In this document: one piece after another, positions 1-64,000 of the stretch
Position numbering within the stretch: position 1 is the first letter of the stretch
Layout of the letters: the number at the start of each line of letters is the position of its first letter
Assembly: GCA_963514005.1 (NCBI GenBank)
Contig: OY740816.1
Location: forward strand, 22,754,001-22,818,000
Direction of reading: 5' to 3'
Source: Raja brachyura
Taxonomy: Eukaryota
Length of the DNA: 64,000 bases
Notes under the pieces: generated by a model
What the model was told of the DNA's origin: nothing
Databases searched by the model: none
Seen by the model: only the letters and a program-made list of their open reading frames with translations
Position numbers and translations under genes: made by a program

Positions 1-131
1 GTGCAATAGGTTGTTATAGTTCAGAGTTTGTTTGATGGTGAGTTTAATAGCCTGATGGCTGTGGGGAAGGAGCTGTTCCTGAACCTTGATGTACCAGATT
101 TCAGGCTTCTGTACCTTCTACCTGATGGCAG
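1..131 (-). mobile_element. Rex1/Babar LINE 3' fragment
   Basis: [30 protein letters not shown], similar to 50407-50520. Confidence 0.75.
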
Positions 132-612
132 GTAGGTGCTCTTTTCATTTTCCTTCCCTCCCTTTGTCAGATTTTTCCCGACATCCAACGATGTCAGAAT
201 ATCGGGAAGAGCAAAGCGTTTGAAAAGATGCAGAGGAGGTTTATCCGAATGATGCCTGGATTTGGGGGGCATTAGCTACAGGATGAGGTTGGGCAGGCTT
301 GGATTGTTTTCCCTGGAACACCAGGAGACCTGATAGGAGTATCTGTAATTATGAGAAGAATAGAGGGGATAGACAATCACTTTTGCCAGGATGGAAAAAT
401 CAAATACTAGAGGGCATAGACTTAAGGTGAGAGGAGCAAAGTTTAATGGAGATGTGTAGTGCAACTATTTTACTTAGAGGGTGGTGGGTGCCTGGAAAGC
501 AATGCCAGGGTTGGTGGTTGATGCGCAGACTATTTTCTAAATGGGGTGAGAATGCAAAAAATCAGAGGTGCCAAGAGACTTGGGAGTGCTGGTGCAGGAT
601 TCCCAAAAAGTT

Positions 613-3393
613 TTTTTTTTTTTAAATATATTTTTAATTTTATTGGAAGCAATTGTACAAGAATAAAGCGATCGGCATGAGAGTTATACAATTTTCATAC
701 AACTTCATTTTTACCATTTTATAAATTGGTACATAAATCGAGAAGAGTAAATTGATACATAAATCGCGAAAAAGAGAAAAAAGGAAAGAATGAAGAAAAA
801 GAGGAAAGATGCAAAAGAAAGAGAAGAAAAGACCCCCTGAACTACCAAAGAAGTGCAAGAAGAAAAAAAACAGATATGCCCCACTGTCCTTCCCCCCTCC
901 CCCCCCCCCCCCACCCCCCGCTCACCCATCCCAAGCATCGGTTTTAAACTTGTGTTCAACCATTCTGTTGTTGAAGAAAATCAGTGAAAGGAGACCATAT
1001 TTTGGAGAATTGTTCTATTTTATCAGCCAAAACAAGCCTAATTTGTTCTAAATGTAGTGTCTCAGACATTTCAGTAATCCACATCTTCACTGTGGGAACT
1101 GTCATCTTTTTCCAGAATTTGAGTATCTTTTTTTTCGCGGTGATTAAGCCGTAGTCAAGGAAATGTCTTTGAAATATTGTTAACTTAGAACAGGCCTCTG
1201 ACATTCCTAAAATGATTCGTTTTGTTTCTGATTCCAGTTTAATTTTAAGTGTTTTAGAGAAGATATCGAATATTCCCATCCAGAAGTCTTGTATCTTCAT
1301 ACAGGATGCAAAGGAATGGGTTAAGGTAGCTTCTTGGAGGTGACATTTATCACAGATAGGGGAGACAGTTGGGAAGATCTTATTCAATTTAGTCTTTGAA
1401 TAGTATAGCCAATGTCATATTTTGAATTGTATCAGGGAATGCCTGACATTGAAAGAACAGTAATGTATAGTAGGCTTTCCTCGCATATATCTTTTGAAAT
1501 TGATAAACCCAACTCGTCTTCCCATGTTCGCCTATACATCTCAGAAGGTGGGGTATCAACATTTAAGAGAGTGTTATAAATGTAAGATATCGACTTACTT
1601 GTGTGGGTTTGTCTATTCAGACAATTGTCTAATATATCTGGACCCATAAAAGGACGGTCTTGTGAGTATGTTTTCACATAATCTTGGATTTGAAGATATC
1701 TAAAAAGATTGCTTGCTTTCAAATAATATTTCTCTTGAGAAGAGTCCCCTTCTTATAGAGGTCTCCCACAGCATGCATTCTTAGGTTTTTTCATTGAACA
1801 AACACCTTATCTAAAGTAGACAGTTTAAACGAGGGATTGTTAGCAATAGGCAGAGGGAGAGACAAATTTCTCAGTTTAAGGCTTAATTTCAACTGTTTCC
1901 AGATACGTAGGATTGATTTATTCAGATGTATTGGAGATAGAAGAATCGAGCCTATGTTAAAAGGCAAACAATCTTCCCCCTCCATTTTTAACCAATTTAC
2001 CTGTTGACATGTATCGTCCATCCAGAAAATTATATTTTTAATGTTAGTCGCGCAGTAGTAGAAAAGAAAGTTAGGAAGAGTTAATCCTCTGTTTTCTTTG
2101 GATTTGCACAAATGTATATTGTATATTCTGTGGGTTTGTAGTCCCAAATGAAGTTAGTAATAGTAGAATCAATTTTTTTTTAAACTTTTGGGGAGATATA
2201 TTGGTATTGATTGAAATAAATATAGGGGTTGTGGAAGGAAGATAATCTTTATGGCATTTACTCTACCTATAAGGGAAACAGGGAGTGTTTACCAGAATTG
2301 AATGTAGGCATTTAGTTTAGTAATTAGTGGTGGGAAATTTGTTTTAAATAGAGAGGTGTATTTTCTAGTCACGTAAACTCCGAGATATCTACATTTTTCG
2401 GTAACAATTCTGAAGCGAAATATTTGGAGTTGAGAAGGATCTTGAGCTTTTATTGGCATAATTTCACTTTCATTCCAATTTACTCTATAACCTGAAAAGG
2501 CACCAAATTGATCTATAACATTTAATAGATTTGGGATACTAACTTGGGAATTAGTAATGTATAAAAGTACATCATCTGCATATAAATCTTATTGCTCGTA
2601 TATTTAGTGTTATATCCATGAATGCCTGAATGTAATCTAATACTCTCTGCAAGGGGTTCTATGGCTAAAGCAAATAACATTGGTGAAAGGGTGCATCCTT
2701 GTCTGTTACCCCTGGATAAGTGAAATTTAGGTGAAAGAATTTGGTTTGTCAGTATTCTGGCTGTCAGATTAGTATATAACAGCTTCACCCATGAAATTCA
2801 GTTTTCTCCTAATTGGAATTTTTTCAACACTGTGAAACGATAAGCCCATTCCACTTGGTGGAAAGCTTTTTCTGAGTCTAGAGAAATAATTGTTAAGTCT
2901 TTGTTTGTCGTTCTATGCGAGTATATTATATTAAACAAATTATAAAACGAATGTCGATTAGGTATAAACCCAGTTTGATTTGGATGTATTAATTTACTAA
3001 TAAGCAGGCTTAATCTACGTGCCAAACTCTTGGCTAATATCTTCTGGTCTGTATTTAAAAGAGCTATTGCCCTAGATGATCCAGGCTCTTCAAGGTTTTT
3101 ATCTTTTTTTGGAATCAATGTAATGGTTGATTCGGCAAGGGTTTGTGGTAAAGACTGTTCTTTAAATGCTTGAATATAAAGGCCTCGTAAGCGTGGGGAA
3201 ATTGAATCGTTGAATTTTTTGTAAAATGTATTACTAAACCCGTCCGGACCTGGCGTTTTTCCACTTTTCAGTGATTTAATAGTCTCTACAATGTCTTTTG
3301 TTGTTATCTCAGCACCTAATTCATCCCGTTCTTCCTCGTTAAGGGATGGGAGATTGCAATTCTCAAGAAATCTTTTCATCTTTGCAGGGTCGG
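613..3393 (-). mobile_element. L1-clade LINE, 5'-truncated, with poly(A) tail and TSD
   Basis: ORF2 pieces: GKTPGPDGF, ITLIPKKDK, QTGFIP, SLDSEKAF, RGNRQGCTLSP, and a C-terminal CDKC-x8-H--C finger. T-run at ~611-623. TSD CAAAAAGTT at 604-612 and 3394-3402, interrupting a CR1 fragment. Confidence 0.9.
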
Positions 3394-3457
3394 CAAAAAG
3401 TTATTCTGCAAGTGGAATCGGTAGTAAATCGGTTTCCACGCCATATCTCTAAACTAA

Positions 3458-4060
3458 AGAAAGCAAACTCATTGCTAGCATTTATTTCAAGAGAGCTTGT
3501 AATCTAAAAAAGGCGCTGGTAAGGCCGCATTTGGAATATTGTGAACAATTTTGGGCACCGTATCTGAGGAAGGATGTGCTAGCTCTGGGGAGGGTCCAGA
3601 GGAGGCTTACAAGAATGATCGCAGGAATGAGTAGGTTAACCTATGATGACCGTTTGTCGGCACTGGGCTGGAGTTTAGAAGAATGAGGGGGGACCTCATT
3701 GAAACATACAGAATAGTGAAAGGCTTGGATAGAGTGGATGTGGAGAGGATGTTTCCATTACTGGAAGAATCTAGAACTAGAGATCACAACCTCAGAGTTA
3801 AAGGACATTCTTTTAGGAAGGAGATGAGGAGGAATTTATTTAGCCAGAGGGTGGTGAATCTGTGGAATTCTTTGCCACAGAAGGCTGTAGAGGCCATGTC
3901 AGTGGATATTTTAAGGCAGAAATAGATAGATTCTTGATTAGCACATGCGGCAGAGGTTATGGGGAGAAGGCAGGAGAATGGGGTTAGATCAATCATGATT
4001 GAATGGTGCAGACTTGATGGGCCGAATGGCCTAATTCTACTCCAATTCCTTGTGACCTTA
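3458..4060 (+). mobile_element. CR1 3' fragment
   Basis: RGDLIETYRIVKGLDRVD...FSQRVVNLWNSLP; continues the fragment at 540-612 that the L1 split. Confidence 0.8.
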
Positions 4061-4613
4061 TGACTTTATGTTTGAGGCATCACTCTCCCCATCCCTATTC
4101 CCAGCCAGCATCTGGAACAATGATGTCCATCAGCTGTGAACCAATGGTTCACACTTTATCCGAGAGTCATAATGGTCTGAGTTCAAGTCCCAAGCCAGAG
4201 GTTTGAGCAGAGAGACGCCCACACTGTTGCTCTGGATCAACATTGAAGGAGTATCAGGAGGAAACATTAAAAAGAAGCCCATCTCTCACACTGCACGTTA
4301 AGCTGAGATCTTGTCTGCTCTCCTACGCGGATGTTAAAGATTTCATAGAACTATGAAGATGAGAAGTTATTAACTGTGTCCTGACTAATCTTTATCCTTC
4401 AATCAACCCCAAACAAAGATCATCTAGTTGTAACCAAAGTGCAGTTTGTACAACAGTACAGCATAGGACGGGGCCTTTCAGCCTACAATATCTGTGATGC
4501 CAAGTTAAACTGATCTCATCTGCCTGTACATGATCCATATCCCTCTATTTCCTGTACCTCCGTGCCTATCTAAAAGCCTCGTGAACACCACTATCATATC
4601 TCTCTCCACCATT

Positions 4614-4905
4614 GGTGGTGGCACAGGGATAGAGTTGCTGCCTTACAGCTCCAGAGACTCAGGTTCGATCCTAACTAGGGGTGCTGCTGTCTGTACGGAG
4701 ATTGTATGTTCTCCCCGGGACCTGTGTGAGTTTCTCCAGGATCTCCGGTTTTCTCCCACATTAATACAGGTTTGTAGGCCAATTGGTTTCGGTAAAAATT
4801 GTAAATTTTCCCCAGTGCGCGTAGGATAGTATCAGTGTACGGGGATTGCTGGTCGCACAGACTCGGTGGGCCGAAGGGTCTGTTTCCGAGCTGTATCTCT
4901 AAACT
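4614..4905 (+). mobile_element. tRNA-derived V-SINE (HE1-like)
   Basis: A/B-box head (GGTGGCACAG...GGTTCGATCC), V-domain-like TTTCTCC.GG..CTCCGGTTT.CTCCCAC core, CR1-derived 3' end and (CTAAA)n tail. Confidence 0.8.
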
Positions 4906-5488
4906 GTATCTATTATACTGGTTTAGGTGACCACACTTAATGAGTTGTCACTTTGGCAATTAATTAATTTAAAAAATGCTCTTCTGCATTTTTGGTTTCC
5001 TCTAATTGCCTCGTGCTCCTTTATTTTGTAGCCTCTCGCAGTTCCGCTGTCTTCCATTTCCGCATTGCTAATTCTGGCTACTTGATCTTTCAGGATTTGA
5101 CTCAATGGCAGCTGTTGGCTCTGAATCTTCCTCCCCTTAGAATTAACAACCTCTTTTACTTCTTAAGCTTTTCTTAAATCCTACAGTTCTTTCAAGTATA
5201 TTTTGCGTTACCTACCCACATCCTTTCCTGAATGACTCAGTGACAAACTACCTTGATGGTTGTGCTTGTGAATGATCTTTGAATGGGTTTAGTACAGAAC
5301 TGCAAATGGTGATTGATATAAGGGTATACAAAACATGAGATACAAAACATTAGTTCCTGCTTTCTCCCTCTTTCCCCTCCCCTCCCCAGCTCTCCCTCAG
5401 CCCATGTCTCCGCCTCTTCCTTTCTTCTTCCTGCCCTCCCCACCCTCACATCAGTCTGAAGAAGGGCCTCGACCAGAAATGTCGCCTG

Positions 5489-7025
5489 CAGTGGCTTGCA
5501 AAAGTTTTCATACCCCTTGAACTTTCCCACATTTTGTCACGTTTCAACCACAAACGTAACTGTATTTTATTGGGATTTTATGTGATAGACCAACACAAAG
5601 TGGTGCATAATTGTGAAGTGGAAGGAAAATGATACATGGTTTCCAAATGTTATTGCAAATAAAAAACTGAAAAGTGTGGCATGCAAAAGTATTCAGCCCC
5701 CCTGAGTCAATACTTTGTCGAACCACCTTTCGCTGTAATTACAGCTGCAAGTCTTTTGGGGTATGTCTCTACCAGCTTTGCACATCCAGAGACTGAAATG
5801 TTTGCCCATTCTTCTTTGCAAAATAGCAATTGGATTTAGATCTGGACTTTGACCGGGCCATTCTAACACATGAATATGCTTTGATCTAAACTATTCCATT
5901 GTAGCTCTGGCTGTACGTTTAGGGTCGTTGTCCTGCTGGAAGGTGAACCTCCGCCCCAGTCTCAAGTCTTTTGCAGACTCCAACAGGTTTTCTTCCAAGA
6001 TTGCCCTGTATTTGGCTCCATCCATCTTCCCATCAACTCTGACCAGCTTCCCTGTCCCTGCTGAAGAAAAGCATCCCCACAGGATAAAGCTGCCACCACC
6101 ATGTTTCACAGTGGGGATAGTGTGTTCAGGGTGATGTGCAGTATTAGTTTTCCGCCACACATAGCGTTTTACATTAAAAACTTCAATTTTTGTCTCATCA
6201 GACCAGAGCATGTTTCCTCCACATGTTTGCAGTGTCCCCCACATGGCTTGTGGCAAACTGCAAACGGGACTTCTTATGGCTTTGTTTCAACAATGGCTTT
6301 CTTCTTGCCACTCTTCCATAAAGGCCCGATTTGTGGAGTGTACGACTAATAGTTGTCCTGTGGACAGATTCTCCCACCTGAGCTGTGGATCTCTGCAGCT
6401 CCTCCTAGGTTACCATGGGCCTGCTTCTCTGATTAATGCGCTCCTTGCCCGGCCTGTCAGTTCAGGTGGACGGCCATGTCTTGGTAGGTTTGCAGTTGTG
6501 CCATACTCTTTCCATTTTCGCATGATGGATTGAACAATGCTCCGTGAGATGTTCAAAGCTTGGGATATTTTTTTATAACGTAACCCTGCTTTAAACTTCT
6601 CCACAACTTTATCCCTGACCTGTCTGGTGTGTTCCTTGGGCTTCATGATGCTGTTTGTTCACTAATGTTCTCTAACAAACCTCTGAGGCCTTCACAGAAC
6701 AGCTGTATTTATACTGAGATTAGATTATACACAAGTGGACTCTATTTACTAATTAGGTGACTTCTGAAGGCAATTGTTTGCACTGGATTTTATTTAGGGG
6801 TATCAGAGTAAAGGGCGCTGAATACTTTTGCACGCCACACTTTCCAGTTTTTTATTTGTAAAAAAATTTGAAAACCATGTATCATTTTCCTTCTACTTCA
6901 CAATTATGCGCCACTTTGTGTTGGTCTATCGCATAAAATCCCAATAAAATACATTTACGTTTTTGATTGTAACGTAACAAAATGTGGAAAAGTTCAAGGG
7001 GTATGAAAACTTTTGCAAGCCACTG
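5489..7025 (-). mobile_element. Tc1/mariner DNA transposon (IR/DR type), defective
   Basis: ~213-bp TIRs (5489-5701 / 6812-7025) starting CAGTGG, with inner and outer direct repeats. TA on the right, TG on the left. Transposase from ATG 6646 (MKPKEH..HTH) with WSDETK and FQQDND; frameshifted, and the catalytic E after SPDLNPI is deleted. Confidence 0.93.
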
Positions 7026-8533
7026 TATTTCCTTCGCTCCATAGATGCTGCCTCACCCGCTTAGTTTCTCCAGCATTTTTGTCTACCTTCAATTGTCCAG
7101 CATCTGCAGTTATTTCTTAAACAAAACATGAGATGTTTAGTTCCGATTTAGTTTAGTTTAATTTAATTTAACTAAAAGAGAAGAGCTTTTGTTGCGTGCT
7201 ATCCAGTCAGCGGAAAGACAATACATGATTACAATCGAGTCTCACATAGTGTACAGATACATGACAAAAGGGAATAATGTGAATAATGTTTAGTGCAAGA
7301 TAAAGTCCAGTAAAGGTCTTGGATGGAGCTGTTCATGCTGTGAAACCATGCTGTGAAAATGCTTTATACGGCGCATCTGTAGAAGTTGGCGATATATAGC
7401 AGGACAGGCAGAATGTGTGGAGAAGGAATCAGAGTGAGCTTTGGTACTAACAAAAGAACATCAATCTGTTTCTCCCTACCTGACCGCTGAGTGTTTCCAG
7501 CATTCTCTGTTTAATTCCAGATTTCCAGCATCAGCTGTTCTTGATGCTTTTAAGGAACACCATTCACTAATTCCCCATTTTGTAAATGACTGACATATCT
7601 CTAATCCTTGCACCAGGAGGAAACAATTGAAACCAACTCTTGCCTGATTCTTCCCACGTGGTGTCTCTGATGATCCTCGTGCCTCCAACATTAGGACCTC
7701 TCTCCTAACTGGATGGACAGGACACGTTTGGAGGGTTATAGGCAAAATGAAGGCAGGTGGGACGAGTGTAGCTGGGATATGTTGACCGGTCTGGGCAAGT
7801 TGGGCCGAAGGACCTGTTTCTACACTGTATCACTCTAAATCCTTCCTTTAGTGTGGTGACCAGAACTGTATCTAGTACACCAGCTGTGACACAGTTACGG
7901 AACTTAGGATGATGAGACATTACATGTTTAGTTAAAATGAAACGCCCTGCAGGCACTGTAGCCAGTTCAATGTGCTGTTGTCAGGGGCCGTGCGGTCTAC
8001 CCCTCCACCAGGGGGGCGGAGGACAGTGCAGTCGAAAATAGTAAGATTAAACGAGAACTTACCAGTTCGAAGGTTGATCTTTATTTTATGAGGAGTTGCG
8101 ATGAGGGATTTCGTGAAGACCCCGCCAACACGCATGCGCGGCATCCTTCAAAGCAGCGGTGTGGAATCACAGACTCGACGAAAAGTAAGGATATTAAGAT
8201 TAAACTGCGAACTAACCAGCTGAACATAATGATCGAGGGTTGGGAGCGGAGGGCACGAAATCCCTCATCGCAACTCCTCATAAAATAAAGATCAACCTTC
8301 GAACTGGTAAGTTCTCGTTTAATCTTACTATTTTACTTCGGAGTCACGTGAGTGACTTCGTGAAGACTTCAAAGCTCTGTGATTACACGCCCTGGACAAC
8401 GCCCATGCTACCACACTGCCGCAATCCTGATGGAGGAAGTTTGTTAAAGCAATCCAGACTGGACAATCTGAAAATAATTAACATTTATTAAACACAAATC
8501 ATAAACAAACCCCCTGACTGGGGACAAATGATA

Positions 8534-9529
8534 TTAGGGAGCAGCCCTGAGTACTGCATCCGCATATGTTGCAGGTCCGGCCAATGGCTTATGGTAGAAC
8601 CGTTGAAAGGTTGACTCACTGGCCCATCCTGCCGTAGCGAGGACGTGATCCATGGGCACCTCCATGGCCCTCGCTGTTGATGTGGATGCAGCCCTGGTGG
8701 AATGAGATTTAAACAAGTTAGTGTCAATACCCGCTGCATCCAACACTTCCCTGAGCCACCTGGAGATCGTCTGCACTGTCACCCGGCGATGTGGTTTTTT
8801 GTGGCTTATAAGCAGTCCTTGTTCCGAATTCCTGATCGACCGGGTCAACTCAATGTAGCAACGGAGATGGGTGACTGTGCAGAGTGTGGCATCAGAGGGG
8901 TACGCCTGGAATTCCAACTGCAGCCCCAAAGATCCGGGTCGATGCTGCTTCAGCAGGTCTGCAACGTAAAACGTTATTTTCCCAGGGGTAGAGAGCATAT
9001 TGTCAATGCGCAACTTTTGAAGCGCCTGTACCCGCTGAGCAGACGTGAGCGCCATCAACATGACCACCTTCAGGGTGAGCTGGTGAAGAGGTAACCCCGC
9101 CATGGGGGACCATGATCTTAACAGGGACAGGACCACTCCTGCATCCCAGACAACGTTATATCTGGGCCGTGGAGGGTTTGTGTTAAATACACCCCTCATA
9201 AACTTCGACACCAGATTGTTGGTCCCCACTCCTACCGGAAGGTACGAGGACAGCGCACTCCTGGCGCTATTGATGGTACTATAGCTGAGCCCTTCATCAT
9301 AGTGGAGGCCCGCCAGGAATTCCAGGACGTCAGGTATTGTGGCAGAATCATAGGTAACACTCTTCCTTAAACAGAATAGTTCCCATTTCCTGATCTGGGT
9401 CAGGTACTGCCGCCTTGTAGATGCTCTGCATGATGCAGCGATTAAATCCATGGCCCTCGGTGAGATCCCCGTGTTCAGCAAAGGCCTTTTCAGAACCTGC
9501 AGACCAACAGGTTTAAATAGGCGTGGCAC
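8534..9529 (-). CDS. DIRS ORF3 tyrosine recombinase
   Basis: Catalytic R (SAQRVQ), HSTR, W (AGW) and Y (FQRFY). Overlaps the 3' end of ORF2. Confidence 0.92.
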   Translation of the reverse strand: MPRLFKPVGLQVLKRPLLNTGISPRAMDLIAASCRASTRRQYLTQIRKWELFCLRKSVTYDSATIPDVLEFLAGLHYDEGLSYSTINSARSALSSYLPVGVGTNNLVSKFMRGVFNTNPPRPRYNVVWDAGVVLSLLRSWSPMAGLPLHQLTLKVVMLMALTSAQRVQALQKLRIDNMLSTPGKITFYVADLLKQHRPGSLGLQLEFQAYPSDATLCTVTHLRCYIELTRSIRNSEQGLLISHKKPHRRVTVQTISRWLREVLDAAGIDTNLFKSHSTRAASTSTARAMEVPMDHVLATAGWASESTFQRFYHKPLAGPATYADAVLRAAP

Positions 9530-11421
9530 GGATGCGGCTCGCCAGTGACGGGATTAGTAACCAATTGTGGGTTGTTTCCTATTCGCACCCACGGGCGCTT
9601 CAGCATCTGAGAGACCACCGGGTACCACGGTTGTGTCGGCCAGTCGGGTATTACCAGAATGCCTGATGCAGAGTCTAATTTAATCTTCTGTAATACCCGA
9701 CTGATGAGGCAGAATGGGGGAAAAGCGTAGCAACACCATTTCCCCCAGTGGAGCGAAAAAGCATCCAAAGCCACTGCCCCAGGATCTGGTTCCCACGATA
9801 CATATGTTGGTATCTGATGGTTCAGTCTAGACGCAAATAGGTCAATATCTGGCATACCAAATTTTGTCACAATTTCAGCAAACACAAGGGGATTCAGCAT
9901 CCACTCAATGTTATCATTAAAAACTCGTGACCTGGTGTCCGCCACCGTATTGAGTATCCCCGGAAGGTACGTTGCTGATATCCAAATACCCCTTTTGATG
10001 CACCAGAGCCAAATTGTATTTGCCAAATCATTACAAGATACTGACCTGATACCACCCATATGATTTATATAGGCTACCACCGTGGTGTTATCGATTTGAA
10101 GGCGGACATGTGCATGACGCAAATTACTGCAATATGCCCGCAGTCCATGAAAGACCCCCAGCATTTCCAAATAATTAATGCCTTGCACTTGGAGAAGCGT
10201 GAACTCATGAGCGTCCCATCTGCCACCACAGCTGGTTACAGTGTCAGTTGCCCCCCAGCCTTGTGCACTCGCATCAGTTTGCAACAGAACCGTGGGATTC
10301 GGGAGAATGATGGGTTTGGAACTTACTCCAATATTATGAACCCACCATTCCAGCTCAGTTTGCTCCCCTATGCCTAAGCGCATAGGTCTGTCAAAATGTC
10401 CGGTATTCAATTTTAACGCCAGAATTTTACTTTTTTGTAAGTTTTGGTAATGCAACAGACCATAGTTTACGGCCGGGAATGTGGCAACCAGCTTGCCAAT
10501 TACCTTAGCAACCTGCCGAATGGTTGGCCTGTTGTTGTCAAGTAAACTGATGCATGCTTGTTGAACGTCCACCACTTTGTCAACTGGGACCGTGATTTCC
10601 ATCTGGTTAGTGTCTATAGTGAACCCCAAATAGTCCATGACCTGCGAAGGGTTGAGCTTGGATTTGTCTGGATGGATTACAAACCCCATTCTTTGAAACA
10701 AAGATATAGCGGCCGAGACTGCCAACTGGGCGTGCTCTAGGGTTTTCCCTGCTATGAAAATGTCATCTAAATATGCCATTATAATATGGTTTTGTTTCCT
10801 GAGATGTGCCAATAAAGGTTTGACAATTTTAGTAAATAGTCTCGGCGCTGTTGTAATCCCATTAGGCAAAGCCATATATTGCCATAATTGACCTTCCCAG
10901 ACAAATTTCAAGAACCTTCGATGTTGTTTAGCAATAGGGACTGTATAGTACGCATCCTTCAGGTCAATGCAAGCCATAAAGTACCCATGACTAACCAACT
11001 GCTTGGCCGTCTCAAATGTCTCCATCTTAAAATGGGTATATTGTACGAAAGCATTCAACTGGGTTAAGTCGATGATAATCCGACAGCCTCCATCCTTCTT
11101 AACCCTAGTAAAGATGTTGGAAACAAACTCCAATGGCTCGTGCATCGTTTTTTGTATCACCCCTTTCTTTTCTAATCGTAGTATTTCAACATGAGCCCGC
11201 TCCTTCTCTGACTGAGAGAGTGCAAATCTGCGACTAGGCTCATGTTGCGAAGGGGGATCTCTGCCATTAATAAACTCTATCTCATAACCCTGAATGCTTT
11301 GTAAAATAAAAGGATCCGTAGTTAGGGTATCCCAAGCAGACCGGAAACCCCGAAGCCGTCCCCCCACCGGTGAGGTTACTAAAGCTACGTTGTGGACGGA
11401 CCCAAGCCCCCTTACCTCCAA
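9490..11421 (-). CDS. DIRS ORF2: reverse transcriptase - RNase H - N6-adenine methyltransferase-like domain
   Basis: RT motifs IDLKDAY, LPNG, YLDD, YLGF. RNase H motifs TDAS..GWG, INYLE, IDN, ADT-SR. MT motifs IDLFASRLN...DAFS..W...YAFPPF. No ATG at the ORF start (TTG). Confidence 0.92.
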   Translation of the reverse strand: MEVRGLGSVHNVALVTSPVGGRLRGFRSAWDTLTTDPFILQSIQGYEIEFINGRDPPSQHEPSRRFALSQSEKERAHVEILRLEKKGVIQKTMHEPLEFVSNIFTRVKKDGGCRIIIDLTQLNAFVQYTHFKMETFETAKQLVSHGYFMACIDLKDAYYTVPIAKQHRRFLKFVWEGQLWQYMALPNGITTAPRLFTKIVKPLLAHLRKQNHIIMAYLDDIFIAGKTLEHAQLAVSAAISLFQRMGFVIHPDKSKLNPSQVMDYLGFTIDTNQMEITVPVDKVVDVQQACISLLDNNRPTIRQVAKVIGKLVATFPAVNYGLLHYQNLQKSKILALKLNTGHFDRPMRLGIGEQTELEWWVHNIGVSSKPIILPNPTVLLQTDASAQGWGATDTVTSCGGRWDAHEFTLLQVQGINYLEMLGVFHGLRAYCSNLRHAHVRLQIDNTTVVAYINHMGGIRSVSCNDLANTIWLWCIKRGIWISATYLPGILNTVADTRSRVFNDNIEWMLNPLVFAEIVTKFGMPDIDLFASRLNHQIPTYVSWEPDPGAVALDAFSLHWGKWCCYAFPPFCLISRVLQKIKLDSASGILVIPDWPTQPWYPVVSQMLKRPWVRIGNNPQLVTNPVTGEPHPCHAYLNLLVCRF

Positions 11422-11423
11422 GG

Positions 11424-13211
11424 TTAGCGCCGGGGTCTAGACTGTGGTGTCTTCGCTCCTCGTGTGGCGCGGCCCTGTTGCCGCATCTTCCAAGCTGGCT
11501 TGGGCTGGCCTTGGAATAAAAAAGGCCTCTGCTGTTGGGCCCCCGCCGAGGAATATGTTTGGGAATATGTTCTGGGGCCTTGGTCCACCGATGTGTGGGG
11601 CCTGAACGAGGAACGTGGCTGCTGCCTGGTGTAACCGGGAGTTTTGGATGAATAAGACTGTCTCATCATCCCCACAGTCTTGGCTTCCTCGTCCAGTTCC
11701 TTTACGCGTTTAGGCAGGTCTTCCCCAAACAACTGCCTTGGTGGTGGTGGTGCGGTGGAGGTGCTGCATAATCCCGCAAATTTGGGATTCAAATTTGGCC
11801 GGATGGAGCTCTTCCTGAAACAGTTTATCTCAAACTGTGTGGTGCACAGAAGTGCTAGCGCATCCTGCTGCTCCTCGGACACATTCGTGGCATCCAGCGA
11901 CCGAGCAAAAGCCGTGATACCTGCTGTCAGCAGCTTTAAGATTTTCTGGAGCTTGCCCTCCTTGACCCTTGTGTTCGCCGACATGTTCCCCCATATTGCT
12001 GCATTCACTTTCGGTACGTTGAGGGAGTTACAGTTTGCTGGTGCCTTATACTTCCCCACTGTTTCCGAGAGCACGGTATCCTGGAGCTGGTGCGTAGTCA
12101 GGAAATCGATTGACGCCGCTATTTTGGGATGTAGTGGTCCTCCTGCCGCCGCAGGTGACCCAAATTTCGATACCGCCTCCAACATTTCCTGTGGGTTCTG
12201 GACCTCTTCTCCCTCCTCAGGCTCACCCATACTTCCTTGCTGGCTCTCAAGCGACGGGGAGATAGAAGGTGGCGGCTGCATGTAGCTCCCAGACCTCTGG
12301 GATTCCCGTTCCTGACGCTCCAGGTCCCGCTGATATAGCACCTCCACCATATGCTCCAACCGGCCGATACGACCGTCACCGCTGTACGCGGGCCACTGGT
12401 CGTCTTCCCCAGCCTCTCCAGAGGAACCGGGGCTTCCAGCAGTTGTCAACACCCCCACGGAATGTACTGCCGGGAAGTCGCCAGCTCCCACTCCAGCGGG
12501 GCTGTGCGACTCCCACACGGACACACCGCTGGTCCGCCGTCGTTTGGACAGCAGCGGCCCCTCTGTCTGATGGGAGGGAAGAGGGCTAGAGTCAGTACTT
12601 GCACCAGAAACTGGACTCTCTGATGTCCGTGCGGGCTTACCACCACAGCGTTCCACATATAAACGGGACTGTGGCGGCGCATGGTCTGCTTTACCCGCCT
12701 CAGCAGGGGCGCTGGACCGTACTTTGCTGCCACCGGCCCGCACTACGGCAGCCTGTTCCGGTGGTGTGCCGGTACATCCTGCCCCCACAGGGATCCTCGG
12801 CACGCCAGCATTGCCACTGGTCTGCTTCCTTGCAGGTTTCCCCAGTGGCTTGTCCCTGCCTGCCGTACCGACAAGGCTGGACTTTAGCGAGGCTTCCCCC
12901 CTGTTCTGCCCGCGAGGGACCTTTAAAGGGGGGGATGCACTCGCGGACACGCTTGCTCCAAGAGCCCCACGTGCCTTACCTCCAGCCCTGGTCTTGGGCA
13001 CTGGAGTTCTAGAGTCAGGGTCTCCCAGCCCCTGCTCCTGCGCGGACACCCTCTTCTTGGCCAGAGGGGTTGTGCCGGGTCTGGTCAGCTGCTCAGAGCT
13101 CCCCGACTGCCGCGACTTCTTCCTCGGTGGTGTCTCAGCTGCTCCCGATGTAGCGGGCAGCTCCGAGGACTTCACTCGCTGAACGCGACTCCCACTCCTT
13201 CCTCCTTCCAT
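11424..13211 (-). CDS. DIRS ORF1 Gag-like protein (~595 aa)
   Basis: ACCATGG start at 13211. Low-complexity N-terminus, then a conserved core (IAASIDFLT...P-N--L--PKVN--IW...R---RP-L-PKFAGLC...LFGEDL) shared with copy 2. Confidence 0.85.
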   Translation of the reverse strand: MEGGRSGSRVQRVKSSELPATSGAAETPPRKKSRQSGSSEQLTRPGTTPLAKKRVSAQEQGLGDPDSRTPVPKTRAGGKARGALGASVSASASPPLKVPRGQNRGEASLKSSLVGTAGRDKPLGKPARKQTSGNAGVPRIPVGAGCTGTPPEQAAVVRAGGSKVRSSAPAEAGKADHAPPQSRLYVERCGGKPARTSESPVSGASTDSSPLPSHQTEGPLLSKRRRTSGVSVWESHSPAGVGAGDFPAVHSVGVLTTAGSPGSSGEAGEDDQWPAYSGDGRIGRLEHMVEVLYQRDLERQERESQRSGSYMQPPPSISPSLESQQGSMGEPEEGEEVQNPQEMLEAVSKFGSPAAAGGPLHPKIAASIDFLTTHQLQDTVLSETVGKYKAPANCNSLNVPKVNAAIWGNMSANTRVKEGKLQKILKLLTAGITAFARSLDATNVSEEQQDALALLCTTQFEINCFRKSSIRPNLNPKFAGLCSTSTAPPPPRQLFGEDLPKRVKELDEEAKTVGMMRQSYSSKTPGYTRQQPRSSFRPHTSVDQGPRTYSQTYSSAGAQQQRPFLFQGQPKPAWKMRQQGRATRGAKTPQSRPRR

Positions 13212-14330
13212 GGTTCTGAAAAAAAAACACACAGACCACACAAAAAACGGTAAACCAGCTCAAGGTTAACTTACCTGCAGCTGCTTACCTTTTTGAAGGA
13301 GCCGGTTGAGGGAGCGCACTCCCCCCCCCAGCTGCCGTGAGCAAATGCGCGCGACGATATGCCGCGCATGCGTGTTGGCGGGGTCTTCACGAAGTTACTC
13401 ACGTGACTCCGAAGTAAAATGACGTGCTGCGCTGTTTGCTGGTCTGCTCCACACATGCAGGCTGCTGATGAACACAGCCCCAGGAGTATCCCAAGGCAGA
13501 GGGTTGGCAGGGGAAAGGTAGGTTCACTCAAGTACAAAGGAAGAAATGTACGTGTGGAGTCAGATGAAGTGGGTGAGGTTATTTAGGAGTACTTTGCATC
13601 AGCATTTCACCAAGCAGAATGATATGGATGATAGTGAGATTAGGGTGGGGAATCTTTATACAGACATGCAGCTTGTGAACATGCCACTGCCGCGCAGAGA
13701 GACTTCAAATCCATTAGCCAAAAGATATACTGTGTGGGTGATCAATGGTCGGCATGGACTTGATGAACCGAAGGGTCTATTTCCATGTTGCATCTCCAGT
13801 CATACAACATGGAAACAGGCTCTTTGTCCAACTAATGCATGACAACTAGGATGCCCCATCAAAGCTAGTCCTATTTGTTCATGTTTGTCACATATTCCAC
13901 TAAACTTTCCATATTCAGGTACTCATCCAGTATATTTATATTAAGAAAAATATGTTGGGTCTTTTGAGAAACATTAATGTGGATAAGTTCTTGGAGTCTG
14001 ATAGGATCTATCCGGTGATTCTGAAGGAAGCAAGTGAGGAGATTGCTGGGGTCATGACAGAGATGGACATAGTGTTGGAGTAACTCAGCGGGTCGGGCAC
14101 CATATCTGGAGAACATGGATAGGTGGCGTTTTCCATCAGGCTCCTTCTCGTGTCTCGACCCAAAGTGTCACCTAACCATGTTCTCCAGAGATGTTGCAAC
14201 ACCTGCTGAGTTACTCCAGCACTTTGTGTCATGTTGTACATTAACCAGCATCTGCAGTTCTTTGTCTCTGCGCCATGACAGAGATTCTTTGTTTCCTCTT
14301 TGGCCACAAAGTGCCAGAAGATTGGGGATT

Positions 14331-14786
14331 GTCACCTATCCATGTTCTCCACAGATGCTGCCTGAGCTACCGAATTACTCCAGCACTCTGTGAAACGTCA
14401 CCTATCCATGTTCTCCACAGATGCTGCCTGACCTAACGAGTTACTCAAGCACTCTGTGAAACGTCACCTATCCATGTTCTCCACAGATGCTGCCTGACCC
14501 GCTGAGTTACTCCAGCACTCTGTGAAACGTCACCTATCCATGTTCTCCACAGATGCTGCCTGACCTGCCGAGTTACTCCAGCACTCTGTGAAACGTCACC
14601 TATCCATGTTCTCCACAGATGCTGCCTGACCCGCCGAGTTACTCCAGCACTCTGTGAAACGTCACCTATCTATGTTCTCCACAGATGCTGCCCGACCCGC
14701 TGAGTTACTCCAGCACTCTGTGAAACGTCACCTATCCATGTTCTCCACAGATGCTGCCTGACCCGCTGAGTTACTCCAGCACTGTG
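14331..14786 (+). repeat. 66-bp tandem array (~7 units) derived from the Penelope pLTR
   Basis: Unit tgaaacgtcacctatccatgttctccacagatgctgcctgacccgctgagttactccagcactctg recurs at 14391, 14457, 14523, 14589, 14655 and 14721, with a partial unit at 14331. Confidence 0.92.
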
Positions 14787-15442
14787 TCTAAACTAAGAAT
14801 CCTTGAGCCATTTGCAATTACACTGGGAGATCGCCAGTGGCTTTGAACTTAACTGTAATCAGGATAATTTAGCAGTCTAAATTATCTTGAATTAAGAGAC
14901 TGATTTTCATCAAAATGCTTGAATGGACTCATTCTTCCCTCTTCACAAAAATCAAAGATGCAAGAATTGGGAGGAGCATTCCCAAATGGGATGTGCAGTG
15001 CAAAATATGAGGTCATCCACTTTAGAGCACAAAATGTAAAAGGAGGGTATTTTGGGTGTTCACAAGCACATACATGTCCATGTACACATCACCTTGCAGA
15101 CACGGCGAACAATTAGGAAGACAAATGATTTGTTGCCTTTAATTATGAGAGTATTTGTTTAAAAATAAAGCAGTTTTGCCTGCACATCTCCACTCCATAC
15201 CAAGCCATAGTCGCAGCTTATTCACACAGGTTCACATCGATCGTTGCAAGCCTTGTACACTGTAAACAGCTACACAGTGGATTCGGCAGAATCGCTGATC
15301 ACAACACATCCCCTCCGCCCCCAACAAGCTCAATGCATTGCATGTATATGAAGGAACTGTAGATGCTGGTTTAAACCAAATATAGACACAAAATGCTGGA
15401 GTAACTCAGCGGGAAAGGCAGCATCTCTGGAGAGAAGGAATG

Positions 15443-15475
15443 GGTGACGTTTCGGGGCGAGACCCTTCTTCAGAC
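15443..15475 (-). ncRNA. Minimal type-I hammerhead ribozyme motif in a Penelope-derived repeat
   Basis: GT CTGAAGA A GGG TCTCGC CCC GAAA C GTC ACC: CUGANGA core, stem II, GAAA, palindromic AC/GU stem III and GUC cleavage triplet. Confidence 0.6.
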
Positions 15476-16399
15476 GACTCTCAACCAACATCTGAAAACA
15501 AATCTCAGCCATCGCTTTCTCCTCCTATTACCTAGGAAATAAATGTTGAATCTACCAAGTCCCCTGGATCGATGACCCGAAACATCACCTAATCCTTTCT
15601 TCCAGAGTTGCTGCCTGTCCCACTGAGTTACTCCATCATTTTGTGCTGGACCCGAAACGTCACCTATTTCTTTTACGCAGAGATGCTGCCTGTCGCGCTG
15701 GTCGTAGATTATGTTGGCTGGTTTCCCAAGGCAGTATGTTTATGTCGAGTCACTGGTGGGTGGGCGAGGTGGGGAGAGGCCGGTTTATGAGAGGCACAGA
15801 GCTGTATTCACATCTCGGCAGTTTCTTGCAAACTTGGGCAGAGCAGATGCCATGCATCTGATTAGGATGCTTTATGTGCTACGTCTACAGAAATTAGGAA
15901 GAGTTATTGGAGATATGCCAAAATTCCTCGGCCTTCTCAGGAAGTAGAGGCGGGGCAGGCAACATCTCAGGAGAGAACGAATTGGTGACGTTTCATGATT
16001 TCCATTCCTTCTCTCCAGAGATGCTGCCTGTCCCGTTGAGTTACTCCAGCATTTTGTGTTTATCTTCAGTTAACCCAGCATCGGCTTTTTACTGGATTGC
16101 TTTCTTTGGCACCAGGACAATAGTAATCCTCTTAAAGCAGACTGAAAACTCAGGGTGGAGTAGGGAGAGGTTAAAGATGTCCCCCAGTAGTTTAAATTTG
16201 TTTATTGTCACGTGTTCCGAGGGACAGTGAAAAGCTTTTTAAAAGTGAGAAGTGACGCCAGCGAGATTACGTTACATCTGGCCCCTGTATCTATCTTGGC
16301 GGCAATCTTGGTATTGTTGATACTGAGCGTTGTCATGGGATCACAGTCTACAGCCACAGAGTCGGGAAATTAAGAATGTATATTTTGGCTGACTTCTTG

Positions 16400-17470
16400 T
16401 AGGTGCTGCGGTCGAGGTTCTGCTGTTTCAGACAGTGCTTCGTGGGAGCGTGTAGGTTCAAGAACCTAGAGAGATTGTTGTGACTGGGCTCAGTTGGCAC
16501 GGGCGCGGCAGCACCGGATAAAATGGCCTCTCTTTTTACAAAGACCTATACAAGGCGTGGGCATCAAAGGCAGAGTGTGGCCCCGGTCCCAATGTTCTGA
16601 TTTGGGAATCAGTGTATTCCGCAATCCGGCAGGCACGTTGAACCTTATCAAGTGTAAGCTTCTCATCCCGAAGTAATTGATTTCTCACCTTATCATTCAG
16701 GATGCCATATACGAGTCTGCCGCGGATGAGCACGTCGCGGTCTTGGAAGCGGCATCTGGATGCAATGCTGTTGAGGGCACCAATGTATGATTCAACCGTT
16801 TCGCCCTTTTGTTGACTGCGGGGAAAAAACTTGTGGTGCTCCATGATAACGTTGGTGCAAAGTTGGCACAGGTTTCTGAACTTTCGGAGGACGCAGGCCG
16901 GGTCTCTGATGGACTCTGCTGGGGTCTCAACATGTGTTACCGGATCGGTATGTTCTGGGCCGTAGTAGAAATCCTGTGCCCGCAGGGCAGCCTCTGTGCC
17001 CGCCACATTGAGGAGAATTCACGCAACGGTGTGGGATGCAGATGCAGTGTGGGCTGCATCCTTTTCTAGAATGTAGTTAGCCATGTTCAGCCAGAACAGC
17101 ATTCCTTTCGCATATTGAAGGGTTATTTCTGCAGTGGGATGGCCCCCATAGACAATGTCATAGTACTTGCTGTGAAGAGACTTCGGAATGACCGCCTTGT
17201 GTCCTTTCATTGTCACGCCATCCTGAATGACCAGTTTGTCACGCACTGGGAAAAATGGTTAGACAGCTTGTGGCAGATGGTGCTGTTTGTCTGGCCAGCC
17301 GCGGCGGATGACAGTGGCCAGTGATTGTAGCGTTTTGTCCGCAGCTGTTTGTGAAACTAGGATGTCTAAAGTGGGAAGCAGGAGACCATCATAACCATGT
17401 ACCTCTCATGCTCATCAACAGACAGGTGTTTTTCGCAGGTTGGGCGAGGTGCCCGTGAGAGGGTTTCAGC
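16400..17470 (-). mobile_element. Gypsy LTR-retrotransposon fragments (Gag core and pre-integrase region)
   Basis: 16536-17006: RSQQKGETVESY...L...C.F...IR.RLV.GI...LL....LTL (Gag). 17019-17246: L.IQDG...G..AVIPKSL...GH...FWLNM (integrase Zn-binding region). No LTRs identified. Confidence 0.75.
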
Positions 17471-19324
17471 CAAATCTTAAATAGCTCGGCCAAATTATTC
17501 TGCTGCCTTGTTTCTCCTCTATAACAAAATACCTTGATGGGTGTAACTTTTCACCTTCACTATCTTTGCGCTAAATATCTTTCACACTTTCTTGGTCCAC
17601 CGAAAAATCAAAAAGGGATAATTGGTAATGCTGAATAGGGCTATGAAAACATGTGAGGCAACATAAGCTTTACTGAAAAGACATTGACTCATGAATTTCA
17701 ATAAAAAATAAATGTGAAAAGATGTGTAGGGAATGTAAGGCGACCACAGACTGTAGAAAAGGAATTGGTTCGGAAGACAAAAAGGAATTTTGGGGATTAC
17801 TGTAAGATTAAACAGTAAAGAACATGTTTTAGTTAAAATGGTTTAAAAAAGCAAACATTTTTACCAGTAAAACAAAATAGTGAACAAGGGTGTTTATGTT
17901 AAACATATACTTGGTAAACTTGGGAAAACAAAACAATACAATGCACTGTTTCTACGTAATAAATACGTTTTTACAGGAACTGAGAAGGTGTGAAAAAAGA
18001 TTTAACACATTGATATTGGAATTGTAAACTTACACCTATCAAGAAAACTTAAATTGGCTCATGTTTTGTTTAATATGAAGAAAATAAAACTATAGACAAA
18101 AAATGGTGGAGAAACTCAGCGGGTGAGGCAGCATCTATGGAGAAAAGGAGTAGGTGATATATGCTGCTTGACTCGCTGAGTTTTTCCAGCATTTTTTGTC
18201 TACTTTCAATTTTTCCAGCATCTGCAGTTCCTTCTTAAACAAATGAAACTGTTGGATAATTTAACTGGAGTTTAACACTTGCCCAGAGTACGTGGATCTC
18301 TTGCCCAGAATAGAGGACCCGAGGACATAAGTTTAAGGTGAAGGGGAAAAGATATACTAGGAATCTGAGGGGTAGCTTTTTCACAAAAAGAGTGGTGGGC
18401 GTCATTTCTGCGATGTTCCAAGTTCCTCTCCAGATTTACCAAGTTCCTCACCCGTTACACTTGAGCCAACCATGAATGAAAGTATGTGTGTGAGGGTGTG
18501 AGGAGTCCATGCCGGGTTGCAGCCGGCCGGCCGCAGCCGCTGTTCTTTCACATCAGTTGCACATCAGATTGTTGGGCGATGGAGCTCAGGGTTCGCCTCC
18601 TGAGCTGCTTTGGTGCCCAGGCGTAAGTTGAGGTGGAGGGAGGTTGGGGGGCGCGGGCATCATTAATCTGTCTGGGGTGACAAGGCTCTTGGGTTAGGCT
18701 GGGATCATTCTCTGCGGGATGATCTTAGTGCGGGTGACATGTGTAGGAGAGGTGTACTGACTGAGTGAGCAGACACTTTGGTAGTGATTGCCCACCAGTC
18801 TCAAAAGCCGCTGTGTCTCCCTGTTCCTGGGATAGCAGGGGGCGATCAAAGAGCACAATACCCCCCTCCCCCTCCACACCAAGATAAAGGGCAACGAACC
18901 CAAGGCTTTAGGGTCAGAAACAGCGGGCAGGCGACAATCACCCGCCATAAGGCGAGAGAGATCATGCTCTTTTGGTCTCCTTTGCACGTCGGTGTTTCTG
19001 TCTTTCTCTGTAAGTGTGAGGTGTTCCAATTTGGGAATTCAACCCATAGCAGGATCTTTCATAGAATCTGTACATCTGGATGCCCGCAGCGACGGCTGCG
19101 GAGGGTTGAGGTCCCGACCACGGGGGAAAATGGAAAAATGGAGAAACTGAACTGGCCAATTTTTTTGCCTTCCACCACAGTGATGTATGCTGTGGTGGAT
19201 GATTGTCTTCAATTTCTAGTGTGTTTTTGTGTGTTCTTTATCATTGTACCGCTGCTGACAAATTCATTTCACTTGCACTTTGTGTGCAATGTGACGAATA
19301 AAACTGATTGTTTGATTGAGAATA

Positions 19325-20160
19325 ATAGAATCATAGAAAATAGGTGTAGGAGTAGGCCATTCGGCCCTTCGAGCCTGCACTGCCATTCAATATGATCATG
19401 GCTGATCATCCAACTCAGTGTCCTGTACCTGCCGTCTCTCCATACCCCCTGATCCCTTTAGCCACACGGGCCACATCTAGCTCCCTCTTAAATATAGCCA
19501 ATGAACTGGCCTCAACTACCTTCTGTGGCAGAGAATTCCACAGACTCACCACTCTCTGTGTGAAAAAAGATCTTCTCATCTCGGTCCTAAAAGACTTCCC
19601 CCTTATCCTTAAACTGTGACCCCTTGTTCTGGAGTTCCCCAACATCGGGATCAATCTTCTTGCATCTAGCCTGTCCAACCCCTTAAGAATTTTGTTAGCC
19701 ACTATAAGATCCCCCCTCAATCTCCTAAATTCCAGCGAGTACGAGGAATCAGTCTGGTGAACCTTCTCTGTACTGCCTCTATGCAAGAATGTCTTTCCTG
19801 AGATTAGGAGACCAAAACTGTACGCAATGCTTTCAATCTTTGCAGTGAATGGTGGGGTCCTGTGAAGTGTTCTGGAGCAGAGGGATCGAGGAGTACAAGT
19901 GCTTTGTTCTCTGACAGCAGTGTAACATATGAGTTCATAAGTGATAGGAGCAGAATAAGGCCATTCGACCCATCAGCGCCATTCAATCATGGCTGATCCA
20001 TCTCTCCCTCTTAACCGCATTCTCCTGCCTTCTCCCCATAACCCGTGACACCCGTACTAATCAAGAATCTATCTATCTCTGGCTTAACAATATATATTGA
20101 TGGCCACCACAGCCTTCTGTGGCATTGAATTCCACAGATTCACCACCTTCTGACTAAAGA
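19325..20160 (-). mobile_element. Two CR1 3' fragments
   Basis: SLEFRRLRGDLI...FFTQRVVSLWNSLP; CR1 3' hairpin/tail repeats. Confidence 0.8.
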
Positions 20161-20939
20161 TAGGGTGGTGAAGAAAGCTTTGGATACATTGGCCTGCGTC
20201 AGAGAATTGAGTACAAAATTTGGGATGTCATGTTACAGTTGTCCAAGTTATTAGTCTCATCACCCTTATTGTGTTCTATGTTGGCCCTGCTAACAAAAGA
20301 TGGCGTGAAGCTGAAAAGATGCAGAGAAGACATACAAAGATGCTGCCAGGATTGAAGCGCCTGAGCTGAAGTTGAGCAGACTAGGGCCTTCTTATTCCTT
20401 AGAGTGCAAGAGGCTAACATATTTATGTGGGCTTAATATTATTAAACGTGATCTTAGTCAGGAAGACAGACTATCTGAAATGTCACCTATCCACATTCTC
20501 CAGGGATACTGCCGGACCTGTTGAGTTACTCCAGCACTTTGTATCCTTCCATGATCAGACTCAATCTCTGATCTGATGACCACACAGTGAATTCCTTCTG
20601 TTATCAGTAAAGTTTACTGCTTCAGCATTCAACAACTGGAAATAGTATCTTAACCCTCTTATGGTTTAATTGCTCTCTCTGCTGGACAATATGCTTCAAT
20701 ACAGGTTGTCAATGACAGTTCATTGCTGTACAATTATATTTTAAATAAGTCCCATCGTGGTAGTTGGATGGATTGGGACCCTGAAGCTTAGATCAGGGTA
20801 ACAATGGAGGGATGGAGTGGTGCGGTAGGGTTGAATCATTCGTGGTTACAGGGAGGGTAGGTCATGTTTGCTGCTGGGGCTAGATGGCTGTAATTAGGTG
20901 CTGACTTTGGAGGGGGACTGAGACAGAGTTGCCATGAGC

Positions 20940-21600
20940 AGTGAAGAAAGCGAATGGTATGTTAGGTTTCATAGCAAAAGGATTTGAGTATAGGAGCAGG
21001 GAGGTTCTACTTCAGTTGTATAGGGTCTTGGTGAGACCACACCTGGAGTATTGCATAGAGTTCTGGTCTCCAAATCTGAGGAAGGACATTATTGCCATAG
21101 AGGGAGTGCAGAGAAGGTTCACCAGACTGATTCCTGGGATGTCAGGACTGTCTTATGAACAAAGACTGCATAGACTCGGTTTATACTCTCTAGAATTTAG
21201 GAGATTGAGAGGGGATCTTATAGAAACTTACAAAATTCTTAAGGGGTTGGACAGGCTAGATGCAGGAAGATTGTTCCCGATGTTGGGGAGGTCCAGGACA
21301 AAGGGTCACAGCTTAAGGATAAGGGGGAAATCCTTTAGGACCGAGATGAGAAGGACTTTTTTCACACAGAGAGTGGTGGGTCTCTGGAACTCTCTGCCAC
21401 AGAGGGTAGTTGAGGCCAGTTCATTGGCTATATTTAAGAGGGAGCTAGATGTGGCCCTTGTGGCTAAGGGGATCAGAGGGTATGGAGAGAAGGCAGGTAT
21501 GGGATACTGAGTTGGATGATCAGCCATGATCATATTGAATGGCGGTGCAGGCTCGAAGGGCCGAATGGCCTACTCCTGCACCTAATTTCTATGTTTCTAT
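20940..21600 (+). mobile_element. CR1 3' fragment (young subfamily)
   Basis: Open frame KKANGML...RPHLEYC...WNSLP; (TTTCTATG)n tail. Confidence 0.88.
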
Positions 21601-21602
21601 GA

Positions 21603-21905
21603 GGTGCAGAGTGGCACAATGGTAGAGTTGCTGCCTTACGGCACCAGAGATCCGGGTTTAATCCTCACCACGGGTGCTTGTCCGTACGGAGTTTGCACAT
21701 TCTCCCTGTGACCGTGTGGGTTTTCTCCGGGTGCTCCGGTTTCCTCCCATACTCCAAAGACGTGAAGGTTGGTATGTTAATTGGCTTCTATAAATTCTCC
21801 CTGCTGTGTAGGATAAAACTAGTGTGGGGTAATCATTGGTCAGCATGGACCCGATGGCCGAAGGGCCTGTTCCCGTGCTGTATCTCTAAAGTAAAATCTA
21901 AAGTG
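21603..21905 (+). mobile_element. V-SINE (HE1-like)
   Basis: Same head/core/tail architecture. Confidence 0.8.
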
Positions 21906-23354
21906 TAAAAGGTAAGGTTTAACGTAAAGTTCATCAGTTTTATTTCGAAGTCACGTGAGTGACCACGTTAAGATCCCGCCAGCCCGCATGCGCGTCAATT
22001 CATCTAGCGCATCGTGCGAGTCGGAGCAGTTGCGACTGCTCTGACTAGGTAAGTCAATTTTCACCGGGCTGCAGTAGAGCGTGCCCAGAGTAGCTATGGA
22101 GCGGGAAGTTCCATAGGGGCTAGAGTAAGTAGAATTTGCGCCGCAGTTTGAGCTCTCCACGGGAACAGGCGGCTGAAATTGTCGGGCTCCATAGGAACTG
22201 GGTTTGCAGCTGTTGCGTTATAGCTCAGACGGTCAAAATTGAAAGACCGGCCTAACGCTCCATAGGAGCTGGGATTATGGCAGTTGCTGATATAGTCTGC
22301 ACGACAGCAGACATCCGTAATGGGAGACTGCCGGCTAGGATAAGTTGTTACATCTGCCGGCATCAGAGCTCCATACGGGAGCAGGCAGCCAGAGTTGGAG
22401 GCAGCGTGGGGCTCCGTAAGGAGCTAGAATTCATAAACTGTGACTGCCGACAGCCAGGTCTATTATCGCTGCACTGGGTTTTCCAGTAGTAGGTGAGTTT
22501 TAAAAATAGCTGCGGCCAAGAGCTACCGCTTAGGTAAGCTCAGCCTGCCGTAGCACCGAACAATTTTAACGATTTACTGCTACAGCTATGCTGCAGCAGC
22601 AGATAGTGTATACTTTTTTTTGGGCGACTATAATAGAGTTGGCATTATTTACAGTTACCACTGGGTCACGTTTATAACTCTCTTAGCCGATAGCATTCTA
22701 AAGTCATGTTTAATTCTTTGGCAATATAACAAATATGTCTTTTCATGCCAATAAAGTTTATGTTCTAAAGACAAATACAAAAGACATTTATTATCACTGT
22801 ATTATCAATGGTGTAGTGGTATTGGACTTGCCATTGCAGTCCAGAGCTCCTGGCTTGGGAAGCCTTGTTGAGCTGTGCCTCTCAGACACCTGTGGGAGCT
22901 ACACCTAGTGGCGTCATGGTGTTTCCACTCATTAGAGGGGACTGTTGAAGATTCTTTTACAAGAGACTCCAACTATATGCATGTCAAATCTCTGATTTAA
23001 TTGGGATAGGCTTCTTTTAATCATATAAACATAATTGCCTATGACAACACCTGGCAGGGTTGCAGTATTTCTCCCACTCTGTCTGGCGTATGGGGGCCAG
23101 AGGCGCTCCAGTCCTTCACTGTAATACTCCGTTGGCTCCAGAAGGGATCAAGGTCACTAGCAGGTGCAATCTATTTGGTAAATGATGATAACAATAGAGC
23201 ACCGATCTATGGTTAGTCTCGGTTCGACTGCTAAAGGAAGCAGCCTGGCAACCCCAAGTTGGGGCAAAGTCATAGCCAAGTCCTGGGACATCCATGGCAG
23301 ATGTGATTGGCGTTTGTCTCAATTAGAACATCCGCTGAATCAAATTATAACACA

Positions 23355-23735
23355 AGGAATGCTTCATATTACGAAGGCATGTCAGGCAGCAGCTCCTGGT
23401 TCAGGATTGCAATTTTTCGTCCCACTCGGATGAAAGGAGTGGTGGAGATGGTACCAAAGTGATGCACATATGCCTGAAGCAGCTCCTGGTTCAGGGTTGC
23501 AATCTTCCTCCCACTCGGATGAACAAAGTGATGGAGATGGTGCCGAAGTATATGCACACATGCCTAAGGCAGCTCCTGGTTCAGGGTTGCATAAGCCCTC
23601 CCACTCGAATGAATGAAGTGATGGAGATGGTGCCAATTATTATGCTCCATATTATGGAAGCATGCACAGACAGTCCAAGGCATACGCATATGGCAATGCC
23701 TGGTTCAGGGTGCAACTTTTTCTCCCACTCCAAGA
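23355..23735 (+). repeat. 90-bp tandem repeat (~4 units) inside the DIRS copy-3 gag region
   Basis: gcagctcctggttcagg recurs at 23389, 23479 and 23569, with a diverged unit at ~23698. Confidence 0.85.
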
Positions 23736-25034
23736 GTGCCAGAGATCAGTATGGACTGACCCCAAACATGACCCCGAACATGACTATGTGCCGGGATCCC
23801 ATGCTTTAATGCATGATATGCGACAATCGCATAAGGAAGAACTGTGTGCACTTGCCTCTAAAATTGCTGTTCCCTCGTGGACGGACAAGCCACTACAAGA
23901 GGAATTGGCCAGCGGCATCAGCTATCTAACAAAATGACTAGCATGATAGATAGGGTATGCAATTGGAACTTCACTGAAGCTCCAAAAAAGAAAATAGACC
24001 CGGGGTTAGAGACGCTGGTAAGTAAGGTCTCGTTATTAACCTCCATAAACTCCGAAATGGAGCAGTCTGTTGGCCCAGGTTGGGTTTACGGCCAGCATGA
24101 GCTGTCTAGTCAGTTTCACTGTCTCTGGGATAGATCAGGTTGATGTAGAGACATTGGCAAGGTGCCTCGTTTTCCCACATCTAAGGGAGACTGTGGTTTC
24201 AGCTCTAGTCATTAACTGCTGATTATATGTTATCAGTGATATGTATGAATAACTAGATAATGCATTTTCCGCGGGTAGGAAAGCCAAAATAAATAAATAA
24301 ATAAATAAATTCTGTCCGTGATATCAATAAAGGAACAGCAGTTCCGAGTGCAATCAGTGACAACTCATCCGGGGATGAGTGCTCTGGCCAAGGACTAGAG
24401 GGGTATATTTCTGATACTTCTCTTCTTCTTTCGTGTGGCGGCACAGCCTAAAGTTGTTGGACCACGTGAAGGTTGCAATCTCCCACCCCTGATACTTCTC
24501 AAGATTACAGAAATATGATGCAGGCCAAATCGGGTTAGCATAAGGATAGTTGGATTATGGGTTTACTTACCCAGTTTAGATGGATGCAATTTAACTGACT
24601 CAGAGAATCAATCTTGTAGTTGCACACTCTGTCATATCTATACACATAAGACACAGAATCTGTTATTTTGATAAGAAAGTTAGTGGTGAAAGCCTATGCT
24701 GCCCCTTCTCAGATTAGAGGGCATTATGTCATCGAGTTTTAGGTAATATGCAAAAATTGCGGCTGATGAAACCTATGGGTTGTCGGTAGATATATTTTGC
24801 GATACTACATATGAGGCAACATGAAATTTAACAGTACCAATTTGCCTATTCTATCACGCCATGGTAGGCGACTGAAGCAACTCTTGCTGGGACAGCCTGT
24901 CTTCTCGGGCAGCTAGCTCTGCACGATTGTATGAGAAGCTTCTGAACAACAAATGTGACTCAATTTTAAAACGGAAGTAACAGGGGTGTGTATGGCTTCC
25001 AGTATGGCTAAAGAAGCTTTTATGTGATAGCACA

Positions 25035-25572
25035 ATTCAGATTCAGATTCAGATTCAATTTTAATTGTCATTGTCAGTGTACAGTACAGAGACAACGAAA
25101 TGCATTTAGCATCTCCCTGGAAGAGCGACACAGCAAATGATTTGAATAAATAATAATAAGTGTCCGGGGGGGGGGGGGGGGGTGATTGGCAGTCACCGAG
25201 GTACGTTGTTGAGTAGCGTGACAGCCGCCGGAAAGAAGCTGTTCCTGGACCTGCTGGTTCGGCAACGGAGAGACCTGTAGCGCCTCCCGGATGGTAGGAG
25301 GGTAAACAGTCCATGGTTGGGGTGAGAGAGGTCCTTGGCGATGCTGAGCGCCCTCCGCAGACAACGCTTGCTTTGGACAGACTCGATGGAGGGGAGCGAG
25401 GAACCGGTGATGCGTTGGGCAATTTTCACCACCCTCTGCAATGCCTTCCGGTCGGAGACAGAGCAGTTGCCATACCAAACTATGATGCAGTTGGTAAGGA
25501 GGCTCTCGATGGTGCAGCGGTAGAAGTTCACCAGGATCTGAGGAGACAGATGGACCTTCTTCAGTCTCCTCA
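25035..25572 (-). mobile_element. Rex1/Babar LINE 3' fragment nested in DIRS copy 3
   Basis: LRRLKK...FYRCTIES...LPSGRRYRS...FFP; (CTGAAT)n tail at ~25035-25058. Confidence 0.85.
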
Positions 25573-27047
25573 GTTGCAATTGACATTGCTTGTGCTGCTT
25601 TATCATTTCTGTAGTACATAAGTGGGACATAAATGATTGGTTCTTCACCAACTGTTCTCTAATGTTATGCAGGGTGTCTTTTATTTGACTAATAGCCTAC
25701 ATTCATTGTAATGTGCGATATACATCAGTAAATTGTTATGCAAATATTCCTCTAGTTTTCCTAATGGGACTAGTATCTTAAGATGATTATGCTTTCAGCA
25801 ACTGATCTCATCAGGGATGTCATTAGGTATACAAGTGCACTCAGTTGCTAGTGCCTATGACAAGGAAGATAGTTCTTTTCTTATTCAGTAGTCTCAAGAT
25901 ATTGCTGATGGCTCATTAGCAGCCAATAGAATGGATTTCCCTTTCATCATACAGCATGAGGTTTACATAGTGCAGGTTAATAAATTATAAAATTTGGTGG
26001 AATATGTCTGGATATTTGCAGATCATATTATGCGCAGTGTTACATGAGTTATTGTCTAACTCAACAGTCTATTGGGACTACGGTCCAGTTAAGACCAATG
26101 GCCATGTCTGCAAGTTAGCATCATGATATTAATAACTCATGTTTTTTCCTACCATTATGGTTTATCTCTTTAAGTGTTTCACACACAGATTGTGTCACTG
26201 CATGAAACCACAGATCTTCTAAATCTTCACGTAGTCATTCACGTGACTGCAAAATAAAATAAAAAGATTATAAATAAAATATAATAAAATAGAAAGAAAG
26301 TGAGGGATTACGTGCCCTCCACTCCCAACCCTATTCTCATAAAGATCATTCGGTGGTTCTAGACCTTTAATCTTCCTATAACTTAGGTCAGCAACTATGC
26401 TGTGGTTTCATACAGCTACTTTGAAGATTGACACGCATGCGGGCTGGCGGGCTCTTCACGTAATACCTCACTTCAACTTCTCATAAAATAAAGATCCAAC
26501 TTCAAACGGTAAGTTCTCGCATAATCTTTCTATTAATGTCAGTTCCCAGTTAAATCCCACTCCAATTGTCCAGGCATCTCTATGGGTTACCACATCTTAC
26601 ACGTGGAGGATCTGGAAGAAAGACTTTGGAAACCACATGATTTAATTTGTGGTAAAGTTTTATCAGGTAGCCCACAAAAACATTATATCACATGAAATAA
26701 TTTCTGGCCAGTATATTTTAGTTGGAAATTGTTCAAACATTTCTGGATGACAAGCCTAACGCCTACGTTGGTCATCATTCGTGTATGGTTTGGGAACAAA
26801 AAACCATTACTATGCATCTTTCAGCGAGAGTTCAAGTTCAAGTTCACATTTATTGCCACATGCACCAGTTAAGGTACAGTGGAATTTGATTTACCATGCA
26901 GCCACACAATCAAAATGAGCACAATACACAATAGAATATAACATGAACATCCACCACAGTGGAATCAACATTCTTCACTGTGGTGGAAGGCAATAACGTT
27001 CAGTCCGTCCTCCTTTGTTCCTTCAGTTATCCTTGTATTGTGACGTA

Positions 27048-27775
27048 AACATAGAAACATAGAAATTAGGTGCAGGAGTAGGCCATTCGGCCCTTCGAGC
27101 CTGCACCGCCATTCAATATGATCATGTCTGATCATCCAACTCAGTATCCTGTACCTGCCTTCTCTCCATATCCTCTGATCCCCTTAGCCACAAGGGCCAC
27201 ATCCAACTCCCTCTTAAATATAGCCAATGAACTGGCCTCAACTACCCTCTGTGGCAGAGGGTTTCAGAGACCCACCACTCTCTATGTGAAAAAAGTCCTT
27301 CTCATCTCGGTCCTAAAGGATTTCCCCCTTATCCTTAAGCTGTGACCCCTTGTCCTGGACCTCCCAAACATCGGGAACAATCTTCCTGCATCTAGCCTGT
27401 CCAACCCCTTAAGAATTTTGTAAGTTTCTATAAGATCCTCCCCCTCTCAATCACTCAATCTCCTATATTCTAGAGAGTGTAAACCGAGTCTATGCAGTCT
27501 TTGTTCATAAGACAGTCCTGACATCCCAGGAATCAGTCCGGTGAACCTTCTCTGCACTCCCTCTATGGCAATAATTTCCTTCCTCAGATTTGGAGACCAG
27601 AACTGCACGCAATACTCCAGGTGTGGTCTCACCAAGACCCTATACAACTGAAGTAAAACCTCCCTGTTCCTATACTCAAATGCTTTTGCTATGAAAGCTA
27701 ACATACCATTTGCTTTCTTCACTGCCTGCTGCACCTCCATGCCTACTTTAAATGACTGGTGCACCATGACTGGTG
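27048..27775 (-). mobile_element. CR1 3' fragment
   Basis: Same subfamily as 20940-21600, in reverse orientation. Confidence 0.85.
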
Positions 27776-28984
27776 TAATATCTCAACTCTCTCACGCCCA
27801 ACTGACCTGACTCGCATGTTACTGCAAGTATTCTTGCCGAAGGGGAAGGAATTTTACTTTTGTGATTGAAAGGGAAGGTTCACCTAGTAATTTCTGTTAT
27901 TTAATTCAATGTTAAACACTAATAGATAGAAACACATTGACAACTCAGAAGGTATAAAATAAACTTGAATGCCACATTTGAATCTTCTCAATAAATGCTG
28001 CTTTTTTGAGTTTGATAATTAGTTCATTATCAGACTATCTTTGATTGGACTCTACTGGCTTTATCTTGCACTAAACGTTATTCCCTTCATGGAGTATCTG
28101 CACACTGTGGACGGCTCAATTGTAATCATGTATTGTCTTTCTACCGACTGGTTAGCACGTGACAAAAGCTTTTCTCGGTACCTCGGTGACAATAAACTAA
28201 ACTCCAGCCTGGGAGGAATGTAGCCAGCCTGTGTTTAAAAATCAGTACACTTCGGTTGTATTTTCATCCCATTAAAGTTATGCCACCTCTACCAATAGTG
28301 AGATCGCTGAGAGAACCAGCGTAATGTGTGGCGTCTGTGTTGGACACTCACACAATGCACTGGCTGAGACGTGGAGGTCACGGGGAGAAGGTACAAACTC
28401 CGTACAGACATCACCCGTAATCAGGATCGAACTCGGATCTCTGGGCTGTGAGGTAGCAACTCTACCACTGCGCCACCATGCCGCCCCTAAATGTAGATGA
28501 CAAGTGGTGTGGGTGAAGGACATGTCCATGGGGTCAAGGGCAAGTCGCCAAATTAGATCCAAACGTTACTTGGTATGAGAAGATACATGGCTGATGAAGA
28601 GTGTGGGCTTTGTGGTTGGAAGCACATGACCAGTGATTACCAACAGAGACTAGTGCTGACATTCTATCCATGAACAACGTGGATATGAATGTAGGAAGTC
28701 TGAGGAGTAAGCTTGCAGATGAGGCTAACACTGATGGTAGTGTTGAATAGGCTGCAGGATGATGTAGATGGGCCGAGCTTCTATACCTTTTAGGGAGTCA
28801 TCGTCTATTCCTGGAATCACAGCCTCTGTAGGCGTGGGAGTCGTAGGTTTTAACTGTAGGAACTTGATGTAGTTGAGCTGATTGAGCACAGAAGCAATGA
28901 GTGCCTGGCTCTGTTGCAATATCAAATATACAATCTTGAGATGTAGGAAAACTTTAGCAGAGAACAGTATGCGGAAACTTGTAG

Positions 28985-29392
28985 AGGTGTACAATAGATC
29001 TTATAGAGGTGTACAAAAACATGAGAGGAATAGATTGGGTAGATGCACAGAGTGTCTTGCCCAGAGTAGGGGAATCGAGGACCAGAGGACATAGGTTCAA
29101 GGTGAAGGGGTAAAGATTTAATAAGAATCCAAGGGGTGACTTTTTCACTCAAAGGGAGGTGGGTGTATGGAACAAGCTGCCAGAGGAGGTAGTTGAAGCT
29201 GGGACTATCCCATCGTTTAAGAAACAGTTATTCAGGACATTTGATAGGACAGGTTTGGAGGGATATGGACCAAGCGGAGGCTAGTGGGATATGGACCAAG
29301 CGGAGGCTAGTGTAGCTGTGACATTGTTGGCCGGTGTGGGCAAGTTGGGCCGAAGGGCCTGTTTCCACACTGTATCACTCTATGACTCTTTG
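28985..29392 (+). mobile_element. CR1 3' fragment
   Basis: DLIEVYKNMRGIDWVD...FFTQREVGVWNKLP; (ACTCTATG) tail. Confidence 0.75.
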
Positions 29393-29986
29393 ACTGTGGC
29401 TAATGCTGTGAGATCATCCATGTTGAGGTGAGAAAACAGCTGTAGTTACTGTCAAAGCCAACACTGGTGCGAATAGGTTCTTTTTTCCAACATTTGTGTT
29501 TAATATTGCTTCACCAATAAGCTACATTTTCTTCAAAAATATATTCTGTTTACTTGTACAAATGTATCATTAGAAACAGCCCTTGTTATATCATTACCGA
29601 CATCTTCGCTTAGTGGTTAGAAATATGAGTAGCATGGTTGGAAAAATCGCCTTGACAAGAAATGGCTTAAGGCTGTACATGCAGTGAAATACACAGTATG
29701 TATTCAGGAACCAGTGACAACAAAAGCCTAATATATGACTGTGAAATTAATGCTATAACAGGCACAATATAATACAGAATAAACAATTTGCTTGATAGAG
29801 TCTACAGTGTTGTTAACATCAGGAGGCCCAACGCTGTGAAAAGTGCGAGCCTGATGATCGGGGTATTGTTGAAATGGGGGGGGAAAGAGTCAAAATGGAT
29901 CGAGGAGTTAGAATTCAATCAGCATGAAAAGTAAGTGAGAAAAAGAAAAAGATAAACACTACAACTATGCAAATAGACAAGAGGCT

Positions 29987-30330
29987 ATCACTGTGTAACA
30001 CTCGGGTACGGTACTGGTGAGGACACGTCTGTCACTGTGTGACACTGGGGTACTGTAGCGGGGACATGTCTGTAACTGTATAACACTGGGATACAATACT
30101 GATGGGGATAACTCTGTCACTGGGGTACAATACTGATGGGGACACGTCTGTCACCATGTAACACTGGGGTACAGTACTGGTGATAACTCTGTCACTGTGT
30201 AACACTGGGGTACAGTACTGATGGGGATAACTGTCACCATGTAACACTGGGGTACAATACTGATGGGGACAGGTCCGTCACTGTGTAACACTGGGGTGCA
30301 AACCTGTCATGTAAAACACTGGGATACAGT
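29987..30330 (+). repeat. ~40-bp minisatellite downstream of the ICAM-like stop codon
   Basis: Unit ~ gtcactgtgtaacactggggtacagtactgatggggac repeated about 8 times with variation. Confidence 0.85.
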
Positions 30331-31135
30331 ATTCTAGAGCACTAAGTGCAATTCCACTGATTACTCTAGCAGAGAAATCATTTGACTTACTCTCCCTCTG
30401 GCGAGTGGGAATCAGGATGAATAAGAGTTTGTAAATTAACATGAATGAATACTGAGCATTGTGTAGTTGGAGGAGGTTACAGGGATAGGAAGGGATGCGA
30501 GTATGGCAATACTTAAACAAGAGGATGAGACGACAGGCACAAAAGGCTGGAGTAACTCAGAGAGTCAGGCAGCATATCTGGAGAAAGGAAATAGGTGATG
30601 TTTCAGGTTGAAATCCTTCTTCAAACTGAAGAAGGGTCTCGACCCATAACATCACCTATTCCATTTCTTCAGAGATGTTGCCTGACCCGCTGAGTTACTC
30701 CAGCCTTTTGTGTCTGTCTTTGGTTTAAACCAGCATCTGCAGTTCCTTCCTAGACAAGAGGGTGAGAATACTGGGAAAGGCATCGACTCGCATTTTATCC
30801 ATTTATGACAATTTTTTATGAGACAACATTCACGTAATTTAAGCAAGTAGTTCACCTGAAGGATTATTTCCCCAAGTGTGTGATCCAATGTCCATTCCAA
30901 TCAATGGGAAGAAAAGTCACATGGCTCTGATGTTCTCGGAGCTGGCTTTGATGCCAGCGTTCTGGTATCAGTTCAGAGTTTGACGAATGGACTCAAAAAT
31001 GACCCAAAATTCAGAACATTCCTGAGAATGAACTGTTGTTACATTTCCTAGAGTAAGTGCCATCAGTCGACTGTAACATTGCAATCTGGAGCCGCCTCAG
31101 TAACAACATTCAGACAATTATTGTGATATGTCCGT

Positions 31136-31416
31136 CTAACTGACAGGTGTAATACAACTTTTATTATTTGGACCAGTCTGTGAGTTATTGTCATTGCCGT
31201 TTGAAATCACTTCCTGCAAAGGAATAGTGTCCAGAGGTTCATTCACACGAGGGATTTCTTGGTTTTTGCTGGGTGTTGGATTCAGTAGATTATATTTTCC
31301 AGATTTCCGAGCTCTGTCAATCCACCAACAGATGTATATTATTATTGCTATTGCCACCAATATTATTAACACCACAACTATTAGAATGATGGTGATATCC
31401 CTTGTCGATTCTTCAC
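31136..31416 (-). CDS. Exon 6, transmembrane helix and cytoplasmic tail
   Basis: Acceptor ttttccacag. Hydrophobic run ITIILIVVVLIILVAIAIIIYICWW, then RARKSGKYNL, stop TAG at 31136-31138. Confidence 0.88.
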
Positions 31417-34400
31417 CTGTGGAAAATTCACAAAAACCATTACACAATCATCATCCGTACCGAGCAAATACATCTACTGTAATACTACAGATCCTTTCTT
31501 TCCAAATTCCATGAATTTTACTTGCACTCATTTGCAGGTATAATTTACTTATAATCTTCCGAACTACTATCTACATCATCCGGGCCCCTCGAACTATCTT
31601 TGATCGGACTTTGCTGGTTAAACCTGCACTAAACATTATTCCCTTCTCATGTATCTGTACACTGTGAACGGCTCGATTGTAATCATGTATTGTCTTTCCA
31701 CTGGCTGGTTAGCACACAACAAAAGCTTTTCATGTACCTCAGTACATGTGACAATAAACTAAACTAAACCAATATTTTCTCATATTTATAAAGACATTGT
31801 GCCTACAAAAGGCATGGCATGCTACTCGATGGCCAATGAAATATTTTTTGCAGAATAAAGTCCATTTCATTTAGCTTAGTTTAGCAATAGTGTGGAAACA
31901 GGCTCTTCGGCGCACCGAGTCTATGCCAACCATCAATAACCCATTCACATTAGTTCAATGTTATCCCACTAACTGGAGATACCAGAGAAAACGTACACAG
32001 GTCACGGGAAGAATGTACAAACTCTGTACAGACAGCACCCATAGTCAGGATCAAACCCGGGTCTTTGATGGTGTAAGGCAGCAACTCTACTGCTGCGCCA
32101 CTGTGCCGCCCGCATGTTCTAATGCCTTGTCTGAAAGGTGGCACCTCAGAGACTCTTTGCCAGTATTCACCAAAAGCAAATTGGGTGATGCCTTGTAGAG
32201 GTATCTGTACAAGGCTTCTGTTCAACCATAAGGGCAACTCTAAACTTTTGGTACCTGAAACTACAGTTCTCCATCCCAGGCAGCATCCCTGGAGAACATG
32301 GAGAGGTGACGTTTTGGGTCAGGACCCTTCTTCAGACAGTGGCAAACATTTGAGTGTCCAGAAATTGACCAAGGCTCATTTTTCTACCTGTCGTTATTTC
32401 ATTATTTTGGTGTTACTATTAATGTGTTAATCAGAGAGTGAAGTCACAGAATATTCTCAAGAGTTCTCAGAATTGCGGACTACCGGAAGTTTCCTTGTGT
32501 TAATTGTCTGCTAAGCATGTTTGCTGTAGACACTGGGGTTGCTGAAGGTTGTGACATGGCCAAGATTGCTTCAACAAAGGCATTGGTGGACAAACGGACT
32601 CCTTTACATTAGGCTGAGAGTGGTTAGCCTAACATAAAGTCGTACGGCTGCTACTCTTGCCTGGAGTCAGGAGATTAGTGGTTCAAGTCCCGAACACCAG
32701 GATATTCCAGGGACACAAAGGTATTCCAGGGAAACACTGACAAAGCATCTCTGAGCCACATTTTTTTGGTATGGCTGTATGGTAATTCGCCTGTCACTGT
32801 ACCTTAATTGGTACACGTGGCAATAAACAGACCTTTGAACCTTTGAAGGTCAACGGCTGTATCCTTCATGTCTGTGGTTGGCATTGTGAGTTGTATTTAG
32901 AACAGGCCCACAGGAGCCGTTGGAAGAGGAGGAGGGGGAGGAGCAACACCCGACCGGTAAGGATAAAAATCCAGCGCGGGGCTTGCTTTTTCAGAGGCCC
33001 ACAGGAGCCGTTGAAAGAGGAGGAGGGGGAGGAGCAACACCCGACCGGTAAGGATAAAAATCCAGCGCGGGGCTTGTTTACCAAAATCCATACCATTCCA
33101 TTCGGAGAAGTGGTTTTTTTTTAGGAAGCCGCTGATTGGTGGGAAGTGGACTAGGGTAAGCAGTCAGATTCCGGCAGTTTGTTGTGTACTTTGTATTGTG
33201 TTGAGATTGTATCCTGTGTAAGGGGGAGTATGAAGGCCAAGGCAGTGTACTGTTGTTAATGTCAGATGTGGGAGGTCAGGGAAGCTGATAGCCCTCCAGA
33301 CGTCCACATCTGCGCCAGGTGTGTCGAGATGGGGCTCCTAAAGGACTGTGTTAGGAACCTGGAGCAACAGCTCGAGGACCTCCGTCTGGTCAGGGAGAGT
33401 GAGGAGGTCATAGACAGGAGTTACAGGGAGGTGGTCACTCCCAGACCACGGGAGGCAGACAAGTGGGTCACTGATAGGAAGGGCAAAGGGCAGAGGCAGG
33501 GACTAGAGAGTACCTTGGTGGCTGTACACCTGGAAAATAGGTACTCATGTTTGAGTTCGATTGGAGCAGACAGCCTACCTGGGGGCAGCAACAGCAGCCG
33601 GGCCTCCGGCACAGAGAACGGCCCTGATGCTCAGAAGGGTAGCAAAAAGAGGAGGGCAATTGTAATAGGGGACTCCATAGTTAGGGGGTCAGATTGGCGA
33701 TTCTGTGGACGCAGTCGGGAGACCCGGATGGTAGTTTGCCTCCCTGGTGCCAGGGTCTCGGATGTGTCGGAACGTGTCGAAAAGATTCTGAAAGGGGAGG
33801 GAGAGGAGCCTGATGTTGTGGTACACATTGGTACCAATGACATAGGCAGAAAAAGAGAAGAGGTCCTGAAAGGAGAATTTAGGGAGTTGGGGGGAAAGTT
33901 AAGGAGAAGGACCAAAAGAGTAACAATTTCAGGATTACTGCCTGTGCCACATGACAGTGAGAGTAGAAATGGAATGAGGTGGAGGATAAATGCGTGGTTG
34001 AGGGACTGGTGCAGTGGGCAGGGATTCAAGTTTCTTGATCACTGGGACCTCTTTTGGGGAAGGCATGATCTGTATAAAAAGGACGGGTTGCACTTGAACC
34101 CGAGGGGAACCAATATCCTGGCGGGGAGATTTGCAAAGAAGACTTTAAACTAGAAAGGCTGGGGGGAGGGACTCGGGTAGAGGGGGATAGGGGACAGTGT
34201 GAGGGGCAAGAGACAGAGAAGGGAAGCGCTCAGACCCAAAATGTAAGTGAGAAAGAGGAAAAAGATAATAAACAGAGAATAAGGGACGGTGGGTTTCTAA
34301 AATGTGTATATTTTAATGCTAGGAGCATTGTAAGAAAGGTGGATGAACTTAGAGCCTGGATTGACACCTGGAAATATGATGTTGTGGCAATCAGTGAAAC

Positions 34401-37400
34401 ATGGTTGCAGGAGGGCTGTGATTGGAAACTAAATATTCCAGGATTTCGTTGCTTCAAGTGTGATAGAATTGGAGGGACCAGAGGTGGAAGGGTTGCATTG
34501 CTTGTCAGAGAAGATATTACAGCAGTGCTTTGGCAGGATAGATTAGAGGGCTCGTCTAGGGACGCTATTTGGGTGGAACTGAGAAGTGGGAACGGTGTAG
34601 CAACACTTTTAGGGGTGTATTATAGACCGCCAAATGGGGAGCGAGAATTGGAAGAGCTAATATGTAAGGAGATAGCAGATATTAGTAGTAAGCACAAGGT
34701 AGTGATTGTGGGAGATTTCAATTATCCAAAAATAGACTGGGAAACACATTCTGTAAATGGGCTGGATGGTTTGGAGTTTGTTAAATGTGTGCAGGATAGT
34801 TTTTTGCAGCAATACATAGAGGTATCGACCAGAGAAGGGGCAGTGCTGGACCTCCTGTTAGGAAATGAGGCAGGTCAGGTGATGGAGGTATGCGTTGGTG
34901 AGCACTTCGGGACCAGTGATCACAATACCATTAGTTTCAATATAATTATGGAGAGAGTCAGAACTGGACCTAGGGTTGAGACTTTTGATTGGAGAAAGGC
35001 TAACTTTGAGGGAATGCGTAATGATTTAAAAGGAGTGAATTGGGACATTTTGTTTTATGGGAAGGATGTAGAAGAGAAATGGAGGACATTTAAAGGGGAA
35101 ATTGTAAGAGTACAGAATCTTTATGTCCTTGTTTGGTTGAAAGGAAATAGTAAAAATCGGAAAGAGCCATGGTTTTCAAGGGAAATTGAACACGGTCCGA
35201 AAAAAGAGAGATATCTACAATAATTATAGGAGGCATGGAGTAAATGAGGTGCTAGATGAGTATAAAGAATTTAAAAAGAATCTTAAGAAAGAAATAAGAA
35301 AAGCTAAAAGAAGATATGAGGTTGCTTTGGCAAGAAAGGTGAAAGTAAATCCAAAGGGTTTCTACAGCTATATTAATAGCAAAAGGATAACGAGGGATAA
35401 AATTGGACCATTAGAGAGCCAGAATGGACAGCTATCTGCAGAGCCAAAAGAGATGGGGGAGATATTGAACAATTTTTTTTCTTTGGTATTCACCAAGGAG
35501 AAGGATATTGAACTCTGTGAGGTAAGGGAAAAAAGTAGAGTAGCTATGGAAACTATGAGATTCAAAGAGGAGGAAGTAATGACACTTTTGAAAAATATAT
35601 AAGTGGATAAGTCCCCAGGTCCTGACAGGATATTCCCTAGCACATTGAGGGAAGTTATTGGAGAAACAGCAGGGGTTATGACAGAAATATTTCAAATGTC
35701 ATTAGAAACGGGAATAGTGCCGGAGGATTGGCGTACTGCGCATGTTGTTCCATTGTTTAAAAAGGGTTCAAAGAATAAACCTAGCAATTATAGACCTGTT
35801 AGTTTGACGTCAGTGGTGGGCAAATTAATGGAAAGGATACTTAGAGATAATATATATAAGCATCTGGATAAACAGGGTCTGATCAAGAACAGTCAACATG
35901 GATTTGTGCGTGGAAGGTCATGTTTGACAAACCTTCTTGAATTTTTTGAAGAGGTTACTAGGGAAATTGATGAGGGTAAAGCAGTGGATGTTGTCTATAT
36001 GGATTTCAGTAAGGCCTTTGACAAGGTTCCCCATGGAAGGTTGGTTAAGAAGGTTCAATCTTTGGGTGTTAATGGCGGAGTAGCAAGATGGATTCAACAG
36101 TGGCTGAATGGGAGATGCCAGAGAGTAATGGTGGATGGCTGTTTGTCAGGGTGGAAGCTGGTGACCAGTGGGGTGCCTCAGGGATCTGTGTTGGGTCCAC
36201 TGTTGTTTGTCATTTACATCAATGATCTAGATGATGGGGTGGAAAATTGGATAAGTAAGTATGCAGATGATACTAAGATGGGTGGTGCTGTGGATAATGA
36301 AGTAGATTTTCAAAGTCTACAGAGAGATTTGGGCCATTTGGAAGAGTGGGCTGAAAGATGGCAGATGGAGTTTAATGCTGATAAGTGTGAGGTGCTACAT
36401 CTTGGCAGGACAAATCAAAATAGGACGTACATGGTAAATGGTAGGGAATTGAGGAATGCTGTGGAACATAGGGATCTAGGAATAACTGTGCATAGTTCCT
36501 TGAAGGTGGAATCGCATGTAGATAGGGTGGTAAGGAAAGCTTTTGGTGTGCTGGCCTTTATAAATCAGAGCATTGAATATAGGAGTAGAGAAGTAATGTT
36601 AAAATTGTACAAGGCATTGGTGAGACCAATTCAGGAGTATGGTGTACAATTTTGGTCGCCTAATTATAGGAAGGATGTCAACAAAATAGAGAGAGTACAG
36701 AGGAGATTTACTGGAATGTTGCCTGGGTTCCAGCAACTAAGTTACAGAGAAAGGTTGAACAAGTTAGGTCTTTATTCTTTGGAGCGCAGAAGGTTAAGGG
36801 GGGACTTGATTGAGGTCTTTAAAATGATGAAAGGGATAGACAGAGTTGACGTGGATAAGCTTTTCCCATTGAGGGTAGGGAAGATTCAAACAAGAGGGCA
36901 TGACATGAGAATTAAGGGACAAAGGTTTAGGGGTAACATGAGGGGGAATTTCTTTACTCAGAGAGTGGTGGCTGTGTGGAATGATCTTCCAGCAGAAGTG
37001 GTGGAGGCAGGATCGATTTTAACATTTAAAAGTAAAGTGGATAGGTATATGGACGGGAAGGGAATGGAGGGGTATGGTCTGAGTGCAGGTAGATGGGACT
37101 AGGGGAAAATAAATGGTCGGCACGGACTGGAAGGGCCAAGAGGGCCTGTTTCCGTGCTGTAATTGTTATATGGTTAAATGATGCGTTGTGCAATATTAAT
37201 GCCTATTCTGCATTGCATGCACCCTGAAGAAGAGACAGAGTATTGCAGTAGCTCAGCGGGTCAGGCAGTATCTCAGGAGCGGCCAATCCATGGTCTCCTG
37301 AGATGTTGCCTGACCCGCTGAGTTGCTCCGGCACTCCGTGTCTTCATCTGCAACCAAATCCTTGTTGAAGGGTCTCGACCCGAAACGTCACCCATTCCTT

Positions 37401-40400
37401 CTCTCCAGAGATGCTGCTTGTCCCACTCAGTTACTCCAGCATTTTGTGTCTATCTTCGGTTTAAACCAGCATCTGCAGTTCCTTGTTTCTACATTGGAAG
37501 CATCCTGTTTTTTGAAGAGAACCACGAGAAAGCATGCAGTTCAGAGCAGAACCACTAGGCGGCAATGCAATAGGTTCCCATACCCATTGATTATAGCGGT
37601 CTTTGTTTCATTCAGGAAACAGCCTTTTCAATCCTTGTACTGATCCCATATTCCCATCCTGAACAGGTAGATGTGAACAGAGAGTCTACAAGTTGAGTGT
37701 CCAGAAATTTGATTTTAACATTTAAAAGTAAAGTGGATAGGTATATGGACGGGAAGGGAATGGAGGGGTATGGTCTGAGTGCAGGTAGATGGGACTAGGG
37801 GACTATAAATGGTCGGCACGGACTGGAAGGGCCGAGAAGGCCTGTTTCCGTACTGTAATTGTTATATGGTTATTGTTATATGGTAATAAGTTACAGTTGC
37901 AATGGTTCTAGAAAACCATCTTTGTATCTTAGTTTAGTTTTGTTTAGAGATACAGCGCGGAAATGTGTCCTTTGGCCCACGAGTCCGCACCGACCAGCGG
38001 TTCCCCACACTAACACTATCCTACACACACTAGATACAATTTACAATTATACCAAGCCAATTAACCTACAAAACTACGTGTTTGGAGTGTGGGAGAAAAC
38101 CGGAGATCCCCGAGAAAACACATGCAGGTCACGGGGAGAATGTAAAACTGCATATAGACAAGCACCCCGTAGACAGGGTCGAACCCGGGTCTCTGGGGCT
38201 GCAAGGCAGCAACACTACCGCTGCGCCACTGTGCCACCCCATTCATGATTGACTGGCAGACTCGATTGCACCAATGTAAAGTTACTTACGTTGCACATTG
38301 AGTGTGGTATTCTTTTGCTTAACAATGGGTTCAGAGTGATGTTGGAGTGTCAGCTCAGCCTCACAAGTCAACTGCTGTCCATTCAACTCCATCTCTGGAT
38401 ACAAAGTGTGGTAGATAGTGAGCTCTGTACTGGATGAATCGTTTGCTAAAATCGTACTTCCGTTCTTCAGTGCAAATTGAAGTGTTCCCGAGGCATTAAA
38501 CACACTGCAAGTAATATTCACCGGTTTTCCAACAATGATGGTTTTGGGAGCATGGATTACAGGTTCGGGAAAAACTGCAACAACAGAAAAATATTGTTAG
38601 AAACAGTGTCAAACCGTGTGATAAATGCTTATCTCAAGATGCATTAAAGCACACTCTTTTGTCTTGCATAAAACCTCAGAAGTTTTGGAATGAAATTTTT
38701 GAAATTTGTACAAAAGTATTTAAAACAGAAATTAACCCTAATGCAGAATTGATTATCTTTGGAACAATGGAGACCGGCTCTGAGATCACTTTGTTCCAAG
38801 AGAGTTTCCTTAACTATGGCTTAATAACGACAAAAAAACTTATATTAAAATTCTGCAAAACAAAATGCACCAACACCAACACTTAAAATGTGGATTTCAA
38901 ACATGTTGGAATTGTTACACCTAGAAGATATGAGATTCGTCCCAGCAGGCAAATCAGACCAATTCTTAAAGATTTGGTCTCCCTTTATCGATTTATTACA
39001 AGCATATGGTGCAACATAATCCTGAAAAAAAACTGTTTCAGAACCGGGTGAGGGGTGCACAAAGATACAAAGTAGGTATATCCCTTCCATTTTATCTTCC
39101 TTTTATTATCCTTTTTTTTAATATACCTCCTCCTTTCTCTTGTACTTTTGACGAACTATCACTATCACCACCTTACCTAACTTTCCTTTTCTCTCTTTTT
39201 GCTTATATTACTTTTTTATTAAATTCAAAACCAGAAGTTGTATATGAAATGTATTATTTTATTCTTAATGTACCCTATTGTATATGACTTCTAATAAAAA
39301 TATAATAATTTAAAAAAATAAACCGTGTCAAAGTTTATGGCAGCACGGTGGCGCAGCGGTAGATTTAAATGTAATCGCCTTACAGCGTTATAGGTTCGAT
39401 CTTGACTATGGGTGCTGTCTGTACGGAGTTTGTACATTCTCCCCGTGACTTGTGTGGATTTTTTCCGGGTACCCCAGTTTTCTCCCACACTCCAAAGACG
39501 TACAGGTTTGTAGGTTAATTGGCTTTGGTAGAGATTGTAAATTGTTCCCAGTGTGTGTCGGATAGTAGTGTTAGTATGCGGGATTGCTAGTCAGCATGGA
39601 CTCGGTAGGCCAAAGTGCCTGTTTCCGCGCTGTATCACTAAACTAAACTGAATGAATGATGCAGCCGCTCTACATGACTGGACTAATGTGGCGAATGCAA
39701 CTCAGAAGACCGTCTATGGCTCTACATCCAACTGTAGTTGGACAAGGATCGGAGGCAATCACTAAAAGGCACCCCATTATTCCCGGCATCATTCACCCCC
39801 TTTACCAATCTCATCAAACCTAGTGACACGTTGGTTGAACGCATCCTGATAAGTGCAATTTGCAATGTCCTCAATGTTTGGGCAACACTGGCAAAGTTCC
39901 CATTGAACACCAGGTGTAGGAAGGAACTGCAGATGCTGGTTCATACCGAAGATAGGCACAGAATGCTGGAGTAACTCAGCAGGACAGGCAGCATCTCTGG
40001 AGAGAAGGAATAGGAGACATTTCGGATTGAGGTTGTCAAAATGAGACCTGAGACAATATAATAGATGAGGTCATGACAATATCATGACATGAGACAAGAT
40101 GAGGATCAAGAACAATGTAGAATAGATCAGAATGTAGAATAGGAGAAGGTGACCACAAAGCAAACAGAGACAAAATGTAATTGGGGAGACTGTTCAGAGA
40201 ACTGGGAAGGGGGAGGGATGGAGAGAGAGAGGGAGAGCAAGGGTTACTTGAAGTTAGAAAAGTCAATGTTCATACCACTGGGGTGTAAGCTGCCCAAGCC
40301 AAATATGAGGAGTTGTTCCTCCAATTTGTGTTGGGCCTCACTGTGACAATGGTGGAGGCCCAGGACAGAAAGGTTGGTGTGGGAATGGGAGGGGGATTTA

Positions 40401-43400
40401 TAGTGTTTAGCATCTCCACCCTGGCCGGTAACAAGCCAGAGGCTTCTACGTCATTTCAGGGAACTCTTTGCTTTCAAAACAATGGTAAATAGTCCACTGA
40501 TTTAATTCCTCGGTGTAAGGAAGGTACTACAATATTTCTCCTTGATGTAAATGTTATGCATCTACATTCAGTTTTTATCTCGGATAAATTTAGTTCCTGG
40601 TAGCTGCCTCTGTAACGAGGTCTACATTAAAAACAGACAAAATAAGAGCAGGGCTTTGTCACATGCTCCAACGAGGCAGCTCTTGAATGAGAAGGGTATC
40701 GACCCTAAATGCCACCCATTCCTTTTATCCAGAGATGCGGTCTGCCCTGCTGAGTTACTCCAGCATTTTGTGTCCATCTTCCATTAGTAAGAGCCTGGCT
40801 GAATAACAGTATCTAGGTGACATTGCATGTTGCCTTTTTTTCCCCTAATTCCTTTGTTTTCTGTAAGGGCCGATTAAAGTTTTGTGACTCTCCTGTACCA
40901 AATGTCCCCATGTAATGGTTGCCCACAGGTAGATAAGAATCTTTAACAGTTGCCAGAGGAGGTAGCTGAGGCAGGGACTATCCCAACATTTAATAAACTA
41001 GTTACACAATTACATGGATAGGACAGGTTCAGAGGGATTATGGCTAAACGTGGGCAGGTGGGACTAGTGTAGCTGGGACATGTTGGCCGGTGGGGGCAAG
41101 TTGGGCCGAAGGGCTTGTTTCCACGCTGTATGACTTTGACTCTATGATATCAACCATAATCTCCGGTTATACAGCATGCTTACCGTACACGTCAATGGAA
41201 ATGTTGTCACTCCTTGTTAGATTTAATGGATAATCCTCAAAATCTGCTCTGCAGGTGAGTTCAATCGGTCCCGTGTCTTGTGGTGTCCATGTTGTTGCCC
41301 AGATATCGTGGGATGCTGACGTCTTTGTATCTGACTTCAGTTCTTCATCATTGTGAAACCATGTTACAGTCAACTTCTCAGCTGGATAGACATTATGGAC
41401 CTCACATTCCAACGTGACCTCCTCATTCACTACAATGGGCTTTCTGTTGAGGATTCTAGGGGGCTCTGGAAAAGCTGGAAAGACACACAAGGAATTCACT
41501 GCATATTAGGTTTCTGTGGACAATGGAACTAATGGAAAGCAGACCAATACTGGCATTGCATTGAACGCACAAACAGGAGTTCACCACACCCAAGTCAGAA
41601 TCTAGATGTCCCATAATTTAGTTTAATTCAGAGATACAGCGCAGAAACAGGCCCGCTGCGCCACCGTGCCACACACATTTGTTATTTAAATAGACTCCTC
41701 ATATGCTTCTGGCATCCCGAGGATCTATCTCTGCTTTGAGCTCCAGCCACTTACTGACATAGTACGACACAAAGTTCTGGAGTACCTCAATGGGTCAGGC
41801 AGCCTTTCTGGAGAACACGGATAGGTGATCTTTCACGACCCCTTCCATGATCTCCAGAGATGCTACCTGGCCCGCTGAGATACTCTGGCACTTTGTATAA
41901 ACCAGCATCTGCAGTTCCTTGTTTCTACTGTGCCCAGATAGGTTCAGTAACTGTTCTAAGAAACAATCCCCGGAGCACTCCAGAAGCTGTAATGAGGTGG
42001 GCGGGGGGGAGGTTGATTGGCGCAGCGGTAGAGTTGCTGCCTTACAGCACCTGAGACCCGGGTTCGGTCCTGACTATGAGTGCGGTTTGTACATAGTTTG
42101 TACATTCTCCCCATGATCTACGTGAGTTTTCTCCAGGAACTCCGTTTTCCTGCCACACTCCAAAGATGTGCAGGGTTGTAAGTTAATTGGCTTGGTAAAA
42201 ATGGTAAATCTACCCTAGTGAGTAGAATAGTGTTAGTGTGCGGGGATCGCTGGTCGATGCAGACACGGTGGGCTGAAGGGCCTGTCCCCATGCTGTATCC
42301 CTAAACTAAACCAAGCAGAAACACACATTGTGTTAACATGTTCTGCAGAGTTGCAGTTGCAGACAGGGTGAACTCAACTTAAAGTGCTTGTTCTGAGGAT
42401 AACTCATCTCTCCTGGTTTAGTGTCTGTGGCTTGCTTGTAAATGTGTCAGCAGACAGCACGGTGGCGCAGGGGTAGAGTTACTGCCTTACAGCACCAGAG
42501 ACCAGGGATCAATCCTGACTAAGGGTGCTATCTGTATTGAGTTTGTACATTCTCCACGTGACCTGTGTGGGTTTTATGCAGGTGCTCTGGCTTCCTCCCA
42601 CACTTCAAAGACATGCACGTTTTATAGGCTAATTGGCGTGGTACAATTATAAATTTCCATACTGTTTAAGATAATGTTGGTGTGGGGGGGTCGCTGGACG
42701 GCACGGACTCGGTGGGCCAAATGGCCTGTTTCCACGCTGTATCTCTAAACTAAACTGAACTTTACAAAATGTGACTACCAGTTTATTTCAGCTTAGTCTT
42801 GTGCAGAGGAGAGCAATTATTGTTCAGGTGGAACTCACAGTAGGTTTGCAGAGTCACGGAGGAGGAGTTGATTTCTTTCGTGGTGTTTGTGTCCAAGTCC
42901 AGCTCTGCCAAGCATGTGTACACTTGTCCATCATCAGCCTTGCTTGCAATGAGATCGAGGATATTGACCAACGGAGTCGCATCTTCTGGAAGCTTTCCTA
43001 CCTTTGAGTTAACTGGCTTAACAACATTGTTCCCTCTGAGCCACTTGAGATGGAGCTTGTTGTTTGGATACACTCTTGGACCGGTACAACGCAGCTGATA
43101 TGTTTTGTTAATTTCCATCACTTCTGGATGTGGTGCAATGACGAGATCTCGATCTGTTGAAGGAGAATCATGTTAATAAAATTCACTGAAATAATGAACC
43201 TGAATAGTATTTGTCCCACCTCATCAGATATTCACCGATTGTTCAAGTGATATACACACAGCATGAATGTACATATATTCTTCAATATTTAGGGTGGCGC
43301 AGTGACGTAGTGGTAGAGTTGCTGCCTTACAGCACCAGAGACCCGGGTTTGATCCAGACTACAGGTGCAGTCTGTACGGAGTTTGTAAGTTCTCCCGATG

Positions 43401-46400
43401 ACCACATTGGTTTTCTCCGATATCTTTGGTTTCCTCCCACAATCCAAAGAGATACAGGTTTGTAGGTTAATTGGCTTGGTATAGTGTAAATTGTCCCGAG
43501 TGTGTGTGGGATAGTGTTAGTGTGCAGGGATCGCTGGTCCTTGTGCACTTGGTAGGCCGAAGGGCCTGTTTCCGCACTGAAATTCTAAACTAAACAAAAC
43601 TAAATTGTAAGCAAGAACTTAAATGTTCTCTCCCCACAGATGCTGGTTGGACTGCTGAGTGTTTCCAGTATTTCAGATTTAGTTTAATTCAGAGATGCAG
43701 CATGGAAATAGGCCCTTCAGCTTTCTGACTCCACACCGACCATCAATCACCCGTTCATACTAGTTCTACGTCATCCCACTTTCTCATCCACTCCCTACAC
43801 AATAATGGCAATTTACAGAGGCCATTTAACCCATCTCTCCTACATTACATTCTACATTATTTATTCCACATTTTCCTTGGTCTGCATTCCCTTTGTTCTG
43901 TTTTCACACCTTTCACTTCCTTATCTATGTACACCTCTCTCCCCTGACATCAGTCTATAGAAGGGTCTCAACCCAAAATATCACCCATTCCTTACTCCAG
44001 CATTTTGTGTCTATCTCCGGTTTAAACTAGCATCTGCAGTTCCTTCCTACACATTCAGAGTTTGAGTTTAGTTTATTGTCACGTGTACCAAAGTACAGAG
44101 AGAAGCTTTTGTTGTGTGCTGACTAGTCAGTGGAAAGACTATACATGATCATTTTAGAATAAGAGTTTTCACTTACTATACACTGTGATCACAAGTTTTC
44201 AAAGCTTCTTGTTTAGTTTCGTTTAGGGAAACAGGCTCTTCAGTGATCCCTGCACACTGCCACTATCCTACACACACTAGGGACAATTTACAGTTTTACC
44301 AAAGCCAATTAACCTACAAACCTGGAGTGTGGGAGGAAACGGGGCACCCGGAGAAACCCCATGCAGGTTACAGGGAGAACGTACAAACTCCTTACGGACA
44401 GCACCCGTAGTTAGGATCGAATCCGTGTCTCTGGCGCTGTAAGGCAGCGGCTCTACTGCTGCGCCACTGTGCTGTCCGGTTCTGCGTATTATTCTGCTAT
44501 CAAATGGTTATAGAGTGATACAGAGTGGAAACAGGCCCTTCGGCCCAACTCTCCTATACCGGTTAGAATAGGAAATTACACTTACTGTACACAGTGATCT
44601 CTTTTTTGACTTCCTTCTGAGTATTGTTTTCAGATTTGCACGTTACAATGCAAACTGTTGATAAATCCCACTTGTCCACAACTGGGAATTGGCATGTGTT
44701 TGAGTTGTTCACTTGAAGGCAGTATTGATTTAGCCCTGATTTTAATTCCATGTCTATAGTAGGATTTAAACATGTGGTTCTGCAGGTCACATTCAAAGAG
44801 TCCCCGATTTCCACAGCTGGAGTGTCTATGTTTATCTCAACGTCAAATCCATTCCCTTTAGCTGTCAGAGAAAAACAAAACATCACAATAAGTACAGAGA
44901 TACAAAATCCATTTAAACAAAGGGCAAAATCAAGGTAATTTCTTGATCTAAAAGAATCATTTCAAATTACTCACAAACCAGTAACATACATTATATACTC
45001 TGATGACACTGTGATCATGGACCGTGAAGGCGACTGCGGAGGCCTCAATAGGCCTGACTATGGGTGGACATGGGAAGGGGACTGGACTTTGTGCATTCCC
45101 TCATAATGGGAACCATTGTGGGGGGATGTTTTTTATGTTTAAATCTCTTTATTATTGTTATGTCTGTTTTTTTTTATGTGCTGCATTGACAAGCAACATT
45201 TCACTACACCAATTGGTGTATGTGACCAATAAAAATAACCTTTGAACCTTAACCTTTAATAACATTCAATATGTCAGCCCGGTTTGGGTGACTATCCAAC
45301 ATCCATCGTAACCCACTAAACAAAATCATATCAATGAGCAGTAAAATAATTGGACTGGAGCAGGAACCACTGATCAGTATTTCCAATAGAAGGACGAAGC
45401 TAAAAGGAACAACAATAGCCTCAGACACCACTCACTCACTGCACAGCCAATACAGTCTTCTGCCCTCAGGCCAGAGATACAGGTCACTCACATTCAGGAC
45501 TAAGAGAGCCATGTTGAGTTTCGTCCATCCATTAGACTCATGAATAGTTGATCTATTTATTTATTCATTTATGTATATATACATTTTTAACATTATTTTA
45601 ATGTGTTTATTGCCTATTCTTCATGTATTATGCTTTGCAAGTTTTACCTACTGACCGTTGTTGGACTGGTGGTATGTGATGTGTGTGGTATATTGTGTTG
45701 TGATGCTGGGTATGTGAACTGTACACGCACTGATGTTTGCACAAATGAAGTTCCTAACGGATAAATAAATTGAATTGAATTGTTAAACTTTTTTTTCCTA
45801 CGAATTTTATAACTCCAGGAAATGGGAGTCGGTGTTAGAGACTGAGGTGATTCTTAACTTTTCCTGTTGTTCAAGTAAAGGATGTTTCTGTTTAGCAAGT
45901 GCTGAATATACAGTAGAATAAACAGATTGACAATGGAGAAGTGCTCAGTGATTGGGCTCCATATCACCATTGTACACGCTATTTTGTTTTAAGATAGACA
46001 CAAAATGCTGGAGTTATCCAGCGAGTCAGGCAGCATCTCTTGAGAAAAGGAATAGGTGACGTTTGGGGTCGAGAACCTTCTGCAGACAGAGTCAGGAGAA
46101 AGGGAAACGAGAAATATAGAACAGATGAATGAAAGATATACAAAAAAAGTAACAATGGTAAAGGAAACAGGCCATTAATTCAGCGGCTAAGGCAGCGCGT
46201 GGGGAAGGAACGGACAGGCGGGACCCTTCAGGCAAAATGCGTTTTAGGCAAACATTTAAATCACAAGAGAATCACATTTAAATCTACTGAAAAACATGTT
46301 CAAACTTCCTTCCAGATGGAAAGCCGGTGATGTTTCTGACCCGCCGGGGCAGCGGGTCACGGTTCCCGCGTGGAACAGGCCATCGCTGCCGGGGCTGGAG

Positions 46401-47583
46401 GCGAGACCTCACCCCCGTCCGGCGGCCCAGAGGCTGCAGGTTGGAGCCACACTGCCCCGGCCCACAGGTACAGTCACTCACTCACACACACTCACTCACA
46501 CACAGTCNNNNNNNNNNNNNNNNNNNNNNNNNNNNNNNNNNNNNNNNNNNNNNNNNNNNNNNNNNNNNNNNNNNNNNNNNNNNNNNNNNNNNNNNNNNNN
46601 NNNNNNNNNNNNNNNNNNNNNNNNNNNNNNNNNNNNNNNNNNNNNNNNNNNNNNNNNNNNNNNNNNNNNNNNNNNNNNNNNNNNNNNNNNNNNNNNNNNN
46701 NNNNNNNNNNNNNNNNNNNNNNNNNNNNNNNNNNNNNNNNNNNNNNNNNNNNNNNNNNGTCACACTCACACACACACTCTCACTCACACACACACTCACT
46801 CACACAGTCTCACTCACACACAGTCTCACTCACACACAGTCTCACTCACACACAGTCTCACTCACACACAGTCTCACTCACACTCACACACACACTCTCA
46901 CTCACACACACACTCTCACTCACACACACACTCACTCACACACTCACTCACACACACTCTCACTCACACACTCTCTCACACACTCTCACTCTCACACACC
47001 CTCACATACTCACAAACACACAATTACTCTCACACATTCACTCTCTCTTTCACACATCCACTCACACATAATCACATATACAAGCACACTCACGCAGACG
47101 CACTCACACACGTTCTCACTCTCACACGCATACACACTCACCCTCACAGACACACTCCACACGCGCACAGACTTTTACACACACACTCACGCACGCACGT
47201 GCACACTCGCTCCCACATCCCCCACACACACTCTCACGCACACTCATGCTCACACTCACACATATTACACGCACACACTAGCTGCAACGGTGCCGGCAAT
47301 GGCCAGCGTCCGGGCAGCGCCCTGTCCCACCGCGCCCCTGCTCCACTCCGCCAAAAATAAGCAATCGCCTGCTTTTTGTTTGGACATTAATAAATGATAG
47401 GAAATCCGCCCGCTGGTTATCGAGCTCAGCTTAATAGCTCGGCCTTGAAATAAAAACGGTACACGCCATGGGAGAAACGCGTCTGACATGAGGATTTTAC
47501 TAACTTGTTAACGTGAATACGAGCAAGACGAGGTGAAGGTATCTCCCGCTTGAAGTGAGTGTAGAGACCATGACTGCGATCAT
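31136..47583 (-). CDS. ICAM/VCAM-family Ig-superfamily adhesion molecule (ICAM1-like), 6 coding exons, ~508 aa: signal peptide + 4 Ig domains + TM + cytoplasmic tail
   Basis: Exons 47505-47583, 44586-44861, 42839-43153, 41184-41474, 38290-38574 and 31136-31416 all have GT/AG boundaries, are all phase 1, and join into one open 1527-nt frame. ICAM-type motifs: D1 C-x3-C pairs (CRTTC...CIVTC), D2 'KWLRG...DDGQVYTCLAELDL', D3/D4 junction 'IDVYVFPEP', tail 'RARKSGKYNL'. Confidence 0.88.
33229..34153 (+). pseudogene. CR1 ORF1 (Zn-finger/leucine zipper + SGNH esterase)
   Basis: ATG at ~33229 followed by an early TAA. CARC motif; GDSIVRG, HIGTND and DGLHLN esterase blocks. Confidence 0.85.
34270..37102 (+). 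pseudogene. CR1 ORF2 (AP endonuclease + RT)
   Basis: ISETW, YRPP, GDFN, SDH (APE); YRPVSL, DFSKAFD, GVPQGSVLGP, YADD (RT). Split into three ORFs. Confidence 0.9.
37712..37885 (+). mobile_element. Short CR1 3' end, near-identical to the end of the long CR1
   Basis: Matches 37015-37176. Confidence 0.8.
37930..38240 (-). mobile_element. V-SINE (HE1-like), ~50 bp from the exon-5 donor
   Basis: Reverse-complement SINE consensus. Confidence 0.8.
38290..38574 (-). CDS. Exon 5, Ig domain 4
   Basis: Acceptor ttttctgttgttgcag, donor C|gtaag, 285 nt. FPEPVI...VNITCSV...NGQQLTCEAEL...LNVQ. Confidence 0.88.
38605..39322 (+). mobile_element. L1 3' fragment abutting the exon-5 acceptor
   Basis: CDKC...H..LSC.K.Q.FW...IIFG...LNYGLITTKKLILKF, homologous to the L1 C-terminus at 956-1387. 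AATAAA and A-rich tail at ~39293-39322. Confidence 0.75.
39340..39650 (+). mobile_element. V-SINE (HE1-like)
   Basis: GGCAGCACGGTGGCGCAGCGGTAG head, V-domain, (CTAAA)n tail. Confidence 0.8.
41184..41474 (-). CDS. Exon 4, Ig domain 3
   Basis: Acceptor tctttccag, donor G|gtaag, 291 nt. FPEPP...TLECEVHNVYP...VTW...LTCRA...IDVY. Confidence 0.9.
42015..42760 (+). mobile_element. Two V-SINE copies (42015-42312, 42455-42760)
   Basis: SINE consensus present twice. Confidence 0.8.
42839..43153 (-). CDS. Exon 3, Ig domain 2
   Basis: Acceptor ctccttcaacag, donor T|gtgagt, 315 nt. YQLRC...VYP...KWLRG...DDGQVYTCLAELDL...LQTY. Confidence 0.9.
43290..43605 (+). mobile_element. V-SINE (HE1-like)
   Basis: SINE consensus. 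Confidence 0.8.
44215..44475 (-). mobile_element. V-SINE (HE1-like)
   Basis: Reverse-complement SINE consensus. Confidence 0.8.
44586..44861 (-). CDS. Exon 2, Ig domain 1
   Basis: Acceptor tttctctgacag, donor A|gtaag, 276 nt. FDVEI...LNVTCRTTC...STVCIVTC...ITVY. Confidence 0.9.
45255..45545 (+). mobile_element. Rex1-like LINE 3' fragment in intron 1
   Basis: SDTTHSLH.QYSLLPSGQRYRS motif. Confidence 0.6.
46472..47280. repeat. (CA/CT)-rich microsatellite containing an assembly gap (N 46508-46758)
   Basis: cactcacacacagtct-type repeats flank 251 Ns, in intron 1. Confidence 0.95.
47505..47583 (-). CDS. Exon 1 (signal peptide) of ICAM-like gene
   Basis: ATG at 47583 gives MIAVMVSTLTSSGRYLHLVLLVFTLT, then a phase-1 donor A|GTTAGT. 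It joins exon 2 as ...TTKGNG/FDVEI, a plausible cleavage site, and lies just downstream of the promoter motifs. The second in-frame ATG (Met5) could be the true start. Confidence 0.8.
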
Positions 47584-47639
47584 CGGCGCCAGCTGCCTCT
47601 CCGATCACCGCCCGTCCAACTGAACACAGCGCTCCCGCA

Positions 47640-47810
47640 GCCCACTCACTCACTATTAATGCAAACAATCGCTCGGATTTCCCGGAAACAATTCCGAAAC
47701 TAAATCTAAATGCTGAAAAAGCCCCACAGTTCAAAAAAAAAACCTCCCCTCGGCTCGCCGCTGCGAACAAGCATTACAGAGACGGACTTGGGGAAAGTCC
47801 GGTGACAATC
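47640..47810 (-). promoter_or_regulatory. Proximal promoter of ICAM-like gene: GAS/STAT palindrome, kappaB-like site, TATA-like box
   Basis: On the gene strand: TTTCCGGGAAA (47678-47688), CGGACTTTCC (47792-47801; 9/10 match to GGGACTTTCC) and ATTAATA (~47653-47660), about 70 nt before the ATG. The context is CpG-rich and not a recognisable repeat. Confidence 0.65.
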
Positions 47811-48587
47811 GTGAGGTAAACACGCCCATATGTGCAGAGCGATGACCACTGGCGAGAGGAATGTACACTGGCGAGAGGATCTTTGCTGCAGACTGCCCTT
47901 GACACCAGTGGAAGATCCACACTGGATATAAGCTCTGATAATAAGCGCAATGGTGTTACTCCCCACCTCTCTCCCTCGCCTACATTCCCATCACAGTAAA
48001 CCAGCATCTGCAGTTCCTTCCTTCACAGTACCCCCCCCCCCCCCCCATACCCCTCTACTCCTGCCTCTCATCATAGTAAACCTCCCACGTTCCCATCACT
48101 GTAACCCCCTCCCTACCCAGTCTCCCGTCACAGTAACAACCCCCCCCACCCGCTGCTCCCCATCATAGTTCATACCTTCATAAGTTCTAGGAGCAGAATT
48201 AGACCCATCAAGTCTACTCCGCCAATCATTCTTTGCTGGTCTATCTCCCTCTCAACTCCATTCTTCTGCCTTCTCCCCATACCTCCCGACACCCGTACGA
48301 ATTGAGACTCTGTCATTCTCCTTAAAAATATTACCTTCCACCGAAATGAATTCCACAGTTTCACCACTGTGGAAATTCCTCCTTATCACCTTTTTAAAGG
48401 TTCGTCCTTTTATTCTGAGGCTATGGCCTCTGTTCCTAGACTTCTCTCACTAGTGGAAACATTCTCTCTACATCCACACTATCCAGGCTCTGCAAAAGTC
48501 ATAGATAGGTTTCTTGAGCCGCTTGAAGGTAGATAAAAATACTGGAGAAACTCAGCGGGTGAGGCAGCATCTATGGTGCGAAGGATT

Positions 48588-48621
48588 AGGTGACGTTTCG
48601 GGTCGAGATCCTTCCTCAGAC
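48588..48621 (-). ncRNA. Minimal hammerhead ribozyme motif (second near-intact copy)
   Basis: GT CTGAGGA A GGAT CTCG ACCC GAAA C GTC ACC; one mismatch in stem II. Confidence 0.5.
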
Positions 48622-49039
48622 CTGAAACGTCACCTATTCCTTCACTCCATTCCTTTTCCAGCATCTGCAGTGCCTTCTTGAACCGCTTTAGATCGTTTGA
48701 CAAATGCTGAAGACTTGGACATCACCTGGGATTAGCCTTCATGGTTCATCCACAGGGAACACATATATCATCTCCTTTGGTACACAGTCCTCTACACTCT
48801 TTCTGTGACGGCAATGGCATATTAATCTAGGATAGCCACTTTCTGGAAGTAATCATCCCACTTCAGTAGGAAGGAACTGCAGATGGTAGATCAGTCTGAA
48901 GAAGGGTCTCAACCAGAAATGTCACCCATTCCTTCTCTCCATAGATGCTGCCAGTCCCGCTGAGTTACTCCAGCATTTTGTGTCTATCTTCTGCTTCAGT
49001 TTGTGTTTGTAAGCACAGAGTAGAATCACATTACAATAT

Positions 49040-49150
49040 TTCAGAGGAAATGAGTCAGTAAAACTTCACCTCCAACGGTGACTTCCTGATTGCCCTTCAC
49101 TGTTTCTTTTCTTGACTCAGCCCTCGTGCTTATGCTTCCAGAGCAAACAA
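49040..49150. promoter_or_regulatory. Candidate AP-1/ETS enhancer cluster upstream of ICAM-like gene
   Basis: TGAGTCA (49051-49057) next to GAGGAAA, ACTTCCTG (49081-49088) and TGACTCA (49113-49119), all within ~80 bp of non-repeat sequence. Confidence 0.35.
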
Positions 49151-50214
49151 AGCAGATTGAAAGGGCAAACCTTTGTTTTAGCTACTGTCATGAACACACA
49201 AAACACCATAATCTGCTGTTAGCGACTATATCTGTTCATTATCCCAAGATATGTCATGGAGGGGGTAAGCTGTATTGTCCAAAATGCTCTGCAGTTTGAG
49301 GAGCTTCAAACTCATCAAAACTAAACTCCACTAAACTGAACTTTAGGATTTTGGGGCCTTTACAGTATTGCAAAGCCTTTCACCAAAGCCGCTAATGATG
49401 TTCGGTCAGACTGTGGCAAAGATTGAAACGTCTTTGTCACAGCTAACCACAATATCCTCTTCCAATGTAGACTATGCATCGAAAACTGATTGTAGTTCCC
49501 TCGGTTCCATTGTGGACAATTTAATTTTAGAAAAAAAAAACATCTGAGCAGCGAATATCTAATTGTTTGTTTCAGAAACACTGGCTATGGTCAACATGAC
49601 ACAGTACAACAGCAAGCAACAAAGAGTGAGGCCCAACGCAAATTAGAAGAACAGCACCTCATATTTTGCTTGGGCAGCTTACAGCCCTGAAGTATGAATA
49701 CTGACTTCTCTAACTTCAAGTAACCCTTGCTTTCCCTCTCTCTCTACCCCACCCCCATCCTAGTTCTCCGACCATGATTCCTTCCAGAAAGTGGCTATCC
49801 TAGTTTGACTGTCCTCCTGATTAAATTTTATACTGTATGTCTCGTTGTCACTTTCCCCTAGCTAACAGTGACCTATTTTCCATGAACTTCATCCCTTTTG
49901 ATCTTTAGTTTTCACAACTTCCCCCTCCATTTCTGATTCCCTCTCCCTTGGCTTTCTGTCTGAAGAAAGGTCTCGACCCGAAATGTCACCCATTCCTTCT
50001 ATCCAGAAATGATGCCTGTCCTGCTGGGTTACTCCAGCATTTTGTGCCTATCTGAAAAACAAAAGATAGCATGTACTATGGTGATATGGAGCTCTGCCTT
50101 GCAAAAACACTTCTGATGACTTCTCCATTGTCAAACTGTTTATTCTATATTCAACACTCGCTAAACAGAAACTTCCTTTACTTGAACACTGGGATGAATT
50201 CAAGTTCAAGTGTT

Positions 50215-51487
50215 CAAGTTCCAGTGAGTTTATTGTCATGTGTGCCTGATAGGACAATGAAATTCTTGCTTTGTTTCAGCACACAGAACATAGTAGGCAT
50301 TTCCTACAAAACAGATTAGTGTGTCCATATACCATTATATAAATATATACACACATGAATAAATAAACTGATAAAGTGCAAATAACAGATAATGGGTTAT
50401 TAATGATCAGAGTTTTGTCCGAGCCAGGTTTAATAGCCTGATGGCTGTGGGGAAGTAGCTATTCCTGAACCTAGTTGTTGCAGTCTTCAGGCTCCTGTAC
50501 CTTCTACCTGAAGGTAGCAGGGAGATGAGTGTGTGGCCAGGATGGTGTGGGTCCTTGATGATACTGCCAGCCTTTTTGAGGCAGCGACTGCGATAAATCC
50601 CCTCGATGGAAGGAAGGTCAGAGCCGATGATGGACAGGGCAGTGCTTACTACTTTTTGTAGTCTTTTCCGCTCCAGGGCACCCAAGTTGCCAAACCAAGC
50701 CACGATGCAACCGGTCAGCATGCTCTCTACCGTGCACCTGTAGAAGTTAAAGAGAGCCCTCCTTGACAAACCAACTCTCCGTAATCTTCTCAGGAAGTAG
50801 AGGCGCTGATGTGCTTTCTTGATAATTGCATTAGTGTTCTTGGACCAGGAAAGATCTTCAGAGATGTGCACGCCCAGGAATTTGAAGCTCTTGACCCTTT
50901 CAACCATCAACCCGTTGATATAAATGGGACTTTGGGTCTCCATCCTACTCCTTCCAAAGTCCACAATCAGTTCCTTGGTTTTGCTGGTGTTGAGGGCCAG
51001 GTTATTGTGCTGGCACCATATGGACAGTTGCTTGATCTCTCTTCTATTCTCTGACTCATCCCCATCAGTGATACATTCCACAACAGTGGTGTCGTCAGCG
51101 AACTTGATGATGAAGTTCGCATTGTGACTGGCTACGCAGTCATGAGTATAGAGTGAATACAGCAGGGGGATGAGCACGCTGCTTTGAGATGCTCCCGTGC
51201 TGATTGTAATCAAGGCTGACACATTTCCACCAATACGAACAGACTGTGGTCTGTGAATGAGGAAGTCGAGGATCCAGTTGCAGAGGGATGCGCAGAGACC
51301 CAGTTCTGCGTGTTTGGTAACCAGCTTGGAGGGGATGATTGTGTTAAATGCCGAGCTGTAATCGATGAATCACAGCCTGACATATGAGTTTTTGTTGTCC
51401 AAGTGGTCCAGAGCGGAGTGGAGGGCCAGTGAGATCACATCCACCGTTGATCTGTTGTGGCGGTAAGCGAACTGCAGTGAGTCCAGT
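50215..51487 (-). mobile_element. Rex1/Babar LINE, 3' portion
   Basis: ORF 50407-51222: [50 protein letters not shown]...RFRNSYFP. Confidence 0.85.
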
Positions 51488-52654
51488 GTGAATTAAAAAT
51501 CACCTCAGACTCTAATGCTGCCGCCATTTCCTGAAGTTATATAATTTGTATATAAATATGTTTTGCTGGTTTGTGATATAATAGCACAATGACGTATTGT
51601 GCACAATTTTTACATCTGTACCAAGCCAATTAATCTACAAACTGGTACTTCTTTGGACTGTGGAAGGAAACTGGAGTTCTCGGAGAAAACCCATGTAGTC
51701 ACGGGGAGAACGTACAAACTCCACACAGACACCACACGTAGTCCGGATTGAACCTGGGTCTCTGGCACTGTAGGTCAGCAACTCTAGCACTGCACCACTG
51801 TGCCCCCCACAACGCATGTTCTGAAGTTACTGGTGAATCCTGGAATTTGTTCAAAGTGTTATTTACCATTTTTACAATGATGGGTCATGGACCACATCCC
51901 AGTACACCACATCTAGCAGCCCACTGTATTCACACCCTAGGCTGTTTATACTTTTGGAGTCATAGAGTCAATACAGCATGGATCATCAAGCACCCATCTA
52001 CACACAGTGTGCCACTACACCAAAACAAATCCATTTTGCTCTCAACACAAACCCATCCACCAGGGTGGCACAATGGCGCAGCGGTAGAGTTGCTGCCTTA
52101 CAGCACCAGAGACCCAGGTTCGATCCTGACTGCGGATGATGTCTGTACGGAGTTTATACACGAAAAAGAAGAAATAACATATGTTCAAAATCTTATTTAT
52201 TTATATATTCAATTGTGATAAAGCAACATAGAATTAATTTTTTTAAAACATTGCAATATAAATTTTTGCAGCATTTTTACAGATTTTTCATTTCTATTAA
52301 GGTATGCAGTAAGGTTTTTCTAACAAATGAAAATGATTCTGTTCATGTGTACATGATACGAAGTGTGACAAAACAACACTGATAAATTTGTATGTATTGA
52401 TACAGAGTGTTGTCTGTCACACATTTAATCTGGAATTACATTTCCCATCTTCCAAATTACTCTGCCATGCAATTTATGTGTCAGAGGACGTGACTGGCTA
52501 TTTGCCAAGAGCATCAAATCACCACACATCATCTGATTTAATTAGTGCCCATAACAATTCCACATAAATAGGAACGGAAATATCAAATTCCCTCGTCCTA
52601 AATGTCAGTGAGTACTGGAGGTCAGTTGATATATTTCCTGTTTTATCTAATCTA

Positions 52655-52958
52655 GTTTAGTTTAGAGATACAGCACGAAAACAGGCCCTTTGGCCCACCG
52701 AGCCCATGCCGACCAGCGATACCTGCACACTAACACTATCCTACACTCACTGGGGACAATTTACAATTAAACCAAGCCTTGTAACCTGAAAACCTGTACA
52801 TCTTTGGAGTGTGGGTGGAAATCGGAGCACCTGGAGGAAACCCACATGGGTCACGGGGAGAACGTACAAACTCCGTTCTGACAGCACCCATAGTTAGGAT
52901 CGAACCCGGGTCTCTGGCGCTGTAAGGCAGCAACTCTACCGCTGAGCCACTGTGCCAC
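52655..52958 (-). mobile_element. V-SINE (HE1-like); further partial copies at ~28375-28487, 31870-32112, 51600-51805, 52063-52160, 63148-63297
   Basis: Reverse-complement SINE consensus. Confidence 0.78.
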
Positions 52959-53495
52959 CTTTAATGTATTTTATTACGATATAAAAGGTCATTTGCCCAT
53001 TGACTATATACCAGATCTCAGAGCAGTGCCATCTGTCTAAATTCCCCATTTATTTCCACATAACCTATTTGCTATTACACAACTATCAATGCCTCTGATT
53101 CCCTTTCCACCCTCCTGCACTCAGAGTAATTTACAGTATCCTGTTAACCTATTTACCGGAATGTGAGTGGTAACCAGGGCTCCCAGGAAGCAGTGATAGG
53201 GAGAGAATGCTAACTCCATACAGACAGCACCAGAGGACGGGATGGAACGGAGGTCGTTGGAGCTGTGAGACAAGCTTACTAACTGTTCTGTGTAGGAAGA
53301 AACTGCAGATGCTGGTTTACAGCGAAGATAGACACAAAATGCTGGAGTAACTCAGCGGGCCAGGCAGCATCTCTAGAGAGAAGGAATCGGTGACGTTTTG
53401 TGTTGAGACCCTTCTTCAGACAATGAAATTCTTGCTTGCTGCAGCACAACAGAGTATTGTAAACATAAATACAGAAAAGTTCACTGTGTCTATAT

Positions 53496-54150
53496 AGAAA
53501 CATAGAAAAATAGGTGCAGGAGTAGGCCATTCGGCCCTTCGAGCCTGCACCGCCATTCAATGTGATCATGGCTGAACATCCAACTCAGTATCCCGTACCT
53601 GCCTTCTCTCCATACCCCCTGATCCCTTTAGCCACAAGTGCCACATCTAATGCCCTCTTAAATATAGCCAATAAACTGGCCTCAACTACCTTCTGTGGCA
53701 GAGAATTCCAGAGACTCACCACTCTCTGTGTAAAGAATGTTTTCCTCATCTCGGTCCTAAAGGAATTCCCCGTTATCCTTAGACTGTGACCCCTTGTTCT
53801 GGACTCCCCCAACATCGGGAACAATCTTCCAGCATCTAGCTTGTCCAAGCCCTTAAGAATTTTGTAAGTTTCTATAAGATCCCCCCTCAATCTTCTAAAT
53901 TCCAGCGAGTACAAGCCGAGTCTATCCAATCTTTCCTCATATGAAAGTCCTGACATCCCAGGAATCAGTCTGGTGAATCTTCTCTGTACCCCCTCTATGG
54001 CAAGGATGTCTTTCCTCAGATTTGGAGACCAAAACTGTACGCAATACTCCAGGTGTGGCCTCACCAAAACCCCGTACAACTGCAGTAGAACCTCCCTGCT
54101 CCTATACTCAAATCCTTTCGCTATGAATGCTAACATACCATTTGCTTTCT
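53496..54150 (-). mobile_element. CR1 3' fragment
   Basis: ORF 53585-54136 MLAFIAKGFEYRS...WNSLP. Confidence 0.88.
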
Positions 54151-55355
54151 TATGGTCTTTGCTATATAGCAGAGCTGTGAGACAAGCTTACTAACTGTTC
54201 TGTGTAGGAAGAAACTGCAGATGCTGGTTTACAGCGAAGATAGACACAAAATGCTGGAGTAACTCAGCAGGCCAGGCAGCATCTCTAGAGAGAAGTAATC
54301 GGTGACGTTTTGTATTGAGACCCTTCTTCAGACAGTTACATTCTATTCAGACAGCTAACTGCTCTATTCCCCCCATCCCCCACCCCATCACACCTCATCT
54401 CTCCCCACCCATTTATTACTCAGGGAGCAAATGATTAGAGGCAGATAAACAGATTTGATCAGCAATAACTGAGGGCATACTTGCCCCCTATTGTTTAATA
54501 AAACTTCCAAGAATCCAGAACACTTTCCACCATGTGAACAGCAAATTAACGTTGACCATGATTCATAGGATTTCCTTGGTAGTTAAGCACATATGTGAAA
54601 ATAACTGAAGATATGTTTAGAATAAGGTATACACACTTTGACTTTGGGCTCCGATTACTCATTTCCTTCAGTCAGGGCAATGGGAACAATCTGACAATCT
54701 GGAATAATGTCCATGTCGTGTTTTGTGGAAAAGCTGTAATCCATAAGGTCATAAAGTCATTCTGTCCCACACAAAAAAATTTGCCCACATCATAGACATT
54801 CCCTGACAATCTATTTATTTTCTCATTGTCTCTCTAGCAACAGAAATTAACTTAAGTCAAGTCAAGAGTCAAGTCAAAGGAGTTTATTGTCATGTGTCCC
54901 AGATAGGATAGATAGATGTACCAGATTTCAGGCTTCTGTAACTTCTACCTGATGGCAGGTAGGTACTGCTTCTTTTCATTTTCCTTCCCTCCCTCGGATT
55001 TGTCAGTGTTTTCCCCACATCCAACGATGTCAGAATATCGGGAAGAGCAAAGCGTTGGAAAAGGTGCAGAGGAGGTTTATAAGAATGATGCCTGGATTCG
55101 GGGGCATTATTCCAGACTCACAATGTGAGTCTGGAATAATGTCGTGTTTTGTGGAAAATCCTGTTTGGAACAGCTGTAATCGTCCCGTCCTACACAAATT
55201 ATTGGTGATTTAATAGAATAATTAATAGCTAATAATCCAAATTCTCTATCTTTATTGTCTGTAACCCTGTGCCCTGATCACGATGCTGCTCCACTCCACA
55301 TTCTCTCAGTTCACCACCTCTTTTCATTTTCCCCACATCATAGACATTCCCTGAC

Positions 55356-58300
55356 AATAGTAAGATTAAACGAGAACTTACCTGTTCGAAGTTTGATCTT
55401 TATTTTATGAGGAGTTACGATGAGGGATTATGTGAAGAAGCCCCGCCTGGCGCTTGACCGGCATACTTCAAAGCAGCGGCATGAAAATCACAGAACCAAT
55501 AGCCGAAGTAAGATAGTAAGGCTCAACATAGACTAGAACTACCAGATGATCATTTATATTATGAGGGCTGGGAGCGGAGGGCAAGTAATCCCTCATCGTA
55601 ACTCCTCATAAAATAAAGATCAAACTTCGAACAGGTAAGTTCTCGTTTAATCTTACTATTTTACTTCGGAGTCACGTGAGTGACTACGTGAAGATTTTAA
55701 AGCTCTGTGTTTTTTATGTCGTAGATTCATTCCATACAACACTCTGTTTAGTCAATACAGTAGTGAGTAAATAATATTTTTAAAAACATTGTTTCAATTT
55801 ATGTAATGTCTTTTAATCATAAAAAGAACATTTTTTTAATAATAACCCCTCTATCCCAGGGGAAAAAGTTTACAACAAAAGTGATAATGATATCAAATGA
55901 TAACATAAATCGATAATATAAATCGATAATATAAAACAAAGCAAGCATTTAAAGCGAACCCAACACTGCGTGTCCAAATCCTGGCACCGTGACAACTGGT
56001 TTATCGTAGAACTTTGGAAAAGTTTCTTCTTTACACCACCCTGCGGCCTCTAAAATTTGATCGAGTGGTACGTCCTGTACCTTTGCCGCGGACACAGCTG
56101 CAGCCCTAGTGGAGTGAAAATTAAACACATCAGTGTCCACTCCTGCTAAATCCAAAACCTGTTCTAACCATCTAGAAATGGTTTGAACTGCAACTTTTGT
56201 ATGTGGTTTTTTGTGCGTTATCAGTAACGCTGTCTCAGCACCTCGGAGATTTTTGGTTACTTCAATATATTTAGTTAAATGCTTAACTACACACAATGTT
56301 TCATCGACAGGATATGTTTTAAACATTACCTGGGTTCCAGTTTTTCCTGGTCTGCTTTGTTTGATCAGATCATAAACATAAAACACAATGTTACCTGAAG
56401 CCACATGCATGCAATCTAACCGTAACAATTGCAAAGTTTGTATTCTTTGAGCTGACACTAACGCCATTACATTACTACCTTGAATGTTAACCTTTGCAAA
56501 GACATTGAAGTAATTGGAGTCCATTGCCTAAGCAAAGTTAGAACAATGCTAACATCCCAAATTTGTGTATCACTGGGCTTGGGAGGATTTTTATTAAAAA
56601 TTCCTTTCATGAACCGGGATATTAATGGGTGAAACCCAATTGAATCTCGATCAGAAATTTGTCCTAAATAGGACGACAAAGCACTACGAGCACTATAACT
56701 TAAGTGCTCATCAAAATGCAACCCAACAAGGAACTCCAATACATTTGATATGTTCACAGTATGATAAGATATCTTTGACTGTCTACCGAAGACTTCCCAT
56801 TTCTTTATATGCGACATATATTGTTTTTTAGTGCTATTTCTCCAAGCTGCAGCTATAACATCCATGGTCTTATCCAACAGTCCAAGCTCTTGCAATGGTC
56901 TGGTCAGAACCTGCAGATTAACAAATTCATATGATCATGCAATGGATGAATTTCTTTTGTTACTGGTTGTATCAACAATCGTTGCAACTAGGAATCGTCA
57001 TACATGGTTCAATAATCATTTTAAGCATCAACGGGAACCATGACTGTGTAGGCCAATTTGGCCCCACCAAAATGCCCTTGGCAGCGTCTTGCACTATTTT
57101 CTTGAGACATTGCCCAATCAGACAGAATGGGGGAAAGGCACAAAAGAACATATTCCCCCAGTGTAGCGAGAAAGCATCCACCGCTACTGCCCCTGGATCG
57201 TGTTCCCAAGACACATATTTGGGCAATTGGTGATTTAATCTAGATGCAAACAGATCAATGTCCGGTACTCCAACCGACTGACAATATTTTTGAAAATTTG
57301 TGGATTTAACATCCATTCTGTACTGTCTTTAAATTTTCGTGATCTTTTGTCTGCCACTATATTGTCTCTCCCTGGGAGATAAATAGCTGAAAACCGAATA
57401 TTCTTACCAATACACCAATGCCACACCTGGTTAACCAGATGATCACATGATAATGATCTTACTCCACCCATGTGATTGATATATATGCCACAGCTGTGGT
57501 ATTGTTTACTTGTAATTGGACATGCAAATCCTTCATAGTAGAACAATAAACTTTTAATCCATAAAATGCTCCCAGTAACTCCAAATAATTTATACCATAT
57601 GTTTGGAGAAATATATCCTCTTGGACAGTCCATCTGCCCCCACAGCTGGAATCATTATCCGTAGCACCCCATCCGAGAGAACTTGCATCAGTTTGCAAAA
57701 TCACTGCTGGCTGCTGAACCAAAATGTTTTTAACAGCTTGTGGAACATTCTCAATCCACCAATGCAATTCTAATAAAGCTTCCTTTGGCAATTGCTTGGG
57801 CCTATCAAAATGGCCTGCTTGCTGCATAAGTGCTTGTGTTTTTGCCCTTTGGAGATTTTGGTAATGCAGTGGACCAAATTCTACTGCAGGGAATGCTGCT
57901 ACTAACTTAACAATAACCTTAGCAACTTCTCGGATGGAGGGATAAGGTTTGTCAATAAGGCACCGACATACATTTGTAATATCAACAATCTTGTCTATTG
58001 GTAAAGTTACTAACATGGTAACTGAATTAATCACAAACCCCAAATATTCAATAATTTGGGATAGCTGTAACTTAGATTTTGTTGGATGAATCAGGAAACC
58101 TACCCTTTCAAACAGGCTTGATTTTTCAGCTGATTCCTGATTAGCATTGACAATTAAAATGTCATCTAGATAAGCAATAACGATGTGTTTTTGTGCCCTT
58201 AGCAGTGCAAGTGCTGGTTTCAGCAATTAGTGAACAACCTAGGAGCTGAGCTTAATCCATTAGGTAATGCTTTGTATTACCACAGCTGTCCCATCCAATT

Positions 58301-60196
58301 AAATTTCAATACCTGCGAAAGTGACGATGAATTGGTACTGAATAATATGCATCCTTCAAATCTATTGTAGCCATGTCACAATCTGTTGATACCAGCTGCA
58401 TTGCAGTGTTGAAGGTGTCCATTTTAAAATGTTTATACTGGACAAATGTATTAAAATGTGTGAGGTCTAAAATGATTCTACAACCCCCATCTTTCTTTGG
58501 TCTGGGGAAAATATTTGATACAAATTGTTGTGGATCCTCACTTGATTTCTCGATAACTCCTTTTTTACACCAATTCTTAACTTCTTTATCAATTTGAATT
58601 TTTTCAAATACAGAAAACACCAAATACGATTAGGCTTATTCTGTCCCGGTGGATCAATACCTTCTACAAAATCAATGGTAGATCCTAAGACAGTACTTAA
58701 TATAACACGGTCAGATGTTATACAGTCCCATTTATCATAAAACATTTGTAGACTACCACCAATCATAGGTTCATCCAAAGATTCTTCTGTAATAGGATAA
58801 AGTTTTTGTACCTCTCCAACCGGACGTGGTGGTCTCCTTCTCCCAACATATGGGTAACATTCGGCTGTGCTGGTTGGTAATATTTCCTTACCATACTCCT
58901 GCCTCGGCTTGTTCCAGCTCCAAATCAAAATCCCCTTCTCATTTGACCGGCCCTTCTTTGGCCAAAATGAAGGGTTTCATGAGGTCAATAGTCTTTGCCT
59001 CTTTATCAATCTCTTTATTTATTTAAACAGATTTTCTCCGAACAAATAACCAGGAGCTTGAACATTGCTTGATCTGCACAAACCTGCAAATCTTGGATGT
59101 AAAATAGGCCGAATGGCAGTCTTCCTCATACAATTAATCTCAAATATTGAGTTGCAGAACAATGCCAACATATCCTTCTGAACTTTGGTCATTCCACAAT
59201 CTTCCACTTGCCTTCCAAAAGCAGTGATTCCAGCCGAAATCATATTTCCTGCACCCGCATCATTGATGACATTGGCGCCAAATAGCCGAATTTACCGTAG
59301 GTACCTTCAGTGAGGTATAATAATTCTGCTGTATCAACCATAACAGCTTCTTGAAGCTGGTGAGAGACCAAATAATTTATGTTGGCCGCCAGGTTTTCTT
59401 CCATGGCCTCACCGCCTCCTCCAGGTATAGAAACTTTGTGCCACATCAGACACACCTGGAGCAATATTTTTGTATTGTGGTGGGTACTCATGACCGAACT
59501 CACCACCTTCAGGATCAGTCTCACGCAGCCCTGGTACTCCTGAGACTTTGCTCAAGGACTTTCTCCAGCCCAATCCCGGGCTCTGGAGTTTCAAATTCCC
59601 AATTCAAACTGGCACCATATTCATGATATGGAACCCCCTCAGGGGCTGCCTGGGAATATTCTGGGTTTTTTAGACCCTTGGTTGATTTTTGTCTAGATCA
59701 TTTTCCATTTGATCCATTCTAAGCCATAAGGCTTTTCTATCTGGAGGACTTTCATTATCAGATTCATCAGAAACCACGGGCCTCTCAGATTTTCTTTTAC
59801 GTTTTTTAGGCACTGGATTTGCCTCCGTGGCTTCTGCTTGTGGAGCAACCAAAGGCTCACTAACGGGTATTTCAACGGCCACCGGTATCGGAACTGGCTC
59901 CGCAATAATCGGCTGTCCCGACTCTTCTCCTCCCCGGGACGCACGTTTTACCCGCGATTTTTTAGGAGCTTTCTCAATTTTTATTTTTAAACACTTCCTG
60001 GTCTTTTCCCACCAGCCCCACGGAGTTTGAAATGCCCTGGAAGTAAAAATAATTTACTTACCTGCGGGCCTGTTCCTTACCGCTGGTGGAGCTGCGCTCT
60101 GCTAGCTCTTCTCCTACCAACAGCGTCGACGTAATGCCGATCAAGCGCCAGGCGGGGTTTCTTCACGTAGACACTCACGTGACTCCGAAGTAAAAT
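55356..60196 (-). mobile_element. DIRS1-type retrotransposon, copy 2 (full-length, ORFs frameshifted)
   Basis: Same terminal/ICR sequence as copy 1, with a perfect 75-bp IR at 55356-55430/55586-55660. Broken Gag (~58960-59950), RT/RH/MT (~56905-58830: IDLKDAY, YLDD, TDAS, IDLFASRLN, AFPPF) and YR (55949-56910: SAQR, HSTR, FY). Confidence 0.93.
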
Positions 60197-60480
60197 CTAT
60201 TATTTTCTCATTGTCTCTCTAGTAACGGAAATTAATTTACTGCTTCTTTTCATTTTCCTTCCCTCCCTTCGATTTGTCAGACTGTTTCCCCGACATCCAA
60301 CGATGTCAGAATATCGGGAGGAGCAAAGCGTTGGAAAAGGTGTAGAGGAGGTTTATCGGAATGATGCCTGGATTCGGGGGCATTAGCTACAGGATGAGGT
60401 TGGGCAGGCTTGGATTGATTTCTCTGGAATACCGGGAGACCTGATATGAGTATGAGAAGAATAGAGGGGATAGACAATCA

Positions 60481-61954
60481 GAAACCGCAGAACCAACCAA
60501 TCCCCGTCTACAGATACTCTCCTCCGGCTAGCGGAGCTGGTCCTTACCTGTAACAACTTTTCATTTGACTCCTCCCATTTCCTCCAAATACAAGGCAGAG
60601 CTATGGGCACGTGCATAGGCCCCAGCTACACCTGCCTCTTTCTAGGCTACGTTGAACAATCTTTGTTCGAGGCGTACCAGGGCCCCATCCCCAAACTCTA
60701 TTTCTGCTACATCGAGGACTGCATTGGTACTACCTCCTGCACCCACACACAACCCACTGACTTAATCCGTTTCACCACCAACTTCCATCCAGCACTCAAA
60801 TACACCTGGACCATTTCCGACATTTCCCGACCATTTCTAGACCTCACTATCTCCATCGCAGGTGATAGACTACTGACAGACATCCACTATAAACCCACTG
60901 ATTCCCATGGCTATCTAGACTACTCTTCTTCCCACCCTGCTTCCTGTAAGGACTCCATCCCCTACTCCCAATTCCTCCGTCTACATCGCATCTGCTCCCA
61001 GGATGAGGTGTTCCACACCAGGCCATCGGAGAGCAGGGTTTTTTTCAGGGAACAGGGGTTCCCATCTTCTACTATAGATGAGGCTCTCACCAGGGTCTCT
61101 TCTATACCCCGTAACTCTGCTCTCACTCCCCATCTCCCCACTCATAACAAGGGCAGAGTCCCCCTTGTTCTCACCTTCCACCCTACCAGCCGTCACGTAC
61201 AACAAATAATCCTCCGACATTTTCGCCACCTCCAATGGGATCCCACCACCAGCCATATCTTCCCATCTCCTCCCCTGTCTGCTTTCCGCAGAGTCCGCTC
61301 CCTCCGTAACTCCCTGGTCAATTTGTCCTTTCCTCCCAAACCACCCCCTCTCCGGGCACTTTCCCTTGTAACCACAGGAAATGCTACACTTGTCGCTTTA
61401 CCTCCCCTCTTGACTCCATTCAAGGCCCCAAGCAGTCGATCCAGGTGCGGCAGAGGTTCACCTGCATCTCCTCCAACCTCATCCACTGCAGCCACTGCTC
61501 TAGGTGTCAGCTGATCTACATCGGTGAGACCAAGCGTGGGCTTGGCGATCGCTTCGCCCAACACTTCCGCTCGGTTTGCATTAACCTACCTGATCTCCCG
61601 GTGGCTCAGCATTTCAACTCCCCCTCCCATTCCGAATCCGACCTTTCTGTCCTGGGCCTCCTCCATGACCAGAATGAGGACCACCGTAAATTGGAGGAGC
61701 AGCACCTCATATTTCACATGGGCAGTTTGCACCCTAGCGGTATGAACATTGACCTCTCTAATTTCAGGTAGTCCCAGCTTTCTCCTCCCTTTCTCAGTTT
61801 TCCATCAGCCCACTGGCTCCACCTCTTCCTTTCTTCTTCTCGCCCCCCCACCTCGCATCAGTCTGAAGAAGGTCCTCGACCCTAAACGTTACCTATTTCC
61901 TTTGCTCCATAGATGCTGCCTCACCCGCTGAGTATCTCCAGCATTTTTGTCTAC
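60481..61954 (+). mobile_element. Penelope-like element (Neptune-type), 5'-truncated
   Basis: RT motifs AMGT..GPSY, YIED (degenerate YIDD), PFLDL, HYKPTD, SHP...IPYSQ. Cys-rich linker CNHRKCYTC. GIY-YIG 'LIYIGETKR...RFAQH'. The 3' pLTR carries a hammerhead-like motif at 61860-61893. Confidence 0.9.
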
Positions 61955-62410
61955 CAGGAATGAGGAGGTTAACCTATTATGAGCGTTTGTCGGCACTGGG
62001 CCTGTACTCGCTGGAGTTTAGAAGTATGAGGGGTGGACCTCATTGAAACATATAAAATAGTGAAAGGCTTGAATGGAGTGGATGTGGAGAGAATGTTTCC
62101 ATTAGTTAGAGAGTCTAGAACGAGAGATCATTGCCACGGAATTAAAGGACATTCTTTTAGGAAGGAGATGAGGAGGAATTTCTTTAACCAGAGGGTGGTG
62201 AATCTGTGGAATTATTTGCCACAGAAGGCTGTAGAGGCCAAGTCAGTGGATATTTTAAGGCAGAAATAGATAGATTCTTGATTAGTACAGGTGTCAGAGG
62301 TTATGGGGAGAAGGCAGGAGAATGGGGTTAGATCAACCATGATTGAATGGTGCAGACTTGATGGGCCGAATGGCCTAATTCTACTCCAATTCCTTGTGAC
62401 TTTATGTTTG
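61955..62410 (+). mobile_element. CR1 3' fragment (paralog of 3623-4079)
   Basis: DLIETYKIVKGL...NQRVVNLWN. Confidence 0.8.
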
Positions 62411-63297
62411 AGGCAGATATGATAATGGCATTTAAGAGATTTTTGGATTGGCGCATGGATATGCAGGGAATGGAGGGATATGGGATATGTACAGGCAGAT
62501 AAGAGCTTGTTGGCATTATGTCCGGGACCGACATTATGGGCTGAAGGGCCCGTTCCTGTGCTGTACTGTTCTGTTCTAAAGCCATTATCCTGGGCCCTGG
62601 CACACACTTTATACACTCTCCCCATCCCTATTCCCAGCCAGCATCTGGAACAATGATGTCCATCAGCTGTGAACCAATGGTTCACACTTTATCCGAAAGT
62701 CGTAATGGTCTGAGTTCAAGTCCCAAGCCAGAGGTTTGAGCAGAGAGACGCCCACACTGTTGCTCTGGATCAACATTGAAGGAGTATCAGGAGGAAACAT
62801 TAAAAAGAAGCCCATCTCTCACACTGCACGTTAAGCTGAGATCTTGTCTGCTCTCCTACGCGGATGTTAAAGATTTCATAGAACTATGAAGATGAGAAGT
62901 TATTAACTGTGTCCTGACTAATCTTTATCCTTCAATCAACCCCAAACAAAGATCATCTAGTTGTAACCAAAGTGCAGTTTGTACAACAGTACAGCATAGG
63001 ACGGGGCCTTTCAGCCTACAATATCTGTGATGCCAAGTTAAACTGATCTCATCTGCCTGTACATGATCCATATCCCTCTATTTCCTGTACCTCCGTGCCT
63101 ATCTAAAAGCCTCGTGAACACCACTATCATATCTCTCTCCACCATTGGTGGTGGCACAGGGGTAGAGTTGCTGCCTTACAGCTCCAGAGACTCAGGTTCG
63201 ATCCTAACTAGGGGTGCTGCTGTCTGTACGGAGTTTGTACGTTCTCCCCGGGACCTGTGTGGGTTTTCTCCGGGATCTCTGGTTTTCTCCCACATTA

Positions 63298-63958
63298 GAA
63301 GAAAGCGAATGGTATGTTAGCATTCATAGCAAAAGGATTTGAGTATAGGAGCAGGGAAGTTGTACTGCAGTTGTACAGGGCCTTGGTGAGACCACACCCA
63401 GAGTATTGCGTACAGTTTTGGTCTCCTAATCTGAGGAAAGACGTTCTTGCCATAGAGGGAATACAGAGAAGGTTCACCAGACTGATTCCTGGGATGGCAG
63501 GACTTTCATATGAAGAAAGACTGGATACTCGGCTTGTACTCGCTAGAATTTAGAAGATTGAGGGGGCATCTTATAGAAGCTTACAAAATTCTTTAGGGGT
63601 TGGACAGGCTACATGCAGGAAGATTGTTCCAGATGTTGGGGAAGTCTAGACCAAGGGGTCACAGTTTAAGGATAAGGGGGAACTCTTAGGACCGAGATGA
63701 GAATTTTTTTTTTACACACAGAAAGTGGTGAATCTATAGAATTCTCTGCCACAGAAAGTAGTTGAGGCCAGTTCATTGGCTATATTTAAGAGGGAGTTAG
63801 ATGTGGCCCTTGTGGCTAAAGGGATCAGGGGGTATGGAGATAAGGCAGGTACTGGATACTGAGTTTAATGATCAGCCATGATCATATTGAATGGCGGTGC
63901 AGGCTCGAAGGGCCGAATGGCCTACTCCTGCACCTATTTTCTAAGTTTCTATATTTCA
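63298..63958 (+). mobile_element. CR1 3' fragment inserted into a SINE after the segmental duplication
   Basis: Absent from the paralogous site at 4755-4770 (cccacattaatacagg). Possible ATTA target duplication. Confidence 0.85.
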
Positions 63959-64000
63959 ATTAATACAGGTTTGTAGGCCAATTGGCTTCGGTAAAAGTTG

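Follow-up and report, generated by a model that had tools for sequence, protein, structure and literature searches.

A DIRS1-like retrotransposon of the skate Raja brachyura with a predicted frameshift-and-splice mode of expression and a probable inactivating stop codon

Results

A DIRS1-like element and two related copies

The window analysed here is a stretch of 64,000 nucleotides of the Raja brachyura genome (contig OY740816.1, positions 22,754,001 to 22,818,000), which carries on its minus strand a 5.4 kb DIRS1-like element (copy 1) running from 13420 to approximately 8037. Its features, and those of two further copies, are collected in Table 1.

Table 1. Features of copy 1 and related copies, in window coordinates
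Feature	Position	Strand	Description
5' terminus	13383..13420	-	begins ATT; complementary to the ICR half for the 5' end; 1/38 nt differs from 8330-8367
Left conserved ITR, 35 bp	13359..13393	-	reverse complement of 8110-8144, 0/35 differences
Predicted 5'-leader intron	13216..13288	-	candidate tandem donors 13288 and 13274 (ranks 2 and 1 of 307); acceptor rank 1/361, 4 nt before gag ATG
ORF1, gag-like	11424..13211	-	595 aa from ATG; stop to stop 13259-11424, 611 codons
Slippery heptamer U UUU UUA, predicted -1 frameshift site	11517..11523	-	gag frame (PFL motif); 97 nt before gag stop
TAG in pol frame between heptamer and donor	11437..11439	-	probable inactivating lesion; equivalent stretch open in 11/12 loci
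ORF2 pol (RT, RNase H, MT)	9490..11436	-	648 codons; first AUG is codon 98
Predicted 1919-nt intron removing pol	9497..11415	-	phase-0 donor 11415 (rank 4/307); phase-0 acceptor before 9496 (rank 9/361)
MT domain, PCIF1/CAPAM-like fold	9493..9933	-	motif IV FPPF at 9723-9712
ORF3 tyrosine recombinase (YR)	8534..9553	-	339 codons; conserved part from 9496; first AUG 9451
ICR (internal complementary region)	8254..8367	-	complementary to the 5' end over 38 nt and to the 3' end over 81 nt; the two parts overlap at the junction
Right conserved ITR, 35 bp	8110..8144	-	pairs with 13359-13393
3' terminus (divergent ITR and right extension)	8035..8115	-	0/81 nt differ from ICR 8254-8334; ATT core 8039-8037
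Copy 3, remnant with termini and ICR	21938..26534	+	blastn 75-84% to termini
Copy 2, decayed DIRS from the clade of copy 1	55356..60196	-	matched segments share 37-62% aa identity with copy 1; in-window control

Copy 1 has inverted terminal repeats and an ICR complementary to both ends, a Ty3/Gypsy-like RT and RNase H with their catalytic residues intact, an MT domain at the end of pol and, instead of a DDE integrase, a tyrosine recombinase lying 3' of pol on the same strand. Split direct repeats of the PAT-like or Ngaro-like kind were not found, there being no direct repeat of more than 11 exact bases at the ends, and to our knowledge the MT domain is absent from Ngaro and VIPER. The family assignment made in the original prediction is therefore borne out by the order RT/RNase H/MT/YR, the ITRs and the ICR: copy 1, which comes from a cartilaginous fish, is full-length and little diverged and belongs to the DIRS1-like tyrosine-recombinase retrotransposons with short ITRs and short overlaps, as an ordinary member of a known family.

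The terminal and ICR repeats far exceed the imperfect chance repeats of 14-26 nt obtained in the same repeat search. The identity of the ITRs, the ATT junction (in copies 1 and 2) and the single mismatch between the ICR and the 5' terminus (8354 against 13396) were all as predicted, as was the low divergence of copy 1 (0/35, 0/81 and 1/38 in the terminal repeats). The predicted perfect 81-bp repeat likewise holds, except that two of its bases are probably derived from the target: the recombination core is ATT and copy 2 terminates in ATT followed by G, and copy 1 probably ends at 8037. ATT stands at the ends of both copies and at the ICR junction and the flanks are otherwise dissimilar, which constitutes the NTT pattern without target duplication, as seen at the occupied sites.

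Across pol and YR, copy 2 carries 7 frame changes and 1 stop, most of its lesions being indels. The youth of copy 1 had been read from its perfect ICR hairpin, and this does not stand, because frameshifted copy 2 shares a perfect hairpin; hairpin identity was accordingly rejected as an age clock (in copy 2, 0/75 differences in the hairpin against 4/73 at long range, Fisher p 0.057). The long-range terminal differences of copy 1 (1/62, 95% interval 0.04-8.7%) provide a weak clock. No near-identical copy of copy 1 lies within the 64-kb window, and copy 3 yielded no tblastn match in coding sequence.

Open reading frames and domains

The three uninterrupted ORFs that had been reported are present, stop-free and with their catalytic residues, and CpG o/e is 0.69 in copy 1 vs 0.41-0.44 in the flanks. 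Pfam matches comprise RVT_1 (E 1.5e-19) and Phage_integrase with the SAM-like N-domain; YLDD, the RNase H residues D388/E424/D449/D500 and the YR residues R174, K202, H284xxR287, W310 and Y320 are all majority residues, among 120 homologs in each case. The claim of intact catalytic motifs thus holds for RT, RNase H and YR but not for MT, in which IDLFAS and FPPF are both present and FPPF is normal for the family without being an intact catalytic motif. Amino-acid decay was set aside as the hidden lesion, on a comparison that is not decisive: pol departs from 16/180 conserved columns (median 8.5, range 0-23, 106 rows), YR departs from 1/53, and no catalytic residue is affected in either.

ORF1, with a helical core at approximately 12188-11655 and an RG/Q-rich tail, has no match in Pfam and 1914 relatives at E<=0.001. 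Its structure model (pLDDT 89) gave no Foldseek match at E<=0.001 that would indicate a Gag fold, the best VIA match (Z 6.7) lying within the helical-bundle background and LAP2alpha not being listed. It is homologous to ORF1 of related loci; one Atlas cluster has LAP2alpha in 25% of its members, at score 0.90.

The AlphaFold model of the MT domain (pLDDT 93) has as its best Foldseek match human CAPAM (E 6.7e-5) and aligns in VIA with zebrafish CAPAM (Z 11.0, rmsd 2.9, 143 aligned), so that predicted structure and fold searches both indicate a class I methyltransferase fold; Pfam adds weak matches to PCIF1_WW (E 0.033) and Dam (E 0.0088). A PDB sequence search with the MT alignment, the rows of which were full-length, returned only reverse transcriptases among the best 60 matches listed. 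PCIF1/CAPAM, a cap-specific adenosine N6-methyltransferase, is the best fold match in both searches, but copy 1 shares only the core of ~147 aa at 18-24% identity and has FPPF for NPPF, an equivalence established by fold match and motif rather than by residue-level superposition. F opens the xPP[FYW] motif in 115/120 homologs and N, D or S in none, so the polar residue is missing throughout. Because FPPF stands where PCIF1 has its catalytic NPPF, the domain is probably a pseudo-enzyme and may serve as a binding module; the original prediction had taken this motif as catalytically intact, and the catalytic Asn of the nearest structural relative is in fact missing. The role of that Asn in PCIF1 was assayed in double mutants only (10.1101/485862), and all DIRS1 MT domains have been called likely inactive (Iyer 2016).

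Signals for a proposed Gag-Pol frameshift

Ahead of the first AUG of pol lie 16 residues that at least 80% of homologs conserve, and in 8/9 parsed loci AUG is absent ahead of the pol start motif. The comparison drew on 15 related DNA loci, 12 of which hold the gag/pol junction (9 parsed and 3 read by hand); 7/15 come from two related bins and the homologs are phylogenetically non-independent. An in-frame heptamer lies near the gag end, within the open gag/pol overlap, in 11/12 loci, and the pol frame opens exactly at the heptamer in L001 and L007. That of copy 1 is U UUU UUA, the heptamer of HIV-1. At four loci it ends in G, and heptamers ending in G form a weaker slippery class.

Among the proteins, F[LF] occurs in 94/106 Gag tails against 20.3+/-3.7 in shuffles (maximum 32), 7 proteins have alternative-frame readings of the type FF[RG] that run open into pol or YR, and LF ends 6/149 Gag matches. 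The overlap stays open under synonymous resampling with a frequency of 0.009-0.80 per locus (7 loci; product ~5e-7 by hand arithmetic). By codon shuffle, an individual locus often has a heptamer within its last 85 codons (0.12-0.51), and copy 1 gag has 5 other in-frame heptamers. No stimulatory stem-loop was found after the copy-1 heptamer (z -0.19), and downstream structure falls below z -1.9 at only 4/10 heptamer sites. PFLG was not found in the stretches shown of three unannotated proteins read as single-ORF gag-pol, and copy 2 is too damaged at the gag end to display the heptamer. The motif [EQK]V[SRG] is enriched (14/30 vs 2.2), having been selected after the data were viewed, and is also obtainable from Gag ending in Lys plus stop (36/106). 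Frameshifting inside the 13-nt stop-to-stop overlap was rejected, there being no heptamer there.

Signals for proposed splicing to the recombinase

Splice sites were ranked among the 307 GT and 361 AG sites of copy 1 with splice-site frequency tables. A phase-0 donor follows the gag stop in 12/12 loci, the top donor being in phase 0 in 9/9 parsed (p 5e-5) and in the 3 read by hand. A first pass over acceptors was weak (5/8 in phase 0, p 0.09); 11/13 loci have AG directly after MT motif IV, and in 10 of them it is in phase with a frame that runs open into YR. A C-terminal CR marks pol proteins without Ser at the motif-IV site (52/8 vs 11/33, Fisher p 1.8e-10), and the CR site is the predicted acceptor in both copies 1 and 2. 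Three gene models from sea urchin and brittle star (P0241, P0242 and P0153, NCBI predictions, two of them near-identical loci of one species) fuse the pol-frame linker to YR at the exact predicted residue. Among 21 longer YR proteins no clear Gag-YR fusion from transcript-like contigs, whether unspliced or made by a gene caller, was found, several of these being long-overlap YR frames that span pol.

The candidate leader intron has the same arrangement in copy 2, where it is only 25-44 nt long, and its conservation in distant loci is weak (acceptor ranks 5-17 in 5 loci). An acceptor just ahead of the RT start was rejected (rank 179/361).

A stop codon between the heptamer and the predicted donor

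From these features and their conservation we infer that one transcript would encode Gag, a few ribosomes slipping -1 at the heptamer ~30-55 codons before the gag stop and so entering the pol frame. Unspliced RNA would then yield Gag-RT-RNaseH-MT, and splicing from the phase-0 donor behind the gag stop to the phase-0 acceptor ahead of YR would yield Gag-YR. Given such expression, the pol frame of copy 1 is closed between the slippery site and the RT start, and because this TAG should block both Gag-Pol and Gag-YR, copy 1 is probably non-autonomous. It keeps every other signal and would make Gag but neither enzyme, moving only in trans. The original prediction of an apparently intact, possibly transposition-competent copy is therefore probably wrong, and the comparison with family members that it had itself proposed for hidden inactivating changes uncovers, under this expression model, one such change. 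As a whole, the account of a DIRS1-like copy with -1 frameshifted Gag-Pol, spliced Gag-YR, a PCIF1-derived MT domain without the catalytic Asn and a TAG that blocks both enzymes appears to us probable.

It is unlikely that copy 1 is autonomous after all, with a TAG that is normal in its subfamily and with pol and YR re-initiating at a UUG (11421-11419) 2 nt past the gag stop and 5' of the donor. The TAG could indeed be a trait of the subfamily, the comparison loci lying outside the closest one; the UUG stands in strong context (ACC-UUG-G), at the position from which P0003 (59% identity) is called, and copy 1 reads PFLF instead of PFLG and lacks a stem-loop downstream, which would fit a relaxed frameshift signal. 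The stop-free state of all three ORFs and the CpG ratio point the same way. However, copy 2 has neither AUG nor UUG at this position and its pol frame is open, the P0003 start is a gene-caller's choice, the copy-1 heptamer is perfect, and P0264, the Gag homolog nearest to copy 1 (64%), has the LF ending that implies a heptamer followed by G. Highly improbable is an origin of the TAG in sequencing or assembly error, or its confinement to a single allele, with the element intact under the frameshift-and-splice model: a stop of this kind arises easily through silent gag changes (only 37% of synonymous resamplings leave the frame open) and the 4.8 kb of ORF in copy 1 is free of indels, although only a single base is concerned and the lesions of copy 2, with their excess of indels, may themselves be assembly errors.

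Other readings concern the route of expression. The U-rich PFL tract could be a 3' splice site and not slippery, a leader exon being spliced into the pol frame, in which case the TAG would remain a block to both enzymes. The candidate acceptor at 11509 has rank 2/361 and by hand reading shares its phase with a leader ATG at ~13369 joined at the 13274 donor, and the codon after FL begins with G even where it does not encode Gly (7/15, p 0.001). We nevertheless find this reading very doubtful, since the U tract of L001, L002, L007 and L011 is not followed by AG, A AAA AAC, slippery but not an acceptor, is used in L003, L004 and L005, and the leader ATG is missing from copy 2. There is also little likelihood that YR is expressed unspliced, whether from its own AUG (9451), which is in strong context at the position where P0121 is called to start, or by frameshifting from pol within the 64-nt overlap, where pol has an in-frame heptamer at 9517; such a proposal for Ngaro elements is quoted in a review (PMC13003380). 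Residues 5' of the 9451 AUG are conserved (Gly in 43/56) and the family residue at the AUG itself is not Met, while the acceptor conservation, the acceptor swap and the three gene-model junctions favour splicing.

Discussion

By description rather than by sequence, copy 1 resembles the DIRS1-like elements of molluscs, LgDIRS1 and LgDIRS3 of Lottia and AcaDIRS1 and AcaDIRS2 of Aplysia (Piednoel 2011, PMC3266345, Table 3), which have ATT at both ends, no long ORF overlap and the order gag / RT-RH-MT / YR. According to the sections of that paper considered here, their conserved ITRs measure 31-36 bp (35 in copy 1), their right extensions 48-49 (~46-48 in copy 1 by hand count) and their ICRs 39-45 + 86-88 (38 + 79-81 in copy 1), whereas the host of copy 1 is a vertebrate, and those sections do not describe frameshift or splice signals. 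Bony-vertebrate DIRS (the DrDIRS1 group, XtDIRS and AcDIRS) share with copy 1 the three ORFs, the MT domain, ITR and ICR and NTT ends, but differ in conserved ITRs of 102-148 bp, ICRs of 36-46 + 56-65, mostly long ORF overlap and GTT/TTT/CTT starts (PMC3266345, same sections). Xenopus DIRS ORF1 carries a LAP2alpha domain, and there were no bony-vertebrate DIRS among the named matches to copy-1 sequences.

Among the named matches, recombinases 43-55% identical to that of copy 1 come from the echinoderm models of Diadema (P0241/P0242), Holothuria (P0243), Amphiura (P0153) and Strongylocentrotus (P0162) and from the skate Leucoraja erinacea (P0132, P0137). A quick tree, which left out one short row (P0131), places copy 1 together with the two Leucoraja proteins (SH-aLRT 100), and this cluster falls within a larger one that contains the echinoderm sequences (90-93). 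These models are labelled uncharacterized or hypothetical and not DIRS; three of them have the same splice junction, and in P0241, P0242 and P0153 the linker is open where copy 1 has TAG.

Dictyostelium DIRS-1 likewise restores both ends on the ICR as template, the ICR being essential for this and RT acting in trans, but it is experimentally active and its cDNA is mostly linear and single-stranded; its retrotransposition assay yielded no inverse-PCR product for the circle junction (Malicki 2020, PMC7192593, in the parts considered). It also has a 304-bp conserved ITR and a long overlap (PMC3266345, as above). Putatively functional vertebrate copies have already been reported from Xenopus tropicalis, and a cartilaginous fish is no more tractable as a system than these or the Dictyostelium assay. 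For the family in general, RT would copy the unspliced RNA, the ICR would template both ends and, in the standard model, YR would recombine the ATT junction into a genomic ATT without target duplication.

The proposed expression resembles the retroviral strategy in that several products come from one transcript. Retroviruses use a -1 frameshift for Gag-Pol and splicing for a downstream gene; in DIRS, by contrast, the donor would lie 3' of the frameshift site and the spliced product would also be a Gag fusion, and there is no protease, integrase or envelope.

We lean, with somewhat less than firm confidence, towards a wider reading in which a large group of animal DIRS1-like elements would use a -1 frameshift near the gag end, followed by a splicing decision at the donor just past the gag stop, so that the fusion partner would be either RT-RNaseH-MT or the recombinase. 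As part of that reading, the acceptor would lie inside the dead MT motif in many marine-invertebrate-type elements and, for the group of echinoderm and skate elements, would have shifted to the C-terminus of pol; this would account for the short as opposed to longer pol/YR overlaps. The skate-group lineage would then be of echinoderm type and distinct from the DIRS of bony vertebrates, either retained from an ancient ancestor or acquired by an old horizontal transfer, and ORF-intact copies could be dead via linker stops.

The available portions of the literature searched on frameshifting and splicing in DIRS and tyrosine-recombinase elements contain no description of such combined expression, and the translation of the overlapping pol and YR frames of DIRS is left unexplained in the literature searched; the model is directly testable. 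If true, it would give the actual protein products needed for reconstituting YR integration, it would change the counting of active DIRS copies, for which three open ORFs would be insufficient, and it would make certain mis-annotated host genes spliced DIRS transcripts. The question of the MT domain would move from catalysis to the binding of cap or RNA by a PCIF1-like pseudo-enzyme.

Results

Copy 1, a DIRS1-like element running on the minus strand from 13420 to about 8037, contains three reading frames free of internal stops, and its reverse transcriptase (RT), RNase H and tyrosine recombinase (YR) catalytic residues match 120 homologs each. The inverted terminal repeats (ITRs) are identical across 35 bp, the 3' end pairs with the internal complementary region (ICR) over 81 nt with 0 differences, and the 5' end shows a single difference in 38 nt, all of which agrees with the original prediction. 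The ends overlap the ICR junction by five bases and, because copy 2, a degraded relative, terminates at ATT, we read ATT as the core, which would place the end of copy 1 near 8037.

Coordinates of copy 1 features
Feature	Position	Strand	Remarks
ORF1	13259-11424	-	No internal stop
ORF2	11436-9490	-	No internal stop; Pfam match to reverse transcriptase
ORF3	9553-8534	-	No internal stop; Pfam matches to phage integrase and SAM-like N-domain
Putative slippery heptamer U UUU UUA	11523-11517	-	In gag frame
TAG in pol frame	11439-11437	-	28 codons past the heptamer, 7 ahead of the donor

The methyltransferase (MT) motif, predicted to be intact, is so at the level of the family but not catalytically. 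Both fold searches ranked PCIF1/CAPAM first for the MT model, which has a pLDDT of 93 (E 6.7e-5 in one search; Z 11.0, rmsd 2.9 and 143 aligned in the other). The N of the PCIF1 catalytic NPPF, double mutants of which are inactive (10.1101/485862), is replaced by F in copy 1 and 115 of the 120 homologs (the rest being 4 gaps and 1 L). Iyer 2016 (PMC4738411) derived the DIRS MT domain from PCIF1 and regarded all copies as likely inactive.

The claim that the copy is young stands as far as divergence is concerned, which is low given a CpG o/e of 0.69 (0.41-0.44 outside the element) and uninterrupted ORFs; the perfect hairpin is uninformative, because that of decayed copy 2, whose pol and YR together carry 7 frame changes and 1 stop, also has 0/75 differences, with 4/73 in its long-range pairing. 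Scaling from copy 2 lesions, by hand arithmetic and with wide error, suggests that copy 1 has diverged by a few tenths of a percent; taking 7e-10 per generation, the rate given for the epaulette shark (PMC10587355), this would put its age on the scale of millions of generations.

Copy 2 itself (55356-60196, minus strand) is full-length, frameshifted and of the same clade, and its 75-nt hairpin, perfect despite decay, hints either at homogenisation after insertion or at dead copies mobilised in trans with fresh ends. By eye, a near-direct repeat of ~110 bp lies on both sides (about 60270-60380 and 55000-55110), and the copy may lie within an element that is duplicated or repeated in tandem.

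The first AUG of copy 1 pol is codon 98, preceded by 16 residues conserved in at least 80% of the homologs, which are non-independent, and YR conservation also starts upstream of the first YR AUG. Among 149 new Gag matches, 106 had a usable tail, and F[LF], mostly as PFLG, occurs in 94 of them (20.3+/-3.7 in shuffles), usually 31-51 residues upstream of the stop; the preceding residue always has codons able to end in U (0/23 non-Pro exceptions, p 0.002). The heptamer is spelled U UUU UUA/G, judging by alternative-frame proteins that have FF[RG] or a terminal LF. No stem-loop was found downstream of it in copy 1. In the third reading frame, an open stretch of 126 codons crosses the gag/pol junction (11282-11662, minus strand), probably by chance in GC-rich sequence. 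Some relatives (P0092, P0107, P0117, P0244-P0247, P0250, P0255) have other layouts, with gag and pol as a single ORF lacking PFLG or YR frames spanning all of pol; P0255 apparently carries a gag-like N-terminus as well.

A scan of a bacterial and archaeal genome collection yielded 15 DIRS loci (L001-L015; pol identity 37-45%), several of them full length and all animal-type elements in bacterial MAG records, presumably host DNA mis-binned into MAGs. The gag/pol junction is contained in 12. In 11 of these the overlap, open through to RT, includes an in-frame heptamer, which is either U-rich or one of A AAA AAC, G GGU UUU and C CCA AAC; the exception is the frame-disrupted L015. Near the gag stop, the top-scoring donor is in phase 0 in 9/9 parsed loci (p 5e-5) and also in 3 loci read by hand. 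Of the 13 loci with a YR start, 11 have an AG behind a pyrimidine tract, provided by the Ser that follows MT motif IV. This AG is in phase, with an open frame into YR, in 10 of them; it is out of phase in frameshifted L013 and absent in L010, with L014 unparsed. Copies 1 and 2 are without this AG, their predicted acceptor lying at the pol C-terminus (rank 9 of 361 and rank 6 of 316, in a ranking that depends on the splice-frequency tables used), and the two acceptors replace each other in a set of 104 distinct pol rows (52/8 versus 11/33). Three NCBI gene models, themselves predictions (two from Diadema antillarum, one from Amphiura filiformis), run from an FF site through an open linker to YR, with the junction at the predicted residue in all three.

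The degenerate MT motif IV codons coincide with the pyrimidine tract of the predicted YR acceptor (L001-L008, L011-L013), and one may speculate that loss of the catalytic Asn is tied to this acceptor role.

The window is rich in repeat fragments, LINE-type and others, and holds two further DIRS remnants; three DIRS within 64 kb suggest an abundant family or a cluster. Copy 3 (21938-26534, plus strand) keeps both termini and the ICR around an interior with no detectable DIRS coding sequence. Copy 1 is inserted in GC- and CpG-rich sequence (7985-8034, 13421-13520) and flanked on both sides by splice-like plus-strand signals; near 8006-8019 lies what we take to be a CTCF-like motif, an imperfect match to the consensus. 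The insertion may have hit an exon or a regulatory site. Elsewhere lie a near-complete CR1-type LINE with a few breaks (33260-37102, plus strand; GDSL-like esterase, endonuclease, RT), a probable Penelope-like element, judging by a weak GIY-YIG match (E 0.16) behind an RT-like frame (60474-61771, plus strand), and a fragment (16536-17018, minus strand) presumably resembling a Gypsy-type gag region, for which no Pfam match was found. A tandem array (14331-14787; 66-bp unit, 6.9 copies, 95% matches) has a unit of SINE-derived appearance recurring many times in the window, and an assembly gap of 251 N lies inside a CA-rich simple repeat (46260-47400).

Discussion

The simplest reading, drawn from conservation, is that expression would combine a -1 frameshift with a splice choice: slippage at the heptamer would move ribosomes into the pol frame, after which unspliced RNA would give Gag-Pol and removal of a 1919-nt intron (11415-9497) Gag-YR, with later steps as in the standard DIRS model. 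Against this, single heptamers are individually common (0.12-0.51) and the first acceptor test was weak (5/8, p 0.09); the protein donor motif was chosen post hoc and is confounded by Lys-plus-stop Gag endings.

Transposition competence, as originally proposed, is made unlikely under this model by the TAG in the pol-frame linker, which makes copy 1 probably non-autonomous. The Gag reading is unaffected, but since the linker offers no usable donor ahead of the TAG and the one acceptor beyond it has a poor score, neither enzyme should be made and the copy should be mobile only in trans. The strongest competing reading is that the copy 1 subfamily re-initiates at UUG 11421. In Dictyostelium DIRS-1 the ICR is essential, RT works in trans, most of the cDNA is linear and inverse PCR gave no circle product (PMC7192593), which weakens the inverse PCR check for circles suggested earlier.

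Among named sequences, the YR relatives closest to copy 1 are proteins of Leucoraja erinacea; together with the repeat content of the window this makes a skate or related cartilaginous fish the probable host. In a quick tree of 71 YR rows, both Leucoraja proteins group with copy 1 (support 100), nested with echinoderm sequences (90-93); bony-vertebrate DIRS are absent from the named matches. The terminal anatomy resembles that of mollusc DIRS1-like elements, unlike that of teleost and frog elements (PMC3266345, Piednoel 2011).

Putatively functional vertebrate DIRS copies have been reported in Xenopus tropicalis (PMC9210276). Frameshift-plus-splice expression of DIRS is undescribed in the literature searched, being absent from the available portions of PMC3783388, PMC6681497, PMC5633606, PMC2685390, PMC9341512 and PMC13003380, though reviews by Poulter and co-authors or Repbase reports may hold it; a review quoted in PMC13003380 proposed that Ngaro elements reach YR by frameshifting. 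Copy 1 is a further, probably non-autonomous, member of a known family, and its value lies in the expression model that it has brought to light.

What the first reader, a model, noticed from the sequence alone, without database searches (positions are those of the whole stretch)
47640..47810. ICAM1-type inflammatory promoter architecture apparently shared between a cartilaginous fish and mammals
Seen: on the gene strand, TTTCCGGGAAA (47678-47688) lies ~20 nt upstream of a TATA-like box, with a kappaB-like site ~105 nt further upstream. Known: TTTCCGGGAAA is the palindromic IFN-gamma/IL-6 STAT element of the human ICAM1 promoter, which cooperates with an NF-kB site roughly 110 bp upstream. Inference: a STAT + NF-kB module on ICAM-like genes may date to the jawed-vertebrate ancestor, and it supports an ICAM rather than VCAM identity.
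Basis: partly seen in the sequence, partly recalled or inferred. Interest (0 to 1): 0.7.

Follow-up and report, generated by a model that had tools for sequence, protein, structure and literature searches.

The report
Skate ICAM promoter mirrors human ICAM1
An ICAM-family adhesion gene of a cartilaginous fish (likely a skate) has the same 11-base interferon-response element just upstream of its start as human ICAM1, plus an NF-kB-like site at nearly the same distance, so inflammation likely switches it on in the same way, though shared ancestry of the layout is untested.

Summary
The motifs are present as described. TTTCCGGGAAA (47688-47678, minus strand) lies at -117..-107 from the ATG (47571) of a six-exon, four-Ig-domain ICAM-family gene that groups with skate proteins. 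It sits in unique sequence in the window's most CpG-rich stretch. It is identical to the human ICAM1 GAS and optimal for STAT1; an optimal GAS arose in 129 of 60,000 shuffles of the 300 nt upstream. A kappaB-like 9-mer starts 112 nt further up (human: 110). Alone it is unremarkable (4.5-43% of shuffles); only its spacing is notable (0.07-0.75%). The TATA-like box is weak (2 mismatches) and 16-18 nt from the GAS, against about 35 in human. Most likely this is a STAT- and NF-kB-inducible promoter. Descent from the jawed-vertebrate ancestor is untested: no orthologous promoter could be fetched, GAS+kappaB is a generic immune module, the family expanded separately in rays and sharks, and ICAM1 orthology is not shown. 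Protein evidence leans ICAM, but ICAM-1 and VCAM-1 tie on domains 1-2. New member of a known kind; interest 0.4.

The parts
47792..47801 (-). kappaB-like site CGGACTTTCC (-230..-221 from ATG); one mismatch to the classical decamer; lies in a 7-bp inverted repeat (47783-47801)
   Evidence: function inferred
47806..47811 (-). CGATTG hexamer 4 nt upstream of the kappaB-like site; human ICAM1 has the same hexamer 8 nt upstream of its kappaB site (assignment as the C/EBP element is recalled)
   Evidence: human oligos in PMC3320982 Suppl. Table 1; adjacent C/EBP element in PMC10215618; post hoc
47694..47701 (-). ISRE-like half site AGTTTCGG, one helical turn upstream of the GAS; not a complete ISRE
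   Evidence: ISRE pattern absent; compared by eye with Table 1 of PMC5985295
47678..47688 (-). GAS / STAT element TTTCCGGGAAA (-117..-107 from ATG), optimal STAT1 core
   Evidence: PMC5737217; PMC5985295
47674..47683 (-). second kappaB-like decamer (one mismatch) overlapping the 3' half of the GAS
47654..47661 (-). weak TATA-like AT-rich element CATTAATA (2 mismatches on the gene strand)
47608..47613 (-). GC box GGGCGG (-42..-37), downstream of the AT-rich element
47251..47850 (.). CpG-island-like stretch over the promoter, exon 1 and the start of intron 1
   Evidence: observed/expected 1.07-1.23 vs 0.47
47505..47571 (-). exon 1 coding part, signal peptide; ATG 47571 in strong context, in-frame upstream ATG 47583 in weak context; phase-1 GT donor
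   Evidence: tblastn of R. longicauda N-terminus hits 47571-47503, 70%, E 4.6e-7
44586..44861 (-). exon 2, Ig domain 1 (Pfam ICAM_N, 28.4 bits, cut-off 21)
42839..43153 (-). exon 3, Ig domain 2 (best PDB hit ICAM-2)
41184..41474 (-). exon 4, Ig domain 3 (Pfam ICAM1_3_5_D2, 33.4 bits, cut-off 27.5; best PDB hit ICAM-1)
38290..38574 (-). exon 5, Ig domain 4
31136..31416 (-). exon 6, transmembrane segment and cytoplasmic tail, stop codon

Best explanation
This stretch lies directly upstream of the first coding exon of an ICAM-family gene and is likely its cytokine-inducible promoter: the optimal GAS at -117..-107 would bind activated STAT1 (IFN-gamma) or STAT3 (IL-6 family), and the kappaB-like site 112 nt upstream would bind RelA-containing NF-kB after TNF, IL-1 or TLR signals, the two likely cooperating as at human ICAM1. 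Shown: the gene model, ICAM-family domains, the motifs and their positions, unique CpG-rich context, and more-than-chance occurrence of the GAS. Inferred: that transcription starts about 50-60 nt upstream of the ATG (CpG-island start, weak AT-rich element), that the factors bind, that they synergise, and that the protein recruits leukocytes through an integrin. Whether the layout is inherited from the common ancestor with mammals (about 0.4) or was gained separately is a separate, open question.
For: GAS identical to the human ICAM1 element and of highest STAT1 affinity in vitro (PMC5737217); 129 of 60,000 shuffles. kappaB GG-to-GAS distance 112 vs 110 nt, same order and same strand; slot probability 0.07-0.75%. 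GAS-to-ATG -117 vs -116. Top CpG tile of 251; unique sequence. Exon 1 confirmed by a named skate relative. IFN-gamma, IFN-gamma receptors, JAKs and STATs are present in cartilaginous fish (PMC5332411). A trout ICAM-1-like gene rises about 2-3 fold after viral infection (PMC8417878).
Against: No TSS, expression or binding data. The kappaB-like site is non-canonical and chance-level alone; an exact human-type decamer arises by accident in a repeat remnant at 48370-48379. The TATA-like element is weak and not at the human position (16-18 vs about 35 nt after the GAS). Acceptor-like AG sites at 47712 and 47705 (9-10 pyrimidines of 15, vs 10-12 at the five real acceptors) leave an upstream non-coding exon possible. 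A little-skate model (P0002) splices a different, Thr-rich N-terminus onto domain 1.
Confidence: 0.6

Rival explanations
1. Same mechanism, independent origin: the GAS and kappaB sites are functional but were gained separately in the skate lineage, and the near-identical spacing is coincidence or reflects a preferred geometry.
For: GAS+kappaB is shared by unrelated immune genes (IRF1, IP-10, iNOS). The family has several paralogues per contig in rays (3 of 3 Mobula birostris, 3 of 3 Hemitrygon and 4 of 4 Hypanus hits share a contig length). Domain 1-2 units group largely by lineage, and skates form a long-branched 100/100 clade. By eye, the spacer shows no convincing alignment to the human oligos and holds a poly-T run. 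TATA position differs.
Against: Three positional matches at once (GAS 11 of 11, spacing within 2 nt, ATG distance within 1 nt) plus a shared CGATTG next to the kappaB site are each expected at about 1% or less under free placement (and hand estimate).
Confidence: 0.3
2. Only the STAT element is real: the gene is IFN-gamma or IL-6 inducible, and the kappaB-like 9-mer is a chance match (or NF-kB acts through the decamer overlapping the GAS instead).
For: One-mismatch kappaB decamers occur at 96 positions in the window and in 43% of local shuffles. The site lacks the first G. A second candidate overlaps the GAS.
Against: The site also fits the stricter GGRNWTTCC pattern (9 positions in 64 kb) and sits within 2 nt of the human spacing.
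Confidence: 0.25
3. Chance look-alikes: the motifs are not regulatory, or the region is 5'-UTR or intron of a transcript that starts further upstream.
For: CpG-rich DNA favours CCGG cores. Acceptor-like sites lie just upstream of the GAS.
Against: The shuffles kept local dinucleotides and still gave 0.2% for an optimal GAS, about 1.5% after allowing for roughly seven motifs one would look for at an ICAM gene (hand estimate). The CpG peak coincides with exon 1.
Confidence: 0.12

Closest known systems
Human ICAM1 proximal promoter (palindromic IFN-gamma/IL-6 GAS + variant NF-kB site + adjacent C/EBP element)
   Same: Identical 11-bp GAS. GAS starts at -117 vs -116 from the ATG (that the human 11-mer itself starts at -116 is recalled, the review gives only a region -116 to -36). 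kappaB GG 112 vs 110 nt upstream on the same strand. Both kappaB sites lack the first G. CGATTG just upstream of kappaB in both. Signal peptide on exon 1, one Ig domain per exon.
   Different: kappaB core differs at 2 of 9 positions (GGACTTTCC vs GGAAATTCC). CGATTG-to-kappaB gap is 4 vs 8 nt. No canonical TATAAA; the AT-rich element is 16-18 vs about 35 nt after the GAS. The human ETS sites at -118 and -96 from the TSS have no strict counterpart in the spacer (ETS scan). Four Ig domains and six exons, vs five (recalled) and seven. No function tested.
Generic STAT1 + NF-kB synergy promoters (IRF1, IP-10/CXCL10, iNOS)
   Same: Contain both STAT1 and NF-kB sites (PMC3670280).
   Different: Other GAS sequences (e.g. 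IRF1) and, from recall, other spacings; not adhesion genes.
Human VCAM1 promoter
   Same: NF-kB dependent adhesion-molecule promoter.
   Different: Two consensus kappaB sites are required (PMC10597632). No tandem pair here, and an optimal GAS is present (lack of a proximal GAS in VCAM1 is recalled).
Chondrichthyan ICAM/VCAM-like proteins (NCBI automatic names: ICAM1-like, ICAM5-like, VCAM1-like)
   Same: 78% identity to Amblyraja radiata P0010, 70% to Rhinoraja longicauda P0003, 45-59% to the other 23 named relatives. Shared Cx3C and E-[YL]-K-[PSA]-G motifs in domain 1.
   Different: Domain number varies from about 2 to more than 8 among relatives. The database names are inconsistent for the same family. 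Their promoters could not be examined.

Membership tests
GAS (STAT-binding) element | TTC-N3-GAA palindrome, optimal TTCC[CG]GGAA | tested here: met
   optimum from PMC5737217
GAS (STAT-binding) element | STAT binding and cytokine-dependent activity | not testable with these tools
   needs EMSA, ChIP or reporter
NF-kB (kappaB) site | classical decamer GGGRNWYYCC | tested here: not met
   one mismatch at position 1; the human ICAM1 variant site also has this mismatch
NF-kB (kappaB) site | RelA-type variant core GGRNWTTCC (consensus recalled) | tested here: met
   but chance-level in the window (10 vs 10.8)
ICAM1-type promoter module | kappaB about 110 nt upstream of the GAS, same order | tested here: met
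   112 vs 110 nt
ICAM1-type promoter module | canonical TATA box about 35 nt downstream of the GAS | tested here: not met
   no TATAWAW; weak AT-rich element at 16-18 nt; human position inferred from a primer in PMC4004456
ICAM1-type promoter module | C/EBP element adjacent to kappaB | tested here: inconclusive
   shared CGATTG at a different gap; the strict C/EBP consensus was not matched
ICAM1-type promoter module | TSS just downstream; synergy of IFN-gamma and TNF | not testable with these tools
   no transcript or functional data
ICAM1-type promoter module (homology) | presence in orthologous promoters of intermediate lineages | not testable with these tools
   no eukaryotic genome collection is offered
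ICAM/VCAM/MAdCAM integrin-ligand Ig family | domain 1 with four cysteines and ICAM_N fold; type I membrane protein | tested here: met
   Pfam ICAM_N above cut-off; D1-D2 model (pLDDT 90.8) best matches ICAM-5, ICAM-1, VCAM-1 and ICAM-2, Z 12-15, above other Ig proteins at 11.8 or less
ICAM branch (vs VCAM-1) | Cx3C spacing and no VCAM-type insertion before the acidic motif | tested here: met
   VCAM-1 alignment needs a 1-residue gap between the cysteines and a 2-residue gap before its motif; ICAM-2 aligns with one gap
ICAM branch (vs VCAM-1) | integrin-binding Glu at the end of strand C (recalled rule; VCAM has Asp in the CD loop) | tested here: inconclusive
   A conserved Glu aligns with the ICAM-1 Glu, but a Lys aligns with the ICAM-2 and ICAM-5 Glu. 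The Glu ends strand C in the full model (local pLDDT 66) and lies two residues past it in the better D1-D2 model
ICAM branch (vs VCAM-1) | closer to ICAMs than to VCAM-1 on the same two domains | tested here: inconclusive
   profile bits on D1-D2 constructs: ICAM-2 68.5, VCAM-1 42-44, ICAM-5 35.8, ICAM-1 27-28.5; Z: ICAM-5 15.2 (rmsd 4.3, 185 aligned), ICAM-1 13.8 (4.4, 177), VCAM-1 13.7 (4.7, 185), ICAM-2 13.4 (3.7, 180), MAdCAM-1 9.8
ICAM1 orthologue | one-to-one phylogeny with mammalian ICAM1 | not tested
   three protein searches returned only chondrichthyan or unnamed records; the tree has no bony-vertebrate rows
ICAM1 orthologue | conserved neighbouring genes | tested here: inconclusive
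   no host gene found: 8 of 129 ORFs hit Pfam, and all 8 read as mobile-element frames

The most novel reading that the evidence does not exclude
The kappaB + GAS pair, with its roughly 110-bp spacing and the neighbouring CGATTG, is homologous to that of human ICAM1. The TNF/IFN-gamma switch on leukocyte-adhesion genes was then already wired in the jawed-vertebrate ancestor some 450 million years ago, ICAM1 kept the ancestral ICAM promoter, and the spacing itself is under selection.
Probability: 0.4. Interest if true: 0.6.

Novelty: new member of a known kind. Interest (0 to 1): 0.4.

Why it matters
If functional, it shows that cartilaginous fish couple IFN-gamma/STAT and NF-kB signalling to a leukocyte-adhesion gene, and it gives a compact promoter (about 250 bp) for a direct reporter test in a lineage where cytokine target genes are barely mapped. 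If also homologous, it is a rare dated case of two binding sites keeping their spacing while the sequence between them turned over. It would also indicate which mammalian ICAM retained the ancestral regulation. If convergent, it points to a preferred STAT-NF-kB geometry. The module itself is a textbook type, so the surprise is moderate.

Tried and rejected
1. The bacterial genome scan was not used, as it cannot bear on this.

2. Accessions and cluster members of the two nearest named relatives could not be looked up.

3. Bony-vertebrate ICAM/VCAM sequences for a rooted tree: three searches reached only cartilaginous-fish or unnamed records. The tree used 31 rows: the window unit plus 30 domain 1-2 units from named proteins. 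Three partial hits (P0020, P0022, P0024), P0029 (no hit) and the unnamed P0001 were left out. It is midpoint-drawn and cannot order duplications against the mammalian genes.

4. The full-length profile A1 against PDB was dominated by I-set domains that other paralogues carry. It was replaced by the four-domain profile A2.

5. Synteny: no neighbouring host gene among 129 ORFs scanned. These were 125 ORFs of 55-199 aa in mostly non-repeated sequence outside the gene, plus 4 long element ORFs; shorter exons would be missed.

6. The exact human-type kappaB decamer at 48370-48379 was rejected as support. It lies in a repeat remnant (CR1-type by its ORF text, my reading) at a deletion junction relative to two other copies.

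7. ISRE, STAT6 N4, AP-1, CRE, CCAAT and strict C/EBP patterns (recalled consensus) had no match in 47250-48100.

8. A GC-rich stretch in the spacer resembles a human oligo by eye (10 of 12). A hand Karlin-Altschul estimate's parameters gives E about 0.2-0.3, so it was not counted.

9. The sigma-70 scan is irrelevant to a vertebrate promoter.

10. The Thr-rich N-terminus of P0002 has no counterpart in the window (best E 0.57); the N gap at 46508-46758 is unseen.

11. Literature: ten searches listed no paper on a chondrichthyan or other non-mammalian ICAM promoter. Only part of the hits were listed (30 of 67; 25 of 40; 5 of 6; 30 of 914), and the library lacks most subscription papers, so absence from print is not shown.

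Full report
The gene. The finding lies just upstream of a minus-strand gene with six coding exons: 47571-47505, 44861-44586, 43153-42839, 41474-41184, 38574-38290 and 31416-31136. All five introns are GT-AG and phase 1, and the frame gives 504 residues without internal stops. My first placement of the ATG (47572) was 1 nt off and the exon-1 query was out of frame; one search corrects this, and all relative positions here use 47571. The signal-peptide exon is confirmed by the N-terminus of Rhinoraja longicauda P0003 (70%, E 4.6e-7). Domain 1 passes the Pfam ICAM_N cut-off and domain 3 the ICAM1_3_5_D2 cut-off. The nearest named proteins are from skates (78% Amblyraja radiata, 70% R. longicauda), and the window's domains 1-2 fall in a skate-only clade with 100/100 support. 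The organism is therefore likely a skate; it was not identified further.

The observation. TTTCCGGGAAA is at 47688-47678, i.e. -117..-107, the only copy in the window (3 of 100 shuffles). Looser GAS patterns are at chance level window-wide, so position is what matters. In 60,000 dinucleotide shuffles of the 300 nt upstream, the 11-mer appeared 5 times, the optimal core 129 times and any N3 GAS 4,536 times. The kappaB-like CGGACTTTCC is at -230..-221, 103 nt before the GAS. It fits GGRNWTTCC (10 hits vs 10.8 expected) and misses the classical decamer by its first base. It is common alone (4.5%, 10% or 43% of shuffles by definition) but rare in a preset 5-bp slot (0.07-0.75%). Of 21 other N3 sites, none has a strict 9-mer and two have a one-mismatch decamer 100-122 nt away. 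The TATA-like element is weak: no TATAWAW on either strand, best gene-strand match CATTAATA with two mismatches, 16-18 nt after the GAS. The region 47280-47995 is unique in the window and carries the highest CpG ratio of 251 tiles, as expected of a vertebrate promoter, though two mobile-element tiles come close (1.07 and 1.03).

Comparison with human ICAM1. The human proximal GAS is the same 11-mer (PMC5985295 Table 1), and its core is the highest-affinity STAT1 site in vitro (PMC5737217). The human IFN-gamma element lies in a region starting at -116 from the ATG (PMC10215618); that the 11-mer itself spans -116..-106 is recalled. The human kappaB GG starts at -226 from the ATG (PMC4004456), against -229 here. 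GG-to-GAS is thus 110 vs 112 nt, in the same order and on the same strand. The same review places the kappaB site at -187..-178 from the translation start, whereas PMC3320982 counts -188 from the transcription start; I follow the latter because it agrees. Published human oligos show CGATTG 8 nt before the kappaB decamer (PMC3320982 Suppl. Table 1); here CGATTG is 4 nt before it, with a second copy at 47671. Against close homology: the kappaB cores differ at 2 of 9 bases; the spacer does not align convincingly by eye and contains a poly-T run; the ETS scan finds no strict site in the spacer; and the human TATAAA lies at about -70 (read from a primer), about 35 nt after the GAS, where this sequence is GC-rich. 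If the AT-rich element is the TATA, the 5'-UTR is about 18 nt longer than in human, and the matching ATG distance is partly coincidence.

How it likely works. IFN-gamma or IL-6-family cytokines would activate STAT1 or STAT3 dimers that bind the GAS. TNF, IL-1 or TLR signals would bring RelA to the upstream site. The two would cooperate to raise transcription from a CpG-island start some 50-60 nt before the ATG, putting more adhesion protein on the cell surface. The motifs, positions and gene are shown; binding, synergy, TSS and integrin binding are inferred. The pathway exists in the lineage: cartilaginous fish have IFN-gamma, its receptors, JAKs and STATs (PMC5332411), and a trout ICAM-1-like gene rises about 2-3 fold on viral infection (PMC8417878; the word promoter does not occur in that paper). 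I give 0.6 to the two-site mechanism. Rivals are STAT only (0.25) and chance or non-promoter (0.12); acceptor-like sites at 47712 and 47705 keep an upstream exon possible.

Ancestry and identity. STAT1+NF-kB pairs occur on unrelated immune genes (PMC3670280), so the module alone shows neither homology nor ICAM1 identity. Rays carry several paralogues per contig, domain 1-2 units group largely by lineage, and automatic names alternate between ICAM1-like, ICAM5-like and VCAM1-like. The skate gene is at best a co-orthologue of several mammalian ICAMs. The protein leans ICAM: Pfam hits, Cx3C spacing without the VCAM insertions, colinear four-domain matches to ICAM-5 and ICAM-1 by profile (62-73 bits) and by fold (VCAM-1 domains beyond 1-2 were not among the hits and cannot be compared). 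On two-domain constructs, however, the profile ranks ICAM-2 68.5, VCAM-1 42-44, ICAM-5 35.8 and ICAM-1 27-28.5, and a confident model of the Rhinoraja relative's domains 1-2 (pLDDT 90.8) gives Z 15.2 for ICAM-5, 13.8 ICAM-1, 13.7 VCAM-1, 13.4 ICAM-2 and 9.8 MAdCAM-1. The register of the integrin-binding Glu is ambiguous. No neighbouring gene gives synteny. The triple positional match favours inheritance over free convergence by perhaps tenfold (hand estimate), but the finding was selected for matching, and no intermediate lineage could be examined. I put homology at 0.4 and convergence of a functional pair at about 0.3.

Papers seen. Passages by term search: PMC10215618, PMC3670280, PMC5737217, PMC10597632, PMC12564054 (38, nothing useful), PMC3320982 (supplement files 2 and 3 searched, file 1 not), PMC5768537, PMC5361151, PMC10450919 (55, nothing on shark ICAM in the passages), PMC5985295, PMC5332411, PMC3296744 (67, no shark content), PMC8417878 (its supplement was not opened), PMC2212358 (69, no coordinates) and PMC4004456. 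None was read whole. The primary 1990s promoter papers were seen only as reference entries. Ten searches listed no study of a non-mammalian ICAM promoter; coverage limits are given under Tried and rejected.

Verdict. Observation confirmed; interpretation partly supported. This is a likely cytokine-inducible promoter of a known type on a skate ICAM-family gene, with a resemblance to human ICAM1 closer than chance and worth a cheap comparative test. Novelty: new member of a known kind. Interest 0.4, or 0.6 if the layout proves ancestral.

Noticed in passing
window 47689-47701 (-): An ISRE-like half site sits one helical turn upstream of the GAS. The stretch reads like an overlapping ISRE/GAS composite of the BST2/TAP1 type (PMC5985295 Table 1) interrupted by 5 extra bases; relatives may carry an intact composite.
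   Followed up: partly
window 47674-47683 (-): A second one-mismatch kappaB decamer overlaps the 3' half of the GAS, so STAT and NF-kB might compete there; a further one lies in intron 1 at 47400-47409.
   Followed up: partly
window 47846-47882: Two head-to-tail copies of a 19-nt unit with an identical 14-nt core just upstream of the kappaB-like site, and a decayed third at 47919-47936.
   Followed up: no
window 47660-47695: ATTGTTT (SOX/FOX-like, recalled) occurs twice, 23 nt apart, flanking the GAS; an octamer-like 7 of 8 match overlaps the AT-rich element.
   Followed up: no
window 48370-48379 (+): An exact copy of the human ICAM1 kappaB decamer, formed at a deletion junction in a repeat remnant; it shows how readily such sites arise.
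   Followed up: yes
window 8534-13259 (-): DIRS-type retrotransposon with three long open frames (gag-like 611 aa, reverse transcriptase 648 aa, tyrosine recombinase 339 aa), possibly young; a broken relative lies at about 55950-60050.
   Followed up: partly
window 5890-6660 (-): Tc1/Sleeping Beauty-type transposase remnant (Pfam HTH_SB, HTH_Tnp_Tc3_2).
   Followed up: no
window 46508-46758: Assembly gap of 251 N in intron 1 beside a long CA-rich microsatellite; an extra exon there cannot be seen.
   Followed up: partly
proteins P0004-P0030: Ray and shark ICAM-like proteins vary from about 2 to more than 8 Ig domains through internal repeats of the domain block, with several paralogues per contig; a second domain-1 type lacking the E-Y-K-P-G motif occurs in Pristiophorus, Cetorhinus and Heterodontus.
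   Followed up: partly
protein P0002 (Leucoraja erinacea LOC129714544 isoform X2): A Thr-rich repeated N-terminus replaces the signal-peptide exon and domain 3 is skipped; no counterpart of the N-terminus in this window. It may be an annotation artefact or an alternative first exon.
   Followed up: partly
window 47571-47583 (-): An in-frame upstream ATG in weak context could add four residues to the signal peptide.
   Followed up: no
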